A DNA stretch of 64,000 bases from Candidatus Sericytochromatia bacterium. GTDB lineage: Bacteria; Cyanobacteriota; Sericytochromatia; UBA7694. The stretch spans positions 7,823 to 71,822 of the forward strand of contig JADMKE010000047.1 of the NCBI GenBank assembly GCA_018780035.1, in the 5' to 3' direction. Each line of letters starts with the position of its first letter. The first letter of the stretch is position 1. The notes under the pieces are model-generated. The model was not told the origin of the DNA and made no database searches. It worked only from the letters and a program-made list of their open reading frames with translations. The position numbers and the translations under genes were made by a program. Of this stretch, positions 1 to 64,000 are shown in pieces.

Positions 1-178
1 CTTGTAACAAAGAAAAATCTACATCAATTAATTTCTTAACATCAAACCCTCCTATTTCAGGGTTCCCCAAAACTCGCTCCATAGCAGAAACATCATTAGC
101 AACTGAATTCAATTTATTCAAGCCAAACTGACTGTGTTTAAAAGTTCCAATTCCAATTAACAGAGCTTGTTTACTCAT
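1..178 (-). CDS. caspase-family (peptidase C14-like) protein, N-terminal 59 codons only; the gene runs off the left window edge
   Basis: Not in the ORF track because there is no stop in the window. The reverse-strand ATG at 178..176 gives MSKQALLIGIGTFKHSQFGLNKLNSVANDVSAMERVLGNPEIGGFDVKKLIDVDFSLLQ. The K-x-ALLIGIG ... ND ... GF-x-V-x-x-L pattern is the usual start of bacterial caspase/metacaspase p20-like domains. It lies 10 nt downstream of the EACC1-like ORF, on the same strand, in the same AT-rich composition. Confidence 0.55.
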   Translation of the reverse strand, partial: MSKQALLIGIGTFKHSQFGLNKLNSVANDVSAMERVLGNPEIGGFDVKKLIDVDFSLLQ

Positions 179-188
179 AAGCTATTTT

Positions 189-557
189 CTAAGAGGATAA
201 GTCTTGAACTGCTTGGATTGCTACAGCAAACTCTTCTCTAGAACTTGCTTTTATTTTAATTTTTTTTCCGTTTACTTCTAACTCGATTTCAATAGGTTGA
301 TTTGAAAGTCTATCTGACAAGAAGTTTAGTAATCGCTTTATGTTAACAAAACTTACCTCCGCAGTGACTACCCCAATCAAAAAGCTTCCAATAGATTTAT
401 TTCCTTCAGGCGGATGTTGATCGACTACTCGATTAACCGATTCAACTTCTTCCGAAGATTTCAAAAGTCTTGTAAGCTTTTGTGTCGCAGATTCTAGTTC
501 TTCTGAATCCAAATCAGGATTCAATAATTTAATTGTTAATACTAAATTTGAGCTCAT
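189..557 (-). CDS. small EACC1-like (effector-associated constant component) protein
   Basis: 122-aa ORF. It has an N-terminal acidic helix (DLDSEELESATQKLTRLL), a central PPEGNKSIGSFLIGVV segment and a C-terminal IEIELEVNGKKIKIKASS segment. The layout and its position directly upstream of a caspase-like gene match my recollection of EACC1 proteins in NTPase-based conflict systems. Not verified by search. Confidence 0.45.
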   Translation of the reverse strand: MSSNLVLTIKLLNPDLDSEELESATQKLTRLLKSSEEVESVNRVVDQHPPEGNKSIGSFLIGVVTAEVSFVNIKRLLNFLSDRLSNQPIEIELEVNGKKIKIKASSREEFAVAIQAVQDLSS

Positions 558-640
558 TTCAAATACTTACCTCTACCCTAAGAATCAATAGCATATCTAT
601 AATTGACCAACCGCAAATAAACATTCATTTTCAATCAAAC

Positions 641-816
641 AGTCTATCTTGACCTTTCTATCAAATTTTAGATACAGATCGTGCCCAGTCGAACTGTGTT
701 TTACCTTACTCAATGCGATGAATGTCTAGTTAAAACCAAATATTCCTCTCTTTAACCTCATTTATCCCATTTTTTCCCCAAATTTCCGACTATCCTGCAA
801 AAGGTCAAGATAGCCT
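641..816. repeat. 17-bp inverted repeat pair (16/17 match) separated by 142 bp
   Basis: AGTCTATCTTGACCTTT at 641..657 and AAAGGTCAAGATAGCCT at 800..816. The reverse complement of the first arm is AAAGGTCAAGATAGACT. The pair lies in the 580-bp AT-rich spacer upstream of the EACC1-like gene. Confidence 0.6.
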
Positions 817-1091
817 TGACAGACTAACTTCCCATAGTCGCAAAACGGCCTTTCAGGATAACACGCAAATCTGAAGCTTAGCCCAACAGCAAATCACACC
901 CCAAAGCACAAACCCCTGATCTGGATATCAACACCCAGTACACCAAAACTTCCCCATCATACAAAAAGAATCCAAAAATGGCAAGATCCCCCTCTCTCAG
1001 CTTCTATTCTTCACAAAAATCCCCTATCCCTCCCCAAAAACACAATTCCTTTAAAAACCCTTCACAAATTAAGATTAATTTAAGCCCATGC

Positions 1092-1123
1092 AAAAAGCCC
1101 CCGACATCTGCCGGGGGCTTTTA
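1092..1123 (-). terminator. rho-independent terminator (usable in both directions)
   Basis: GCCCCCG (1097..1103) pairs with CGGGGGC (1112..1118) around an 8-nt loop. The stem is flanked by an A-run and a T-run. On the minus strand it is followed by TTTTT, 15 nt after the stop of ORF 1139..1711. Confidence 0.7.
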
Positions 1124-1138
1124 AGTGAGAAATTTAGC

Positions 1139-1711
1139 TTATTTTTTCTGCAGGTTTTCGAGGGTTTTGTCGTAGATCCGGCCTGCGCGGACAGATTCAG
1201 CGGCGCCACCAGCGACAGCTCCGACGGCATCCCAGCCATCTTCAGCGGTCAAAAGGCCGAGCACAGCCGAGCCCACGCCCAAGCGGGTCATGGCAGAGGA
1301 TTTATCTGGAGCGCTGCCCACCACAGTGCCCACAGCCAGGGCGTCGACGGCAGAGATGCCAGCGCCAGCAGCGGCGGTGTAATGCATAAAACGGGCACCG
1401 ACTTTGGCGCCTTCGACAGCAAATTTACCAGCGTTGCCAGAGAAGAGCCCGATAAAGCCGCCAAACACAGCGCCTGCAGCGGGAGCGGCCAAAGCGCCAC
1501 CGATGGTGTAAGGGATAATGGTGGATTTAAAGGTGGTGGCAATTGCGGTTTTGACACGATCAGAGGTGGGAACGTTTTTCCATTCCAGATTGTCTTTTTG
1601 AATGCCTGCGGTTTTGGGAGCTTCCTGGGCGGGAGCGGCAGGAGCGGGGGCTGCTTTGGGAGCGGAGACGGGGGTCAGAACCTGATTGGATTGGACGGAT
1701 AAGTTACCCAT
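1139..1711 (-). CDS. hypothetical Gly/Ala-rich membrane protein
   Basis: 190 aa. AAGGAA lies about 9 nt upstream of ATG 1711, and the terminator follows the stop. A Pro/Ala-rich N-terminus is followed by glycine-zipper-like hydrophobic stretches (GGALAAPAAGAVFGGFIGLF, GVGSAVLGLL). Preferred over the antisense ORF 1088..1702. Confidence 0.6.
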   Translation of the reverse strand: MGNLSVQSNQVLTPVSAPKAAPAPAAPAQEAPKTAGIQKDNLEWKNVPTSDRVKTAIATTFKSTIIPYTIGGALAAPAAGAVFGGFIGLFSGNAGKFAVEGAKVGARFMHYTAAAGAGISAVDALAVGTVVGSAPDKSSAMTRLGVGSAVLGLLTAEDGWDAVGAVAGGAAESVRAGRIYDKTLENLQKK

Positions 1712-1786
1712 TTTGAATGATTCCTTTTAACACTATTGAGATACTCCTCTTATCCGGGCAAATGCCCCCGATCATTCTTGTCTTTT

Positions 1787-1799
1787 GGTTAAGATAGAG
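1787..1799 (-). promoter_or_regulatory. candidate promoter core (TTAACT-N17-TATCTT on the minus strand) within a 13-mer shared with 8727..8739
   Basis: The plus strand reads GGTTAAGATAGAG. The minus strand reads CTCTATCTTAACC, which contains a -10-like TATCTT with TTAACT 17 nt upstream. It lies about 80 nt upstream of ATG 1711. Confidence 0.3.
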
Positions 1800-1823
1800 A
1801 TAAAAAATGTTAAAGTTAAAGGC

Positions 1824-2306
1824 TTATTTTTGCGCCAAGATCCACTTTAAAACGTCTTGATCGTGGCTTTTGGTGGTCACTTTGGCCATAATATGCACCA
1901 AGATCCCTTCGGGGTTGATCACAAAGGTCGTGCGGTGAATGCCATCAAATTCCCGGCCCATGAATTTTTTCAGGCCCCAGACCCCATATTGCTCGGCCAC
2001 GACATGTTCGGGATCCGAGAGCAATGTGAAGTTGATATTTTCTTTGGCTTCAAACTTTTTCAGGCGGGCCACCGAGTCGGGGCTGATGCCCAACACGGCG
2101 ATATTTTCGGCCGCGTAAGCCGCTTGGCTGTCGCGCAGCCCACAGGCCTGAACCGTACAGCCGGGGGTCATGGCTTTGGGGTAAAAATACAGCACCACAG
2201 TTTTGCCGCGCAGGTCGGACAGTGCGACAGTCTTGCCGTTTTGGTCAAAGAGGCTGAATTCTGGGGCTGCTTGATGAAGGGTTGGGAGGATTCTTGAATT
2301 TGACAT
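1824..2306 (-). CDS. bcp: thioredoxin-dependent thiol peroxidase (Bcp / peroxiredoxin Q)
   Basis: 160 aa. FYPKAMTPGCTVQAC contains the peroxidatic Cys in TPGC and a second Cys five residues later. The whole length shows an AhpC/TSA-type pattern. Confidence 0.9.
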   Translation of the reverse strand: MSNSRILPTLHQAAPEFSLFDQNGKTVALSDLRGKTVVLYFYPKAMTPGCTVQACGLRDSQAAYAAENIAVLGISPDSVARLKKFEAKENINFTLLSDPEHVVAEQYGVWGLKKFMGREFDGIHRTTFVINPEGILVHIMAKVTTKSHDQDVLKWILAQK

Positions 2307-2328
2307 GGGCTTCAGCTTTCTGCGTGTT

Positions 2329-2344
2329 GATAGTCTATACTATC
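2329..2344. promoter_or_regulatory. palindrome GATAGT-N4-ACTATC upstream of bcp (candidate operator)
   Basis: GATAGTCTATACTATC lies 23-38 nt upstream of the bcp ATG (2306). Its right end overlaps the stop codon of the methyltransferase gene by 2 nt (2343..2344). Confidence 0.3.
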
Positions 2345-3143
2345 ACGCCGGGCGCGTCCCCAAAATAACCGGCTGATAATACCCATCGCGAAATTGTTGT
2401 ACCTGTTTAAAACCCGCTTGCACCATCAAATCACAGAGTTTGCCCAGGCCCACGGCATAATATTGCGTCGACATGACTGATGTAGTCAAGTCCTCTGAGC
2501 CTGTACTGGTGTCTGTGCCTGTGCCTGTACCTGAGCCAGAGCCTGTGCCTGCGTCTTTGACAAAATACATCTTCAGATCATAAATCTCGCCTTTAAATTC
2601 CCAGGTCTGAAAGAGCACATAGCGCACACCCTCGACCACCCGCACGCCGTAGGGTTTAACCTGAATGCCTTCCCGGCTTTCACGCTCATAATCCCGCACC
2701 GTGATCAGGCAGCCCCCACCGGGTTTGAGCTTGGCATAAAAAGCTTCAAAGGCCATCAAGATCTCAGCGTCGCATAGTAAATGGGGCACGGAGTTATCGC
2801 AGGCGATCAGCAGATCAAAGCGCTGGGCCTGGGCGGGGTTGGCCTCGCGCATATCTGCCACTTCAAAGGCAATCTCCAGCCCCCGTGCTGCCGCTTCGCT
2901 GCGGGCGCGGGCAATCGCACCGGGAGAGAGGTCGGAGGCGGTCAGGGTATATCCCAATTGGGCCAGCCCCAAAGTCTGTGTGCCAATCCCACAGGCCACG
3001 TCGAGGATCTCTTCGACGCGGCCTGGCCAATGGCTTTGAATCAGGCCATGTAGGCTCTGGGCCTGGCGCTTGATGCTGGCCTCCCAATCTGGAAAGATCA
3101 GGTGGTAATAAGGGGAGAATTGGTCGTAAAAAGCTTGGTTCAT
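2343..3143 (-). CDS. class I SAM-dependent methyltransferase with a low-complexity Gly/Ser/Thr insertion
   Basis: SAM motif I ILDVACGIGTQT, followed by an acidic SDLS loop. The start is taken at ATG 3143, because the ORF-track start at 3179 is a TTG that overlaps the vWA stop. Confidence 0.8.
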   Translation of the reverse strand: MNQAFYDQFSPYYHLIFPDWEASIKRQAQSLHGLIQSHWPGRVEEILDVACGIGTQTLGLAQLGYTLTASDLSPGAIARARSEAAARGLEIAFEVADMREANPAQAQRFDLLIACDNSVPHLLCDAEILMAFEAFYAKLKPGGGCLITVRDYERESREGIQVKPYGVRVVEGVRYVLFQTWEFKGEIYDLKMYFVKDAGTGSGSGTGTGTDTSTGSEDLTTSVMSTQYYAVGLGKLCDLMVQAGFKQVQQFRDGYYQPVILGTRPA

Positions 3144-3175
3144 ACAACGATTATACGTGTTGTGCTCGGCCCATT

Positions 3176-4696
3176 TCAACTCCGTTTGGACTGACTGGCT
3201 TGGTCGATCAACTTTAACAATTCGGCTTTGTACCCCTCTGGGTCTGTGCCCAAAGCGGACGTTACCAAACTTTTGAGTTGCTCAAAATTGGCATGGCCTT
3301 TGTAAGGCGACTCCCTTAAGAGCAGGCCAAACCCGGCCACCCCTGCCGCGAGCCGAAAATTGTCGGAGGTCTTTTCCATGGGCTGCCACTGGCTGAAAAC
3401 CGACTCTTGTATGAGCTGACTTTGGGATTGTCCGGGTTTTTTGAATCGCAACGAAATCTTGAAGAGTTCCTGTGTGCCGGTGTTGGCCTGTGATGCCGTC
3501 GGTTCAATTTCGTAAAGGGCCGTCATGGTTTGACCTGCCCCAATTTCACCCGCATCTTTTTGATCATTGGCAAAATCTTGATTGGGCATCACTCTGTTTT
3601 CGTAGCCAATCAAGCGATAAGAGGCGACTTTTTGGGGATTAAAAGCCAATTGCAATTTGACATCCTGGGCCACCGTCAGCAAGGTACCGGCCATTTCATG
3701 GACCAAAACTTTGCGGGCCTCGTTGAGATTGTCAATATACGCGTAATTCCCGTTGCCTTTATTGGCCAATTGTTCAAGTTTTGAATCTTTGTAATTGCCC
3801 ATTCCAAATCCGAGCACTGTTAAAAAGATCCCTTTTTTGCGTTTTTCTTCGATCAAGGTGACCATCTCTTGATCAGAAGAAAGACCCACATTAAAATCTC
3901 CATCAGTGGCCAAAATGACCCGGTTATTGCCCTCGGGAATAAATTGCTGATGCGCCAATTCATAGGCTTTTTCGATACCCTCTCCACCAGCGGTTGAACC
4001 GCCTGCTTCAAGGCGATCTAGGGATGATTGAATGCGAGCCCTTTGATCGCCAGGGGTGGGCCCCAGTACGATGCCTGCTGCCCCAGCATAGACCACGATG
4101 GATACCCGATCTTGGGAACGCAGAGATTTTAACAGCAGGGCCAAGGAGCGTTTGAGTAAGGGCAGCTTATTTTCGTCACTCATTGAACCCGAGACATCCA
4201 GTAAAAAGACCAAATTGCTGGGGGGCATGGCCTCGGCTGCGATGTGCGGAGCTTGAAGGCCCAAATGCAAGAGCTGGTGTTTGGGATTCCAAGGGCATTC
4301 CGACAGCTCAGTCGTCCAGGCCAGCGGTGATGACCCTTCTGGCGCGGGGTATTGATACGGGAAATAATTGATCAGCTCTTCGGTGCGAATGGCGTCTTTG
4401 GGGGGCCATTGGCCAGCTTCTAGAAAGCGCCGCATATTGCTGTAAGAGGCTGTATCCACATCCAGCGCAAAAGTGGACAGTGGTTGCTTTTGGGGGGTTG
4501 CAAAGGGGCTTTCTTCAATCGCCTGATAACTTTCGGTGGGAACTTCGGTGTATTTGGGAATGTAATTGTACAATTGGGCCCTGCGACTGCTGGACTTGGC
4601 CCGGTCTTGTGCACCAATAAAGTTTGGCAAAGAAATTGCAATTAATAAAACAATAAAAATAGCAGCAAAAAGAGAATACATGATAAATTTTATCAT
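3176..4696 (-). CDS. von Willebrand factor type A domain protein (YfbK-like), membrane anchored
   Basis: 506 aa with an N-terminal TM helix. It has a DVDTASYSNMRRFL...TEELINYF segment, the MIDAS motif LLDVSGSMS, and a long C-terminal domain as in vWA/DUF3520-type proteins. Confidence 0.85.
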   Translation of the reverse strand: MIKFIMYSLFAAIFIVLLIAISLPNFIGAQDRAKSSSRRAQLYNYIPKYTEVPTESYQAIEESPFATPQKQPLSTFALDVDTASYSNMRRFLEAGQWPPKDAIRTEELINYFPYQYPAPEGSSPLAWTTELSECPWNPKHQLLHLGLQAPHIAAEAMPPSNLVFLLDVSGSMSDENKLPLLKRSLALLLKSLRSQDRVSIVVYAGAAGIVLGPTPGDQRARIQSSLDRLEAGGSTAGGEGIEKAYELAHQQFIPEGNNRVILATDGDFNVGLSSDQEMVTLIEEKRKKGIFLTVLGFGMGNYKDSKLEQLANKGNGNYAYIDNLNEARKVLVHEMAGTLLTVAQDVKLQLAFNPQKVASYRLIGYENRVMPNQDFANDQKDAGEIGAGQTMTALYEIEPTASQANTGTQELFKISLRFKKPGQSQSQLIQESVFSQWQPMEKTSDNFRLAAGVAGFGLLLRESPYKGHANFEQLKSLVTSALGTDPEGYKAELLKLIDQASQSKRS

Positions 4697-4783
4697 GACT
4701 AAAATTACCCTTTATTTTATTTTATTTTGGATGTAAATTGCAATTCATTTCCAGTGATTCTATATTCCCGATTGAGATCAGTT

Positions 4784-5575
4784 TCAAACCAATGGGGCTT
4801 GATGCTCTTTGACATGCGACATGATCAGATTGCGCACCATTTCAGCCGTCTCTTCGACACTGAGTTGGGCAAAGTCGGCGTAGGGAATGGGGTCGAGCAC
4901 CTGCAGGGTAATGTCATGAAAACCCTGGATGTTTAGGCTCTTTTTGGGCAGGGCGTCTTTATTGCCATTGATCACCAGCGGCTGAATCGGCACCTGCATT
5001 TCGTGGGCCAAAACAAAGGCACCGGGTTTAAAGTCTTTGAGCAGGCCTGTGGCCGAGCGGGTGCCTTCGGGAAAGAGATAAACAGCGGTGCCGATATTTA
5101 AGGCCTTTTTGCAGGCCTCCAGCATCGTGCGGCCACTTTCGCGGTCGCCGCGCACGAGCGGAATGTACCCGTTGAGGTACATATTCCAGCCAATCAAGGG
5201 CATTTTAAAATTTTCAATCTTCGAGACCCATTTAAACGGAAAAAACAGCCCAAAGATCACGAGGATATCCAAAAGCGATTGGTGGTTCGAAACCATCACC
5301 ATCGGCCGGTCGATCAACTTCTCCCTGCCTGATATCTTTACTGACCAGGGCGGCATAATCCAGAGATACATTTGGGCCCAGAGGCACGAGTACTGGTGCA
5401 GCAGCAGCAAACGCCGATCCCACCAAAAGGTCAGCAGCCAGATCAGCAGCGCCAAACAAAAACAAACGACCGAGGAGAGAATCAGGTAGCTTAAAAACAG
5501 GGCTGAGAGAATTTGACTCTGCACCGGCCTAAACGCCAGTTGAGCCGTAGCCCCCAGCGCCGCGCACAGTTTCAC
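4784..5575 (-). CDS. plsC: 1-acyl-sn-glycerol-3-phosphate acyltransferase
   Basis: HX4D motif NHQSLLD, FPEGTRS motif and an N-terminal TM segment. The longest ORF overlaps dut by 47 nt. A GTG at 5524, 4 nt past the dut stop, is an alternative start. Confidence 0.85.
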
Positions 5576-5990
5576 TTAAACTCTCGCGCTCGTCCCAGCG
5601 CACACGGGTATACGGTGCAATCACCATCTGGGCGATGCGCATATGGCGGGTGACTTCAAAGGGGTCGCTGCCGTGGTTGATCAGAATCACGGCGATTTCG
5701 CCCCGGTAATCCGCATCGATCGTGCCAGGGCTGTTTAAGACGGTCAGGCCATGTTTGAGCGCCAAACCACTGCGGGGACGCACCTGGGCCTCAAAACCAT
5801 GGGGCAGAGCGATGGCCAATCCGGTTGGCACCAGCGTATACGCGCCAGGGGCAATTACAATCGGCTCACGCAGCGCTGCGTGTAAATCCATGCCCGCAGA
5901 ATCGGGGGTTTGGTAAGCGGGCATCGCCACAGGATCGGGTCCAAGCCCGCCATTGACGCGAATAATACTGACTATCTGTGTTTCTTCCAT
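5529..5990 (-). CDS. dut: dUTP diphosphatase
   Basis: Motifs [26 protein letters not shown] and [10 protein letters not shown]. The start is ATG 5990, preceded by GGAG; the ORF-track extension to 6056 overlaps the upstream gene. Confidence 0.9.
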
Positions 5991-6012
5991 CTTTTTCTCC
6001 AGTTGCAATCGG

Positions 6013-6888
6013 TTAAGCCATAATAACAGATATTTCACCCAGGATATACGCAGCAATGGCCTCGGGTCGGCAAGTGAGCTGGTAATTGTCCAGGGTCTGT
6101 TTGTGCATATCTGCCATCAGGGCGGGGTCTTGCCAGATTTGGCTGAGCACAGGGCCCAGATTGTGCCAATCGGGTGGCATCACCACCCGTGGGCAATCGC
6201 GCAAATACCAAGCTGGGGGCAGGTCTTCGCAGAGCAGCAGACAGCCGGCCCGCATGGCCTCAAACAGGCGGTAGGTCATGGCACTGTGGCCTCGGGGAAT
6301 CAAAGCCACTTTGCTGCGGGATAAATAAGCGGCATACGTGTTGGGGTCGAGTCCTGCGCGAAAGCGGCTGCTCCAGACGGCCAGGGCGGAGAGTTCTGCC
6401 CCACCAGGCCTAAAATGTAACAGCACGTCTTGCAGAGCCTGGTAAAACCCCCTGCGGTATTTGTGGGCATGGCCGCTGTAAAAGAGGTCCAGATCGCGCT
6501 CGGCCCAGGGCACAGGGGGGACTTCGGGCACCTCGCCATTGCAGCCCAAGGGCAGTGCGCGTAAATTTGGGGCAGGTTGGCTGGGCCACCAATAGGGGGT
6601 AAAGAGCATTCCCAGCTCGGAAATATATGTCGGGATGCGAAAATCTTCGTTGCTAAAATACAGCATGATCGTCTTGCGGTTCAAAGGGGTTTGAAACTGC
6701 TCGGGCCGATCGGCATAGATGTGGCCGAGCACCCAATTAAAATGGGCGAATAAGGGGCTTTGTTGCAAAACCCCAAACACCGCTTTCAGCCAGGGCAATT
6801 CGCTGTAGACCGGCGGCAGGGTTATTTCCACATTGGGCAGTGCCGCCAGCCAATTCCGCTCTGCCGAAAAATCCGGAAAGCGCTTCAT
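6013..6888 (-). CDS. exostosin-like (GT47-like) glycosyltransferase domain protein
   Basis: 291 aa. The C-terminal segment [28 protein letters not shown] resembles the conserved exostosin motif (S-x-FCL-x-P-x-G ... R-x-x-E-A-x-x-x-GC). Family call from memory only. Confidence 0.5.
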
Positions 6889-6891
6889 GGT

Positions 6892-8634
6892 TTAAGCGGG
6901 GCGTTTTTCGACCTGCTGGATCCAGTCATGCACCTGGGTCTGCATTTGGGCCAGCGGAATCGAGCCTTCGCTCAGCAAGACATCGTGAAAGTCGCTCAGG
7001 CAGAATCTGTCTCCCAGGCGGGCTTCAGCTTCGCGGCGCAGCTTCCAAATCGCCAGATCGCCGACTTTGTAAGACAGCGCTTGGCCGGGCAGCACCAAAT
7101 AGCGGTCGATTTCAGACCAGGTATCGTGGGCGGAATTGGCCGTGTATTGGGTCATAAAGGCGAAGGCCTGTTCGCGGGTCCAGCGTTTGGCATGTAAACC
7201 CGTATCCACGACCAAGCGGCAGGCCCGCCAGATCTCAAAGCTCAAAGCGCCATAATGGTCAAAGGGGTCTGCATAAAAGCCCATTTCGTGGCCCAGGCTC
7301 TCGGTATACAAGGCCCAGCCCTCGATAAACGCGGTGCAGTCGAGGTGGTAGCGAAAATCTGGCAGGTTTTCGATCTCTTGGGCCAATGCCAATTGCAAAT
7401 GGTGGCCGGGCACGGCTTCGTGCAGGGAGAGCGCCGCCATGGTGTATTTGGGCCGCGAGGGCAGGTCGTGGGTGTTCACGTAATAGACGCCGGGGCGGGA
7501 GCGGTCCATCGGCGGGGGGTAATAATACGCTTGGGGGGCTGCAGCGGCCCGGTAGTCTTCGATCTCTTTTAAGACACAGGGTGAAACTGGCAATTTGCCA
7601 AACAGGGTGGGCATCAGGGCCTGGGCCTTTTCCAAAAAGGCCTGGTAGTCGGCCATCATCACGGCTTTGTCGGTGTAATAAAAGCGCGGATCACTGCGCA
7701 AAAAGGCATGAAAGCCTTCAGCGTCGTCGGCATCAAAGCCACATTTAACGCGCACCTGGGCCATTTCTTTGGAGATCCGTTTGACCTCGTCGAGGCCCAT
7801 TTGGTGGATCTCGTCGGCACTTAAACCGGGATAGGTGTATTTGTCGATCAGGTATTGGTAACGCGCCACGCCGTCGGGCAGGGCCCAAATGCCGGGCCCC
7901 TCGTGGCAAAAGGGGACGTATTCGTCTTTGACAAAATCGTAGAGTTTTTGGTAATGGGGACGAATCACACTTTCAATGATTGTGCGAATGACTTCGCGCA
8001 CCTTGGCCTGAACCGGCTCGGAGAGCTGGCTGGCGTTGACTTTAAAGGGCTGGTAGAGCGGCATTTCTTCCAGCGGCAATTCTTTAAAATGGGCCAATTG
8101 CTCAAGCGTATGCCCAATCACGGCCTTGGGCAAGAGAATCCCGTGGCGCAGGCCAATGCGCAAATTGCCGATCGTGTCGTCGGCCTGTTTGGCAAAGTCG
8201 CGCAGGCGGGCAAAATAGCGTTCGTATTGATCGAAGGTGCTCAGGGGCTGAATTTCGACCAATTGTGGAAAGGTCAGGTGAATGCCCTCTTGCTGGTCGA
8301 TTTGCAAATAATGGCTGCCAAATTCATAGGCCTGAATTTCTTGTTTGAGCATCAGTTCAAACAGATCGTAATGGGTCTGGTCGGCTTTTTCGAGCACCTC
8401 GCGGTCGAGGGCCTGCAGATCGAGCAAAAACTGGCGGTTTTTTTGATTCCGGCTGGCGGCAGCTTCTTCGGAGAGATCGGTGAGCTGGTCGTCGAAGCGG
8501 TGATCGCCGTCGTAGGTCGCCCATTCAGGATAATTGCGGCGTTTGAACTCGTGTTGTTGTTTAAACAGGGCCCAGAGTTCGTTGTGGACGCGAATGCGTT
8601 CTGGGAGGGTGGTCGAGGGGCGATTCATAGACAT
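6892..8634 (-). CDS. DUF885 family protein (cytoplasmic paralogue)
   Basis: HEAVPGHHLQ metal-site-like motif, with the DUF885-type pattern over the full length. No signal peptide. Start ATG 8634 or 8628, preceded by GAAGG; the ORF-track start at 8658 is GTG. Confidence 0.8.
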   Translation of the reverse strand: MSMNRPSTTLPERIRVHNELWALFKQQHEFKRRNYPEWATYDGDHRFDDQLTDLSEEAAASRNQKNRQFLLDLQALDREVLEKADQTHYDLFELMLKQEIQAYEFGSHYLQIDQQEGIHLTFPQLVEIQPLSTFDQYERYFARLRDFAKQADDTIGNLRIGLRHGILLPKAVIGHTLEQLAHFKELPLEEMPLYQPFKVNASQLSEPVQAKVREVIRTIIESVIRPHYQKLYDFVKDEYVPFCHEGPGIWALPDGVARYQYLIDKYTYPGLSADEIHQMGLDEVKRISKEMAQVRVKCGFDADDAEGFHAFLRSDPRFYYTDKAVMMADYQAFLEKAQALMPTLFGKLPVSPCVLKEIEDYRAAAAPQAYYYPPPMDRSRPGVYYVNTHDLPSRPKYTMAALSLHEAVPGHHLQLALAQEIENLPDFRYHLDCTAFIEGWALYTESLGHEMGFYADPFDHYGALSFEIWRACRLVVDTGLHAKRWTREQAFAFMTQYTANSAHDTWSEIDRYLVLPGQALSYKVGDLAIWKLRREAEARLGDRFCLSDFHDVLLSEGSIPLAQMQTQVHDWIQQVEKRPA

Positions 8635-8726
8635 ACCTTCAGGCTTTGATGCCCTCACCTTACATCAAAGCCTTGAACATGCAAAGCAGAATCGTGGCAG
8701 ATGTACCAGCATCGTCTGCGGGGCTG

Positions 8727-8739
8727 GGTTAAGATAGAG
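8727..8739 (-). promoter_or_regulatory. candidate promoter core (TTGAGT-N16-TATCTT on the minus strand) within a 13-mer shared with 1787..1799
   Basis: The same 13-mer, GGTTAAGATAGAG, lies about 95 nt upstream of the DUF885 start. Confidence 0.3.
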
Positions 8740-8774
8740 GAGAAATACATTCACTCAACGAAAGAAATGCCGCC

Positions 8775-9797
8775 ATGAAAATTCATGCCAAAGCCCCCAA
8801 CCGCATCGATCTCAGCGGAGGAACTCTGGATATTTATCCCCTCTACGTCTTTGTCGATGGCGGATATACCCTCAATGCTGCGATTGATCTCTACAGCGAA
8901 GTCACGCTCACCCCGCGCAGCGACGAGCGCTTTGTCTTTGTCTCCGAAGATCTGGATCTGCATTTGGAACTCAGCCGCGCAGAATTGCAAGCCGGGGTGC
9001 CCCAGGGGGATATTTTTCAGCTCTTGGTCGAAATTGTGCGGTTTTATGAGCCGGCCACAGGCCTGGAGATCCGAACCCGCAACCAAGCCCCCAAGGGCTC
9101 TGGTCTGGGGGCCTCTTCATCGCTCTTGATCGCCTTAAGTGGCGCCCTCAACCAATACAACCGCACATACATGGACGGCGAAAGCCTGATTCGCTACGGG
9201 GCCGATCTTGAAGCCCGCTCTCTGGGCATTCCCACAGGCAAACAGGATTATTACGCCGCCCTTTATGGGGGCTTGAGCGCCATTCACTTTGGCGTGGAAG
9301 GGGTTGAGCACCAAAATCTCGACCTGGAGGGTTCGTTTATTGAGAAGCTCAACCAATCGCTTTTGGTTTCGTTTACGGGCCAAAGCCATTTTTCGGGCAC
9401 CAATAATTGGGGCATGCTCAAGGCCTATGTCGAAAACCAGGGCCAGACCCGCGAACATTTACACGCCATTCGCCAGACCTCCGAAAAAATGCTTGATGCC
9501 CTGATGAGCGAAGATCTGGAGCAATTGGTGCATTTGATCAACGAAGAGTGGCACAACCGCAAATCTCTGGCTGAAGGGGTGAGTACCCCTCAGATTGATG
9601 CGATGATGGCGGCGGCCCAGGCGGCGGGTGCATGGGCCAGCAAAATTTGTGGGGCTGGGGGCGGTGGCTGCATGTTGACGCTCTGCCCAGCCGGGCTGAA
9701 AGAGCAGGTGGCAAAAGCCTTGGAAAGCCAGGGAGCCCAGGTCATGCACCACAGGATTGCGAGCCAGGGTTTACAGGTCAGCGTATTGGCTGACTAA
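8775..9797 (+). CDS. GHMP-family sugar kinase (heptose-phosphate / fucokinase-like)
   Basis: 340 aa. N-terminal APNRIDLSGGTLD, GHMP motif II PKGSGLGASSSL, and C-terminal KICGAGGGGCM. Confidence 0.8.
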   Translation: MKIHAKAPNRIDLSGGTLDIYPLYVFVDGGYTLNAAIDLYSEVTLTPRSDERFVFVSEDLDLHLELSRAELQAGVPQGDIFQLLVEIVRFYEPATGLEIRTRNQAPKGSGLGASSSLLIALSGALNQYNRTYMDGESLIRYGADLEARSLGIPTGKQDYYAALYGGLSAIHFGVEGVEHQNLDLEGSFIEKLNQSLLVSFTGQSHFSGTNNWGMLKAYVENQGQTREHLHAIRQTSEKMLDALMSEDLEQLVHLINEEWHNRKSLAEGVSTPQIDAMMAAAQAAGAWASKICGAGGGGCMLTLCPAGLKEQVAKALESQGAQVMHHRIASQGLQVSVLAD

Positions 9798-9927
9798 CTT
9801 GCTCGGCGAACCTTGTCGACGAATACGCCCGCCACTGACAATCGGGGGCGAAGTGCGAGCCCTCGCTGGAGCCATTTCGGGCCAATTCCAGGTTCATTCT
9901 GGGCCCATTCCGTTGTTAATTGGGGGA

Positions 9928-10071
9928 TTACTGGTTTTCGTGGGTGGAGATCCGCACCAATGAGGGAGCGGGCTCGGGTTGTGCAGGCTGGTTATTGGCG
10001 ATCAGCCAATAGATCATGCCGCCGGTGAGGAGAAAGAACGTGACCTCGGATACGTGATACAGGGTGTCCAT
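9928..10071 (-). CDS. possible 47-aa single-TM protein
   Basis: ATG 10071 gives MDTLYHVSEVTFFLLTGGMIYWLIANNQ..., with one hydrophobic helix. The ORF-track form (to 10200) adds an implausible N-terminus. Weak support. Confidence 0.2.
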   Translation of the reverse strand: MDTLYHVSEVTFFLLTGGMIYWLIANNQPAQPEPAPSLVRISTHENQ

Positions 10072-10293
10072 GAGGAGAGTTCCTTTCTTAACTGCTACTT
10101 TGTTCTGGTTTACACGGTCTATCTTGATACTAAGTCTTTGGGAACCTTTGCAATAGGAGCCAAGCAACAGCAAATCTGTGCGCTGGATCATATGACGCAA
10201 GGCAATTTCAAAAGTTTCATTTTGAAACCTGAAACGGATCCCAAACCTGCTTAAGAACGCATTCTCAATTCTGCATTCTCAAATTTCCATTGC

Positions 10294-10340
10294 TTGCCCT
10301 GAGCGTTCCCCTGAGCTTGTCGAAGGGAACCGAAGGGCAA
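10294..10340. repeat. nested palindromic REP-like element
   Basis: Outer stem TTGCCCT (10294..10300) pairs with AGGGCAA (10334..10340). Inner stem GTTCCC (10305..10310) pairs with GGGAAC (10325..10330). The loop is CTGAGCTTGTCGAA. It translates as LSLSKG on one strand and LRQAQG on the other. Confidence 0.55.
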
Positions 10341-10487
10341 ACCCACATTCTTAAACATACATATACCATCTGTATGTATTTGTATTATACACAAAACTGT
10401 TTGAGAATTGCAAGCCCTGTTTTGCGCGCAAAGCCTGTTTTTGGGATACAATACGATCCACAGCAACGCCTGTATGGAGGAATCATC

Positions 10488-11483
10488 ATGGAATACCGTT
10501 ATTTGGGGAAATCCGGGCTGAAGGTCTCAGCCCTCTCGTTTGGCTCTTGGGTGACGTTTGGCACCCAAATGGATGTGGACTTTGCCCTGAGCTGCATGAA
10601 AGCCGCGTATGATGCTGGCGTGAATTTCTTTGACAACGCCGAAGTCTATGCCAATGGTCAGTCCGAAGAGATCATGGGCCATGTCTTTAAAAAAGCCGGT
10701 TGGAAACGCTCAGATCTGGTCATTTCGACAAAGCTCTTTTGGGGTGGCCCCGGGCCTAATGACCGCGGGCTTTCGCGCAAACACATTGTCGAAGGCACCG
10801 ATGCAGCCCTCAAGCGCATGCAACTCGACTATGTCGATCTGATCTTTTGTCATCGCCCAGATTTGCATACACCCCTCGAAGAGACGGTTCGGGCCATGAA
10901 CCATGTGATCAACCAGGGCAAAGCGCTCTATTGGGGCACCAGTGAGTGGAGTGCGGATCAAATTCGCGAAGCCACATATATTGCCCGCCGTGAGCATTTG
11001 ATTGCGCCCACGATGGAACAGCCCGAATACAATATGTTTCACCGCGAACGGGTGGAAAAAGAATACGCCTCACTCTACCACGAGCACGGCCTGGGCACCA
11101 CGATTTGGAGCCCCCTCGCCAGTGGCTTATTAACCGGCAAATACAATCAGGGGATTCCCGCAGGCAGCCGCATGTCGCTGGACAATTTCTCTTGGCTGCG
11201 CTCCAAACTCGAATCCGAAGAGGGAAGACAACGACTTGAAAAAGTGCAAGCTTTGGCCCCCCTGGCTTCGGAATTGGGGATTTCTCTGGCCCAGATGGCC
11301 TTGGCCTGGTGTCTCAAAAATCCCTATGTTAGCACCGTGATCACGGGGGCTTCCAAACCTGAGCAGGTGGTCGAAAATATGAAAGCCCTCGATCATGTGG
11401 CGTTGCTGACCCCGGATGTACTCGCCAAAATTGAGGCCGTGCTCCAGAATCGGCCCCAACCCGACCAGGATTTTCGAGGCTAG
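10488..11483 (+). CDS. aldo/keto reductase (Kv-beta-like subfamily)
   Basis: ATG 10488 is preceded by GGAGG. The product reads [21 protein letters not shown]...[18 protein letters not shown] and shows an AKR pattern throughout. The ORF-track N-terminal extension covers the palindromic element. Confidence 0.9.
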
Positions 11484-13330
11484 AAATAAGGGGTGTCTTT
11501 GTTCCAGGTTTTAAAGAAGACCTGGGTATTGTTGGTATCCACATACGCGACAGAGGCACCCGCGCCATTGGAATAGTCCTGGCTGCGCGACTGGTTAAAA
11601 AAGAACAGATCCCCAATGCTGCGGCCTGCTCCCTTTTGGGTTGTGCCGTTGACATCTGCGGCCAGCCGGTTTGTGCCTGCAAAAATATCTTTGGCGACTT
11701 CGTAAGCCATGCTGAAGGCATTGTGGGAATTGCCCCCGACTTTGAGTTTGCCATTGAGAAAAGCCTGGTTTTGGGCTTCGTTGAATTGGTAAAAGGTCTT
11801 GCCGCCGCTGTTGGGCATGGGCCGCCAGACAATTTCGAATTGGCCCTCTTCGCGAACAATGTCTTTCATGCTGACGGGTTTAAACTGCTCTGCGGGTTTG
11901 CCTTGGGCCGACATCATCGCGGCTTTTTTCAGGTTCCGGCCCAGGGCGCGGTTCATCATCACCGAGCCGACGGCCAGGTAGCTGTTGTAGTCAATTTGGC
12001 TGCTGGCCATTCCAGCTTCGCCCGTGATCGCAGGCACCAGGGCCTGTAAATTGGCCTCACTATTGAGTTTGAATTTTTCCACCAGACGGCGGCGGGCAAC
12101 GGGGTCGTCGAGCAGTTTATACACTTTTTCTTCAAACTCTTTGGGTTTGGTCAAGGTGCCTTTGCTGTTAAAATAGCTGCCCAGGTCTTTGATCAGTTCA
12201 TCTGCGGATTGTGTGGTGGTGGCCTGTTGCAAGGCAGCGGGGTCCATTTGCAACTGCACAGGGACCTGTTTGTGTTTGTGGGCCGCCGTGTGGGCGAGGT
12301 AATTGAGTTTGTCGCTGCTCAGGTTAAAATCTGCCTGGACGCTGGCCAAGTCAATGGTTTTCGGCGCGCTTTTGTACTCGGAATAATACGGATCGTTTTT
12401 GATATTAAAGGCCACATCATCCAGGGCCAAGAGGGTATTGACAAAACCCACCCCAAATTTTTCGCCAAATTCTTTTTTGACGGCCTCATATTCACCGGCT
12501 TTGACACGGCGACTGAGTTCTGTAAAAAAGCGGCTGTCCACGGTTGTGCCAGCACCATCCGGTGTCGGCAATTTGATACTGGCTTTGTTTTCTGCCAAAA
12601 CCGTTGCCAATTTATCTGCCCAGCCCGGCAACTGGGTTTTGAAGTTTTTTAAAGTCATACCGGGCTGTAGATCAAAGGTTTTATTGACCTTGACGGCATC
12701 ATCGTGTTCGATCAAATTTTGTCCCCCGCTTAACAAGCGGTCGGGAGCTTCGAAAAAATGCTCAAAACTGCGGGGGGGAGCTGGGGGCCCTACAAACCCG
12801 CTTACTTGTGGGGTGCCCGCATTGCTGGGTTGATCTTTGCCTGGTTTTTCTTTGCCACCCAGGGTGATATACGAAAGAGGATTTTCTTGGCGGTAAGCAT
12901 TGAAGGAGGGGCCTGTGGGAACCGGGCTGCGGCCCTTGTCTGTGGCTGCGGGAAAAAGTTCTGTAGGTAATTTCAGCGTCATCCCTGTGTGCAGGGCATT
13001 CGGGTGGCTGAGAATATCGCGGTTGACTTTGTAAAGCTCCATATACAGATTTGCATTGCCAAAGTATTTATTGGCAATGCTGCTCAGGGATTCTCCGCGC
13101 TTGACTGTATGGGTGCTGGGTTGGGGGGTGGGCGGCTCAAAAGAAAGTTGGGCCAAGGCACTGCCTTGGGGGCTGCTTTGAACCGTGCTCAGGTTGGGCT
13201 GTGAGCTGTTGGTCGGGGGCTGGGAGGGAGCGTTGGGGGCCGGGCTAGTGTGTGTGGGAGAAGGTGTAGGGGGTGTTTTTCCTGTCGGCGGTGTCGTCGG
13301 GGTAACGGGGCGACCATCAATGCGGCTCAT
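11480..13330 (-). CDS. LysM-domain protein with a C-terminal SleB-like cell-wall hydrolase domain
   Basis: 616 aa with a Pro/Thr/Ser-rich N-terminus. The LysM segment is [49 protein letters not shown]. The C-terminal segment [10 protein letters not shown]...EEGQFEIVW resembles the Hydrolase_2 (SleB) domain. Confidence 0.65.
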
Positions 13331-13455
13331 GGGGGGTAAACCCTTTCTTTCAAATAGACAGACAGAAAGCTGTAATTAATTATAGAATAGGCATTGACCT
13401 TTCTTGTTTCGGGCCCACCCTATTTGCCATTGTGGAGAAAACTGCGGTTCAAATT

Positions 13456-13671
13456 ATGGGAATCTGTATCGATCGCTGCCTCTGTTTTAACCGGACTTTT
13501 GCCGATTTGCAAAAACATGCCCAAGAAATGAACCCGACACAAGGCGCTATAAGTCTGGAAGAATTACAAAAGCAAGTGGTTTTTGGGCTCAAATGCAAAC
13601 TCTGTCACCCCTATGTGCGCAGGATGTTGCACACAGGTGAAACGGTTTTTTATCAGATTCTGACGGATTAA
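13456..13671 (+). CDS. BFD-like [2Fe-2S]-binding small protein
   Basis: Cys pattern C-x3-C-x-C ... C-x2-C (MGICIDRCLC ... LKCKLCHPYV) in about 70 aa. The start is ATG 13456; the ORF track uses GTG 13432. Confidence 0.5.
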   Translation: MGICIDRCLCFNRTFADLQKHAQEMNPTQGAISLEELQKQVVFGLKCKLCHPYVRRMLHTGETVFYQILTD

Positions 13672-14246
13672 GCGCTGGTGAACATATTCCAGCTCTCAGC
13701 CAGGGCAAAGCTGGGCAGCTTTTTTAATTCAGACGAGAGACGCAGCAAAACATCGAGATCCACTTCGGCGCGCACATAATCCCCTTCGTCGGCCTCTCCG
13801 TCTTCAAGTGATTCTTCTTCGGCCTCCGAGCTGCCTTCACTTTCTTCACTCTCTTCGACCTCAGCTTCGGTTGACACCTCCGATTCTGCCGATTCGACCT
13901 CGCCTTCGGCTTCTGGGGCCTCAGCCTCTTGGGTCTCTTCCGTTTCGGGTGCGGCCTGCGCCTCTTGAGGGGCTTCGGTCTCTTCGGGGGCTTCCGCCTC
14001 CATCAATTTGCCAATTTCTTTGACGGCATCCATGGAGGCCACATGGCTCTTGGAAAAAGAGGTGCTGCTCACATCCCGCATCGGGGTTTCGTTAAAAGAT
14101 TTGGCCTTGTTTTCGTCTTTGGGGGTCTGCGCCTTTTCTTGAGGCGCTGCTGCAGACTCCGCTTTGGCGGGTTGGGCTGCCGCTTTTTGCGCAGGCTGCG
14201 ACATTTGCACGGGGGTCATGGGGGTGTTCATCGATGCGCGGATCAT
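13668..14246 (-). CDS. hypothetical highly acidic low-complexity protein
   Basis: 192 aa. The central block of about 80 aa is mostly E/A/S/T/P (EAPEETEAPQEAQAAPETEETQEAEAPEAEGEVESAESE...). It lies directly downstream of the GT2-TPR gene on the same strand. Confidence 0.5.
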   Translation of the reverse strand: MIRASMNTPMTPVQMSQPAQKAAAQPAKAESAAAPQEKAQTPKDENKAKSFNETPMRDVSSTSFSKSHVASMDAVKEIGKLMEAEAPEETEAPQEAQAAPETEETQEAEAPEAEGEVESAESEVSTEAEVEESEESEGSSEAEEESLEDGEADEGDYVRAEVDLDVLLRLSSELKKLPSFALAESWNMFTSA

Positions 14247-14337
14247 GGCGGCACCATCCTGTTTTTATTATTTTAGCAAAACGATCAGCATTAAATCCAG
14301 CCCCCAGGCTAACTCTGAGCCAACTTTGAATCCCGAC

Positions 14338-17300
14338 TCAGACCAGGCCCGCCAATTGGTGCAATTTGCGGTAGCTGTGCCAAGACTCAGCCCGGCTGGG
14401 GTTCTCTTTGACCAGACGCTCGCTGAAATACAGCGCGGTGGTGGGTTGTCCGGCCTGCTCATAAGCCTGGGCCAGTTTTTCCAGCAATTGGCTGCGCGCA
14501 GGGCGCAGGCTGTAAATATCTGGTTGATTGGCAATGCGCTCCAAAACGGCCAAAGCCAATTCATAGCCGCGCAGGGCCTCTTCGCGCAGGCCCATCTGTT
14601 GACAGGCCTCAGCCCAGAGCAAAAGGGCTTCGGGATCTTGGCAGGAATGGGGTTCTATCGCCTGATACACGGGGCGCGGATCGCCTTTGCGCAATTCCAC
14701 GCGCCAGACGCCCTTTTGCAAGGTATCGTGAATCGGGGAAGCTTCCCCAATTTGGGCCAAACCCAAGCGGTAATAGTCGAGGGCCTTGTCCCAATTTTCG
14801 GCTTTTTCTTGGCTCTGGCCGAGAATCAGGTACATGCGCTCGGTTTCGGGGGCCTGGGGAGATTCGGCAATCATGCGCTCCATCAGACCTGTATCGCGCT
14901 GTAGTTTGTTTTTGTCCTGGCGAATTTGCATTTGGTAGCCCTGGTGGTAAATGGGCAGGCCCTGAATATGTACATAGACCATGCGGGGCTTGTCTTGGTG
15001 CATCAGCAATTCATGGACCCGTCCGCGAAAACGGTAAAGGGGATTATTGGCAAAGAGCCTTGGCACGGGCAGACTGTCGGCATTGACTTCGACCCCGTCT
15101 TCGTCGAGGGCCACAACCGAAAAGACATAGGCATCGACATTTGCTCGGTGGTGGGCCAGGTATTGTTTGGCACTGGCAATAAAACCCTCAGGCAGGTATT
15201 CGTCGGCATCGAGCATCAAAATCCAGGGGCAACTGGCCTGCTCCAGAGCAGCGTTGCGGGCCTCGGCAAAGTCATCGCCCCAGGCCCTTTCAAACACTTT
15301 GACTTTCTCAAAGCTGCGGGCAATTTCCAGGGTGCGATCGGTGGAGCCGGTATCTACCAAAATAATCTCATCGGCATCTGCCGAGACACTCTCCAAGCAG
15401 CGCCCCAAAAGTGCCGCTTCGTTGCGCACAATCAGGCAAACCGAGACGCGCAGGGCAGAGCTATCTTGGTTGGGGGGCACCACCCGCTCGGCCAAAGTGA
15501 CCAACTCGGCAGCCACAGTGGCTTTGGCCTGTAATGAATGGGTGTTCCAATCAGAGGGGTCTGAATCGCCCACTTCGGTGTGTAAAAAGCCTTCAACCGC
15601 CAGCCGCATCTGGTTTTTTAAGACCTCCCCTTCGATCTCCCACCAGATTCGCGCCTCTGAATCCGCGCTGATCTCTGTGCTGTCACTGTGAACGTGGGTG
15701 GGCAAAAATCCCATCGGCAAATGGCTTTGGGGCATGCCAGTCACCAGCGCTGGGAAAGGGGACTCAGCCAAAGCTTCCAGCAGCGCAGGGGCCTGGGGAA
15801 CACGGCAGGGCAGCAACCAACAGCTTTGATTGGGGGGCAATGGCAGGGGCTGTTCTAAGAGCACCACAGGGGGCAATAGATCGGAGGTAAAACGCTGTTC
15901 GGCCCAGGCTTTTGCCCGTTCCACATCGGGGCCTGCCTGATTCTGCGCCAAGGCCAGAATCACGTGATCTCCGGCCACAAATTCTTCGTAATAGGCTTTG
16001 AGGGCAATATCGATGCCATTTTCCCAATTGGCTTCGAGTGGAAAAACAAACACAAAAGGCGTTTCAGGCTCTGTCGCGGCCGCCTCAGCGGGAGCCGGGG
16101 TGGGCACGCTGACGGGGAGGGGTTCTCCCCGCAATTGGGCCAAAGCCCGGCGAGCCAGTTGGTTTTGGGGTTGAAGCTCAAGGATTTTTTCAAATTCATC
16201 GCAGGCGGCTTCGATTTTGCCCTGCATCACCAGCACTTTGCCAAGATCAAAGCGGCTTTCGACAAAGTCTGGCTGGGCCATCAGGGCTTGGCGGTAATAG
16301 GTCTCTGCCTGGCTGTAATCTTTGCAGGCAAAAAAGCTAAAGGCCAAATTGTGCCAGAGCATGGCCTGCATGGGCAAGCGCAAGGTGAGATGCTGCAAAA
16401 GGGGGCGGGCAATCAGCGGAGCCTGGTGTTGTAACAGCAACAGGGCAAATTCCAAGACCACCGAGAGCAAAAAGGGCTGGCTGGTGGAATTCAGGGCCGA
16501 AAGACTGTCCTGTTTGAGTTCGGCCAATAATTTTTCAGACAGGGGGCCCATTTCATTGGCCTGAAAATGCCCTTCGTTGGCATTTGCCAAGGCCTTTAGG
16601 GCCTGGTGCAAGGATGCCGAGAATCCCGGCAGATCAGGAAATTGCTGCAAAACAGGGGCCAGCACGGGATAATTGTGGTTTAAAAAAGCGGCTTTGACAA
16701 ATTGTTCAGCCAAATAGGGATGATCGGGCAGGGTTTGCCGGGCTGAGGCAAAAGCATGGTAGGCCTGGGTAAACAGGCCCTCTTCGAGAAAGATCTCTCC
16801 CAGGCCGATCCAAGGTTTCCAGGAGATATCTGGCAATTGCAGCAGCGGATTTAACAGGTTCAGACTGTCTGTCTGGCTCAATTCCAGGGCCTGTTGAAAA
16901 CATTCTTGGGCCAGTTCTGTTTCTTTGACATGGCGGGCCATCACTCCGCGCAAGACCCAGAGAGCGGGCTGTTTTTCAATCGAGGCTTGGGTGTGGCGGA
17001 AGCGGTCCAATTGTTCAAAGGCCATTTGGTGTTTGCCCATTTCCCAGAGGGTTTTGAGCAGGTAGAGGCGTGTCGCCAAAAGGGTAAACCCTGTGTCTGG
17101 TGAACGGGCTGCCAAATGTTGAAGTTCTTCAAAAATATCTTTGGCCTGCTGATCGTTTTGGCGCTCAAAGGCGCGAATGCCCAAAAGTAATTTGACCCCC
17201 GTTGGCGTGTCCATCTGGGTTTGGGCCGCATCGAGCAGGGGGCCAGTGACCTCTGGGCTGCGCAGCCAGCAGGTCTCTTTTGCCGTCAGGGCCAGCCCTG

Positions 17301-17760
17301 TTGCAAAACCCACTTCGGGTTTGCGGCTCAGGCTTTCGCGAAAGAGGGGAAAATACACCTGGCTGTCATACTCAGCAGCTGTGCGTTTAAAGAAGCGGCT
17401 TTCGCTGCGCTGATCCATTGGCGAGCGGCAAACAACTTCAATTTCTAGTAACTCAGATTGAGCCAAACATTTTTCCAGATCTGTCCAAAAACCTGCCGCT
17501 GGGATTTCGCCCGGAAAAACCAGGCCCAGCCAATCCTGCTCTGCGGCTTGGCGGGCTGCGGCCCAGATTTCACCCATGTGATTCTGCCACTGCAAAGGCA
17601 GAATTTTGGCGCCAAAGGCTTTGGCCACCTGTAAAGTTGCCTGATCTGCTCCCAGGTCCAAGACCAGGATTTCACTGACTTGGCCGTTGAGGGCATCCAG
17701 GCTCTGTTTGAGCACTTTTTCATCGGAGCGAACAGGCAGACAGACACTGATCTGAAGCAT
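14338..17760 (-). CDS. multidomain protein: degenerate GT2 - TPR - GT2 - TPR
   Basis: 1140 aa. The internal GT2 reads VSVCLIVRNEAALLGRCLESV...ILVDTGSTDRT...WILMLDADEYL. The N-terminal copy reads ISVCLPVRSDEKVLKQSLDAL...LVLDLGADQ...LGLVFPGE and lacks the DxD. TPR-like repeats follow each copy. Confidence 0.8.
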   Translation of the reverse strand: MLQISVCLPVRSDEKVLKQSLDALNGQVSEILVLDLGADQATLQVAKAFGAKILPLQWQNHMGEIWAAARQAAEQDWLGLVFPGEIPAAGFWTDLEKCLAQSELLEIEVVCRSPMDQRSESRFFKRTAAEYDSQVYFPLFRESLSRKPEVGFATGLALTAKETCWLRSPEVTGPLLDAAQTQMDTPTGVKLLLGIRAFERQNDQQAKDIFEELQHLAARSPDTGFTLLATRLYLLKTLWEMGKHQMAFEQLDRFRHTQASIEKQPALWVLRGVMARHVKETELAQECFQQALELSQTDSLNLLNPLLQLPDISWKPWIGLGEIFLEEGLFTQAYHAFASARQTLPDHPYLAEQFVKAAFLNHNYPVLAPVLQQFPDLPGFSASLHQALKALANANEGHFQANEMGPLSEKLLAELKQDSLSALNSTSQPFLLSVVLEFALLLLQHQAPLIARPLLQHLTLRLPMQAMLWHNLAFSFFACKDYSQAETYYRQALMAQPDFVESRFDLGKVLVMQGKIEAACDEFEKILELQPQNQLARRALAQLRGEPLPVSVPTPAPAEAAATEPETPFVFVFPLEANWENGIDIALKAYYEEFVAGDHVILALAQNQAGPDVERAKAWAEQRFTSDLLPPVVLLEQPLPLPPNQSCWLLPCRVPQAPALLEALAESPFPALVTGMPQSHLPMGFLPTHVHSDSTEISADSEARIWWEIEGEVLKNQMRLAVEGFLHTEVGDSDPSDWNTHSLQAKATVAAELVTLAERVVPPNQDSSALRVSVCLIVRNEAALLGRCLESVSADADEIILVDTGSTDRTLEIARSFEKVKVFERAWGDDFAEARNAALEQASCPWILMLDADEYLPEGFIASAKQYLAHHRANVDAYVFSVVALDEDGVEVNADSLPVPRLFANNPLYRFRGRVHELLMHQDKPRMVYVHIQGLPIYHQGYQMQIRQDKNKLQRDTGLMERMIAESPQAPETERMYLILGQSQEKAENWDKALDYYRLGLAQIGEASPIHDTLQKGVWRVELRKGDPRPVYQAIEPHSCQDPEALLLWAEACQQMGLREEALRGYELALAVLERIANQPDIYSLRPARSQLLEKLAQAYEQAGQPTTALYFSERLVKENPSRAESWHSYRKLHQLAGLV

Positions 17761-17786
17761 GGGAGGATCCTTTAAAATTTAATTAT

Positions 17787-18740
17787 TTATTTATCTTGGG
17801 CATCAAACTCAGCCACCAAAGGCAAATGGTCAGAAGCCCAATAGGCTTCGGGGTTTTGCTGAATATGCACCGAGCGCGGGCGGTACTCCGGCATCATGCT
17901 GGGAGAAACCAAGATATAGTCGATGCGCGAGCGGTATTTTTTGGGGTGGTAGGTAAAGACCGAGGGTTTAATTCCCAGGTCTTGGGCGGCGATGTCGACC
18001 AGCCCAAGGGGGTTTTGCGGGCCGAGCAGGGGTTTTAAGGGGGCCGAAGTGGGTTCGTCGTTAAAATCGCCCATCACGACAAAATTGGCTTTGGGATTTT
18101 GGCTCTGGTAGGTCTTGAGCAAACCCTGAATGGCTGTGGCTTCGGCCTCGCGCACAGCATCGGATTCTTTTTTATCGCCGAGTTTGGACTTGAGATGGAC
18201 AGCAAAGACAGTCAGTGTATAACCGCTGGGGGCTTTGAGGGTGACCTGGAGCAAATCGCGGCCAAAGCCCCGCTTGCGTCCCTTGAGCTCAAATTTAAAG
18301 TCTTTGTGGCTTTTGACTGCGACAATCGGCCATTTGCTCATGACCGCCACGTCAATCCCGCGTGGGTCGTTGCCCTCAATCACAATCGGCTCTTGGTAAT
18401 TCATGTCTTTGAGGTATTTGTCGCGGAAGTCTTTGAGGGTCTTTTGCGACTCCACTTCTTGCATGGCGACCACATCGGGCTGTTCCAAATGAAAAATATC
18501 CGCGAGGGCCCGCAGTTCTTTTTTGGGTTTGGCCCTCTCTTTTTTGTTGCGGGGATTGTCGGGGATGCCATCAAAGAGGTTTTCGACATTGTAAGTGGCT
18601 AATTTGAGCGTGGCGGGTGCGGAGTTGACGTCACGGGGGGCACAGGCCAAACAGGTGGCCAAAAACAAACCCATGGCCAAAGGGGCCCTAAAAAGCGCAA
18701 AACGGGGCCGGAGTCTGAGACGCGAAGATGGGTCAAACAT
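17787..18740 (-). CDS. secreted endonuclease/exonuclease/phosphatase (EEP) family protein
   Basis: Signal peptide, N-terminal LATYNVENLF, and C-terminal ASDHLPLVAEF. Confidence 0.85.
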   Translation of the reverse strand: MFDPSSRLRLRPRFALFRAPLAMGLFLATCLACAPRDVNSAPATLKLATYNVENLFDGIPDNPRNKKERAKPKKELRALADIFHLEQPDVVAMQEVESQKTLKDFRDKYLKDMNYQEPIVIEGNDPRGIDVAVMSKWPIVAVKSHKDFKFELKGRKRGFGRDLLQVTLKAPSGYTLTVFAVHLKSKLGDKKESDAVREAEATAIQGLLKTYQSQNPKANFVVMGDFNDEPTSAPLKPLLGPQNPLGLVDIAAQDLGIKPSVFTYHPKKYRSRIDYILVSPSMMPEYRPRSVHIQQNPEAYWASDHLPLVAEFDAQDK

Positions 18741-18770
18741 AGGAGCTTACCTCAAAATTAGGGCTTCTGT

Positions 18771-19328
18771 ATGATACCATACAGCATGCGCCAATTTTTG
18801 ATTGCAATACAGGGCCAAAACCGAACCGGCATCGTGGCAGAAGCCACAGGGCTGCTCTATCGCCATGGGGTCAATATCACGGATTCGTTTATGACCACCC
18901 TGCGCTCGGAATTCACAATGATGATGATTGTGCAATTGCCCGAAGGCCTGGATTTTCAGACCTTTGAAAATGACTTGAATGCCTTGGGGAATCAGGCTTT
19001 GGGAGTGTTTCTGCGCCCGCTTTTGGATTCTGAGACCTTACACGGCAATGCTGAGAGTGTTCCCAATTACTCTCTTTCCGTGCTCGGGCGCGACCAAGCC
19101 GGGATGATCTTTAAATTCTCGCAGCTTTTGGCGCAGCAAAAAGTGAATATCACAGACGTGAATACCCGCCTGCTCGATGGCAGCCAACCCCCGCTTTATG
19201 CCATGATCATGGAGACTTTTGTGCCTCCTGCATTGGCGTTAGAGGACTTAAAAATGGCCTTACACGCCGTGGCCGCTGAAATGGGTGTCGATGCCCATTT
19301 TCACCCGCTTGAACAGCTCGAAATTTAA
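18771..19328 (+). CDS. tandem ACT-domain protein (GcvR-like)
   Basis: FLIAIQGQNRTGIVAEATGLLYRHGVNITD and SLSVLGRDQAGMIFKFSQLLAQQKVNITD are two ACT-type segments. An alternative start is ATG 18786. Confidence 0.7.
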   Translation: MIPYSMRQFLIAIQGQNRTGIVAEATGLLYRHGVNITDSFMTTLRSEFTMMMIVQLPEGLDFQTFENDLNALGNQALGVFLRPLLDSETLHGNAESVPNYSLSVLGRDQAGMIFKFSQLLAQQKVNITDVNTRLLDGSQPPLYAMIMETFVPPALALEDLKMALHAVAAEMGVDAHFHPLEQLEI

Positions 19329-19330
19329 AT

Positions 19331-19849
19331 ATGGCGATCCGCGAGGTCTTGGTCTATCCCCATCCATTGCTGCGCCAAGTCGCTTTGGCGGTGGAAGATT
19401 TTAGCGCCGCTCAGCCCGTGATTCAAGACCTCTGCGATACCATGAATGCCTCGGGCCATTCTGTGGGTATTGCCGCTCCGCAAATGGGTTCGCTCTTGCG
19501 CATTATTGTGATCGACTGCTCAAAACATGTCAAAAAGAGCCAAGGCCAATTGGTGCTGGTGAACCCCGTGATTCTGGAGCGCGAAGAGCATTACAGTATG
19601 CGCGAGGGCTGTATGTCGCTGCCCGATTACCTCGGCCCTGTCAGCCGCGCCCGTCGGATTCGGGTCAGGGCCCAAGACCCCACGGGCATGGCCTTTGAAA
19701 TTCAAGCCGCCAAATTTGAAGCCGTCGTGATTCAACACGAAATTGATCACCTCGACGGCATTTTGTTTATCGACCGGGTGGCCTCACCCCGCACTGAGCT
19801 GATGCGCCGCAGCCAGATGCTGCAACGCCAGGTGTCAGAGGAATCTTGA
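19331..19849 (+). CDS. def: peptide deformylase
   Basis: Motifs GIAAPQMG, EGCMSLP and QHEIDHLDG. Confidence 0.95.
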   Translation: MAIREVLVYPHPLLRQVALAVEDFSAAQPVIQDLCDTMNASGHSVGIAAPQMGSLLRIIVIDCSKHVKKSQGQLVLVNPVILEREEHYSMREGCMSLPDYLGPVSRARRIRVRAQDPTGMAFEIQAAKFEAVVIQHEIDHLDGILFIDRVASPRTELMRRSQMLQRQVSEES

Positions 19850-19864
19850 TTCAAGAAGCGCTGA

Positions 19865-20959
19865 TTATTTTAAATCAGCCATGACTTTTTGCAATTTGCC
19901 CATCAGGGGCATAAAAGACACCATCTGGGCCATCAATTCGGTGTCGTTAAAAAGTTCGCTAAAGAGTGCCAACGGGTTTTGCTTGGTAGCATCAGACCCC
20001 GTGCTGAATTTTTGGAGCATAAAATCCAAAATGCGATTCTGCAGATTTTGGGCCAGACTCAAACTGGCGTAGAGAGTCAAATGGGCCGATTGTAATTGAT
20101 CCGGTGGATGCAAGGCTGCAAATTCATTCCGCAGGGTTTGCAATTGATCTTTGTATTTCTGAACCTGAACCTTCAGATCCTGGCTTTGGGTATCTCCTGT
20201 TTCACTGCCACTGCGGCCGCCGGAAAGGAACATCGTCGGAAAGAGAAAAGACATCGGGTTGCTGAGCTTGTTTTTGGCAAACAGCGCTTTGAGCTTCTCT
20301 TGGTAAGCGGCGCGATCCAAAGATGCTCCCTGTTGTTTGCTCAGGCTCTCGGCCCGAAAACTTTCCAGGGTAAAATCTGTGAAGATCTCCATCACCGCAG
20401 GGGTTTGCTTTTCAAGCAGGTCAAAGTCACTTTTGTGGGTCTTGCGAAAGCTTTCAAAACCCTGTTTAAAGGTTGTGATGCTCGAAAAATCCAGCTCTTT
20501 TTGCATTTTTTCGGTGAGGGTGTCATTGAGATTAAAAAACGCCAGGATTTGGGCGTGTTTTTCGGCGGCTTCAGGCGGGGGTATCAAAGCCTGTAATTTG
20601 TTCTTGAGGTTTTTAAGCGCTTTGATGCTGCCTTCCAGCGATTTTTTCTGAAGTTCGCTGTTTTCACCAAAAGCGGGGCTGCTAGACCCCGAAAGCGCGC
20701 TGGGTAGTGTCAAACTTGTGGTTGGCAAAGCTGGGGAGGTGGTGGAGAGGCCTGCGCCCAAGGCCATAGAAAGAGCCATTGAGCTGGTATTGACACCTTC
20801 TAGATTGGTTTTGCCATAATCTTTAAACAGACTGGCAACCTCGCGGCTGTAGTCTCCCTGGCTGAGTTTGGCAGGAACCGTGGCAATTTGTGACACGGGC
20901 TGACAGGCAAAGGCAGTTAAGAGACAGAGAGAGACAAGGCCGTTCTGGATTTTAGACAT
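19865..20959 (-). CDS. hypothetical lipoprotein
   Basis: Signal peptide with lipobox LLTAFAC. The rest is helical and Lys/Gln/Leu-rich, with no family recognised. Confidence 0.6.
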   Translation of the reverse strand: MSKIQNGLVSLCLLTAFACQPVSQIATVPAKLSQGDYSREVASLFKDYGKTNLEGVNTSSMALSMALGAGLSTTSPALPTTSLTLPSALSGSSSPAFGENSELQKKSLEGSIKALKNLKNKLQALIPPPEAAEKHAQILAFFNLNDTLTEKMQKELDFSSITTFKQGFESFRKTHKSDFDLLEKQTPAVMEIFTDFTLESFRAESLSKQQGASLDRAAYQEKLKALFAKNKLSNPMSFLFPTMFLSGGRSGSETGDTQSQDLKVQVQKYKDQLQTLRNEFAALHPPDQLQSAHLTLYASLSLAQNLQNRILDFMLQKFSTGSDATKQNPLALFSELFNDTELMAQMVSFMPLMGKLQKVMADLK

Positions 20960-20980
20960 GGCGACACACCCACTTTAAAT

Positions 20981-21010
20981 ATTTGACTACACTTTATTTG
21001 ACTACACTTT
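20981..21010. repeat. perfect tandem duplication of a 15-mer (ATTTGACTACACTTT x2)
   Basis: The copies are at 20981..20995 and 20996..21010, 22 nt upstream of the lipoprotein start. Each copy carries TTGACT. Confidence 0.85.
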
Positions 21011-21032
21011 AGTTTTAGTATAAAGCCTGATT

Positions 21033-22226
21033 TCAAAAATACAACTCAAGCTGGGGCAAAGTCAGCCGTTTAAACACTGGTCGGTAGAGATCATTCCTGC
21101 GCAGCAAGGTTTCAAAATTGAGTGAATTGCAGGCATAACCCAGCCAAAGTTCTTCACCCCGTTTGCTCGCCTCTGAAAAAGCCGGATGGGCTTTGGCGGC
21201 ATAACAAAAGGTGTTTTTATCATAGTCGGGGCTTTCAGGCCTCATTTCGCTGTAAAAGGCGATTTGTTTGACCTGCGCTGTCCAGGGCCCTGTGAGCTGG
21301 GGAGCTGTGCGAATCACCACCTCGCGGCTAAAAAAAGCCGGATGGGTATGAACCATCACCCATTTTTGGCTGTTTTTGTCGAAGTGCAGCGAGGCCTCTG
21401 TTGCGCCTTCGGCTACGAGTATCTCTGCATCAGGGCCATCCAGGCCCGGCTTCCAGTGCTGATCTTGGCTAAAATAATGCAAAGGCCAGGGCGATTGGCC
21501 CAGATCACTGAGCGCGACCCGGTTTAGAATCAGGGGGTGTTTTTTGCTTGGCTCTTCGCGAAAGCTCAGCAGGTAGAGAAAGTCCCCAGATTTAACTATG
21601 GCAATGCCGGGAATGGTGGTCTGGCTTTGACTCAGGGGGCGGTAGCTGATCTGCCAACGCAAAGGATGATCGCTGTAATTGACGATTTCCGCCACAGTTA
21701 CGCCTTTGATTGCAAAATTAAAGCCATTTTCTGGCCCTGAGGTGGTCTCCACTTCTTCCAGCAAGAGATAGAGTTTACCCCCCTGCTCAAAGCCATGGAT
21801 CGGCCAGTATTTGCGCTGGTGTGAGGCTTGAGGCGGGGGCAGAAAAAAGGCGGCAGGCAAGCGTTCAAGGTGTTTACCCACCAGCGTGGTACTTTGGCGA
21901 AAAAAATAATCGACCTCAAAACCCTCGGGCCCACATTCGGAAATCCCCAGGCTATTGGCCACCATGGTGGCTTGGGTGCGGTTGGGGCCTGCTTCTTTGT
22001 TGTCAAAATCCAAAACAAAGCTGTCTCCAAAGAGCCAGACCGTTTTGCCAGACAGCAGAGGCACTGAAAAGATCCCATCACCCCCTCGCCAGTTTTGCTT
22101 AAAAGGAAAAAAAGGCATGCAGGGAATCTCTGCCCGCGCAGGCAGATTCAAGGCAACCAGTGAAGCTGCAAGTGAAGCTGCAAGGAGCAGGGCTGAGCAG
22201 ACGCGCTTAGAGAACCGGGCTGTCAT
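21033..22226 (-). CDS. secreted protein, DUF4185-like (beta-propeller glycosidase-like) candidate
   Basis: Signal peptide. WRGGDGIFSVPLLSGKTVWLFGDSFV resembles the DUF4185-type N-terminal motif. The family call is tentative. Confidence 0.45.
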   Translation of the reverse strand: MTARFSKRVCSALLLAASLAASLVALNLPARAEIPCMPFFPFKQNWRGGDGIFSVPLLSGKTVWLFGDSFVLDFDNKEAGPNRTQATMVANSLGISECGPEGFEVDYFFRQSTTLVGKHLERLPAAFFLPPPQASHQRKYWPIHGFEQGGKLYLLLEEVETTSGPENGFNFAIKGVTVAEIVNYSDHPLRWQISYRPLSQSQTTIPGIAIVKSGDFLYLLSFREEPSKKHPLILNRVALSDLGQSPWPLHYFSQDQHWKPGLDGPDAEILVAEGATEASLHFDKNSQKWVMVHTHPAFFSREVVIRTAPQLTGPWTAQVKQIAFYSEMRPESPDYDKNTFCYAAKAHPAFSEASKRGEELWLGYACNSLNFETLLRRNDLYRPVFKRLTLPQLELYF

Positions 22227-23997
22227 TGCCCAAGAGCTTTTTGCGAATCAGGCTGATCGGCGGCAGGCCTTCGCTTAAAAAGGCATCGTGAAATTCGCGC
22301 AGCGAGAAATCTTGGCCTTTGAGGGCCTGGTAATCCACCCGCAGTTTCTGCAGCATGAGTTTGCCCAGGGTGTAGTAGAGATAAGTGGGATCTGAGGTCC
22401 CTCGCCGGGTTTCGAGCAGGGCGTTGGTGCGCGATTGGTAGCCCTCTTTGACAAAGAATTCCACACCTTCTGCAAAGCTCATCTGGCCGGTGTGCATTTG
22501 AATGCCAACAATATAACGGGCATTGCGCAGCAGGGCGTCTTGCAATTGGCCCAAACGCAGCTTCAGATCGCCTTCTCCGTAGCCCTCATCGAGCATCATC
22601 TGCTCACAATAATGGGCCCAGCCTTCAAAATTGCTGGCCGCAGAGAGAATCTGCCGCACCTTGCTGGGGGCCTTTTGGGCCCAGAGAAACTGGATATAAT
22701 GGCCGGGATACGCTTCGTGAATCGCGGTTGAAATAATCACGCCATAGTTAAAACCCGCCATATACTCCGCAATATCTGCCGCTGGCCAAGTCGGATCGGG
22801 CAGGGTCACATTAAAATACGCTTCGGTGGCTTTGGCTTCAAACGGGCCGGGTGTGTCCATCGAGGCAAAGGTCATGGCCCGCATAAACGAAGGGGTCTCA
22901 GCAATCAATGGCGGCACCTGGGAGGGAATGGTGAGGATCTGCTTTTGAACAATAAAGTCCTGAATGCCGCCCAGCACGTCTCTGAAGCTCTGCAAGAGCT
23001 TTTCGGGTGGGGGGTGATCCTTGCCCAAGGCTGCCAAGACCTGTTCCGGGCTGCTTTGGGGATCCAGTTGGGCCGCAACGGCTTTAAATTGGGCCTGGTT
23101 TTTGCGCAAATCTGCATAACCAATTTCCAACAGGCGGGGCAGAGGCAAATCCACCTTTTCATCGTAAAGCAGTTTTTGGCGGTAATTCTCAGCCCCAATC
23201 CGAAAATCTCCCTTTGAACGCGGCAGCAAATCGCTTTTGAGCCAATCCAAATAGGCCTTGAGTTCGGCGATCACCTTTTGGTTGCTTGCCTGAAATTGGG
23301 CCCATAAAACGGGATCTTTAACATCTTTAAACGCTGCGGGCACATCGTTTTCAAAGAAGGGTATCATGTCCGGGATTTGTTCAATCGCGACCTCGGTGAA
23401 GATTTTGGGCGGGTTCTTGAGATTGGCACGGGCGGCGGCAAAAATGGCGGGAATTTGTTGTTCACGGGCGATGACCGCTTTTAAGCGTTGCTTTGGCGGC
23501 GCAAAACTGCGCGAGATCAAGGTGTAGATGGTTTCGCTGGCCCCACTTGCATAGTTGTCGGGGTTCTTTTCCCAGCCCCGGATCTGTTCGGCTTCGAGCA
23601 ATTGCGCGTTTAAATGGGAGATCAGCAATTCGCGATCTTCGGCTTCCAGGGGGCTGAGTTGTGCCTGCGAAAAGGCGCCCAACTCTTTCAGATAGCGTTT
23701 ATTATCGCGGATATCTGCTTCCACTGCGGCCTTGCTGAAATCTTCCAAAACATGGTCAAAGTCGTGTTTTCCGAGATAAGTGGCATAGGTGGGGTTGTTT
23801 TGCAGATAGTCGACAAAATAGCGTTCGACCCAGGCTTGCCATTTGGGGTTGGTAAGCGGGCTGGCCACTTTGCTGGCCATGCGGACAGGGTCTGCGATGG
23901 GCAAAGTCTGGGCCAAACCCGCAGGAGCAGAGCTGGCGCCGAAACACAGCAGAAGGGCCAAGGCCGAAAGACGTGAAGGTAAACGCTTTAAGAGCAT
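22207..23997 (-). CDS. DUF885 family protein (secreted paralogue)
   Basis: 596 aa with a signal peptide (LLLCFGASSAPAGLA) and the HEAYPGHYIQ motif. Collinear with the 6892..8634 product. Confidence 0.8.
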   Translation of the reverse strand: MLLKRLPSRLSALALLLCFGASSAPAGLAQTLPIADPVRMASKVASPLTNPKWQAWVERYFVDYLQNNPTYATYLGKHDFDHVLEDFSKAAVEADIRDNKRYLKELGAFSQAQLSPLEAEDRELLISHLNAQLLEAEQIRGWEKNPDNYASGASETIYTLISRSFAPPKQRLKAVIAREQQIPAIFAAARANLKNPPKIFTEVAIEQIPDMIPFFENDVPAAFKDVKDPVLWAQFQASNQKVIAELKAYLDWLKSDLLPRSKGDFRIGAENYRQKLLYDEKVDLPLPRLLEIGYADLRKNQAQFKAVAAQLDPQSSPEQVLAALGKDHPPPEKLLQSFRDVLGGIQDFIVQKQILTIPSQVPPLIAETPSFMRAMTFASMDTPGPFEAKATEAYFNVTLPDPTWPAADIAEYMAGFNYGVIISTAIHEAYPGHYIQFLWAQKAPSKVRQILSAASNFEGWAHYCEQMMLDEGYGEGDLKLRLGQLQDALLRNARYIVGIQMHTGQMSFAEGVEFFVKEGYQSRTNALLETRRGTSDPTYLYYTLGKLMLQKLRVDYQALKGQDFSLREFHDAFLSEGLPPISLIRKKLLGNDSPVL

Positions 23998-24008
23998 AAA
24001 AGATCCCT

Positions 24009-25463
24009 TTATTTGGATTTGAGCAGCGGGCTGTTAAACAGGCTGAACTTGATCTCACCTGCGCCACTGGGGTCGCGGTAGAGCGCCGGAAAGTCTTTTT
24101 CAGCTTCGAGTTTGTCCCAAATTCCGCGTTCGAGATCGCTGCTCAGGCCGTTGTAATAGACGTGTAAGACCAGCTCAGATCCTCCAAAGCTGTGGGTCTC
24201 CACCTCTTTGACCTGGGCCACCGTTTTTAAGAAGCGAATAAAAGGCAGGGCCTGTTTGCGGTAGTCGGTGATGCCCGCCAGGACCACATTGGCAGGGGGC
24301 TTAAAGGTCAGATAGACGGTGTTTTCAGCGGCGGCCTCCCGATCCAGGCGGGCCAAAGCGTCGATGCCATCGAGTTTATTCCAGAGCTTGTTTTCCAAAT
24401 CGGCTTGGCTGCCTTCAAAAGTCAGATAAAAGCTGGCCTGTTCCCCGCCCTGGCTCCTGAGTTCCACCGTTTTAATACTGGGGATTTCTTGCAAAACCTT
24501 GATCAGGGGCAGGGCCTGGCGGCGGTAAGTTTTGAGCCCGTTGAGCACCAATTGCATAGACTGAGTGGCCCCGGACGCTGCGCTCAGGGCTTGGTTTTTG
24601 ACTTCTTTGGCGGCCAGCGCCAGCAGATCATCACTTAAACGCGCGCCCAATTCAGCCCCAGCATTTTTGCCGACCTCGGTCAACATGCGCTCCAAAGTGG
24701 GGCCCTGAACGACAAAATACTCTTCCAGATTTAGGCGTTTTTGCCCGGTGGCAGCCAAGATCGCCCGCAGCACCACATGGGCCGAGAGCTGGGGCTGGTT
24801 TTGGGCATTTCGCTCTTGCTTGACGGCATTATTGACCACCAAGACAATATCTGCCCCCTGTTCTTGGGCCAATTCTGCCGCTTTTTCGGGATTGTTTAGC
24901 AATTGACCCAGGGCCTGCCGTTTGCTGCTGAGCATTTTTTCGCTGTATTCCGAGTCGAGCACGGCATAGCCCTGTTTTAAAAGGGCATTTTCCAGTTCCA
25001 GACGCAGGGACGATTCGCCCTGTTCTTGGCCATTCAGGCTTTCTGAAACCAAAACCGCAATCCGGTACCTGTTTTTCGCTGTTTCCAAGCCCGCCAAAAT
25101 TTTGTCCACGGCCTGGGTCAATTCTTTGGTTTTGAGTTTAAACTGGATTTTGACCGTGGCAGAATTCAACTGGTTGCTCTTTTGTTCTAAAAACTGCTGG
25201 CTTTCAAAAAAACTGAGGGCTTTGGGCCCGAGTTCATCGAGTATCAGCTGGAGATTGCGCAAAGGCACGGGGCTTTTGCTGCGCAGATAGGCCTCGATAA
25301 TCCGGCTCAGGGCCTGCCGTTGGGCCAGATGTAAAGCCCCGCTGGCGGTGCTCTCCTCGACAGAAATCACCAGGGTTTCTGAAGGCGTGCTAAATTCTGC
25401 TTGGGCCGGAACTGCTACCAAAAGCAGGCTCAGGGCCAATAATGGGGTGAACAGGCGTTTCAT
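24009..25463 (-). CDS. secreted hypothetical protein with a tandemly duplicated C-terminal domain of about 90 aa
   Basis: Signal peptide (AVPAQA-EF). Residues 303-390 and 391-484 align with each other (LNGLKTYRRQALPLIKVLQEIPSIKTVE / LAGITDYRKQALPFIRFLKTVAQVKEVE, and so on). Confidence 0.6.
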   Translation of the reverse strand: MKRLFTPLLALSLLLVAVPAQAEFSTPSETLVISVEESTASGALHLAQRQALSRIIEAYLRSKSPVPLRNLQLILDELGPKALSFFESQQFLEQKSNQLNSATVKIQFKLKTKELTQAVDKILAGLETAKNRYRIAVLVSESLNGQEQGESSLRLELENALLKQGYAVLDSEYSEKMLSSKRQALGQLLNNPEKAAELAQEQGADIVLVVNNAVKQERNAQNQPQLSAHVVLRAILAATGQKRLNLEEYFVVQGPTLERMLTEVGKNAGAELGARLSDDLLALAAKEVKNQALSAASGATQSMQLVLNGLKTYRRQALPLIKVLQEIPSIKTVELRSQGGEQASFYLTFEGSQADLENKLWNKLDGIDALARLDREAAAENTVYLTFKPPANVVLAGITDYRKQALPFIRFLKTVAQVKEVETHSFGGSELVLHVYYNGLSSDLERGIWDKLEAEKDFPALYRDPSGAGEIKFSLFNSPLLKSK

Positions 25464-25632
25464 GTCAAGCTACCTCTGTGATTCGGATGGGCATTCATTC
25501 TAACAAACTTTTTAGCAAAATTATTTGCGCTGGCGGGTACCTTTTTTACCCTCTCACGCCAAATGCAGCTGAGCGGTTATACTTAAAACAGGGTTCAAAG
25601 CCATTTGCCCAAAACAGACAGGAGCACGGTGT

Positions 25633-26064
25633 ATGACAGATTTGCCCAAAACCCAGCGCCACGATCTCGAAATCGAAGAGATCGAAAAAGATCGCCTGAG
25701 CAGCAAGGTGCGCAAGATTCGCGCCCAGGGATCCGCCGTCGACAATTTTGAAGCCCTCGTGCAAAAAGCCGAAGACCTGGCCAAAAAAATTACCTATCTC
25801 GACGAAGACCTGCGCGTGGTTGAAACCGATTCGGCCCATGAGGTCGTCACCCTGCGCAGCGACGAGCCTCAAAGCAGCCCACAAGAGGTGGAGTATTTCC
25901 AAATGGAACTCCACAAAGACGGCCAGACCCAGCTTGAGCGCAAACGCTACAAACGCGAAGAGACCGAAACCGAAAACGTGGACTTTGTGGTTACCGAAAA
26001 GAACCTGGAGCGCCTGGGCAAAGATCTGGGTAAAGATCTGGGTAAAGATCTCAAGGGGAAATAG
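25633..26064 (+). CDS. hypothetical charged protein with a C-terminal (GKDL)x3 repeat
   Basis: AGGAG lies 8 nt upstream of the ATG. 143 aa, rich in E/K/D. The 12-nt tandem repeat is at 26017..26052. Preferred over the antisense ORF 25546..25914. Confidence 0.45.
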   Translation: MTDLPKTQRHDLEIEEIEKDRLSSKVRKIRAQGSAVDNFEALVQKAEDLAKKITYLDEDLRVVETDSAHEVVTLRSDEPQSSPQEVEYFQMELHKDGQTQLERKRYKREETETENVDFVVTEKNLERLGKDLGKDLGKDLKGK

Positions 26065-26100
26065 CTCTGGCCCAGAGGGCCTCTTGACCAGGGTTATTCA

Positions 26101-27258
26101 TTAATAAATAAACTCTTGCAGATGATAGGGCACACACTTGGCGGGTAGGCCTTTTAAGGCCTCTCGCCAGAGCTGAATCTCTTGCTGTAATTCCGTTTCA
26201 GACAAGGGGATCAGTCCGGCTTGCAAAGCTTGTTCAAAGTAGGGCTGATCCGGGTGAGGCACAAATTCAGACAGAAAAATAAAATCGTTCTTGTCGAGGG
26301 GCAAGGCCTGCAGCAGGGCTGTTGAGGCCTTAAAATGCGCCTGGGCATATTGCTGGCCCCCCGCCCCGATCATCAAGATCAAACCCAAATTCAGTCCTGC
26401 CGCTTTGAGTTTTTGGCATTCGCTCTGCATCAGCTCTGGGCTGCCAGGTTTGTTCAAAAACGCGAGCAGAGCGGGATCTGCGGTTTCTATGCCAAGGTAG
26501 ACGCGGTTCAGACCCAAGGCTTGCAGCTCACGCCACTGTTCTGGGCTTTTGGCTTGGGGGCGAAAAGCGTCCATAAAACTGTAAATAGGCAAACCCGGCC
26601 AAGTCTGACGCAGGAGCCTTAGGGCTTGCAAGAGCAAGGGCTGCGGTGTCATCAAAGCGTCGCCGTCGGCCAAAAATAGGCCTTTGCGCATGGCCGATGC
26701 AGGCCCCAAAAAAGCCTGAACCGCCTTTAAGTGCTGGGCAAAAGCCTCAGTGCTGCGCACCTGGAATTTGCGGTCTTTGTAAAAGTTGCAGAAATTGCAG
26801 GCGTTATACGAGCAGCCCACCGTCAGCTGGACCACGATTCCGAGGTACTGATCCGGTGGCAAGATGCTGATGGGCTGGTAAATCTCAGCAAATTGCTGCC
26901 CCTCTTCCCGCAGGCGCTCGGGTGTCCAATGCAAGATGGTTGACACGGCCTGGGCTTGGTCTGGACTAAAAGACCCCGCAGCCAGCTGGGTGCTGAGATC
27001 TGCGTAAATCTGCCTTAAACGTGCTTCGGCTTGCTCTAAAGGCAGGGATCTGCGAAAACGCCGAATCTTGCCAGCCACACTCTCACGGCCTTTGTGTAAC
27101 CAGGCATTGCTCAAGCCCCGCTGATAAAAATCCCCACCCTCAAAAAGACTGATCGGGCGACCGTCGTGCGCAAATACATAGACTTGCTCCCGGCCGTGAG
27201 AACGTCGGGAGGCGGCCAGACTGTCGCGGTTGATGCGCAGACGAAATTCAGAATCCAT
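26101..27258 (-). CDS. radical SAM domain protein with a variant cluster motif and an N-terminal extension of about 130 aa
   Basis: 385 aa. VGCSYNACNFCNFY is C-x4-C-x2-C, confirmed from the DNA at 26791..26830. It is followed by a TIM-barrel-like pattern (GDALM, YLGIETAD). Confidence 0.75.
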   Translation of the reverse strand: MDSEFRLRINRDSLAASRRSHGREQVYVFAHDGRPISLFEGGDFYQRGLSNAWLHKGRESVAGKIRRFRRSLPLEQAEARLRQIYADLSTQLAAGSFSPDQAQAVSTILHWTPERLREEGQQFAEIYQPISILPPDQYLGIVVQLTVGCSYNACNFCNFYKDRKFQVRSTEAFAQHLKAVQAFLGPASAMRKGLFLADGDALMTPQPLLLQALRLLRQTWPGLPIYSFMDAFRPQAKSPEQWRELQALGLNRVYLGIETADPALLAFLNKPGSPELMQSECQKLKAAGLNLGLILMIGAGGQQYAQAHFKASTALLQALPLDKNDFIFLSEFVPHPDQPYFEQALQAGLIPLSETELQQEIQLWREALKGLPAKCVPYHLQEFIY

Positions 27259-27587
27259 GATGCTCCTTTAATGATCCCTGTTATTGGCTGACGTATTCTA
27301 ACCGCTGCTACTCTTGGTGCCAACCGGATGAGCACCAACTTAGCAAGAGCAAGACGATGATTAAAATGGAAATCAGGAGTAAAATGTAAAGCATTGAAGC
27401 AATAAACCAGAAGACGTTATGCACAAATGGGCTTTAGTTTTGGGGATTTAATCTGCCTGACTGGCATTATTTGGGTACAGCTTTTAACCGCCGTACCTGT
27501 CCAATTGAAATCTGAAAGTGGCATTAACAGACTTAATTTAACCAAACATGCCAAATCTGGAAAACTGAACCAAAGGAAAGACATTCA

Positions 27588-28355
27588 ATGAAAAAAAATG
27601 CAATTTTAGCATCAATATTGGCTTCTATCTCCATCTCTGGTTCTGCCTTTGCTTACCCTGGAGATACTTATAATGAGACTTTAAATTGGATTAAAAATCA
27701 TCAATTTTTATCAAGTCAATTCATTGGTCCGCTTAGTGGCATGGATTTTTGGAAAATTATTGCCTTTCGCCAATTGCAAGACAATGTTTTTTTGGATGTT
27801 GAACTGCATTATGATTCACAGGTAAATGGAGATAAGAAAGCCAAACTTTGGGAAGAATCTTTATATCTTGTTCGGCGTAAATATAATCCAAATAAAGCAA
27901 TTGATGAATATTCAGATAAAAGACCTTGGGAGGACGAAGAATATTTACATATTTGGACAAGGGATAATCCTAAAGCACATTTGATACTCTCACATGTTTA
28001 TGATAAAGAAATGGCAAATGATTTTGAAAAGTCAAAATTGATCTTTCATGGAAACGAATACACTGAAGAAGCTCCTATGTCTTATTACAGAAGGGACTTA
28101 CCGGAAGTAAGTCAATACAAGATATTTGCATGGACTGAAGACGTTAAGATATTTTTAGGAAACCAATATGGATTTGAAGTAAGCAATACGGGTGTCATGG
28201 GCAAAACACCCTATTTCTCTCTCAAAATAATTTCCAAAATAGAAGCTCAGAACAGTGCCAATATTTTAGCGAAAAACCTTAAAATTTACCAAAAGTATTT
28301 AGAAAAAGAGAAGACCAAACAAAAGCGGAATGCGCCTTCAGATATTAAAATTTAG
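27588..28355 (+). CDS. orphan secreted protein in an AT-rich islet
   Basis: Signal peptide MKKNAILASILASISISGSAFA. 255 aa, Lys/Asn/Tyr-rich, with no family recognised. AAAGGAAAG lies upstream. Confidence 0.6.
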   Translation: MKKNAILASILASISISGSAFAYPGDTYNETLNWIKNHQFLSSQFIGPLSGMDFWKIIAFRQLQDNVFLDVELHYDSQVNGDKKAKLWEESLYLVRRKYNPNKAIDEYSDKRPWEDEEYLHIWTRDNPKAHLILSHVYDKEMANDFEKSKLIFHGNEYTEEAPMSYYRRDLPEVSQYKIFAWTEDVKIFLGNQYGFEVSNTGVMGKTPYFSLKIISKIEAQNSANILAKNLKIYQKYLEKEKTKQKRNAPSDIKI

Positions 28356-28557
28356 CTGCTATCCCAAAAATGCGACATTGTCATGAATGCTGCCCAGAGG
28401 GCCCTCCAACGCAGCCGCCACAACCCGCGCCACCAAGATATTACTGCTGACATAACAACATACTGGGTAAACCTTTAGGTGAAAGTGAAAACCAAATGAA
28501 AAAGAAGCTCTGTACTGGTTCATTATCATTATCTAAAAATAAGGCGGTGGTGACAAA

Positions 28558-29094
28558 ATGCTTCACAAATTTTTCTTTTCTTGTGTCTTTATGTTTGGGG
28601 TTAATTTGCCTTCATTTGCAGTCAATAGCCATGGTTTACAGAAGGTGCATATTCAAGCCTTAAAAGTGCTAGGAAAACCAATTGCGGTCCCCTATTACAC
28701 TCCAGACACTTGTAAAGTTGATTTTGTGAGTATCATTGATAGCGTTAAAATTCAATTAGGTGGTTTGGGCTATAAAATTCAATACGTATGTAAAAACGCT
28801 TTGATTTATCAGATTGAAGCAACTCAAGGTGGTATCGGAGATATTCCTTTTGAAGGATTGGATTTTCAGGTCAACAACAAACAATTTGGCAAAATATTTG
28901 TAACATATTTCCAACCAAGCGAAAATGGTCCTGAAATGAAACAGCCATTTTACTCTACTGGTTGGTTTGACATGGGAAAAGGCTCTCTTTTTTTCACATT
29001 TCATACAGGAAATGGAAGACTTGATAGCACAAGCCCTCCACTGAGCAAGGCTGAGGTTTTAAAAATTGTAGCCTCGATGGGTCTCCTAAAATAG
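28558..29094 (+). CDS. orphan secreted protein in an AT-rich islet
   Basis: Hydrophobic N-terminus FFFSCVFMFGVNLPSFA. 178 aa, with no family recognised. Confidence 0.5.
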   Translation: MLHKFFFSCVFMFGVNLPSFAVNSHGLQKVHIQALKVLGKPIAVPYYTPDTCKVDFVSIIDSVKIQLGGLGYKIQYVCKNALIYQIEATQGGIGDIPFEGLDFQVNNKQFGKIFVTYFQPSENGPEMKQPFYSTGWFDMGKGSLFFTFHTGNGRLDSTSPPLSKAEVLKIVASMGLLK

Positions 29095-29210
29095 GATTTA
29101 CCAAACCAACCCCGCCTTTAATCTGCCCTATTCACGGCGGGTTATATCACTCAGCTACCCTCTCTGAGCAGGCCCGGCTTCTCAAGTGGTTCCTTACCAG
29201 ATCAATGTGT

Positions 29211-31016
29211 CTATTGAAGCAGGGCCAAAAACGCCTCGCCATACTTCTCCAACTTATGCGCCCCAATGCCACTGATCTTGAGCAGGGCTTCTCGGCTTTG
29301 GGGTTGGGCGTCGGCCATTTCTGCCAGGGTGGCGTCGCTGAAGATCATATACGGGGGAATGCCCGCCTGATCTGCGAGTTCTTTGCGCAGTTTGCGCAAT
29401 CGCTCAAAGAGCGAGGGATTGTAGTCAAATTCTGAAGCTTTGCGTTTGCCTTTTTTCTCTTTGGGAGCTTTGGGGGCGCGCACACGGGGCAGGGCCATGA
29501 TCAGGGTCTCTTCGCCGCGCATCAGAGCTTTGGCGGGCTGCAATAATTTGAGCACCGAATAATCCCCGACATCTTGGGACAAAAATCCCCTGTGGACCAA
29601 ATGACGCAGCAGGTTGCGCCAATAATCTGCACTTTGCTCAGCACCAATGCCATAGGTGCTGATTTTGTCGTGGCCCCTTTGCAGAATTCGCTCATGGTTG
29701 GGGCCGGTGCCTCTCAAAACGTCGATCACATAGGCCATGCCAAAACGCTGTTTGAGCCAATAGACACACGACAGGGCCTTTTGGGCGTCCACAGTCACAT
29801 CCCGCATTTCGGGCGGGTTCAAGCAGATATCACAATTGCCACAGTCTTGGGCCGGGCTTTCGCCAAAATAACCCACCAAAATGCGGCGGCGACAGCTCAG
29901 GGCCTCAGCAAAACCGATCATGGAATTGAGCTTGTGGCTTTCGATCCGGCGGCGTTCGGGGTTTTCGGAGTTTTCAATCAGGCCACGGGCAATTGCGACA
30001 TCGCCAAAGCCAAACAAGAGCAACGCTTCTGCCGGCATGCCATCGCGTCCTGCGCGCCCGGTCTCCTGGTAATAGCCCTCGATGTTTTTGGGCAGGTCAT
30101 AGTGCACGATAAAGCGCACATTGGATTTGTCGATGCCCATGCCAAAGGCCACTGTGGCCACGATCAATTGCAAATTGTCTTGTAAAAATTCGTTTTGCAC
30201 CCGCTTGCGCTCGCCCGCACTCAGGCCCGCGTGGTAAGCCGCGGCGGCATAACCGCGATCGACGAGCATCTGGCTTACTTTTTCAACCTGTTTGCGGCTC
30301 AGGCAATAGACAATGCCCGCTTCTTCGACATGCTCTTTGAGAAAGGCCACCAATTGCTCAGCGGGTTTGCTCTTTTCAAGCACCGTATAGCGGATATTGG
30401 GCCGGTCAAAGCCCGAAACAAAGCTGCGTTCGGGTGGCAATTGCAGCAGGCGCAGAATGTCTTGGCGGGTATGGGCCTCAGCGGTAGCCGTTAGAGCAAT
30501 CAACGGCACATCTGGGAAAGATTCCCGCAATTGGCCCAATTGGCTGTATTCAGGCCGAAAGTCGTGGCCCCACTGCGAAATACAATGGGCCTCGTCGATT
30601 GCAAAGAGGGCGATTTCAATCTCCTTTAAGCGTTCGAGAAAGCCTTCACTGAGCAGGCGCTCGGGGGCGATATACAGCAGATCGAGTTCGCCTGAGTGGA
30701 GTTTCGCCAGCACCCGCCTGGACTCGGCCTGCCCCAAAGAAGAGTTGTAACAGGCGGCGCTGACCCCGTTTTCGAGCAGGGCATCGACCTGATCTTTCAT
30801 CAAAGAGATCAGCGGTGAGACCACAATCCCAACGCCGGGGCGGTGCAAGGCCGGAATCTGGTAGCAAAGAGATTTTCCGCCGCCGGTGGGCATCAGCACA
30901 AAGGCATCCTGGCCCGCAATCAGGCCGCTGATAATCTCTGCTTGTAAGGGACGAAAGGCCGGATAGCCAAAGATCCGCTTGAGGGTGTCCAGGGGAGAGG
31001 CTTGGGCGACAGTCAT
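29211..31016 (-). CDS. recQ: ATP-dependent DNA helicase RecQ
   Basis: FGYPAFRPLQ, PTGGGKSLCYQIPAL, the DEAH box (FAIDEAHCISQWGHDFRPEY), the RQC zinc motif CGNCDIC and a C-terminal HRDC. The start is ATG 31016, preceded by GAGGAG; the ORF-track start at 31142 adds 42 unlikely residues. Confidence 0.95.
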   Translation of the reverse strand: MTVAQASPLDTLKRIFGYPAFRPLQAEIISGLIAGQDAFVLMPTGGGKSLCYQIPALHRPGVGIVVSPLISLMKDQVDALLENGVSAACYNSSLGQAESRRVLAKLHSGELDLLYIAPERLLSEGFLERLKEIEIALFAIDEAHCISQWGHDFRPEYSQLGQLRESFPDVPLIALTATAEAHTRQDILRLLQLPPERSFVSGFDRPNIRYTVLEKSKPAEQLVAFLKEHVEEAGIVYCLSRKQVEKVSQMLVDRGYAAAAYHAGLSAGERKRVQNEFLQDNLQLIVATVAFGMGIDKSNVRFIVHYDLPKNIEGYYQETGRAGRDGMPAEALLLFGFGDVAIARGLIENSENPERRRIESHKLNSMIGFAEALSCRRRILVGYFGESPAQDCGNCDICLNPPEMRDVTVDAQKALSCVYWLKQRFGMAYVIDVLRGTGPNHERILQRGHDKISTYGIGAEQSADYWRNLLRHLVHRGFLSQDVGDYSVLKLLQPAKALMRGEETLIMALPRVRAPKAPKEKKGKRKASEFDYNPSLFERLRKLRKELADQAGIPPYMIFSDATLAEMADAQPQSREALLKISGIGAHKLEKYGEAFLALLQ

Positions 31017-31229
31017 CAGAAGCGGCTCCTCTCGAAGTGTATTGGCTTGTATGCTCAAAACATTATACCTCAAATTTGTCTTGCTCAGTGGCCATGATTC
31101 GCTGCCCCCTTCAGGCCTGCGTGTAGGAAATTTCTCAGACAAAGATGCGGGCTTGGCTGACAGTCTTTGAACAGCTGCTGCGTCAGAATAAAGATCGAAA
31201 GCTAAAAAAAGTCAAAGAGGTTCAAGATC

Positions 31230-32639
31230 ATGGTTCAATGGCAGCCCGTTATACTCTGTGGGGGTTCTGGTACCCGGCTTTGGCCTTTGTCACGGGAGGC
31301 CTTTCCCAAACAATTTATTCGCTCAGACTCAGCCCATTCACTCTTTCAGGAAACCCTGCTGCGCTTTAAAGATCACACAGCCTTTGCTTCGCCCCTGGTG
31401 GTTAGCCACGAGAATCACCGTTTTTTGGTGGCTGAGCAAATGCGCCAGATCAAACAAGCTGCTCAAGCCCTTATTTTGGAGCCTGTGGCGCGCAATACCG
31501 CACCAGCTTTAACCTTGGCAGCCCTGTATGCCCTCTCCAAAGATTCAGAGAGTTTGCTCTTGGTCTTGCCTTCGGATCATGCCCTCAAACACCCTTCGGC
31601 GTTAAATGACCTGCTGCCCCAGGCGACAGAATTGGCTCTCTCTGGCAAAATTGTCACGTTTGGGATTGCGCCCGACCGGCCCGAAACCGGCTATGGCTAT
31701 TTGCTCACAGAGGGCAATAACTTGATGGCTTTTGTCGAAAAACCCGATTCTGAAACGGCTTTAAATTACCTTGCTTCGGGGAAATATCTTTGGAACAGTG
31801 GCATGTTGGCCATGAAAGCCAGTACTTGGATTTCAGAGTTGGATAAATATGCCCCAGAGATTCTCTCTGCCTGTACCCAAGCCATGGCCTCAGCCAGCCA
31901 AGATCAACTTTTTGTTCGCCCTGAGGCCGCCGCCTTTGCCACTTGCCCTGCCTTGGCGAGTGATTATGCTGTGATGGAAAAAACCCAAAACGGAGCTGTC
32001 TTAAGGCTTCAGGCCGGTTGGTCGGATGTGGGTTCTTGGGATGCCTTTAAAGACCTCTTGCCCCAAGATGAATCGGGAAATGCCATACAGGGAGATGTCT
32101 TTAGCTATTTATCCAGTGGCAATCTTGTCCAGAGCAATAGTCGATTTGTGGCCACTTTGGGTGTGCAAGATTTAATTGTGGTTGAAACCCCCGATGCGGT
32201 GCTGGTGGCCAGCAAATCACAGGCCCAAAATGTGAAACAGGTGGTTCAATACTTACAGCTGAATCAACGTCCCGAAGCCGAGAATCACACCCGCGTTGCC
32301 CGCCCCTGGGGCTTTTATGAGACGGTGGATCGCGGCGAACGCTTTCAGGTCAAACGCATCACCGTCTTGCCGGGGCAGGCCCTGTCCAAACAAATGCACC
32401 ACCACCGCTCGGAACATTGGGTGGTGGTCAAAGGCACCGCCAGTGTCACCCGTGGCGAAGAAGTGCGTTTGCTGACTGAAAATGAATCGGTGTATATTCC
32501 AGTGGGTACCATTCACCGTCTCGAAAATCCTGGTACTATTGATCTGGAGTTAATTGAAGTTCAGTCAGGGGCGTATCTGGGTGAAGATGATATTGTGCGC
32601 TTTGAAGACCGCTACCACAGGCATGAAACACCGACATAA
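31230..32639 (+). CDS. manC: mannose-1-phosphate guanylyltransferase / mannose-6-phosphate isomerase
   Basis: N-terminal ILCGGSGTRLWPLSREAFPKQF. The C-terminal cupin reads HHRSEHWVVVKGTASV...VYIPVGTIHRLENPG. Confidence 0.9.
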   Translation: MVQWQPVILCGGSGTRLWPLSREAFPKQFIRSDSAHSLFQETLLRFKDHTAFASPLVVSHENHRFLVAEQMRQIKQAAQALILEPVARNTAPALTLAALYALSKDSESLLLVLPSDHALKHPSALNDLLPQATELALSGKIVTFGIAPDRPETGYGYLLTEGNNLMAFVEKPDSETALNYLASGKYLWNSGMLAMKASTWISELDKYAPEILSACTQAMASASQDQLFVRPEAAAFATCPALASDYAVMEKTQNGAVLRLQAGWSDVGSWDAFKDLLPQDESGNAIQGDVFSYLSSGNLVQSNSRFVATLGVQDLIVVETPDAVLVASKSQAQNVKQVVQYLQLNQRPEAENHTRVARPWGFYETVDRGERFQVKRITVLPGQALSKQMHHHRSEHWVVVKGTASVTRGEEVRLLTENESVYIPVGTIHRLENPGTIDLELIEVQSGAYLGEDDIVRFEDRYHRHETPT

Positions 32640-32648
32640 CGGGGTGTT

Positions 32649-33836
32649 ATGAAGCTTTTATTGGTAGAAGATGATGCAAGTATGGGGTTGCTCTTTGAGC
32701 GACTCCTGACCCGTTTGGGTTATGAAGTTTGTATCGAAAAAAGCGCTGAAGCAGCCTGGGATCGTTTTCAGTACGAGCCCTTTGATCTGGTCATTACCGA
32801 TTGGGTGCTTGCAGGTATCAGCGGTTTAGAACTTTGCAAACGTTTGCGCTCCCTCCCTTATGGCGAATACATTTATATCTGTGTTGTCACTGCCCGTAAT
32901 TCCAAAGAAGATTTGCTCGAAGTGCTTGAAGCCGGTGCCAACGACTATCTGGCCAAACCCCTTGAAATCCCGCTTTTGGAAGTGCGTATTCGGATTGCAG
33001 AACAACAGGTCTTTCATCTCCAACAGCGCCGCGAAGCCAGGGCTGAGTTGTCTCGCCATCAGCTGGAATTGGAAGGGCGTGTTTTGTCGCGCACAGAAGA
33101 GCTTTCGGAAATGATTCAGGCACTGCAAGATGAGATCAACCAACGGCGCAATGCCGAAACCCGCCTGGCCCAAACCCATCTCCAATTAAGGGCCTTGGCC
33201 AGCCATTTGCTCTCGATTCAAGAAGAGCAACAAAAACGGATATCTCGGGAAATCCATGATGAGCTGGGACAGGCCATGACGGCACTCAAACTGGACTTGG
33301 CCTGGCTGCTACAGCAATTAAACGACCAACCGGTTTTACAGGCAAAAATCCAAAAAATGATCCCTTTGGTCAGCGATACCATTTCCACCATTCAGCGCAT
33401 TTGTGCGGAACTCAGACCCGGCCTGTTGGACGATCTTGGGCTTGAAGCCGCTCTGGAGTGGCTGGTACAAGAATTTGGCGAACGTACGGGTTTGGTCTGT
33501 CTATTGCATTTTGAACCCGAAGAATTAGCACTGCCGATGGACCTTTCCACGACACTGTTTCGCATTTGTCAGGAATCTTTGACCAATATTATGCGCCATG
33601 CCCAAGCCAAACAAGTGAAAATCAGCCTGACCCGCGTCGAGCAAACGGTTTCGCTGCGTGTCCAAGACGATGGCAAAGGCATTTCTGCAGATCAAATCAA
33701 CCACCCCCATTCACTGGGTCTGATGGGGATTCGCGAGCGGGTTTTGCCCTGGAATGGCGATGTCACAATCTCAGGCCAAAGCGGTCAGGGCACCACTATT
33801 TTTGTTCAAGTCAGCCTGGAGGAAGAAACCCCATGA
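32649..33836 (+). CDS. hybrid sensor: N-terminal receiver - coiled coil - HisKA_3 - HATPase_c
   Basis: REC segment LLLVEDD...DLVITDWVLAGISG...K, H-box ISREIHDELGQ, and an ATPase domain with GLMGIRERV and GQGTTIF. Confidence 0.85.
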   Translation: MKLLLVEDDASMGLLFERLLTRLGYEVCIEKSAEAAWDRFQYEPFDLVITDWVLAGISGLELCKRLRSLPYGEYIYICVVTARNSKEDLLEVLEAGANDYLAKPLEIPLLEVRIRIAEQQVFHLQQRREARAELSRHQLELEGRVLSRTEELSEMIQALQDEINQRRNAETRLAQTHLQLRALASHLLSIQEEQQKRISREIHDELGQAMTALKLDLAWLLQQLNDQPVLQAKIQKMIPLVSDTISTIQRICAELRPGLLDDLGLEAALEWLVQEFGERTGLVCLLHFEPEELALPMDLSTTLFRICQESLTNIMRHAQAKQVKISLTRVEQTVSLRVQDDGKGISADQINHPHSLGLMGIRERVLPWNGDVTISGQSGQGTTIFVQVSLEEETP

Positions 33837-34459
33837 TTTCTATTTTAATTGCCGATGATCACGCCATTGTGCGTGAAGGTTTGAAGCAAATTCTGTCGGG
33901 ATTGCCCGATTTTAAGGTCAGTGCAGAGGCCTCCAGCGGTTATGAGACGATCCAGAAATTGGAAGAAATGCCCATCGATTTGGTGATTTTGGATATCAAC
34001 CTCGGTGATCAAAATGGACTCGAAGTGCTCAAGCAGATTCGCCAAAAATGGGCCAGCTTGCCCGTTTTAATTCTGACCATGCATTCTGAAAAACAATATG
34101 CCACCCGCATGCTCAAAGCCGGGGCTTCGGGCTTTTTAAACAAAGGTTCTGCTTCAGAAGAATTGGTCAATGCCCTGCGCAAAATTGCCCGTGGTGGCAA
34201 ATACATCACCGAGAGTCTGGCAGAACAATTGGTGATGGAAATGGGGCAAAGCACAGCGGTGCCGCACGAGCGGCTCTCAGACCGGGAATTTGAAATTTTT
34301 AGGCAAATTGCGATTGGCAAAAAGAACAAAGAAATTGCTGAAGAACTGTATTTAAGCGAAAAAACGGTCAGCACCTATCAAAGCCGGATTCTCGAAAAAA
34401 TGAACCTGGCCAATCGCGCAGCCATCATTCACTATGCTTTGGAGAACAGTTTGATCTAG
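33833..34459 (+). CDS. NarL/FixJ-family response regulator (REC + LuxR-type HTH)
   Basis: MISILIADDHAIVREG..., DLVILDINLGDQNG, and C-terminal LSDREFEIFRQIAIGKKNKEIAEELYLSEKTVSTYQSRILEKM. The ATG overlaps the kinase stop (ATGA at 33833..33836). Confidence 0.9.
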   Translation: MISILIADDHAIVREGLKQILSGLPDFKVSAEASSGYETIQKLEEMPIDLVILDINLGDQNGLEVLKQIRQKWASLPVLILTMHSEKQYATRMLKAGASGFLNKGSASEELVNALRKIARGGKYITESLAEQLVMEMGQSTAVPHERLSDREFEIFRQIAIGKKNKEIAEELYLSEKTVSTYQSRILEKMNLANRAAIIHYALENSLI

Positions 34460-34488
34460 CTCCAACCCTTTGGCATTCAGGCTTGGAG

Positions 34489-34523
34489 AATTTTCTGACA
34501 GCAAGTAGCGGCAAGTCCTGATA
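34489..34523 (+). promoter_or_regulatory. bipartite locus motif, copy 1 (AATTTTCTGACA-N17-CTGATA)
   Basis: CTGACA at 34495..34500 and CTGATA at 34518..34523. It lies 55 nt upstream of ATG 34579. Confidence 0.45.
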
Positions 34524-34578
34524 GGGCCCGGTAGGTGGGAATGATTCAATAGAATTATCACCACTCACCGGAGGAAAC

Positions 34579-35196
34579 ATGAAAAAGATTCTGGCTCTGC
34601 TGCTGGCTTTAAGTGCCTGCCAAACCCTTCCCCTTAGTACCCCAACGGGAAACCCCTCAGTGGCGGACCGGCCACGCGAAACCACCCCGACGACTGAACT
34701 GGCAGCTTCCAGCCCCTCAGTTGAAACCGCTTTGGCCCCCCGTCCAGCACAAGGCCCCACTGTGGCCAAGAATGTGCCTCAATCTTCCCCAGCTGCCCGC
34801 GCAGTGAATCTTCCCACCACTGTCTCTGCTTCTGTTCCCAATACAGCCAATGTTGCACCTGTTGCAGCCCCCAAAACCCGCATCCCGATTGCCAGCTTAA
34901 ACGTGCCCAAGGGCTTTGATTATGCCACGACCCAAGATGTTCAGGTCGATATCCAGGTCAAGAGTCCCAACGGCAACCCCTACCAAAAAGTGATGGTTGC
35001 CATCTATGCCGTAGACAGCCAGGGTTTTAATCCCTTGGTACGCGGTGTGACCGATGCTGAGGGCCGTTATCAAGACCTGATGCGGATCCCTGGTTACCAT
35101 CAGGACTTGCAAATCCAGGTCTCTGCTCTGGGCATTGAAAATTACCAACGGGTCAAGATTGTCAACGATCAACTGATTGCTCAATTCGGAAATTAG
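34579..35196 (+). CDS. lipoprotein with a Pro/Thr/Ala-rich linker and a small beta-rich C-terminal domain
   Basis: Lipobox LLALSAC. The C-terminal segment KVMVAIYAVDSQGFNPLVRGVTDAEGRY is carboxypeptidase-regulatory-like. Confidence 0.6.
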   Translation: MKKILALLLALSACQTLPLSTPTGNPSVADRPRETTPTTELAASSPSVETALAPRPAQGPTVAKNVPQSSPAARAVNLPTTVSASVPNTANVAPVAAPKTRIPIASLNVPKGFDYATTQDVQVDIQVKSPNGNPYQKVMVAIYAVDSQGFNPLVRGVTDAEGRYQDLMRIPGYHQDLQIQVSALGIENYQRVKIVNDQLIAQFGN

Positions 35197-35208
35197 AGGG
35201 AAATAACC

Positions 35209-36891
35209 ATGAAAAAGACATTTAACGCTTTATCCATGCAACTTTCAAAAACCTACAGCCTGCTCAGCCTCAGTGGCTTGGCGCTCTTCAGCTTGCTGAC
35301 ACCCGCTCTTGCTGCTGATGTGTATAACTGGGAATTTTTGGCGGGCAATTACAAGGACAATTATGACGCCCAAGGCATTCCCAAGAATCTGGACCCAGCT
35401 CAGCGCAAAGAATACCCCAATGAATTCTGGACCCGACTTTCAGCTTCTCTGCCTGAACAATTGGACATTCGCAAAACCAGCCCCAGCAGCATAACTTCTG
35501 ACAAGTCTGCCAATTTACATATGTTGGAAGAAGGAGATGTCTTTGTGACCTTCTTGCACGAAGGAGCCGGTTACCGCAATAGTTTTGGCTATTTTGTCTA
35601 CGACAAAAACCAGCCCCCGACCAAGTTTGCAGAGATCAAAAGCACAATTGTGTTTCCCAATACCTCTTTTAATGGTTCTGGTGGCAATGCCCGTGGCCTG
35701 AAAAGTGGCGATACCCTTTATCTGGGAAGGTTTAAAGCGGGTCAGAGTTTGGGATTTGTGATTGCCTCTGATGGGTTTGACAGCACCGACGGGGTGCAGA
35801 AAAATCTCGACAGCAGCCGTATTTTTACCACCTTGAGCCAATTGAATCCTGAAAGTGATCCCAGTTTAAAAGCCCATACTGTTTTGCTCTATGATGAAGC
35901 GACCCAGCAGAGTGTTTTGGGCTTGGAAGACATGTTGCGCAGCAATGGCAGCTGTGATCACGATTTTAACGATGTGATTTTTACCCTCAGTGCCAACCCC
36001 CCCGAAGCGGTGGATATCTCGTCTATCAAACCTTTGCCCGAAGCCATTGATAGCGATAAAGATGGGGTATTAGACGCCAATGACAGTTTTCCCAAAGATC
36101 CATCGCGGGCTTTTTACCAGTATTATCCCGAGCAAGGGCAACGCAGCTCCTTGGTCTTTGAAGACAATTGGCCCGCCCAAGGGGATTATGATATGAACGA
36201 TCTGGTGTTGAACTACGCCTTTGAAAACACCACCAATAGCCAAGGCCAGGTCAAAGATATCTCTGTCAATTTTGAATTGGCTGCCCGAGGTGCCGATTTA
36301 CACAATGCCTTTGCCCTCGAAATTCCAGGGCTGGCTCCTGACAATCTCGACAAAGCTGAATTGATCATCGGCAATCAGAGCCAGGTGATACTCCCCGAAT
36401 CGGGACAGCGCAATGCCGTCTTTAACCTGATCGCAGATGCCAGTCGTTTTCTGCCCCAAGGCCAAGGGAAATGCCGCTTTTACAATACCCAAATTGGCTG
36501 TGAAACCCATCCCGGCCAGCAATTTCAGCTCAAATTGTCGCTCAAAACCCCCTTGGCCAAAACGCTGATTGGGCTCCCACCTTACAATCCCTTTATCTAT
36601 CGCACAGATCAACGGGGTTATGAAATTCATCTGCCCAATTACACACCCACCGATCGGGCCAGCAAATCGCTGTTTAAAACCCGTGATGATAATTCAGGCC
36701 CCAATAATTATTATAAAACAAAAAATAATTTGCCCTGGGCCTTAAATATTCCCAGTCAATGGGCTTATCCCTCTGAACAATCTGAAATCTCCAGTGCCTA
36801 TTTGGATTTTAAAACCTGGGCTGAATCCAGCGGTCAGAACAAACCCGACTGGTACCGCCAAAATACCCAAACCGATTTGATTTGGAAATAG
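35209..36891 (+). CDS. secreted DUF4114 / LruC-domain protein
   Basis: Signal peptide. DHDFNDVIFTL is DUF4114-like, and DYDMNDLVLNY plus the C-terminal region follow an LruC-like pattern. It has Asp-rich Ca-binding-like DSDKDGVLDANDSFPKD. Confidence 0.6.
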   Translation: MKKTFNALSMQLSKTYSLLSLSGLALFSLLTPALAADVYNWEFLAGNYKDNYDAQGIPKNLDPAQRKEYPNEFWTRLSASLPEQLDIRKTSPSSITSDKSANLHMLEEGDVFVTFLHEGAGYRNSFGYFVYDKNQPPTKFAEIKSTIVFPNTSFNGSGGNARGLKSGDTLYLGRFKAGQSLGFVIASDGFDSTDGVQKNLDSSRIFTTLSQLNPESDPSLKAHTVLLYDEATQQSVLGLEDMLRSNGSCDHDFNDVIFTLSANPPEAVDISSIKPLPEAIDSDKDGVLDANDSFPKDPSRAFYQYYPEQGQRSSLVFEDNWPAQGDYDMNDLVLNYAFENTTNSQGQVKDISVNFELAARGADLHNAFALEIPGLAPDNLDKAELIIGNQSQVILPESGQRNAVFNLIADASRFLPQGQGKCRFYNTQIGCETHPGQQFQLKLSLKTPLAKTLIGLPPYNPFIYRTDQRGYEIHLPNYTPTDRASKSLFKTRDDNSGPNNYYKTKNNLPWALNIPSQWAYPSEQSEISSAYLDFKTWAESSGQNKPDWYRQNTQTDLIWK

Positions 36892-36896
36892 GTCCG

Positions 36897-38411
36897 ATGG
36901 AAACCATACTGATTATCGAAGACGATCCAGATATTCAGGTCTTGTTGAAGACCTATCTGCGCAAAGCCAATTACCAGGTGAGCTTTGCTCCGACACTTGC
37001 GCTGGGGGTTGAACGCATGACTCAGCTCTCACCGGCGCTGGTTTTGTTGGATATCCATTTGCCCGATGGCAATGGACTCGATCTATTGCCCCAGCTTGCT
37101 GCAGATTCCACTCCCGTGGTCATGTTGACCGCTGAGAGCAGTAGCCTGGAGCAGGCTTTCGCCCTGGGAGCGGTTGACTATCTGCAAAAACCGGTCGTGA
37201 AAGGTGAGCTTTTGGCGCGGGTCAACCGGATTATTGCCAACCGCCGTTTGCATCAAGAGCAAGACAAATTATTGTTGGAATTGCAGGCCGATTTGGCCTT
37301 GGCCACCCAGGTGCAACAATTGAGTCTGCCTCACATCACTTCCCCTGATGCGCCCCTGGCGGTGGAGTGGATCTACCGCCCCTTAACCACCATCAGTGGC
37401 GATCTCTTGGCGGTATCTGCCCCCACTGAGCACAGTCGCTACTTTTGTCTGGGAGATGTCTCTGGCCATGGCATGGCTGCGGCTTTGGTGATGATGGCCC
37501 TGCGCAGCGCGTTTGATAGCTTGGTCAAAATGGCCCCCCGGGCCCCTTGGGAAATGATGCGCGATCTTTCCGAACGGATGAAAAACCTGCTCGATCGCCA
37601 TTATATAACCCTGGTGATTGGGCACCTGGATCTCGAATCGGGTTATCTCCAGATCTGCAATGCCGGACATCCTCCGGTTTTGCTGCGCAGAGCAGGACAA
37701 ATCCTGACCTTACAGGGCAAAACGGGGATGCCGATGGGTATTCAAGCGCCTGAACAGCTGGGCCCTGAGTATGATTTTCACACCCCATTAATGCCTGGAG
37801 ATGAACTCTTGCTTTGCAGTGACGGTCTGTTTGAAATGGGCCAATACAAAACAAAACAAGGTTTTGAGGCTTTGCAAACCTGTTTTGCCAACTGCCAAAG
37901 CCCCAGCTTAAGCGACACGGCTCAACAACTGGTTTCTGGCTTGCAGGCCGAGCAGCTGCCCAGTGACGATCTCAGTCTCTTAATCCTCAAATTACAAACC
38001 CTGACATTTAAAGTCAAAACCGCCGTAAACGCAGAGGCCATGGAAATGGCCGGTGAAGATCTCAAACTGTGGTTGCTGCAAATCAAATGCAACCAACGGA
38101 AAATCGAACAAATGAGCCTGATCTGGCTTGAATATTCAAACAATGTCTTGATTCACTCTCAAGCCAGTCAATTGGAGTTGGAAGCCCGTTTTGACCCCAC
38201 GGGCTTGACTCTGGTGTTTCGCGACAATGGCCAGGCCTGGGCCGTTGATTCAGACTTGGGTTTGCCAGATCCCCTGGCTGAATCTGGCAGGGGTCTTTGG
38301 CTGATTCAGCAGCTCAGCCAAGGGTTTCAACTCACGCGCAAAAATAATTTAAACCACCTTGAACTGACCTGTACACAACTCACTCAAATGGAGACCTTTA
38401 CCGATGTTTGA
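36897..38411 (+). CDS. REC - PP2C (SpoIIE-type) phosphatase - RsbW/SpoIIAB-like kinase fusion
   Basis: REC segment ILIIEDD...LVLLDIHLPDGNG. PP2C segment ISGDLLAV...CLGDVSGHGMAAALVM...CSDGLFE. C-terminal HATPase-like segment EYSNNVLIHS...FRDNG...GRGLWLIQQL. Confidence 0.8.
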   Translation: METILIIEDDPDIQVLLKTYLRKANYQVSFAPTLALGVERMTQLSPALVLLDIHLPDGNGLDLLPQLAADSTPVVMLTAESSSLEQAFALGAVDYLQKPVVKGELLARVNRIIANRRLHQEQDKLLLELQADLALATQVQQLSLPHITSPDAPLAVEWIYRPLTTISGDLLAVSAPTEHSRYFCLGDVSGHGMAAALVMMALRSAFDSLVKMAPRAPWEMMRDLSERMKNLLDRHYITLVIGHLDLESGYLQICNAGHPPVLLRRAGQILTLQGKTGMPMGIQAPEQLGPEYDFHTPLMPGDELLLCSDGLFEMGQYKTKQGFEALQTCFANCQSPSLSDTAQQLVSGLQAEQLPSDDLSLLILKLQTLTFKVKTAVNAEAMEMAGEDLKLWLLQIKCNQRKIEQMSLIWLEYSNNVLIHSQASQLELEARFDPTGLTLVFRDNGQAWAVDSDLGLPDPLAESGRGLWLIQQLSQGFQLTRKNNLNHLELTCTQLTQMETFTDV

Positions 38412-39657
38412 AAATTTAGTCATTCCACAAATTGTCCGTCGTTTTGACTTTGAAGAGTGGGGAGGCACCGAGTCTGTGGTCTGGGAGAGTTCTAAGAAAC
38501 TCAAAAGCTGGGGCGTTCAGCCCGAGATTCTCAGCACCCAGGCCTTGAACCCAACTGCCACAGAAGAGCGCGAAGGACTTCAGATCCAGCGTTTTGATTA
38601 CCACTATCCCTATTGGGGACTGACCGAGCAAAACCGACGCCAACTCGACAAAAAAGGTGGAAACCCCTTTGTTCCTGCCATGGAGAAGTATCTATTGGAC
38701 CTGCCTGGCTTGGATCTGCTGCACAGCCACGGAATGCAACGGATTGCAGGTTTGGTTCGGCGGGTCGCCCAAAAACGCAAGATTCCCTATGTGGTCTCGT
38801 TTCATGGGGGCAATCTGGAATTGCCAAGCTCAGAAATTGAACAAATGTGCTCCCCTGTCAAAGGCAGCTTTCATTTTGGCCGCATCTTTGATCCCTGGTA
38901 TGGCACAGACAAGGCTTTGGCAGAGGCCGATGCCTTGATTTGTGTGGGTTATAGCGAGTATCTCAAGACCCAAGCGGCTTACCCGAATCAACGGGTGGTG
39001 TACTTGCCCAATGGCGTAGAACCTGCGCGTTTTGAACAGGCACAGGGCAACCGTTTTAAACAGCAGTATGGTATTCCCCCCGAGTTGCGCCTATTGCTCT
39101 GTGTGGGCAGGATTGATCCTCAAAAGAACCAAGCCGTTTTACTCGAATTATTGCCTGAATTACCAGAAAATACAGGCCTGGTGTTAATTGGGCCTCCCAC
39201 CGATCCAGGGTATCAGGCAGAACTTGAAGAAACCATCCGTGCCAGGGGCCTTTCTCAGCGGGTGTGGCTGATTCCGGGTTTGAATGCCGATGATCCCCTT
39301 TTGGCTGATGCCTATGACGCAACCGAGATCTTTGTCCTGCCTTCGCGCCATGAACCCTTTGGCATTGTCGTCCTCGAAGCCTGGATGCGGCGCAAACCCG
39401 TTTTGGTCGCTGATCTGGGGGGCTTACAGCATTTGGTCAACGATGGGGTTACAGGGCTGCGGTTTGGGAATACCCGTGAGCTGGTTCAATCGGCCAAGGT
39501 ATTATTGCAAGAGCCCGCGTTTGCCCACTTATTGGGTGAAGCTGGCTATCACGAAGCCCTTTTAAATTATAGCTGGGAGACCGTTGCCCATCGGCTTTAT
39601 AGCTTGTACCTCGAATTGGTGCAAGAAAATTCCCACAGCAAAAGAAGGATCCCCTGA
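38404..39657 (+). CDS. GT4 glycosyltransferase
   Basis: C-terminal EPFGIVVLEAWMRRKPVLVADLGGLQHLVNDGVTG (E-x7-E region). It overlaps the upstream gene by 8 nt. Confidence 0.85.
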   Translation: MFENLVIPQIVRRFDFEEWGGTESVVWESSKKLKSWGVQPEILSTQALNPTATEEREGLQIQRFDYHYPYWGLTEQNRRQLDKKGGNPFVPAMEKYLLDLPGLDLLHSHGMQRIAGLVRRVAQKRKIPYVVSFHGGNLELPSSEIEQMCSPVKGSFHFGRIFDPWYGTDKALAEADALICVGYSEYLKTQAAYPNQRVVYLPNGVEPARFEQAQGNRFKQQYGIPPELRLLLCVGRIDPQKNQAVLLELLPELPENTGLVLIGPPTDPGYQAELEETIRARGLSQRVWLIPGLNADDPLLADAYDATEIFVLPSRHEPFGIVVLEAWMRRKPVLVADLGGLQHLVNDGVTGLRFGNTRELVQSAKVLLQEPAFAHLLGEAGYHEALLNYSWETVAHRLYSLYLELVQENSHSKRRIP

Positions 39658-39709
39658 CAGTTTATTTCCCTGCTCTTTGTCAAAATAAAAGTAGGAGGAA
39701 TTTTAACTT

Positions 39710-40426
39710 ATGTTTATTCAAACCCAGGCTCAGGTTCAGCTGATTAAGAATTATCAAAAACGGCTAAAATGGCAACGCCGATCTCGGCTGTGGTTGCCCC
39801 TGCAAAATCGTTTTATTTTGCGTCTCGCTGCGGGACTTAAACGCAGTTTCGACATCTTGGGTTCTGCGGCGGCACTCCTGGCGCTTTCGCCCCTTTTTGC
39901 AGCCACTGCGCTGGCGATCAAGTGGGAAGATCGGGGCCCGGTCTTCTTTGCCCAAGATCGGGTGGGGCAATACGGCGAGACCTTTCGCTTTTATAAGTTT
40001 CGCTCGATGGTGCTGAATGCCGAAGCGCTGAAAGACAGCTTGGCCCATCTCAATGAGTCAGGTGATGGGGTGATTTTTAAAGCCCGTCAAGACCCCAGAA
40101 TTACATCGGTGGGTCGTTTTATTCGCCGCTTTAGCATTGATGAATTGCCCCAACTCTGGAATGTCTTAAAAGGGGATATGAGTCTGGTCGGACCCCGCCC
40201 CCCGGTTCCCCGCGAAGTGGCAGATTATACCCCCGAAGACCGCAAACGTTTGCATGTCAGACCCGGTCTGACCTGTATTTGGCAGGTCAGTGGACGCAGT
40301 GAGATTCCCTTTCGCATGCAGGTGCAAATGGACCAGGAATATATACTCAAACGCAGTCTCAAGTTGGATCTGTCCCTTTTATTCAAAACGGTGAAAGCGG
40401 TGCTCAGTGGCCGCGGCGCATATTAA
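39710..40426 (+). CDS. undecaprenyl-phosphate sugar-1-phosphate transferase (bacterial sugar transferase family, short form)
   Basis: KRSFDILGSAAALLALSPLF, GPVFFAQDRVGQYGETFRFYKFRSM and DELPQLWNVLKGDMSLVGPRP. AGGAGG lies upstream. Confidence 0.9.
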   Translation: MFIQTQAQVQLIKNYQKRLKWQRRSRLWLPLQNRFILRLAAGLKRSFDILGSAAALLALSPLFAATALAIKWEDRGPVFFAQDRVGQYGETFRFYKFRSMVLNAEALKDSLAHLNESGDGVIFKARQDPRITSVGRFIRRFSIDELPQLWNVLKGDMSLVGPRPPVPREVADYTPEDRKRLHVRPGLTCIWQVSGRSEIPFRMQVQMDQEYILKRSLKLDLSLLFKTVKAVLSGRGAY

Positions 40427-40437
40427 AGGAGAAACCT

Positions 40438-41652
40438 ATGAAAATTCTGTATTTAACCCCTTTTTTGCCCTATCCCCTCAATCGCGGGACCCATCAACGG
40501 GTTTATCACCTGCTCAAAAGCCTCGCATCGGCCCACCAGGTAACGCTTTTTTCGCTTGATCCAGACAATCAAGCTGCAGCCCATCAGGGTGTGTTTGAAG
40601 CGCTCTGTGAGCGGGTCATTCGCAGGCCGGTTACACTCAACCCCTGGCGAAATTTGTCCCAACGGCTGTTTTCACCCCAGCCCGAAACCATGTTCCATTG
40701 GGATTTGCCGGCTATTCGTCAAGAGTTGGGTGAGATACTGAATTCAGAAGACTTTGACCTGATTTTTGCTGAAGATATTTGTATGACTCAGTACATCTAC
40801 GACCTCATGCCTGCCGGGGCAAAACAGATCCCTGTCATTACCGATCGCAATCGTGTGGATTTGGAGTTTATGCAAGAGAGTTGGCCCTATTTAAAAGGGC
40901 TGAGATCCCGTGCCAATTTTGCAGAAAACTACCTCAAACTCGAACGACTTGAACGCCGCCTGGCGAAACGATTTCCCAACCAAGTCGTGTGTTCACCCGA
41001 AGATGCTGATTTTGTCAAACAGCAATTGGATATCAACCCTTGGATCATCGGCAATGGCGTCGATCACCATTATTTCAAGCCCCAAAGCTGGTCCCGTGAA
41101 GGGGATGTGCCCGTGCTCTGTTTTACAGGGGCCATGGACTACGCCCCCAATGCCGAAGGCATTACCTGGTTTATGCAAGAAGTCCACCCGCTTTTGCTCA
41201 AAAAAATCGGGAAGTTTAAATTGCGGATCGTGGGACTCAACCCCGGACCTGAGATTCGGGCTTTTGAAGCTGTTGAGGGGGTTGAAGTGACGGGCGGTGT
41301 TCCGGATATTCGCCCCGCTTATGCTGCCTGTGATGTTTATATTGCCCCGATTCGCATCGGCGGTGGCACCCGGCTCAAAATCATCGAAGCCATGGCAATG
41401 GGCAAACCAGTGGTATCCACCCCCACAGGGGCGCAAGGCCTGGGTTTGACAGAAGGCCTGCAAGTGCGCTACGCCGAAAAATCCGTGGCTTTTGCCGCCC
41501 AGATTGGCGATCTCTTGGCCCATCCGGGAGTACGTGAAAGAATGGCCCAAGCAGGCATGAAGCACATCCTCAAACACTTTACCTGGGAGAGTTTGGGACA
41601 AAAATTAGTGCTAAGAGTAGAACAAGCAATGACTTTGGCCAAGGTGGCATAA
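40438..41652 (+). CDS. GT4 glycosyltransferase
   Basis: N-terminal MKILYLTPFLPYPLNRGTHQRVYHLL. The C-terminal GT1-type domain includes RLKIIEAMAMGKPVVSTPTGAQG. Confidence 0.85.
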   Translation: MKILYLTPFLPYPLNRGTHQRVYHLLKSLASAHQVTLFSLDPDNQAAAHQGVFEALCERVIRRPVTLNPWRNLSQRLFSPQPETMFHWDLPAIRQELGEILNSEDFDLIFAEDICMTQYIYDLMPAGAKQIPVITDRNRVDLEFMQESWPYLKGLRSRANFAENYLKLERLERRLAKRFPNQVVCSPEDADFVKQQLDINPWIIGNGVDHHYFKPQSWSREGDVPVLCFTGAMDYAPNAEGITWFMQEVHPLLLKKIGKFKLRIVGLNPGPEIRAFEAVEGVEVTGGVPDIRPAYAACDVYIAPIRIGGGTRLKIIEAMAMGKPVVSTPTGAQGLGLTEGLQVRYAEKSVAFAAQIGDLLAHPGVRERMAQAGMKHILKHFTWESLGQKLVLRVEQAMTLAKVA

Positions 41653-41787
41653 ATTGTTTGTGATACGCCCATTGCAGCACTATTTAACTGTCTAACTTTA
41701 CTGGATTTATTGACTTTTTTCGTGTAAACTTCAACCCTGAGTTATCTAAAAAAGTTAAGTTAAAATGTGTGAGTCAGTTAAGTAAGT

Positions 41788-42398
41788 TTGACAAATGGGC
41801 GCAATATGTTTAGTTTAAAGAATCAAAAGCAGTTTTGTCTTCAACGGTTTGTCTATACGCGGCACATTTTGCAAGCCTTGGTTGATTTTCATGAAAGTGG
41901 AAAACTGCACCTGGCTTTAACACCCGCCCATATTTTAATCGATGGGGATTCGGTTCAAATTATTGCTGCCCTTGATTCTGAAAAATTACTCTATGATGCG
42001 CAGCGCTACGCAGCCCCTGAGTTACTCGTTCAAGTGGGAATGAGCGAACAGACAGATTTGTATGCCCTGGGGAGGATTCTGTTTGAGGCTTGGTCAGGGG
42101 TTTTGCCTGATGAGAAGGAGAACCCGCTGCCCAGTTTGACGCAATTTTTACCTGAATTGCCCCCTGGTTTGGACCGGTTTTTCCAAACTTTAATGGCCCC
42201 CCAGCTTCAAGACAGATATCCAAATGTAGAAAGCGATCTTTATGCTTTTTAGGCGTTTGAGGCTTATTTTTATCCTTTAGAGAGACGTTCTTTGTTATTG
42301 GGCGCAAACAGGAATTAAAGCAACTGAATAATTGGCTTGATGCCTCCAACCGTGGCATTTATTTTATTCAGGGCCAGCCTGGTGTCGGCAAATCTGCT
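41788..42398 (+). pseudogene. decayed 5' portion of a kinase-AAA-GAF-histidine-kinase gene: a degenerate protein-kinase C-lobe, an in-frame TAG, and a frameshift before the P-loop
   Basis: ORF 41788..42252 aligns to Ser/Thr kinase subdomains VIa-XI, with HRD replaced by LALTPAHIL and DFG replaced by AALDS. It has no N-lobe. The TAG is at 42250. The P-loop GQPGVGKSAL is encoded at 42372..42401 in the frame of the downstream ORF, upstream of any canonical start. Confidence 0.5.
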
Positions 42399-45300
42399 TT
42401 GCTCCAAGAAGTTTTATCTCAAAGAACTTATTTGAGTGGTAAATTTCAGCAGGCCATGAAATATACCCCCTCATATGCTGTTTTTATTGAGTCAATGCAG
42501 TCATTTTTGCGTTTTTTACTCAGTCTTTCTCTGTCTGAACGTTTGGTTTGGAAAGAAATTTTCCAAATTGAAATGGGCCTTTCCGCTCAAGTCCTTTTTG
42601 AAACCCTGCCTGAACTGGCTCTCATTTTAAATGAGACCAGCCAGACCCAGTTCAGTGGCAATTTGATCTTGGAAAATCCCTTTAACAGGGCTTTTGCCCA
42701 ATTATGGCAAGTGGTCAGTTCTCACCAACAGCTGATCGTCTGGTTAGATGATGTTCAATGGGCCGATGACAGTTCTTTGCATTTTTTCCGACAACTCTTC
42801 CCCTTAAATATCCTGTGGTTGATCAGCGGCAGAGAGATACAGCTCTTTCGGCAACAGAGTGAAAGTTCAGGGGATTTGAACGCTGAATTACTTGTGCTCA
42901 GTTCTTTCGAACCCCAATCCACCCATCTCTATTTGCAAGAAGCTTTGGGGGCCAGTTTTTCAGAAACAGAGTCTCTGTTGCCCGTTTTACAGGATTTAAC
43001 CCTAGGCAATCCGCTTTATCTTAAAGTGAGTTTGGAAGATTTTAAACGCCGAAAATTATTGACCTTTCAACCTGAACTTGGGGTTTGGAGCTTGAATTGG
43101 TCTGGTGAAAGGACCCAAAACAGTTTCTCAGAACAGATTTTACAAGACATGATTGGGCGCCAAGTGGCCGCTTTTTCTGAGCTTGAAAGGGCATTATTGG
43201 GGATCGCAGCTTGTTTGGGAGCCCGTTTTGCATATCTGGCACTCAAAACCTGTTTTTTGCAAATGCTGACAAATAGCTCTGTCACAGATTTGAAACAGGC
43301 GTTGTCTACCTGTGTGCGTGCAGGTTTTTTGCATCTCGATCAACCTGGCTTTTACCGTTTTGCCCATGATCGCCTGCACGAATGGATTCATTTGAGCTTT
43401 TCAGCCGAAGAAAGCACCCAATTTCGTTTAAAAACAGGCCGCGTGCTTTTGAATTTAAAAGGTCCACACTCATTGACGGGCTTGGCCGAAACCTTAAACC
43501 CTGTATATCAATCCCTTGATCCAGAAGAATTGACTTTGTTAATCGATGCCAATTTGGAATTGAGTGATCAGGCCTTAAAAAAAGGGGCCCAGGCAGAAGC
43601 GTTGGCGTTTTTAAGTGCTGTCCAATTGATGGCCTCAGAACAGCCTTTCAGTCCTGAACAAGAAATTAAAACTCTGGCCTTGATGGCTTTTTTGGATTAT
43701 CTCAAAGCAGATTTAAGCAATTCAGAACGCAAGCTCAAAAGTCTATTAAACAAATTCCCCGATGCCAATTTAACCGATGTCTATGTGCTGCTGGTGATCC
43801 TCTACACCCAGCAGAATCGCTATCAAGAAGCGGTTGAATTTACGGTGACGATCTTAAACCAAGCCGGGTTAGCGATTTCCCAGGAACCGGCCCAAATCGA
43901 AGCCCTGTTTTCAGGCTGTATTCAAACACTCAGCCGGTCGGTGCCCTCAGATCTATTGGATTTGAGTCTGCGCCCATCGAGCCCGGCTTTTGCAGATATC
44001 TTGCGTTTATTTGCTACATCGACCGCTGCTTTTTACAATTATCAACCTGAATTATTTGGGCTCTATGTTTTGTATTTCCTCGACCAAATTTTGCACCATC
44101 AGGGCGCGCCACAGTCCGGGATTATTTATGCTGCCAGTATTATTCTGGTAATGGCCCAAACAGACTTGGTATCTGTGGCCTGTTTGTTAGCCGATGGAGG
44201 CCTTTTAACGGCCCAGAGCTGGGGTCATTTGGATGAGTTGGCGGTTTTACATTGCGTGATTGGCGATTTTTTGGCCCCTTGGCACCAGGCCTATCGGCAG
44301 GCCTGTTCACATTTTGAAAGTTCCTGGCGGGCAGGATTACAGTCGGGGAATTTGCAATTTGCGGGTTATTCTCGCGTGTTTAAAGGGGCAAATCTGTTTT
44401 TATCAGGGTTTTCCCTTGAAGACTTCCAAACCAAAGAACTTCCTGCCATGTTGGCTTTTAATGCAACCATCCAAAATTTTTCTCCATTGGATGGCTTAAC
44501 TGGATATGCCTTACTTTTACATGCCCTGCGGCAAGAAGCTGAATGTTTTGACCTGCCGAATCAAACGGAGGCCGATTATATTGCGCTGATTCGGGGTCGG
44601 GGAAGTCAAGCGGATTTGTCCAGGTATTTTTCGTTTAAAGCATTTGTGCTCTTGCTTTATGGTCAGATTGAAACTGCGGCAGAAAACTATCGTCAAGCTG
44701 ACAATCTGCGCTATTTACAGGGTTCAGTGGTCAATGTCTTACATCTGTTTACGGGCTTAATTCTGGCTTTGCGCCGGGGTGAAAGTTTAGACACAGACGC
44801 CCATGCGGCTTCATTGCAAAAACTCAATCAATTGGCAGAGCGCTGCCCCGAAAACTTTGGCCCACTCATGGCTTTGGTGATTGCAGAAGATCCCGCTCAG
44901 GCCAATCAACCACGCATTGAAGCCTATGAAAGGGCTGTGACCCTTGCCAGGCAAGAAAAACTCAGCCATATCGAGGCCTTTGCCCTGGAATCTGAGTCCC
45001 GTTTTTGGCAACTTCAGGCTTTGCCCCGTTTGGCCGAACGGGCACTTTTTGAATCTGCTTTGGCGTATCAAAGCTGGGGAGCGACTGAAAAAGTCAATCA
45101 ATTATTGTTGCAATTTCCGCAACGATTAAAATTGCAGTACGAACAACATGTGCAACTTCCACATGCCGATTTGGATTTGGATCTTTTGATGCAAATTTCT
45201 GCTCTCTTTGCCCAGACCACCAAACAAGAAGAACTCTTGGCTGCGATTATGACGATCTTACAGACCCAAACAAAAGCCGAAAAAATGGCTTTGTTTATTG

Positions 45301-46439
45301 CCCCCGAAACAGCCACAGAAGTCACGGAGTGGACCTGTTTGGCCCATTTTGACCAAGGACAATTGCATTTGCAAGAGCGACCCCTCGATGCCGTTTGGCC
45401 CTTGGCTTTGATTCGCTATGTGGTTCAGACCTTGCGGATTGTGCGTTTGCCTCGGCATCTGGAGGAGTTGAATCAGATTCCTGAGGCCCGGAAACTCCAG
45501 GGTTCTCACTTTTTTCTGCCTTTGATTTTGCAAAACCGGCTGACGGGACTGATCTATCTTTGTTCAGAAAGCAATCCAGAGGCCTTTAATCTGCGCTCAG
45601 AACTTCTGCTCAAAGCCCTGGCTGGACATATTGCCAGCTCTTTGACCAATGCCCGAATGTATCACCAATTGGAAGCGACGATATTGGAGCGCACCCAGGA
45701 TTTACAGAAGGCCAATCACGGACTCACTCTTTTGCTGGAAGAGCGGCAACATGTGATTGCCATGGCGGCTCACGATCTTAAACACCCATTGGGCACCTTG
45801 ACCTTGGGGGTTTCTTTGCTCGAACAGATGCATGAACAATTAAGTCCTCAAGACCGGCAAGCGGCTTTTCTGAACTTAAAAAAGACCCTGTCTGACATGA
45901 ATGGCAATACCGAACGCTTGCTGCTGGCTGAAAGCTTGGATTTTGGCGGTCTTGAAGTGCATGTGCAACCCATCTCCCCCAAAGCTGATATTTTGCCCTG
46001 GTTCAGCCCTTATCAATTCCGGGCACAGGAAAAACAAATTGAATTCCAATTGTTTGGTTTTGAAACCCCTCAATGCATCTATACAGATCCGATTTTGTTT
46101 CGGCACATAGTTGAAAATCTCTGTTCAAATGCGCTCAATTTTTCACCCTTTAAGCGCAAGGTCAGGCTGTTCTTTGAGTGTTCGGCTGAGACCTTTGCCT
46201 TTGCTGTCGAAGACCAAGGGCCCGGTATTCCCGTGGATGAGCAGCCCAAATTATTTCAAAAATTTTCCAGATTAACGCCTCGGCCCACGGCTGGGGAAAG
46301 TTCTAGTGGATTGGGGCTGTTTATTGTCAAACAATTGGTGGAGATATTCCAGGGAAAGATTGTTGTTGATTCGGAGATTGGGCGGGGAACCCGGATCCAG
46401 GTACAGCTTCCCAATGCTCACAAGAACCTCACAATTTGA
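42399..46439 (+). CDS. large sensor histidine kinase (AAA/STAND-like ATPase region - helical repeats - GAF - HisKA - HATPase_c)
   Basis: Walker-B-like LIVWLDDVQWADDSSL, then a long helical region. The GAF-like segment is around LLMQISALFAQT...LPLILQNRLTGLIYL. H-box MAAHDLKHPLGTL; ATPase GLGLFIVKQLVE...GRGTRIQV. The frame is open from 42261. The start is uncertain. Confidence 0.75.
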   Translation: MLQEVLSQRTYLSGKFQQAMKYTPSYAVFIESMQSFLRFLLSLSLSERLVWKEIFQIEMGLSAQVLFETLPELALILNETSQTQFSGNLILENPFNRAFAQLWQVVSSHQQLIVWLDDVQWADDSSLHFFRQLFPLNILWLISGREIQLFRQQSESSGDLNAELLVLSSFEPQSTHLYLQEALGASFSETESLLPVLQDLTLGNPLYLKVSLEDFKRRKLLTFQPELGVWSLNWSGERTQNSFSEQILQDMIGRQVAAFSELERALLGIAACLGARFAYLALKTCFLQMLTNSSVTDLKQALSTCVRAGFLHLDQPGFYRFAHDRLHEWIHLSFSAEESTQFRLKTGRVLLNLKGPHSLTGLAETLNPVYQSLDPEELTLLIDANLELSDQALKKGAQAEALAFLSAVQLMASEQPFSPEQEIKTLALMAFLDYLKADLSNSERKLKSLLNKFPDANLTDVYVLLVILYTQQNRYQEAVEFTVTILNQAGLAISQEPAQIEALFSGCIQTLSRSVPSDLLDLSLRPSSPAFADILRLFATSTAAFYNYQPELFGLYVLYFLDQILHHQGAPQSGIIYAASIILVMAQTDLVSVACLLADGGLLTAQSWGHLDELAVLHCVIGDFLAPWHQAYRQACSHFESSWRAGLQSGNLQFAGYSRVFKGANLFLSGFSLEDFQTKELPAMLAFNATIQNFSPLDGLTGYALLLHALRQEAECFDLPNQTEADYIALIRGRGSQADLSRYFSFKAFVLLLYGQIETAAENYRQADNLRYLQGSVVNVLHLFTGLILALRRGESLDTDAHAASLQKLNQLAERCPENFGPLMALVIAEDPAQANQPRIEAYERAVTLARQEKLSHIEAFALESESRFWQLQALPRLAERALFESALAYQSWGATEKVNQLLLQFPQRLKLQYEQHVQLPHADLDLDLLMQISALFAQTTKQEELLAAIMTILQTQTKAEKMALFIAPETATEVTEWTCLAHFDQGQLHLQERPLDAVWPLALIRYVVQTLRIVRLPRHLEELNQIPEARKLQGSHFFLPLILQNRLTGLIYLCSESNPEAFNLRSELLLKALAGHIASSLTNARMYHQLEATILERTQDLQKANHGLTLLLEERQHVIAMAAHDLKHPLGTLTLGVSLLEQMHEQLSPQDRQAAFLNLKKTLSDMNGNTERLLLAESLDFGGLEVHVQPISPKADILPWFSPYQFRAQEKQIEFQLFGFETPQCIYTDPILFRHIVENLCSNALNFSPFKRKVRLFFECSAETFAFAVEDQGPGIPVDEQPKLFQKFSRLTPRPTAGESSSGLGLFIVKQLVEIFQGKIVVDSEIGRGTRIQVQLPNAHKNLTI

Positions 46440-46574
46440 GTTGATATTGAGGCTTTCAAGCCCCTCTACTCTTGAACTATGCCAAGTTCTGAATTAGCGT
46501 GATGATATTCGGACAATTGTGGTCTTTAATATTGCGGCCCTGAAATTTTATCAACTTGTTTTGAGGTACCTATT

Positions 46575-46976
46575 TTGGTTGGCGTTTATTCCCCTCTGGA
46601 GTCAGCTGAACCGATTGTTAATTTTTCTCCCGCTGAGTGTCTGAGTTATTCAGAAATTATTCTCAGAGCCAGTGAGCTTACTCCCTTTTTGCGCCAAGAG
46701 GTCAAACACAAACGTTTTGTGATGTTGTATTCCGATCCCTGTGATACGTTGATCATGACTTACGCAGCTCTGCTGGCAGAGCAGATTGCTATCTTGCAGG
46801 CCCCACTGAGTTCCCCTGAAGAGGGCCAATACCTTGAAGCATTGATGCAAAAATCGGGAATTCAAGCAGTGGTGACCTCTCATGAGTTAAAATCGTGTTT
46901 GGACAATTACGCTCCAGGTTTGGCTCAAAAAACAGAGGTTATTAGTTTTTCTCCTCAGCAAGCGCGCAAAAAATAA
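46575..46976 (+). CDS. 133-aa ORF resembling only the N-terminal subdomain of an adenylate-forming (ANL) enzyme; possible remnant
   Basis: LSYSEIILRASELTPFLRQEV..RFVMLYSDPCDTLIMTYAALLAEQIAILQAPL...ALMQKSGIQAVVTS follows the ANL N-terminal pattern, but the AMP-binding core is absent. The start is a TTG with GAGG 8 nt upstream. Confidence 0.35.
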   Translation: MVGVYSPLESAEPIVNFSPAECLSYSEIILRASELTPFLRQEVKHKRFVMLYSDPCDTLIMTYAALLAEQIAILQAPLSSPEEGQYLEALMQKSGIQAVVTSHELKSCLDNYAPGLAQKTEVISFSPQQARKK

Positions 46977-47635
46977 CCTTTTCCATACACTGTTTGAATC
47001 TGACATTGGGTGGGCCATTTTTTTAAGCGATTGCGCAAGCGATTAATATGGGTCTCAACCAAATGGGCATCCCTTTCTGGCAAAAAAGCCCCTCCCCAAA
47101 GATGGCTGTAAAGCTCGGATTTGGAAAGCAAATCAGGTGAATGAGCAAAAAAGATTTTTAAGAGTCTGTGTTCCATTTCTGAAAGGGACAGCGGCACCTG
47201 ATTGCAATAAAACAGATCTTGACTTTGATCTAAGCGCAGCAGGCCAATTTGTAAACAGGTATTATTCAGCAGATAAGCCCGCAATTGGGCTTTTACACGG
47301 GCCAATAATTCTCTGACATCAACGGGTTTGACAATATAGTCGTTGGCACCTGCTTCAAGGGCTTGAATTTTGGTCTCTACACTGCGTTCTGCCGAAAAAA
47401 TGATCACAGGGGTATTCCATTGATTGCGTATTTTTTGGCAGAGTTGAATCCCATTGCCATCGGGCAATTCCAAATCCAAGAGAATCAAATCAATTTTTTG
47501 GCAGGACAATTGTTTGAATCCCTCTGCACCCGTGACAGTTAAATGGGTTTGATACCCTTGGGTTTCGAGACTCATGCGCGTAAATGTTGCCAAACGCAAA
47601 TCGTCTTCAATAATTAAAATCGTCTGATCGCTCAT
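46955..47635 (-). CDS. OmpR/PhoB-family response regulator
   Basis: REC segment ILIIEDD...DLILLDLELPDGNG...K. The C-terminal winged helix reads LSEMEHRLLKIF...VETHINRLRNRL...IQTVYGKGY. Confidence 0.9.
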   Translation of the reverse strand: MSDQTILIIEDDLRLATFTRMSLETQGYQTHLTVTGAEGFKQLSCQKIDLILLDLELPDGNGIQLCQKIRNQWNTPVIIFSAERSVETKIQALEAGANDYIVKPVDVRELLARVKAQLRAYLLNNTCLQIGLLRLDQSQDLFYCNQVPLSLSEMEHRLLKIFFAHSPDLLSKSELYSHLWGGAFLPERDAHLVETHINRLRNRLKKWPTQCQIQTVYGKGYFLRAC

Positions 47636-47636
47636 T

Positions 47637-48719
47637 TTAGGCTTTGAGCGGGGTTTGGGTCAGTGACAAAAGTTCTGAGTGATTCTGTATGGGTTTTGGC
47701 CACATGCGGGTAATCTCTGCCAAGGAGGCGGATGAATCTTTTTGAAAACCCTGCAAGAGGCTTTGCAAACAAGCAGATTGCAATTTGGGCTCAGCTGAAA
47801 TCTGGTAGAGACCTTGGTAAATTTGGGCCTGTTTAAACCACAATTCTGCTGCCTGCGGAGCATAAATCAATGCCATTTGAACCAAGTGTAAAGCCCGTTT
47901 CAGTCCTTCTACCTGCTTGAATTCAATCAAGGCATCCAGCCAGACCCTGTAGCCCCATTTTAAGAGTTCTTCAGAATGGTTGCCAAAGGCGCTGAGCCAT
48001 TCTTCACTTTTTAGGGCGAGGTTTTGCCACTGGCTGGGATTTTTGAGCAATCGGGCCAAGCAGAATTCACAGACAAGTTCGAAATAGGATTTAAAAAAAG
48101 TGGGTTCCCAGTCTGAAAATTGGTTTTTTAAATTGAGGAGTGCATCTGCAGAGGTCTCAGAGAAAAAATGTTTTAGACTATAAAGCAGTCCAGATGCCAA
48201 TTTGAGAGTCTGTTCAGGCAGATCTTCGGGGCAAAAGCGATGGGCCTCTTGAGCGGTTTGCAATGCGCGCTCAGCCAGAACCCATTGTTGGCGAGCGGCC
48301 TCTAAAAAAGCAATTAAAATTTGTAGTTGAATCGGTTGGCTAAATTGAGGCAATGCTTCGGTCAGAAGGTGTTGGGCTACACTGTCTTGGCCGTTTAAAA
48401 GACAAACATGGCTATTGAGTAAAAGTTTTTCAAAGGCCTCATTGCCTGTTAAAGCCGAAATCTGGGCATCCAAAGGCACAGTTTGCTCTCTGGCATAGCC
48501 CACTGTTTGCAGCAATTGCAATTGAACAATGGCATCTTGAGATAAAATCTGTGAGATTTTTTTGAGGATTTTTTCTGAAGGAATGCGTTTGTCAGATTCG
48601 ATCAATGAGACATAGGCTTCAGATATATCCGCTTTTTCAGCCAATTGACGCATGGACAGGCCCGAATGAAAGCGCAGTTCCCGAAGTCGTTGTGCCAGGG
48701 GTGAGAGTTCAACATTCAT
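47637..48719 (-). CDS. XRE-family HTH protein with a C-terminal TPR-like helical domain
   Basis: LRELRFHSGLSMRQLAEKADISEAYVSLIESDKRIPS is an HTH_3-type segment, followed by about 280 aa of helical repeats. Its stop is 1 nt from the response-regulator start. Confidence 0.8.
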   Translation of the reverse strand: MNVELSPLAQRLRELRFHSGLSMRQLAEKADISEAYVSLIESDKRIPSEKILKKISQILSQDAIVQLQLLQTVGYAREQTVPLDAQISALTGNEAFEKLLLNSHVCLLNGQDSVAQHLLTEALPQFSQPIQLQILIAFLEAARQQWVLAERALQTAQEAHRFCPEDLPEQTLKLASGLLYSLKHFFSETSADALLNLKNQFSDWEPTFFKSYFELVCEFCLARLLKNPSQWQNLALKSEEWLSAFGNHSEELLKWGYRVWLDALIEFKQVEGLKRALHLVQMALIYAPQAAELWFKQAQIYQGLYQISAEPKLQSACLQSLLQGFQKDSSASLAEITRMWPKPIQNHSELLSLTQTPLKA

Positions 48720-48770
48720 ACCCCCTATTATGAACCAGACTTCAACTGCTTGACAAATTATTTCACGCGT

Positions 48771-50333
48771 TTAAAGGGAATTTGATTCAAGCAACGCATG
48801 ATTTGGGTTTTTTTTGACTTTCAAGGGCTTTGAAAGCCGCAATAACAGGCTTGTTTTTTCCGCTTTTGTCAGTCCCAATAGCAACAGGAAAGCCAAACTC
48901 AGGCTTCCCGCCGCTGTGCCACCGAGCAAGAGGCGCAAAAGCGGTGTCAGGGAGGCCAATTGTAACCAAAGTGGCCAGACCAACAGTGAAGCCAATATAC
49001 CTGCCAACCAGGCCCTGCCTGAAGCGCGCAGAAAATAATTCAGAGGCGAGATGCCACTGGCTTTTTGAACCAGAGGCAATTGGAAAAAGACCGCCATCAC
49101 CAGATTGGGGAGCACTGTTCCCAAAGCCACCCCCAAGACCCCCAAGCGCGGAGCCAAAAATAAACTCAGACTCAGGTTTAAAACGGCCTCAGCCATGCCT
49201 CCCCACATCAGGGCTTGCTCCCGTTGGCACATCAGCAAAATTTGGGTTGAACTGCTGCGCAGACTGACCTGCACAAACATCGAGAAAAGCAATAATCTGG
49301 CACAGAGCACCAGGGTGGGGTCGTTGAGATTGAGCCAAAGCTGCAGCAAATCGGGCAGCACCCAAGCCAAGGGCAGGCCCATCAAGACGGCCAAAAGGCT
49401 GACCCATCGGGCAGATTTGAGCAGTGTATCGTGAATCATGGCCTGATCCCCTTGGGCATGGGCCCGAGCTGCCAGGGGGCCTAAATAATCGTGTAATTGG
49501 GTCGTCAATTGGCGAAAGAGATCGGCCACCCTGCCTGCAATTTGGTAGCCTGCAATGGCACTCACGCCCAAGGTTGTCCCAATCACCAATTGGTCACTGC
49601 GGAAAATGACCAAATTGCTCAAGGTAATTAACCAGGCAAAGAAACTAAATCCTGCGACCTCTTTTAAGAGGCTGAGACTCGGACGCCCCAATTTAAATTG
49701 AGGGGGCAGGCCCTGCCAGGCCTTGCGAAAGAGCCAAGCGTTGGTCAATAAGGTGCTCAAAAGGGTCCAGAGTGTGAGCGCCATTAAATTGGGCCAAAAG
49801 TGCAAGAGCAGTAAACTGCCACCGGTTTGCAGCAAAACCCCTTGGGCCTGGATCCGGTTGCGCAGTCGCAATTGGCCCAAACCACGCAACATTTCAGCGG
49901 CCATGCCGGTGGGAAAGAGCAAACCGCTGCCCACCCCAAAGACCAAAAACAGCTGTTGAAAGGGGGTGGGGTCAGAACCAAACTGAAACCACTGGGGCAG
50001 GCCTTGCGCCAAGGGAAAGGAGATCAAAGCCAAGAGCCCCCCCATGAAGCCATAGCTGAGCAAGAGCGAACTCAGCAATTGGCCGTAGCGCTGCCAATCC
50101 CCTTGGGCAGAACTTTGGCTGGTCCATTTTTGCACGGCCGTACCAAAGCCAAAATCGAGCAAAAGGGTATAGCTAAAAATCGACCAGAGCAGGGCCCAAA
50201 ATCCGTATTGCTCTGGGTTGAGCCCCAGAAAAAGGGAACGGGTTAAAACCAACATACTGCCAATGCGCAGAGCCAGGAGGCCGTAATTGCTCAAGGTGCT
50301 GCTGAGCCAGCTTTCGTTTAACTTGCCTGACAT
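48771..50333 (-). CDS. polysaccharide flippase (Wzx / MOP superfamily)
   Basis: 520 aa with about 14 predicted TM segments. The layout and genomic context are Wzx-like. Confidence 0.7.
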   Translation of the reverse strand: MSGKLNESWLSSTLSNYGLLALRIGSMLVLTRSLFLGLNPEQYGFWALLWSIFSYTLLLDFGFGTAVQKWTSQSSAQGDWQRYGQLLSSLLLSYGFMGGLLALISFPLAQGLPQWFQFGSDPTPFQQLFLVFGVGSGLLFPTGMAAEMLRGLGQLRLRNRIQAQGVLLQTGGSLLLLHFWPNLMALTLWTLLSTLLTNAWLFRKAWQGLPPQFKLGRPSLSLLKEVAGFSFFAWLITLSNLVIFRSDQLVIGTTLGVSAIAGYQIAGRVADLFRQLTTQLHDYLGPLAARAHAQGDQAMIHDTLLKSARWVSLLAVLMGLPLAWVLPDLLQLWLNLNDPTLVLCARLLLFSMFVQVSLRSSSTQILLMCQREQALMWGGMAEAVLNLSLSLFLAPRLGVLGVALGTVLPNLVMAVFFQLPLVQKASGISPLNYFLRASGRAWLAGILASLLVWPLWLQLASLTPLLRLLLGGTAAGSLSLAFLLLLGLTKAEKTSLLLRLSKPLKVKKNPNHALLESNSL

Positions 50334-51481
50334 GTTTGGGCCTCGATTTCTTGCAAAAGTACCTGTTCTACTTGGCGTTTGACTTTGTCCACACCAAAGC
50401 GTTCAAAGGCATCCGCTTGGGCCTGTTTTCCGATCGTTTGCAGTCGCTCGGGAAATTTTAATTGTTCGAGCAGAGCCTGGGCCAGGCTTTTGCTGTCTCC
50501 TGGTTGAAACAAAATGCCTGTTTCTCCGTGTTTGATTATTTCTGCAGGCCCATAAGCGTCAGGGGCAAAGACGGCCAAGCCACGCAACATGGCCTCGACG
50601 ATTACCAAGCCAAAGGGCTCACGCATGGTGGTGGGCATCAAAAGCAATGGGTGTTGGGCATAAAGTGGAGCAGGATCAGGCTGCCAACCCAGAAAATGGA
50701 CCTGTTTTTCGAGGCCGTGGGAAGACACAAATTGGCGGCAAAAGTCGAGATAATCAGCTTGACCTTTGCCTGCCACAGTCAGTTCCAAAATCTGCCCCTG
50801 TTCTTTTAGCTGCAAGAGGGCTTCGAGCGCCAGATGTAAGCCTTTTTCGGGATCAATTCGGCCCAAAAACAGGGCTTTGAGGGGGGCGTTCCAATCTGGC
50901 CATGTTTTTTGGCTTGGCAAGTCCAGGCCATTGGGAATAAACACCACTTTTTGGCTGTGGTATTTGCTCTGAATTTCTGGGCCCATCCAACGGGCGACAG
51001 AAATCACGGGGTCCAATTTAAAAGATCCGCCATGCAGACCGGGAATCCGCTCTTTGATTTTTCTGCGAATCCAGGGGGTTAATCCGGGTTTGAGGTAGGA
51101 GTCGGGCCAAAAATCACCGAACTCAAAGACCTTTGGCAATTTGGATTTTTCGACGGCATAGACCGGGCCCAAAGAGATCAAGCGCTGGCTCCAAAGATAA
51201 ACCAGATCGGGTTGAAAGGCCTGGATCGTGTCCAAAGTGAGTGTGTAATTCTTTTTTTCCGTTTGCCATTTTTGCCGGTAACTGCCCTTGGCATAGTCGA
51301 TCCGATCGTAGCTGCGCAAGACATGGCTTTCTGCCAGCGGGGTTTCGTCTGGGCTCTGTGAGGTCAGCACCTGCACCTGGTGCCCACGCTTGCGCAGCCA
51401 ATTGACGGTGGTTTCACAGGCAATTTCGTAACCTCCGACGCTATAAGGGGGATAATAATTTGTCAAAACCAAAATTCGCAT
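50318..51481 (-). CDS. GT4 glycosyltransferase
   Basis: MRILVLTNYYPPYSVGGYEIA..., and C-terminal REPFGLVIVEAMLRGLAVFAPDAYGPAEIIKHGETG. Confidence 0.85.
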   Translation of the reverse strand: MRILVLTNYYPPYSVGGYEIACETTVNWLRKRGHQVQVLTSQSPDETPLAESHVLRSYDRIDYAKGSYRQKWQTEKKNYTLTLDTIQAFQPDLVYLWSQRLISLGPVYAVEKSKLPKVFEFGDFWPDSYLKPGLTPWIRRKIKERIPGLHGGSFKLDPVISVARWMGPEIQSKYHSQKVVFIPNGLDLPSQKTWPDWNAPLKALFLGRIDPEKGLHLALEALLQLKEQGQILELTVAGKGQADYLDFCRQFVSSHGLEKQVHFLGWQPDPAPLYAQHPLLLMPTTMREPFGLVIVEAMLRGLAVFAPDAYGPAEIIKHGETGILFQPGDSKSLAQALLEQLKFPERLQTIGKQAQADAFERFGVDKVKRQVEQVLLQEIEAQTCQAS

Positions 51482-51538
51482 ACTGTGTTTACCTCCGAGA
51501 CTTCTATTACCAGCTTAAGTCTCAGGCCCGTGTGAAAG

Positions 51539-51573
51539 AATCAGACTTTAAGCCCTTTCAGTGTCGGACTTTT
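51539..51573 (-). promoter_or_regulatory. bipartite locus motif, copy 5 (minus strand AAAAGTCCGACA-N17-CTGATT)
   Basis: The plus strand has tgtcgg at 51562..51567 and aatcag at 51539..51544. It lies 57 nt upstream of ATG 51481. Confidence 0.4.
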
Positions 51574-52937
51574 CTGACGGCCAAACGTGAGCCTAGCCTG
51601 GGCCCTGGAGTTTGTTTCTGAGACTGTCTTTCTAATCTTTCCAAGACCAGGATCAGGGCGAAGACCAGCATCAATTGGTAAAAATTATTCGATTGTTTGA
51701 GCACCCATTCAAAACAGGTTTCGAGATAAATCGAGACCTGCCCAGCGGCCAAACCCAACGCCAGTGCCTTGTATACGGGGTTCTGGGCTTTAAAAAAGAG
51801 CCGAAAAGCCCGAAACGCAAATCCCCAGAGCAGAATCACATAGAGGGCCAAACTGTGCCAACCGGCCTCAGCTGCCACCATCAGGTAAGCCGTTTCCACC
51901 AATCCGCCTTTTTCCTCTTCCTCTTCGGGATCATTGCTCTCTTTGCGGGGAATGTGGTCCCCATAGGGGTAAGGGGGGTTGATCTTGAGGCCAAAATTGT
52001 TTAAACCAATGCCGAGGGGTTTGTCGGCCACCATGCGCAGGGCGGCAATGGCCAAAACCTGACGCACCTCCATCGACTCTTCGGGAGCTGTTTCAAAGCG
52101 CTCGTGAATGGAGTCGCTGGCTTTCCAAGCAATGGCTCCCCCCATGGTCAAGGCCAAGAGCAGCACAGCCGTTTTACGCAGGCTGATCTGGCTTGGGGTA
52201 TACGAAAATACAAAAACCAAAGCCAGTCCCAAGGCCAAAAACAACATCCCGCCACGGGAGAAGGTAAACACAGTGCACAACATGCCCACGGCCAAAAGTC
52301 CCAGCCAAAACAGACTGATAGCTGCAGAGCTGCGCTTTTGATTGAGTACATATGAAAAGAGCAGGCAGTTGAACAAATTGACATACATGACCAATGAGTT
52401 TTGGTGCGGAAAGGGCCCTTTGGCCTGCCACATACCCATGCGGTATTTTTGGTTGAGCATTTCATAAAAGATATACAACATGACCAATGCCACGGCCCTT
52501 AAAAACCACTGCAATTGTCTGGGGTTTTGAATCCAATGGCTCACAACCCAAAAAAGCAGGTACATTCTCACCATCTTAAACAGCTCAAAGGCCACAAACA
52601 GTGGCTCTCCGGCATTGACCACCGAGAGGGCTGAAAAGGCAAAATAGAGCCAAAAGACCGTCGAACCTGGCGGCCAAGGGGTGAGTTTGAACTGTTGCCG
52701 TCTGAGCCACAGGGCCCCCAACATACCCAGCGCCAAGATATCGATCAAAGAGACCTCAAAGCCTTTGGCAGTGCCCCTGTAAAACTCCATTGAAACAAAG
52801 TTAATATCCACGGTTTTTACAGTTAAAAAGACCAAGAGTGGAATCACGGCATTGCGCAATCGTGCTGAACGCGACAAAACCAGTGCCAGCAAAGGGGTTC
52901 CCACCACCAAAAAGGCAAAAAACGCCAGGTATTTCAT
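51558..52937 (-). CDS. O-antigen polymerase/ligase family membrane protein (Wzy-like)
   Basis: More than 10 TM segments. FTFSRGGMLFLALGLAL is a Wzy_C-type segment, and there is a large periplasmic-type loop. The start is taken at ATG 52937, which forms an ATGA overlap with the acetyltransferase stop. Confidence 0.7.
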   Translation of the reverse strand: MKYLAFFAFLVVGTPLLALVLSRSARLRNAVIPLLVFLTVKTVDINFVSMEFYRGTAKGFEVSLIDILALGMLGALWLRRQQFKLTPWPPGSTVFWLYFAFSALSVVNAGEPLFVAFELFKMVRMYLLFWVVSHWIQNPRQLQWFLRAVALVMLYIFYEMLNQKYRMGMWQAKGPFPHQNSLVMYVNLFNCLLFSYVLNQKRSSAAISLFWLGLLAVGMLCTVFTFSRGGMLFLALGLALVFVFSYTPSQISLRKTAVLLLALTMGGAIAWKASDSIHERFETAPEESMEVRQVLAIAALRMVADKPLGIGLNNFGLKINPPYPYGDHIPRKESNDPEEEEEKGGLVETAYLMVAAEAGWHSLALYVILLWGFAFRAFRLFFKAQNPVYKALALGLAAGQVSIYLETCFEWVLKQSNNFYQLMLVFALILVLERLERQSQKQTPGPRLGSRLAVRKVRH

Positions 52938-53542
52938 GGCTCTAACAGGGCCCATTGTTTTTGGACTTCTTTTTCTTCTTCAGCTCTTTCAGGTGCAGAG
53001 GGCGCCTCAGGGCGCAAGCGCACCACACGGGCCGGAATGCCCACCGCCACACCATAAGCGGGTACATCACCGAGCACAACGGCGTTGGCGCCGATGCGGG
53101 CATAATCGCCCAAAACCACCCCACCGAGGATCTTGGCGCCTGTGGCAATTTCAACTTCGTGGCCAATCTGGGGATTGTCGATCTCATGCTCCTGTCCACG
53201 GGTGCCCAGGGTCACGCCCTGGTGGAGAATACAATTTTTGCCTATGCGCACATATTCACCGACCACGACCCCATTGGGGTGCGGCAAAAACAGGCCGCCT
53301 TGAATCTGGGCCCCGCGGGCGATATCGCAGCCAAAAAGAATTTGATTGGACAATGCGCTGAGTTTTGAAGGCAGTCCCCAATTCAGAGCGTGAAAGAAAC
53401 CTGCCAGCCTGAACAGCAAGACAGGCAAAAAGCGCGGATGCAGCAGGGACTTCCAAAATTGTGGACGAAAAGGCCAACTGTCTTTGAATTTACACAGATC
53501 GGCTTGTAGGTAATTCTTTAAGTCTGATAGGGCTTGGAACAT
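52934..53542 (-). CDS. hexapeptide-repeat O-acetyltransferase (serine acetyltransferase-like)
   Basis: LPHPNGVVVGEYVRIGKNCILHQGVTLG...HEVEIATGAKILGGVVLGDYARIGANAVV follows the CysE/LbH pattern. Confidence 0.85.
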   Translation of the reverse strand: MFQALSDLKNYLQADLCKFKDSWPFRPQFWKSLLHPRFLPVLLFRLAGFFHALNWGLPSKLSALSNQILFGCDIARGAQIQGGLFLPHPNGVVVGEYVRIGKNCILHQGVTLGTRGQEHEIDNPQIGHEVEIATGAKILGGVVLGDYARIGANAVVLGDVPAYGVAVGIPARVVRLRPEAPSAPERAEEEKEVQKQWALLEP

Positions 53543-53616
53543 CTTCGGCCTCCTAAAAAAAGTGCTGGCCGGTTTACCCGGCTGTGTTAAGCATAAAGGT
53601 TGCCTCCAAGCAAAAC

Positions 53617-53651
53617 ATTCAGCTTTTTGTGACAGGGCCTGTCAGAATTTT
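53617..53651 (-). promoter_or_regulatory. bipartite locus motif, copy 6 (minus strand AAAATTCTGACA-N17-CTGAAT)
   Basis: The plus strand has tgtcag at 53640..53645 and attcag at 53617..53622. It lies 74 nt upstream of ATG 53542. Confidence 0.4.
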
Positions 53652-53700
53652 CCCAAACTTGAATCAGGGCAAGAGGGGGCCGGACTTCTGGTGAGGAGGG

Positions 53701-54606
53701 TTAAGCTGCTGGATGTCTTTGCAACACCGTGACCTGGCCTTTGCCCGGATCTACAGATTTGTTCTGAATCCGTTGCCAGCCGTGGGTCCAGCCGCGAAAA
53801 TGGGCAAAGTGAAAAACCACGCGCCGGGGCAAGGCAAGGCCGGCCTCTTTCAGCTGCCGCTGCTTGAGACTGGCTTGGATATCCCGCGCAGTATCGGCCA
53901 AGACCCGCAAAGGCGCTTTCAACCAGGGGTATTGGGAATTTTGCATATAGGCATCCGCTTCCCCTTCGATAAAACGCCGGCCATAGAGTTGTTTGAGGGT
54001 GTAATTGTGAGAGTGCATGACCTCGGCCTGGGGCACATAGGCAATTTTGAGCCCTTGTTTTTGGGCCCTGAAACCCCATTCGCTGTCTTCTGAGCCCCAG
54101 GCCCAGGTATAAAAAGGCATTTTTTTCCAGGCACTTTTGCGCATGGCGGCCAAGGGCAGAGAATAGGTCATCCAGTCCGGCGCAGGGCCTTCAGCGGGAA
54201 AGGCTTTGGCATAATCCCTTTGCACCCAGGGATCCGCTTCGGGCCGGGGAATTTGGCGGGCAAAGCTGGCCACAATCTGCGGATCTTCAAAGGGCTGGAG
54301 CAGGTGGTCCAACACCTGTTCGTTTAACATCACCACATCGCTGTTGAGAAAGACCAAAATTTCACCTCGGGCAATTTGGGCGGCCTGGTTGAGGACTTTG
54401 CCTGGAAAATACGCTTCGGGAGCAATTGTCTGAATTTGGTGGGCACAGGGTTTGAGCCATTCTAAGCTCTGATCGCGGGTGCCTGAATCCATCACGATCA
54501 ATTCAAAGTCGATAAAGCGTTGGTTAAACAGCGCTTTGAGGACTTCAGCCATAGTCTCTTCGCTGTTTTTATTGCGCAAAATAATGCTGACTAAAGGCGC
54601 GCTCAT
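53701..54606 (-). CDS. GT2 glycosyltransferase
   Basis: VSIILRNKNSEETMAEVLKALFNQRFIDFELIVMDSGTRD...FLNSDV. Confidence 0.85.
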   Translation of the reverse strand: MSAPLVSIILRNKNSEETMAEVLKALFNQRFIDFELIVMDSGTRDQSLEWLKPCAHQIQTIAPEAYFPGKVLNQAAQIARGEILVFLNSDVVMLNEQVLDHLLQPFEDPQIVASFARQIPRPEADPWVQRDYAKAFPAEGPAPDWMTYSLPLAAMRKSAWKKMPFYTWAWGSEDSEWGFRAQKQGLKIAYVPQAEVMHSHNYTLKQLYGRRFIEGEADAYMQNSQYPWLKAPLRVLADTARDIQASLKQRQLKEAGLALPRRVVFHFAHFRGWTHGWQRIQNKSVDPGKGQVTVLQRHPAA

Positions 54607-55436
54607 ACCAAACTCCTTTCCGGCAGAACAGCTGCCTGGGCCATGGCGCTCATGGTCATCTGTGGGCGGGTTGCAATATACGCCAAAATGCGCTGAGCAG
54701 AAGCATATTGGTCGCAGAGATACATGGTGATTGGGTGTAAGATCAAATTGGAGATCACACCCAGGGCCTCATTGGCTTTGAGCTGTTCCAAGACCATGTC
54801 CGTCCAGACTTCAATTGAATACGATTCTGAGCCAAAATCGTCGGACCAATGATAGCGTTTGACCCATTGATCGACCCATTCCGGGGTGCGTTCAGCGTGG
54901 TAGAGATGTTCGTGATCGGGAATAATATTCAAGGGGAAATTGTAAATCCCCGTTGGATGCAATTCGGGCCCATTGCTGTCTTTGCGTACACCATCGGAGC
55001 AGATCAAAATGCCTGCCGCTTTGAGCAGGGCCTCGGTATAAGGCCCATGTTTGTACATGTGATTGCGCCAGCTGGTGATTTTGCGGCCAGTTTGGTCTTC
55101 GATGATCGCAATCGTCTTTTGCAGATCGCGTTTTTGGTACCAAGCTGGGCCATTGTAAGAGCCCAAGGCCTTGTTCCAGAAGCGGTGCCAAAGCTGGGGT
55201 TCAAAACAATCCCAATTGTGGCCCCCAATTTCAATCAGGGGGTTGTTCACAATCGGAACCAGGGCCGGGCCCTCTTCTAAGAAGGCCTTGCCGCTGATAA
55301 AATACGTTGCTTTGACCCCATATTCTGTCAATAATTGGGCAAAATCGAGTGCTGTTTGAACTTCAGACAAATCGCTGTGGGCCTGATTGCCTGTTCCGAG
55401 ACTGCTGTGATGAATATCTGCACTGAGCACAATCAT
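54603..55436 (-). CDS. polysaccharide deacetylase-like (CE4-like) protein
   Basis: MIVLSADIHHSS...KATYFISGKAF...EIGGHNWD follows a NodB-like pattern. The start is ATG 55436, which forms an ATGA overlap with the upstream stop. The family call is moderate. Confidence 0.55.
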   Translation of the reverse strand: MIVLSADIHHSSLGTGNQAHSDLSEVQTALDFAQLLTEYGVKATYFISGKAFLEEGPALVPIVNNPLIEIGGHNWDCFEPQLWHRFWNKALGSYNGPAWYQKRDLQKTIAIIEDQTGRKITSWRNHMYKHGPYTEALLKAAGILICSDGVRKDSNGPELHPTGIYNFPLNIIPDHEHLYHAERTPEWVDQWVKRYHWSDDFGSESYSIEVWTDMVLEQLKANEALGVISNLILHPITMYLCDQYASAQRILAYIATRPQMTMSAMAQAAVLPERSLV

Positions 55437-56653
55437 ACCAAGACCTCCTGACGGTGTAATTGTTTCTGCCAAATTTTGAGCCGGGGCAAGAGTCCGGGAT
55501 CGAGATAACTTCCCCAGGCCTGCAAATAATCGCCAAGTAAATCTTGAAGTGTCAAAGGTTCTGCATTCAATTGCTCGCGTACCCAGGCCAGATAATTCCC
55601 ATCGGTCAGTTCATAAGCCACTGCTGGAAACATCAGCGCCAAGACACTGGCGTTGTCTTGAAAGCGCAGTCCCAAATTGGCAAACAGACCCATTTTGGCT
55701 GAAAAAGACTGGTTGAAAATAAAGTGTTTTAAGCGGCGCAAACGGGTTCCCCGGTAGCCCCATTCTGCGTGCAGACTCTGTAAGATCGCCCGAGAGGGAT
55801 AGTCTTTCCAGGTAAAGTGAGAGAGCGGGGTTTCCAAGCGCCAGGCTTCAAAAGCCAAATGTCCTTGGGCGAATAATTCCAGCAATTCTTCGTTCCAGAC
55901 TTGCAAGTCATGCTGGTTAAAGGCAAGATAATCGGGCCGGTATCTGAACTCCGCTGCCTGGTGATAGGCCTGACGCAATTGCATGGGCAAATCCAGGGCT
56001 GCATTCATGCGCTGCTGTTTTTCGAGATAACTCCAATGGTAATCTCCGCGCATGAATAAAAGGGCGTCCCCCAGCCCGATAATGGCTTTCATGCCATGGC
56101 GGATGATTTGCTCACGCAGGCCCGCACTGGGTTGACCTTGGGCCAAGAGCCAACGGTTGATCAGCAGCAAAGAGCCCCGATTGACCAACAAATTGCGCAT
56201 ATCGCTGGGCAAAATATCTTCGACAGTGTAGCGAATCATCTTTGCCCATGTTTCGGGTTTGCCCAAAAGCAGGCGATGCCCAAATTTCATGTCGTAGAGC
56301 ATCACCAAACAGGGCAGTCTTTTGAGTCGGGCTTCATCGATCACAAAACTGTCGAGCGCCACCCCATAACTTTCTTCAAAAGAACGGGACTCACTTTCGA
56401 GTTTGCTGCGAATGGCATCCACTTGGGAGGCGTGGGGAGCCACCCAGACCAAATCCAAATTGTTGTGAAGGTTTTCTTGGCCATTGACCCACTGCACGCC
56501 TCCCTCTCCGCGGCCGTATCCGCCCGCGATCACCACTGCACTGTAATCTTCGCGGCTGAAACTGGCCTGAAGTCGGTTGCGTAGACCTTGAATCATAGCC
56601 TCGATCTTGTTTTCTAAGGCGGGGCTGCCCGCCACGGTCCATTTTCTGATCAT
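55433..56653 (-). CDS. hypothetical protein with a nucleotidyltransferase-fold-like N-terminus
   Basis: VVIAGGYGRGEGG ... NNLDLVWV resembles the G-[GS]-x-x-R-G-E ... D-x-D motif of Pol-beta-type NTases, with the first Asp replaced by Asn. The start is ATG 56653 (GGAGG 7 nt upstream, ATGA overlap). Confidence 0.4.
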   Translation of the reverse strand: MIRKWTVAGSPALENKIEAMIQGLRNRLQASFSREDYSAVVIAGGYGRGEGGVQWVNGQENLHNNLDLVWVAPHASQVDAIRSKLESESRSFEESYGVALDSFVIDEARLKRLPCLVMLYDMKFGHRLLLGKPETWAKMIRYTVEDILPSDMRNLLVNRGSLLLINRWLLAQGQPSAGLREQIIRHGMKAIIGLGDALLFMRGDYHWSYLEKQQRMNAALDLPMQLRQAYHQAAEFRYRPDYLAFNQHDLQVWNEELLELFAQGHLAFEAWRLETPLSHFTWKDYPSRAILQSLHAEWGYRGTRLRRLKHFIFNQSFSAKMGLFANLGLRFQDNASVLALMFPAVAYELTDGNYLAWVREQLNAEPLTLQDLLGDYLQAWGSYLDPGLLPRLKIWQKQLHRQEVLV

Positions 56654-57846
56654 ATACATGCCTCCTGAAGGGAATTTGGAATTTGGATCAACTGTTGAAA
56701 GGCTGGGATCAATCGGCTGAGATGGTGTTCGATTCTGAAGTGTTTTTGCCACATCGAAAAGCCGTTTTGGCCCAGGCGAGAGGCCAAATCTGGATTCTGT
56801 CCAAGGCGGCGGATGGCGTAAGCCAAGGCTTGAATATTGCCGCTGGGAAAGAGCAGGCCATTGACACCCGGTTTAAGCCAGGTGCGCACCCCACCGACAT
56901 CGCTGCTGATCACGGCCCGCCCGGCAGCCATGGCCTCGACCCCTGTCAGGGCAAAGGTCTCTGGCGCACGGCTGGGAATAATGACGGCCGCTGAGCTTGC
57001 GAGCCAGTTAGACAATTCATGCGGGGCCAGTTGCCCCAAAAATTTCACCCGATCATTTAATCCCAGCTTCAGGGCTTGTGCTTGGTAATCCGTAGCTTGG
57101 CGGCCTTCTCCGGCAATCACCAGTTGGGCTTGGGGCACCAGCACCAGCGCTTCGAGCAAAAGATCGAGCCCCTTGCCTGTGACCAATTGGCCCACAAATA
57201 AAAATTGCAGGGGATGTTTCACCGGGGTGGGCAAAGATTTTACAGTGGGCTCTGCAAAGAGGGGGGCTGTCAGGATGCGTTTGCTGTTAAAGCCATGGGC
57301 TTCAATGTGATTGGCAAAATAATCCGAAGCCACCACCGCCAGATCCAAGCGTTGGTTAATGGCCAAATGGCTTTTCATGGGCCCCAGGGTGCGCAGGGCC
57401 AAGCCCTCTTCCTCGCGGACAACCAGACCGGGGCAGAGATAACAGTGGGCTCCCAGGGTGCGGCTGCAGGTCTGTTTGCCAAAGCCTGTGTATTTGTGTT
57501 CACGCAGGCAAAAGAGTTGGTGATCGTGGTAAAAACGCACCAGCGGGATCCCTGTGTCTAACAGGCTTTCCAGATCTTTGCCCCAGGAAGCGCGCGCTCC
57601 GGGTTGGCGGTGGAGATAGATCAGATCGGGTTGGATTTGTTTGACTTGTTTGGCAAGCTCTACAGCTGGCCAAGCCTGTTCGAAGGCATTGAGAAAAGCC
57701 GGTTGGCTGTGTCCCGGGCCATAGAGCAGGGATGATTGAAAACCGTGGGCTTTGAGGGCCGGCGCTACCTGGGTCAGATAGCGTTCGGCACCGCCGGTGC
57801 CACGGGCCCGGTCATGAATCCAGAGTAATTTGATTGGGTTGGGCAT
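56650..57846 (-). CDS. GT4 glycosyltransferase
   Basis: N-terminal GTGGAERYL. C-terminal PETFALTGVEAMAAGRAVISSDVGGVRTWLKPGVNG. Confidence 0.85.
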   Translation of the reverse strand: MPNPIKLLWIHDRARGTGGAERYLTQVAPALKAHGFQSSLLYGPGHSQPAFLNAFEQAWPAVELAKQVKQIQPDLIYLHRQPGARASWGKDLESLLDTGIPLVRFYHDHQLFCLREHKYTGFGKQTCSRTLGAHCYLCPGLVVREEEGLALRTLGPMKSHLAINQRLDLAVVASDYFANHIEAHGFNSKRILTAPLFAEPTVKSLPTPVKHPLQFLFVGQLVTGKGLDLLLEALVLVPQAQLVIAGEGRQATDYQAQALKLGLNDRVKFLGQLAPHELSNWLASSAAVIIPSRAPETFALTGVEAMAAGRAVISSDVGGVRTWLKPGVNGLLFPSGNIQALAYAIRRLGQNPDLASRLGQNGFSMWQKHFRIEHHLSRLIPAFQQLIQIPNSLQEACI

Positions 57847-57894
57847 GTTTCTTTCCTCCTGACTCCAGCCTAACCGCTAGCGCCAGGGCAAAAG

Positions 57895-57928
57895 AATCAG
57901 CGGATGCTGGCTTTTGCGTCAGAATTTT
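57895..57928 (-). promoter_or_regulatory. bipartite locus motif, copy 3 (minus strand AAAATTCTGACG-N16-CTGATT)
   Basis: The plus strand has cgtcag at 57917..57922 and aatcag at 57895..57900. It lies 48 nt upstream of ATG 57846. Its -35-like half is part of the perfect palindrome at 57918..57933. Confidence 0.45.
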
Positions 57929-57945
57929 CTGACCCCCCAAGCGGG

Positions 57946-57978
57946 TATTCTGACAATTTTCAGGGTCAGGCTCTGACT
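57946..57978 (+). promoter_or_regulatory. bipartite locus motif, copy 2 (TATTCTGACA-N17-CTGACT)
   Basis: CTGACA at 57950..57955 and CTGACT at 57973..57978. It lies 57 nt upstream of ATG 58036. Confidence 0.45.
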
Positions 57979-58035
57979 GCTTTCAGGCCTGCTCTGCCAG
58001 GATAATCAAGGTATCCAAAACACTGAGGTGAAAAT

Positions 58036-59196
58036 ATGAAACGCAAATTGGCCCTGTTTACCTTCTTCGACGCCCTGGGCTGGGAAATCTACAAACACTA
58101 TGGTTTTATGGCTGACGAAGTGCGCGATGCCCGCCCTTTGCAAACCGTCTTTGGTTTTTCTTCAGCCGCAGACCCGAGCATACTCTCGGGTCAGTACCCC
58201 GAAGCCCATGGGCATTGGTCGAGCTTTATCTACGATCCAAAAAACTCCCCCTTTAAACTGATGAATATGGTCAAACACCTGCCCCGCAGCCTCTTCGACC
58301 GCTGGCGGGTGCGGCATTGGCTGAGCAAATTATTGGCCAAGGCCTATGGCTTTACCGGGTATTTTGAAATTTATTCAGTGCCTTTTGGGGTATTGCCCCA
58401 TTTTGACTATCTCGAAAAACGGGATTATTTTGTGCCGGGGGGTATTTTAAAGGGCGACACCATTTTTGATTGGTTGAGTCAACGGGGCATTGCCTATCAC
58501 TGCTCCAATTGGCGTTTGTCTGAAACAGAAAACCTGGCCGCGCTCCAGCAAGAGATATCCAAAGGCGAGATCCAATTTGCCTATCTCTATTTGCCCGCCC
58601 TGGATGGTTTGATGCATGGGGTGGGCACGCGTCACGCCAAAGTGGCTGAGAAACTGCGCTGGTACGAAGGGGAAGTGAAAAAAATCTTGGCCCAGGCCCG
58701 CGAAAACTACGATGAAGTGAGCTTTTATGCCTTCTCGGATCATGGCATGGCAGATGTGGTGGGCAGTGTTGATCTGATTGCCGTGATCGAGAAACTCGGC
58801 TTAAAATTTGGCCAAGATTATGTGGCCATGTACGATTCCACCATGGCCCGTTTCTGGTTTCCCAACCCAGCTGCACGGGCCCAGATCGAACAGGCGCTGG
58901 CCCAAGTGCCCGAAGGCCGGGTCTTGGCTGGGGCAGACCTCAAACGCTGGCACTGTGAGTTTGGTGATACCCGGTTTGGTGAGCTGATCTTTTTGCTCAA
59001 ACCCGGTCTGCTGATTGTGCCCAGCTTTATGGGGCTCAAAGCCATTCCCGGCATGCACGGCTATGATCCCAGCCACAAAGATTCTTATGCCTGCGTGCTT
59101 TCCAACCGGGTCTTGCCCAAAAACATCCACGATTTAACCGATCTGAGAGGCCTGATGGAGGCCGAGATCAAACAGGGTTTGGAGGTTGGCGTATGA
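58036..59196 (+). CDS. alkaline-phosphatase-superfamily protein (nucleotide pyrophosphatase/phosphodiesterase-like)
   Basis: FDALGWE, FGFSSAADPSILSGQYPEAHG, FSDHGM and GMHGYDP are AP/NPP-type metal-site segments. Confidence 0.75.
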   Translation: MKRKLALFTFFDALGWEIYKHYGFMADEVRDARPLQTVFGFSSAADPSILSGQYPEAHGHWSSFIYDPKNSPFKLMNMVKHLPRSLFDRWRVRHWLSKLLAKAYGFTGYFEIYSVPFGVLPHFDYLEKRDYFVPGGILKGDTIFDWLSQRGIAYHCSNWRLSETENLAALQQEISKGEIQFAYLYLPALDGLMHGVGTRHAKVAEKLRWYEGEVKKILAQARENYDEVSFYAFSDHGMADVVGSVDLIAVIEKLGLKFGQDYVAMYDSTMARFWFPNPAARAQIEQALAQVPEGRVLAGADLKRWHCEFGDTRFGELIFLLKPGLLIVPSFMGLKAIPGMHGYDPSHKDSYACVLSNRVLPKNIHDLTDLRGLMEAEIKQGLEVGV

Positions 59197-61085
59197 AACC
59201 CCAAGCCTTGCTTTATGTTGCGATGCCTTATGATCAGGGCAAATCGGGGATCTCCGAATACATCCGAGCCACTTTGAGCGAATTGTCAAAACTTTCCCCG
59301 ATTCAGCTGATCGCTTTAAAATCTGATCTGCCTGAATTAACCCCCTGTTTGGCACCGGGTGCTCACCAAATCATCGCCTTGAACCTACTTTGGGGGAACC
59401 CCCTGTTGTCTTTGCTCTGGTTTTTGCTGGTCTTGCCTTTTCGTTTGCGCAAATTAGCCCCCCGTGGGGTCTTTATTCCTGCCGGCAATCGCCGCTTATT
59501 GCTGCAAAAGGCCTTTCCCCAGATCACCACCATTCACGATCTGGCCCCTTTGCGCCTGACGAAAAAATACGATCCCCTGCGCCAATTTTATCTCACCCGG
59601 CTGCTGCCAAATATGTTAAAGCGCGCAGGCAAATTGGTGGCGATCAGCCAGCAGACCGCCGACGACTTAATTGAATTGGCAGGCATAGCGCCTGATCAGA
59701 TCGCTTTGGCAGCCAATGGTTATAACGCAAGTCGCTTTCTGCCAGCGTCTGCCGCTGACGATTTTGAAAGGCTCAGGTCTTTGGGCTTGATGCAGTCAGA
59801 GACCACACCGACAGATTATCTGCTCTATGTGGCGCGCATTGAACATCCTGGCAAGAACCATATTGGCTTATTAGAGGCTTGGATGGCTTTGCCTGCGGCC
59901 TTGCGGAAGCAGAATACCCTTGTATTGTGCGGCAGCGATTGGAAAGGTGCCGAGGTTGTGCATCAATGGGTTGCGGCCCATCAACCTGAAAACGTGATCT
60001 TTACAGGCTTTGTCTCCGAGGCGGATTTACCTGCCCTCTATCGCCATGCCCAGCTCTACCTTCAGCCTTCACTTTATGAAGGTTTTGGTCTGCCCTTGGT
60101 CGAGGCCATGGCTTCGGGCTGCCCTGTTTTGAGTTCCAATCGGGGGGCCTTGCCAGAGGTCGGGGGCGATGCCGTCTGTTTGGTGGACCCTTTAGAAGCG
60201 GGGGCCTTGGCCATGGCTTTGCTGAATTTGCTGACAGACCCGGCAGCCCGCAAGCAGTTGGCCGACAAGGGCTTGCGCAGGGCGCAGGCCTTTAGCTGGG
60301 AGCGCCATGCCCAGATTGTCCTCCAGGGATTGGCTCCCTCACCCTCCCTGCGTCTCCAGGGGTTGAATCTGCGCAATGGTCATCTGACTGAGGTGTTGGC
60401 AGAAATGGCCGAGCGCATTCGCTCCCGCATCCCGACCCGCCTGTTTTACGTCAATGCAGACTGCCTCAATTTGGCCTGGTCAGACCGGGATTATCGCCAG
60501 GCCTTACAAACGGCCGATCTGCTTTTGCCCGACGGCAGTGGGGTGGCCTTGGCGGCCCGCCTGACAGGTCAAAGCCTGATTGAAAACCTCAATGGCACAG
60601 ACATGTTTGTGCCCCTGTGTGATAAAGCGATTGAAAACGGCTGGCGCGTCTGGTTTTTGGGCGGAAGGCCCGAGGTCAACGAGGCTTTGTATGAGAATCT
60701 CAAACAGCGCAAGCCTGCCTTGCAGATTGCCGGACACCACCATGGCTATTTTGATCCCCAGACTGAAGCTGAAATTGTGGCAAAGATCCGGGCCGATCAA
60801 CCTGATTTGCTCTTTGTGGCCATGGGGGCTCCGCATCAAGAGCGTTGGATTTCCAAATATGCTGATGTCTTGCAAGTGCCCATCATGCTGGGGGTCGGCG
60901 GTCTGTTTGACTTCTATTCGGGCCGTATTCCGCGTGCGCCATTGATGCTGCGCAAATTGGGTCTGGAGTGGACCTGGCGACTTTTACAAGAGCCCCTGCG
61001 GCTCTGGCAGCGTTATTTAATTGGCAATCCCCTGTTTGTGCTGCGCACATTGCGCACAGGCCGACAGTCCCCCCTGCGCGTGTGA
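59193..61085 (+). CDS. bifunctional glycosyltransferase: N-terminal GT4 fused to a C-terminal WecG/TagA/CpsF (GT26) domain
   Basis: GT4 segment LYEGFGLPLVEAMASGCPVLSSNRGALPEVGGDA. GT26 segment FYVNADCLNLAW...LLLPDGSGVALAARL...FLGGRPEV...LLFVAMGAPHQERW...GVGGLFDFYSGRIPRAP...GLEWTWRLLQEP. There is an ATGA overlap with the upstream gene. Confidence 0.85.
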   Translation: MKPQALLYVAMPYDQGKSGISEYIRATLSELSKLSPIQLIALKSDLPELTPCLAPGAHQIIALNLLWGNPLLSLLWFLLVLPFRLRKLAPRGVFIPAGNRRLLLQKAFPQITTIHDLAPLRLTKKYDPLRQFYLTRLLPNMLKRAGKLVAISQQTADDLIELAGIAPDQIALAANGYNASRFLPASAADDFERLRSLGLMQSETTPTDYLLYVARIEHPGKNHIGLLEAWMALPAALRKQNTLVLCGSDWKGAEVVHQWVAAHQPENVIFTGFVSEADLPALYRHAQLYLQPSLYEGFGLPLVEAMASGCPVLSSNRGALPEVGGDAVCLVDPLEAGALAMALLNLLTDPAARKQLADKGLRRAQAFSWERHAQIVLQGLAPSPSLRLQGLNLRNGHLTEVLAEMAERIRSRIPTRLFYVNADCLNLAWSDRDYRQALQTADLLLPDGSGVALAARLTGQSLIENLNGTDMFVPLCDKAIENGWRVWFLGGRPEVNEALYENLKQRKPALQIAGHHHGYFDPQTEAEIVAKIRADQPDLLFVAMGAPHQERWISKYADVLQVPIMLGVGGLFDFYSGRIPRAPLMLRKLGLEWTWRLLQEPLRLWQRYLIGNPLFVLRTLRTGRQSPLRV

Positions 61086-61129
61086 AGCGCGTTTATACAG
61101 CGTTTTGTCGACTTTTTACCTCAGACTTT

Positions 61130-61153
61130 GGCGGCTTTCGGGCCGCTTTTTTT
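61130..61153 (+). terminator. rho-independent terminator
   Basis: GCGGC (61130..61134) pairs with GCCGC (61141..61145) around a 6-nt loop TTTCGG, which reduces to a TTCG tetraloop if T61135 and G61140 wobble-pair. Eight Ts follow. It lies 45 nt after the stop at 61085. Confidence 0.7.
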
Positions 61154-61221
61154 TGTGTGGGTTTGTTGATGGGGGTTGTTTATGATTTTCGGGATGGGTG
61201 TGTTCATTCCAGACTGTAGGG

Positions 61222-61255
61222 ATTTTCTGACAAGCGAAGACACAAGCCTCTGATA
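61222..61255 (+). promoter_or_regulatory. bipartite locus motif, copy 4 (ATTTTCTGACA-N17-CTGATA)
   Basis: CTGACA at 61227..61232 and CTGATA at 61250..61255. It lies 60 nt upstream of ATG 61316. It matches copy 1 at ATTTTCTGACA and at CTGATAGG. Confidence 0.45.
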
Positions 61256-61315
61256 GGACACAGCTCGGGGAGAATCTAGACTAAAGGTATCACACCATTT
61301 TTGGAGGAATTGTTT

Positions 61316-61672
61316 ATGTATATTGAAGTTGAATACATGCCCCAACTGAACCGCGCCACGCTCTATCTGGAGGGCAATTTAACGGCGGCCACCCACCGCC
61401 AATTCGAAAAGAATTTTGAGCCTGTTTTGTCGCAAGCAGCTGTGATTGTGCTGGATTTAAGCGAAGTCAAAATACTCGACAGCACAGGCCTTGGGGCTTT
61501 GATTCGCTGTTTAAAACTCAGTTTAAACGCCAAAGCCCGCCTGATTCTGACCGGGGTTCAGCCTTCACCCCGGATGGTCTTGGAATTAACCCGCACAGAC
61601 CAATTGTTTGAAATCTATGATTCTCAAACAGCGGCCTTTGTCAGCTTGGAAATGGAGGCAAAAATCGCATGA
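61316..61672 (+). CDS. STAS-domain protein (anti-sigma-factor antagonist, SpoIIAA/RsbV-like)
   Basis: 118 aa. LDLSEVKILDSTGLGALI contains the phosphorylatable Ser context D-S-T-G. GGAGG lies 8 nt upstream of ATG 61316; the ORF-track start at 61301 is TTG. Confidence 0.85.
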   Translation: MYIEVEYMPQLNRATLYLEGNLTAATHRQFEKNFEPVLSQAAVIVLDLSEVKILDSTGLGALIRCLKLSLNAKARLILTGVQPSPRMVLELTRTDQLFEIYDSQTAAFVSLEMEAKIA

Positions 61673-62970
61673 AAGGCGTCATTATTTTTCAGGATAATCA
61701 AATATCTGAAAATTTAATTGCTTTAATGCCTGGTCAGAGCCCTTGGCTCTTGCCTGTTTCTGGCAAGCCGATTCTCGAATTCCAATTGGAAACCCTGGCC
61801 TGTATGGGCATACGAGAAGTGCTCATGATTGGCGCTGGCCCGAGTATCAGCCGCAAATATGGCCAGGGTCAGTCTTTGGGGCTGCAATTGGACTATGCAC
61901 CTGCAGTTTCTAATCTAGATCTGTCTTTGGTCTTGCGCCGCAATCTGCAATTTGTGACTGGGCACGATTTGGTCTTGATCCAGGGTTTAAAATTGACCCT
62001 GCCACAACATGCTCCCCATTGTCTGCGTCTGACGGGCTCTCAGCGTTTGGGTGAGGGGGTCTATGCCTTGTCTGCCAAAGAGTTGCCCCAGATTTTGCAC
62101 GACGCAAAGAATTTAAATGACCTGCCCCTGAATGCCAGTTTGGATATTCACCCCATCACCGATGCCCAATCGTATTTGGCTGGGCATTTTTGGTTGGCAG
62201 AAAAAGGGCTCAACGGTCTGAGCTTGCCCGCTTATGGCCAAAAACAGGGGGTTTTGATTGGGTCTCAATTGCAAATCCCAGCGGATCTTTCCCTGATGGG
62301 CCCTGGCCTGATTGCCGATGGCTGTAAATTGGCTCGCGGGGTGCAATTGGAGCAGGTTTGGCTGGGCAAAGGTGTGGTCGTGGGCCCCGGCACCCACTTA
62401 AAGCGCTGTGTGGTCTTGCCTGGTACCTGGATCGGCCCCGGTCTGAGCTTGGCAGACAAATTGGTTTCAGGTCAGACCCTGCTTGACATCTCTGCAGATA
62501 GTTTGGTTGAAATAGAAGAGTCGGCTTGGCTGGATCACATCGACCCGCCTTTTCAGAGAGATGTATCGAGCCGTGTTTTTGCAGGTTTGCTCTGGGCCCT
62601 GCAGACCCCTTTTCAAGCGCTGTTGCAGAGCGAGTGGTCTTCGCAAGATCCCCGCTGGCAGGATTTGCGGGATCGTTGGTCTGAGCGTTTGCATTTGGAA
62701 TTGCGGCCCAAAATGTGGCAGGTGGCGACAGGTCAAATGGCTTTAGTTGGACAACCGCCTGTGGCCAAAGGAGAACGCTCTGCTTACCTCGATTATGTGC
62801 CCGGCGCTTTGCCCTATTCAGATTTTTTGGGGTCTCAAGGTGAACAGGCAGAATTAGACAATGCCTGTTATCCCCTGATTCGCAATTCTGGCGCAGAACT
62901 CAAAATGGCGTTGAAGATCCTGTCCAGATCACTGACAACAAACGGGGAACTCAGGCAAGATAGACAATGA
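61669..62970 (+). CDS. degenerate NTP-transferase-like - left-handed beta-helix - sugar-transferase-remnant fusion (probable pseudoenzyme)
   Basis: The N-terminus MKGVIIFQDNQISENLIALMPGQSPWLLPVSGKPILEF keeps the LLPV-GKPIL part of the sugar-nucleotidyltransferase fold but lacks G-x-G-x-R. Hexapeptide-like repeats lie around GVQLEQVWLGKGVVVGPGTHLKRCVV. The C-terminal LELRPKMWQVATGQMALVGQPP echoes [21 protein letters not shown]. Confidence 0.55.
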   Translation: MKGVIIFQDNQISENLIALMPGQSPWLLPVSGKPILEFQLETLACMGIREVLMIGAGPSISRKYGQGQSLGLQLDYAPAVSNLDLSLVLRRNLQFVTGHDLVLIQGLKLTLPQHAPHCLRLTGSQRLGEGVYALSAKELPQILHDAKNLNDLPLNASLDIHPITDAQSYLAGHFWLAEKGLNGLSLPAYGQKQGVLIGSQLQIPADLSLMGPGLIADGCKLARGVQLEQVWLGKGVVVGPGTHLKRCVVLPGTWIGPGLSLADKLVSGQTLLDISADSLVEIEESAWLDHIDPPFQRDVSSRVFAGLLWALQTPFQALLQSEWSSQDPRWQDLRDRWSERLHLELRPKMWQVATGQMALVGQPPVAKGERSAYLDYVPGALPYSDFLGSQGEQAELDNACYPLIRNSGAELKMALKILSRSLTTNGELRQDRQ

Positions 62971-64000
62971 AATTGACTGCCACAGAGGAAACCCCTATGA
63001 ATCCGGGTGTTGTAGATCTGCCTGAATTGCCAGAATCTCCCGAAGCCCAAACCGCTGTTAAGAGAGAATTGGACCTCAGGCTCTTGGTCACCAGCTTATT
63101 GCTACGTTGGCCCTTGGTCTTGGCTTTGACCTGTTTGGGCGCAGGCGGGGGGTTCTTTGCCAGCCAGCAAATTCAGCCCCATTACCAGGCCCGGACCGTT
63201 TTGCTGCGCCACAATAAAAATACCAATATCAGCCCAGATATCTATTTCGAACCCAATTTGCGCACCCTGCTCGAAACAGTCAAGCTCAGGGGCAATCTCC
63301 AAGACCTCAAACGCAAATTGGGTCTGTCGCTCAGTGACGAAGCCCTGTTTAAAGCCATAGATATTCAGCCCGGCAACCGCAACGACATCATCCAGATTAT
63401 TGCCACAGCACCCACCCCCAAACAAGCTGCCGCCATGGCCAATGGCATCAGCGCCATTTTTCAGCACTCTTCGGCCCAGGTTTCGCGGTCGGTGGCTGAA
63501 CGGGTCTGGCGCTTTCGCACGGGCGAGCGCCAAAATTTAAACAGCGAGTTAAAAGCTGCTCAAAACAAATTGGCGGGGTTTCAGGCCCAACACCAAATCA
63601 GTTTTTACAGCGACACCACCCGACTTTTGCTCGAGCAAATCAAACAATTTGAACTCGATCAAAACAATGCCAAACTGACCCTGCAGAGCAACCAACTGAC
63701 CCTGTCTGAAATGCAAAAAGAAATCAAAAAACGCCCCGAAAATATCCGGGTCATGAGCACCGTTAGGTACCGCAGCCGGGTCAGATACGATGAATTGCAA
63801 GATCAGCTCAAAGGTCTCTTGGAAAAATACACCGAGACCCATCCCAAGGTCTTGGCTCTGCGGGCCCAATTGGAAAGCCTGGGCCGCCAATTGGAAAAAC
63901 CCAGTCAGGCCATTCCCGAAGAAGAGAGTTTTGGCATGGATCCCGTCGTGCGAGAGTTAAAGATCAAACAGGCCGAATTGGCCGCAGGTCTAAGCGGTGG
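62967..64000 (+). CDS. polysaccharide co-polymerase / chain-length determinant (Wzz/GumC-like), 5' part; runs off the right edge
   Basis: Not in the ORF track because there is no stop in the window. ATG 62967 forms an ATGA overlap with the previous stop; an alternative start is ATG 62997. It has the TM helix LLLRWPLVLALTCLGAGGGFF, a Wzz-like segment (YQARTVLL...IIQIIATAPTPKQAAAMANGISAIF), then coiled-coil. Confidence 0.75.
   Translation, partial: MKLTATEETPMNPGVVDLPELPESPEAQTAVKRELDLRLLVTSLLLRWPLVLALTCLGAGGGFFASQQIQPHYQARTVLLRHNKNTNISPDIYFEPNLRTLLETVKLRGNLQDLKRKLGLSLSDEALFKAIDIQPGNRNDIIQIIATAPTPKQAAAMANGISAIFQHSSAQVSRSVAERVWRFRTGERQNLNSELKAAQNKLAGFQAQHQISFYSDTTRLLLEQIKQFELDQNNAKLTLQSNQLTLSEMQKEIKKRPENIRVMSTVRYRSRVRYDELQDQLKGLLEKYTETHPKVLALRAQLESLGRQLEKPSQAIPEEESFGMDPVVRELKIKQAELAAGLSG

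What the first reader, a model, noticed from the sequence alone, without database searches (positions are those of the whole stretch)
61316..62970. STAS gene start/stop-overlapped (ATGA) with a pseudoenzyme gene and then a chain-length determinant
The STAS stop (TGA 61670..61672) overlaps the ATG (61669..61671) of the 433-aa degenerate fusion. The stop of that gene in turn overlaps ATG 62967 of the Wzz-like gene. Such coupling usually accompanies stoichiometric complexes. A plausible and, to my knowledge, undescribed arrangement is that the STAS switch acts directly on the polymerisation/export machinery through the pseudoenzyme, rather than (or as well as) through a sigma factor.
Basis: inference. 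Interest (0 to 1): 0.75.

Follow-up and report, generated by a model that had tools for sequence, protein, structure and literature searches.

The report
STAS switch paired with polysaccharide pseudoenzyme
A small phospho-switch protein (STAS) is encoded next to a catalytically dead three-domain sugar-enzyme look-alike in the polysaccharide gene clusters of at least ten bacterial phyla, which points to an undescribed route by which this kind of switch controls sugar-coat production directly rather than through gene transcription.

Summary
The STAS gene (61316..61672) overlaps the 433-aa gene (61669..62970) by ATGA, as reported. A second ATGA exists at 62967. However, the conserved start of the Wzz-like gene is probably ATG 62997, and distant relatives have no overlap there. 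ATGA overlaps are routine in this window (6 of 38 same-strand pairs).

The 433-aa protein ("X") has three domains:
- a nucleotidyltransferase-like domain without the catalytic signatures;
- a left-handed beta-helix;
- a phosphoglycosyl-transferase (PGT)-like domain without the Asp-Glu dyad.

X belongs to a widespread, unnamed family. The main finding is co-occurrence. A STAS gene with an invariant DSTGLG phospho-serine motif lies directly upstream of X in 6 of 6 Sericytochromatia lineages. The same holds in 30 of 33 informative loci from eight other phyla, and in 0 of 5 controls. The neighbour that recurs most often is a real small PGT, more often than the chain-length determinant.

In this window the real PGT (39710..40426) lies 21 kb away. 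It shares an operon with a REC-PP2C-kinase protein of HsbR type, the likely modifier of the STAS.

Best reading: the STAS and X form the output of a partner switch that gates initiation of polysaccharide synthesis post-translationally. The concept has precedents (SypA; Anabaena All4160, 2026). I found no description of the STAS + X module.

The parts
61130..61155 (+). Terminator-like hairpin plus T8 after the GT4-WecG gene. It suggests that STAS-X-PCP starts a separate transcription unit.
   Evidence: 7-bp stem, 5 GC pairs, T-run; fold z-score -3.2.
61316..61672 (+). STAS-domain-only protein, 118 aa, of the anti-sigma-antagonist type. The phosphorylatable Ser56 is at 61481..61483, within LDSTGLG.
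   Evidence: PF01740 1.1e-15, TIGR00377 4e-13. Ser56 aligns with the SpoIIAA phospho-serine. D55-S56 are invariant.
61669..62970 (+). Protein X, 433 aa, a three-domain pseudoenzyme. Residues 1 to about 185 are nucleotidyltransferase-like, about 190-285 are a left-handed beta-helix, and about 298-433 are monotopic-PGT-like. Its start overlaps the STAS stop (ATGA).
   Evidence: AF2 model pLDDT 91.8. Foldseek top hits are the UGPase Tlr0611, GMPP and eIF2B epsilon. hhalign vs real PGTs gives 98.2%.
62560..62970 (+). PGT-like C-terminal domain of X. It has a helix with conserved Pro314 (re-entrant-helix-like). The motif 'LELRPKMWQVATGQMALVGQPP' replaces the PGT motif '[22 protein letters not shown]'.
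   Evidence: The catalytic Asp-Glu dyad is EL here and DK or DR across the family.
62997..64000 (+). Wzz/PCP-like chain-length determinant. It runs off the window and is 670-680 aa in relatives, with no Tyr-kinase domain. An alternative start is ATG 62967, which overlaps the X stop.
36897..38411 (+). Response-regulator receiver + PP2C (SpoIIE) phosphatase + RsbW-type serine kinase, the HsbR/CrsR architecture. It is the only partner-switch enzyme found in the window and the candidate modifier of STAS Ser56.
   Evidence: Response_reg 2e-22, SpoIIE 3.6e-39, HATPase_c_2 6e-9; a phmmer search with two stand-alone RsbW-type kinases from other loci found no further kinase, and only one STAS gene was detected; PMC6482189 for HsbR.
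39710..40426 (+). Bona fide small monotopic phosphoglycosyl transferase, the initiating enzyme. It is a close homologue of the PGTs that sit next to STAS-X in other phyla. Here it lies in the operon REC-PP2C-kinase -> GT4 -> PGT -> GT4.
   Evidence: Bac_transf 4.5e-67; 1e-71..1e-87 to the neighbour PGTs; TIGR03025 8e-87.
38404..39657 (+). GT4 glycosyltransferase between the REC-PP2C-kinase gene and the PGT gene.
40438..41652 (+). GT4 glycosyltransferase after the PGT gene.
58036..61085 (+). Phosphodiesterase-family protein (58036..59196) and GT4+WecG/TagA fusion glycosyltransferase (59193..61085). Both are cassette genes conserved with STAS-X across phyla.
48771..57846 (-). The divergent arm of the same polysaccharide cluster: Wzx-like flippase, GT4, Wzy_C polymerase, hexapeptide acyltransferase, GT2, deacetylase, a conserved unknown protein (55433..56752) and GT4.

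Best explanation
The STAS gene and the 433-aa gene X encode a conserved two-protein module, which I read as the output end of a partner-switching phospho-relay built into a Wzx/Wzy-type exopolysaccharide cluster.

**Shown**
- The STAS protein keeps the phosphorylatable serine.
- X is a fusion of a nucleotidyltransferase-like domain, a beta-helix and a PGT-like domain. Both enzyme-like domains lack their catalytic signatures.
- The STAS-X gene pair is conserved across at least ten phyla, usually next to a real initiating phosphoglycosyl transferase.
- The window encodes one REC-PP2C-kinase protein, in an operon with that PGT.

**Inferred**
- The REC-PP2C-kinase sets the phosphorylation state of STAS Ser56 in response to a histidine-kinase signal.
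- One phospho-form of STAS binds X.
- X sits at the membrane through its PGT-like domain and docks on the real PGT. Related PGTs are dimers.
- X thereby switches the first committed, undecaprenyl-phosphate-consuming step on or off post-translationally.
- The dead nucleotidyltransferase domain may additionally sense a nucleotide-sugar, as GMPPA does. This last step is speculative.
For: **Pair conservation**
- The STAS gene lies directly upstream of X, on the same strand, in all 6 Sericytochromatia lineages, always with an ATGA overlap.
- The same arrangement holds in 30 of 33 informative X loci from Myxococcota, Planctomycetota, Desulfobacterota, Armatimonadota, Cloacimonadota, Lentisphaerota, Verrucomicrobiota and Delongbacteria, plus one locus of unknown phylum.
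- It holds in 0 of 5 control loci that match only the nucleotidyltransferase part.
- The X-linked STAS proteins form one family with DSTGLG in 31 of the 32 aligned.

**Link to initiation**
- A real Bac_transf PGT lies directly upstream of STAS in 19 loci and between STAS and X in 6.
- The window's PGT is their close homologue (1e-71..1e-87).
- In the window the PGT shares an operon with the REC-PP2C-kinase.
- In three loci X is followed by a second STAS and an RsbW-type kinase.

**X is PGT-like but degenerate**
- hhalign gives 98.2% probability, E 6e-14, over 162 columns.
- The X HMM also hits the real PGT (1.3e-11).
- Asp-Glu becomes EL (window) or DK (family), and PRP is lost.
- The N-terminus lacks GxGTRL, has Lys->Trp and has GD->GL.
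- The fold matches pyrophosphorylases, including known pseudoenzyme regulators: GMPPA, KJC2 and eIF2B.

**Precedent**
- Anabaena All4160 is a STAS + Bac_transf fusion regulated by Ser74 phosphorylation through HenR (REC+SpoIIE) and kinases (PMC13555669).
- WbaP is a homodimer with a nucleotide-sensing regulatory domain, and the small PGT CapM is regulated by phosphorylation (PMC10942596).
- WecG glycosyltransferases in at least 11 of the loci also carry a degenerate PGT-like domain. This suggests that such domains act as docking modules around the PGT.
Against: - No physical interaction has been tested, and no multimer prediction was possible.
- In the window the PGT and the REC-PP2C-kinase are 21-24 kb from STAS-X, so their link to STAS rests on the gene order in other phyla. 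I could not show that the kinase operon is conserved in other Sericytochromatia (one search failed).
- In the Sericytochromatia branch the PGT-like domain of X is shortened. Its re-entrant-type helix is only weakly hydrophobic (max KD19 below 1.21, against a family median of 2.34), so membrane insertion is uncertain here.
- The PCP and Wza genes are also conserved downstream, so polymerisation or export cannot be excluded as the target.
- Three X loci lack a detectable STAS, and one STAS (L011) has lost the serine.
- Most family members keep the Asp of the dyad, so a residual or altered activity of X is not excluded.
Confidence: 0.55

Rival explanations
1. STAS acts through X on the polymerisation/export machinery (the Wzz-like co-polymerase and Wza) and tunes chain length or export rather than initiation.
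For: - The order X -> PCP-like (about 670 aa) -> Wza is conserved in Sericytochromatia. With one or two genes in between, it is also conserved in most other phyla.
- The X-PCP spacing is short everywhere in Sericytochromatia, with a possible ATGA in three lineages.
Against: - The overlap is not conserved, and the likely start is 62997.
- In other phyla one or two genes (GT4-like, phosphodiesterase, an unknown protein) separate X from the PCP. By contrast the PGT is immediately adjacent to STAS or X.
- The homology of X is to the PGT, not to any PCP partner.
- The experimental precedent (All4160) is a PGT.
Confidence: 0.17
2. A classical partner switch. The STAS antagonises the kinase/anti-sigma domain of the REC-PP2C-kinase, which controls a sigma factor encoded elsewhere. 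The regulation is transcriptional, and X is simply a structural or enzymatic cluster gene co-transcribed with STAS.
For: - The STAS is of SpoIIAA/RsbV type.
- REC-PP2C-kinase proteins such as HsbR and CrsR do control sigma factors: FlgM/FliA and RpoS (PMC6482189).
Against: - No sigma factor gene was found among the annotated window ORFs.
- This model does not explain why a specific STAS subfamily stays glued to X across about ten phyla while kinases and phosphatases are usually elsewhere.
Confidence: 0.13
3. X is not a pseudoenzyme. It is an active enzyme with non-canonical chemistry, for example a divergent PGT or a nucleotide-sugar-using transferase. The STAS is its regulatory or substrate-presenting subunit, as MlaB is for MlaF.
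For: - Most family members keep the Asp of the PGT dyad in a strongly conserved 'LSLDKxPLL...LVGN...YxPGVF' block.
- 50 of 73 members hit Bac_transf and 32 of 73 hit NTP_transferase in Pfam.
- The STAS gives a weak MlaB hit.
Against: - The window lineage has E, A or D at that position, and L or R instead of Glu.
- PRP, KRxxD, GxGTRL, the Lys and the Mg-binding Asp are missing family-wide.
- The near-invariant residues are mostly Gly, Pro and Tyr, with few acidic or basic catalytic candidates.
- A real PGT accompanies X in nearly every locus.
Confidence: 0.12

Closest known systems
Anabaena sp. PCC 7120 All4160 / HenR / Alr3423 module, with homologues XssP and All2285 (Harada, Matsuoka & Ehira 2026, PMC13555669; bioRxiv 10.64898/2026.04.08.717354)
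   Same: - A STAS domain with a phosphorylatable serine controls exopolysaccharide synthesis directly at the initiating Bac_transf enzyme.
- The phosphatase is a REC + SpoIIE response regulator.
- The phylogenetic neighbourhood is related: Cyanobacteria and Sericytochromatia.
   Different: - There the STAS is fused to an active PGT. Here it is a free 118-aa protein paired with a separate, catalytically degenerate nucleotidyltransferase-LbH-PGT-like protein, and the real PGT is a third gene.
- Here the kinase is fused to the REC-PP2C protein.
Vibrio fischeri SypA (STAS) / SypE (kinase-REC-PP2C) in the syp polysaccharide locus (PMC4517449, PMC10120452)
   Same: - A stand-alone STAS is encoded inside a Wzx/Wzy-type polysaccharide cluster.
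- It is controlled by a response regulator that carries both a serine kinase and a PP2C domain.
- Its downstream target is unknown and is not a known sigma factor.
   Different: - From my own knowledge, the syp locus has no X-type protein. I did not test this here.
- The domain order of SypE differs.
- SypA was not compared directly with the window STAS.
HsbR-HsbA (Pseudomonas) and CrsR-CrsA (Shewanella) partner switches (PMC6482189)
   Same: - The REC-PP2C-kinase architecture is identical to that of window 36897..38411.
- The STAS partner can bind non-sigma targets (HsbA binds the diguanylate cyclase HsbD).
   Different: - Their outputs are FlgM/FliA, HsbD and RpoS, with no polysaccharide pseudoenzyme.
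- Their genes are adjacent. In the window the STAS is 23 kb from the kinase.
Nucleotidyltransferase-LbH pseudoenzyme regulators: GMPPA (with GMPPB), KONJAC/KJC (with VTC1), eIF2B gamma/epsilon, GlgD
   Same: - The two-domain fold is the same, and these proteins are among the top Foldseek hits.
- They are catalytically impaired paralogues that act as regulatory or sensing subunits.
   Different: - None of them carries a PGT-like membrane domain or is paired with a STAS protein.
- X diverges far more in sequence (no PF00483 hit for the window protein).
Monotopic phosphoglycosyl transferases (PglC, WbaP; PF02397; PMC10942596)
   Same: - The C-terminal domain of X is homologous over the whole core, including the helix with a conserved Pro.
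- WbaP also combines a nucleotide-binding regulatory domain with the PGT core, and it dimerises.
   Different: - X lacks the Asp-Glu dyad, the PRP motif and the KRxxD motif.
- In the window lineage the domain is shortened and less hydrophobic.

Membership tests
STAS anti-sigma-factor antagonist (SpoIIAA/RsbV type, PF01740 / TIGR00377) | STAS domain match above the curated threshold | tested here: met
   PF01740 scores 57.8 bits against a cut-off of 22.6. TM1442 gives 2.2e-9 and SpoIIAA 4e-4. TIGR00377 scores 49.1, just below its cut-off of 53.45.
STAS anti-sigma-factor antagonist (SpoIIAA/RsbV type, PF01740 / TIGR00377) | Conserved phosphorylatable Ser in the DS(S/T)G loop | tested here: met
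   Ser56 aligns with the Ser that is mutated to Ala in 1tid relative to 1th8. It is invariant in 31 of 32 X-linked STAS proteins.
STAS anti-sigma-factor antagonist (SpoIIAA/RsbV type, PF01740 / TIGR00377) | Cognate RsbW-type kinase and PP2C phosphatase | tested here: inconclusive
   One REC-SpoIIE-HATPase_c_2 protein lies in the window at 36897..38411. Whether it is the cognate enzyme is inferred, not tested. In L012, L014 and L018 an RsbW-type kinase lies 2 genes after X.
STAS anti-sigma-factor antagonist (SpoIIAA/RsbV type, PF01740 / TIGR00377) | A sigma factor as the final output | tested here: not met
   No sigma-70 or ECF family gene was found among the window ORFs scanned. One could be encoded elsewhere in the genome.
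Sugar-1-phosphate nucleotidyltransferase (PF00483; RmlA/GlmU/ManC) | Rossmann-like NTase fold followed by an LbH | tested here: met
   AF2 model pLDDT 91.8. Foldseek hits: 8x7s 1.9e-14, VTC1, GMPPB, AGPase. The profile against RmlA gives 1.5e-12.
Sugar-1-phosphate nucleotidyltransferase (PF00483; RmlA/GlmU/ManC) | G-x-G-T-R-(L/F) nucleotide-binding loop, conserved Lys (SKQLLP in RmlA) and the 'GD' Asp | tested here: not met
   The N-terminus reads MKGVIIFQDNQISEN. The Lys is replaced by Trp (PWLLPV, invariant in the clade). 'LGDN' becomes 'QGLK'. That the RmlA Lys and Asp are catalytic is my own knowledge. There is no PF00483 hit for the window protein.
Monotopic phosphoglycosyl transferase (PF02397, PglC/WbaP) | Homology to the catalytic core | tested here: met
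   hhalign gives 98.2% probability and E 6e-14 over 162 columns. The X HMM hits the window PGT at 1.3e-11. Single-sequence Pfam gives only E 0.029.
Monotopic phosphoglycosyl transferase (PF02397, PglC/WbaP) | Asp-Glu catalytic dyad (PMC10942596) and the PRP motif | tested here: not met
   The window has E-L and VGQPP. The family consensus is D-K and VGN.
Monotopic phosphoglycosyl transferase (PF02397, PglC/WbaP) | Hydrophobic re-entrant membrane helix with a helix-breaking Pro | tested here: inconclusive
   Pro314 is conserved and helix 299-322 is predicted. The family median for the maximum KD19 is 2.34 at about residue 311. The window protein is weaker, below 1.21.
Polysaccharide co-polymerase (Wzz, PF02706 / TIGR03007) | Wzz N-terminal domain and a coiled-coil periplasmic region | tested here: met
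   PF02706 scores 30.1 bits against a cut-off of 25.5. TIGR03007 gives 5e-21 for the window fragment and 3.9e-38 for the full-length L009 homologue, below the equivalog cut-off. No Tyr-kinase domain is present.
HsbR/CrsR-type partner-switch response regulator | REC + PP2C + kinase/anti-sigma domain in one polypeptide (PMC6482189) | tested here: met
   Response_reg at residues 9-114, SpoIIE at 187-371, HATPase_c_2 at 385-496.
STAS-PGT fusion proteins (All4160/XssP type) | STAS and an active Bac_transf domain in one polypeptide | tested here: not met
   They are separate genes here. The top 120 relatives of the STAS are all stand-alone proteins of 109-131 aa. The X PGT-like domain is degenerate.

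The most novel reading that the evidence does not exclude
STAS + X is a previously unrecognised, pan-bacterial output module for partner-switching signalling. The phospho-switch protein binds a membrane-associated pseudoenzyme, which is a dead NDP-sugar pyrophosphorylase fused to a dead phosphoglycosyl transferase. This pseudoenzyme heterodimerises with the real initiating PGT and gates commitment of undecaprenyl phosphate to exopolysaccharide, possibly integrating nucleotide-sugar availability through the dead pyrophosphorylase domain. It would supply the long-missing type of direct target for SypA-like STAS regulators of biofilm polysaccharides.
Probability: 0.35. Interest if true: 0.8.

Novelty: new variant of a known kind. 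Interest (0 to 1): 0.66.

Why it matters
How partner-switching STAS proteins control polysaccharide and biofilm production after transcription has been open since V. fischeri SypA. The first mechanistic case, the Anabaena STAS-PGT fusion, appeared only in 2026.

The module found here is a free STAS and a three-domain pseudoenzyme that always travel together next to the initiating PGT, in at least ten phyla. It gives a concrete and testable candidate for the missing link. It defines an unnamed protein family, currently mis-annotated as 'NDP-sugar synthase' or 'sugar transferase'. It also suggests that dead PGT domains serve as docking modules for assembling and regulating the initiation complex.

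It also matters for annotation. X should not be counted as a nucleotide-sugar synthase or a priming transferase in metabolic reconstructions.

Tried and rejected
1. **AF2 of X with only the 6 close homologues.** This gave pLDDT 51 and was unusable. It was replaced by the 73-sequence alignment, which gave pLDDT 91.8.
2. **The search for related loci with the 72-sequence alignment.** This failed because no conserved stretch was found. An 11-sequence subset worked.
3. **Metagenome scan with the REC-PP2C-kinase protein.** The aim was to test whether its operon with the PGT is conserved in other Sericytochromatia. It returned only receiver-domain matches in gut metagenomes, a dead end.
4. **Rosetta-stone test.** I searched with the STAS profile for STAS-X or STAS-PGT fusions among the closest relatives. 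The top 120 of 2179 hits were all stand-alone STAS proteins, so the test was uninformative. No STAS-X fusion appeared among the 150 best X relatives either. An apparent 596-aa 'fusion' ORF in L018 is only an out-of-frame upstream extension.
5. **Whole-model Foldseek.** The first two domains dominated the results, so it did not report the PGT-like domain. That domain rests on hhalign and HMM evidence.
6. **A small PGT at 46955..47635.** I considered it and rejected it: the ORF is an OmpR-type response regulator.
7. **ATGA overlap as evidence of a stoichiometric complex.** I rejected it as a discriminating signal, because 16% of same-strand pairs in the window have it.
8. **Literature searches for the module.** Terms covered phosphoglycosyl transferase + STAS + fusion, pseudoenzyme + STAS + exopolysaccharide, and the 2024 monoPGT survey. 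None described X.
Full report
**1. Observation**

- An ORF from ATG 61316 (preceded by GGAGGA) to TGA 61672 encodes a 118-aa STAS protein.
- Its last four bases, ATGA at 61669..61672, contain the start of a 433-aa ORF that ends at 62970.
- The last four bases of that ORF again read ATGA, with an in-frame ATG at 62967 opening a Wzz-like ORF that runs off the window.

Pfam confirms the domains. STAS scores PF01740 at 1.1e-15, and Wzz scores PF02706 at 30.1 bits against a cut-off of 25.5. NCBIfam adds the XrtA-type chain-length determinant TIGR03007 at 5e-21.

Two qualifications apply.
- ATGA overlaps are routine in this window: 6 of 38 same-strand neighbour pairs have one. The overlap alone says little.
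- The second overlap is doubtful as a real start. The identical DNA in another assembly (L008) was called from ATG 62997, which is 30 nt downstream, in frame and behind AGAGGA. That start and its AGGA are conserved in L001 and L009. The more distant relatives L003, L004 and L007 have 25-62 nt gaps and no overlap.

The STAS/X ATGA, by contrast, is kept in all six Sericytochromatia lineages, down to 40% identity of X.

A terminator-like hairpin with a T8 run at 61130..61155 separates the upstream GT4-WecG gene from STAS. STAS-X-PCP is therefore probably a separate transcription unit.

**2. What the 433-aa protein is**

Single-sequence searches give only sub-threshold hits: LbH at 6e-4, the RmlA N-terminus at 9e-7 and Bac_transf at 0.029.

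A profile of the six close homologues, all Sericytochromatia or 'Blackallbacteria', was searched against the PDB. It matches:
- RmlA at 1.5e-12 (positions 16-108);
- the beta-helix of a UDP-glucose pyrophosphorylase and of eIF2B epsilon (positions 161-291);
- WbaP weakly, at 0.025 (positions 329-390).

An exhaustive search found about 100 full-length relatives of 440-490 aa at E below 1e-30. The named examples looked up are from Verrucomicrobiota, Desulfobulbaceae, Lentisphaerota and Kiritimatiellia. They are annotated only as 'NDP-sugar synthase' or 'sugar transferase'. Of 73 members scanned, 72 hit LbH_EIF2B, 50 hit Bac_transf (best 2.4e-13) and 32 hit NTP_transferase (best only 1.2e-7).

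With this alignment AlphaFold2 gives a confident model, with pLDDT 91.8 and pTM 0.83. Its best structural matches are sugar-nucleotide pyrophosphorylases and their pseudoenzyme relatives: Tlr0611 (1.9e-14), VTC1/KJC2, GMPPA/GMPPB, eIF2B gamma/epsilon and AGPase.

A profile-profile comparison of the C-terminal part with 27 real small PGTs gives 98.2% probability, E 6e-14, over 162 columns. The match runs from the re-entrant-helix region to the C-terminus. The X HMM also hits the window's real PGT at 1.3e-11.

Both enzyme-like domains are degenerate across the whole family.
- The GxGTRL loop is absent.
- The RmlA Lys is Trp in this clade (PWLLPV).
- 'GD' has become 'GL'.
- In the PGT-like domain the Asp-Glu catalytic dyad (PMC10942596) is D-K or D-R in the family and E-L in the window.
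- PRP and KRxxD are lost.

'Pseudoenzyme fusion' is therefore correct and can be made specific: pseudo-pyrophosphorylase, then LbH, then pseudo-PGT.

In the Sericytochromatia branch the PGT-like domain is shortened. Its Pro-containing helix is much less hydrophobic than in the rest of the family.

**3.

In all Sericytochromatia contigs the gene order is the same. One arm, on the opposite strand, carries GT2, deacetylase, an unknown protein and GT4. The other arm reads phosphodiesterase -> GT4+WecG -> STAS -> X -> PCP-like (about 670 aa) -> Wza.

Beyond this class I fetched 34 X loci from one-genome-per-species contigs and one from a Logan contig. I then searched their ORFs with a STAS HMM.
- Of 33 informative loci, 30 carry a STAS gene on the same strand just upstream of X. 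In 18 of them the distance from STAS to X is between -16 and +24 nt.
- In six Lentisphaerota or Verrucomicrobiota loci the order is STAS -> PGT -> X.
- Five control loci that matched only the nucleotidyltransferase part (archaea, Nitrospirae, Clostridia) have no STAS gene within 6 kb.
- The X-linked STAS proteins are one conserved family, with consensus GRLDA...FIDSTGLG...KPRMVFEITRA. The phospho-serine is kept in 31 of the 32 aligned.

The neighbour that tracks the pair most tightly is a real small PGT.
- Bac_transf hits reach 1e-70.
- The PGT lies directly upstream of STAS in 19 loci.
- It lies between STAS and X in 6 loci.

PCP-like, Wza, Wzy, WecG, GT4, phosphodiesterase and an unknown 400-aa protein are also shared. 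The whole cluster is thus a cassette found across phyla.

In three Desulfobacterota or Myxococcota loci X is followed by a second STAS and a 145-170-aa RsbW-type kinase.

**4. The rest of the switch in this window**

The window has only one STAS gene. It has one partner-switch enzyme, at 36897..38411: receiver + SpoIIE/PP2C (3.6e-39) + HATPase_c_2 (6e-9). This is the HsbR/CrsR architecture (PMC6482189).

That gene overlaps a GT4 gene, which is followed by a genuine 238-aa PGT at 39710..40426 and another GT4.
- The PGT scores Bac_transf at 4.5e-67 and TIGR03025 at 8e-87.
- It is a close homologue (1e-71..1e-87) of the PGTs that sit beside STAS-X elsewhere.

In this lineage the cassette therefore appears to have been split. 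The PGT went with the kinase/phosphatase, and STAS-X stayed with the PCP and Wza. No sigma factor gene was found among the window ORFs scanned.

**5. Mechanism**

*Shown:*
- a phosphorylatable STAS;
- a degenerate three-domain partner;
- their tight phyletic and positional coupling;
- the association of both with the initiating PGT;
- a REC-PP2C-kinase in the PGT operon.

*Inferred:*
- The REC-PP2C-kinase sets the phosphorylation state of STAS Ser56.
- One form of STAS binds X.
- X docks on the real PGT through its PGT-like domain and gates the first committed step.

Precedent makes these inferences reasonable.
- In Anabaena the STAS domain is fused to the PGT All4160. Ser74 phosphorylation by Alr3423 inactivates it, and the REC-SpoIIE phosphatase HenR reactivates it (PMC13555669).
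- WbaP is a homodimer with a nucleotide-sensing regulatory domain.
- The small PGT CapM is controlled by phosphorylation.
- GMPPA, KJC and eIF2B show that dead pyrophosphorylase-LbH proteins act as regulatory subunits (that these are catalytically impaired regulators is my own knowledge).
- In at least 11 of the cassettes the WecG glycosyltransferase next to the PGT also carries a degenerate PGT-like domain. This fits the idea that such domains are docking modules.

I put 0.55 on this model. Three rivals remain.
- The switch is a purely transcriptional sigma-factor switch, with X a bystander (0.13).
- X is an active, non-canonical enzyme with the STAS as its subunit (0.12).

**6. Comparison with what is known, and novelty**

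The idea that a STAS switch controls polysaccharide synthesis directly is not new. V. fischeri SypA/SypE has an unknown target (PMC4517449), and Anabaena All4160 was published in 2026. What I could not find described is this protein family and its obligatory pairing with a stand-alone STAS.

X fails the defining catalytic features of both enzyme families it resembles. It should not be filed as a member of either, although it clearly descends from them. I rate the finding a new variant of a known kind, with interest 0.66.

**7. Limits**

- Everything about binding and regulation is inference from gene context and homology.
- I could not run multimer predictions.
- I could not show that the kinase-PGT operon is conserved in other Sericytochromatia.
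- The weak hydrophobicity of the window protein's helix leaves its membrane association open.

Noticed in passing
window 36882..41652 (+): An operon encodes REC-PP2C-RsbW-kinase (HsbR-like), GT4, a real small PGT and another GT4. It is preceded by a DUF4114/DUF4842 protein (35209..36891), a REC-HisKA_3 kinase (32649..33836), a NarL-type response regulator (about 33833..34459) and ManC (31230..32639). It looks like the detached 'initiation + signalling' half of the same polysaccharide system.
   Followed up: partly
L016:3429-4823, L021:1122-2468, L012:2132-3502, L014:3564-4931, L018:3012-4877, L019, L020, L028, L013, L032, L042: The WecG/TagA-type glycosyltransferase just upstream of the real PGT carries an N-terminal degenerate PGT-like domain (E 1e-4..1e-11 against the PGT HMM). 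This is a second pseudo-PGT fusion in the same cassette. In the window the WecG domain is fused to a GT4 domain instead (59193..61085).
   Followed up: partly
L012:5995-6796, L014:7505-8323, L018:7398-8179: In Myxococcota and Desulfobacterota loci X is followed by a second STAS gene and a stand-alone RsbW-type kinase (HATPase_c_2 1e-18..4e-24). The full partner-switch set therefore sits in the cassette there.
   Followed up: partly
L011:5660-6016: One X-linked STAS has INGLGLG instead of DSTGLG, so the phosphorylatable Ser is lost. It may be a constitutive, phosphorylation-independent variant.
   Followed up: no
L009:16434-16766 and L010:7398-7730 (about 2.5 kb beyond Wza, outside the window): A second, paralogous STAS gene (38% identical, DSAGLG) lies next to an 864-aa phospholipase-D-domain protein and a cNMP-binding mechanosensitive channel in the 89%-identical relative.
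   Followed up: no
window 55433..56752 (-): A conserved protein of about 406-439 aa has no Pfam or NCBIfam match. It is part of the cassette in many phyla (phmmer down to 1e-34 in Cloacimonadota and Victivallales, often directly after X). Its function is unknown.
   Followed up: partly
window 41788..46439 (+): A 154-aa ORF with a partial protein-kinase domain lies directly upstream of a 1346-aa AAA_16-GAF-HisKA-HATPase protein. This may be one large Ser/Thr-kinase/STAND/histidine-kinase gene that is split by a frameshift or has a mis-called start.
   Followed up: no
window 46955..48719 (-): An OmpR-type response regulator and an HTH_3+TPR regulator sit at the edge of the polysaccharide cluster. 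They are candidate transcriptional regulators of it.
   Followed up: no
window 6892..8658 (-) and 22207..23997 (-): Two DUF885 paralogues lie 14 kb apart.
   Followed up: no
window 14338..17760 (-): A 1140-aa TPR + GT2 protein.
   Followed up: no
L023, L031, L038: Three Victivallales X loci have no detectable STAS within 6 kb. L023 and L031 also lack the adjacent PGT. These are natural exceptions and could test whether X depends on STAS.
   Followed up: no
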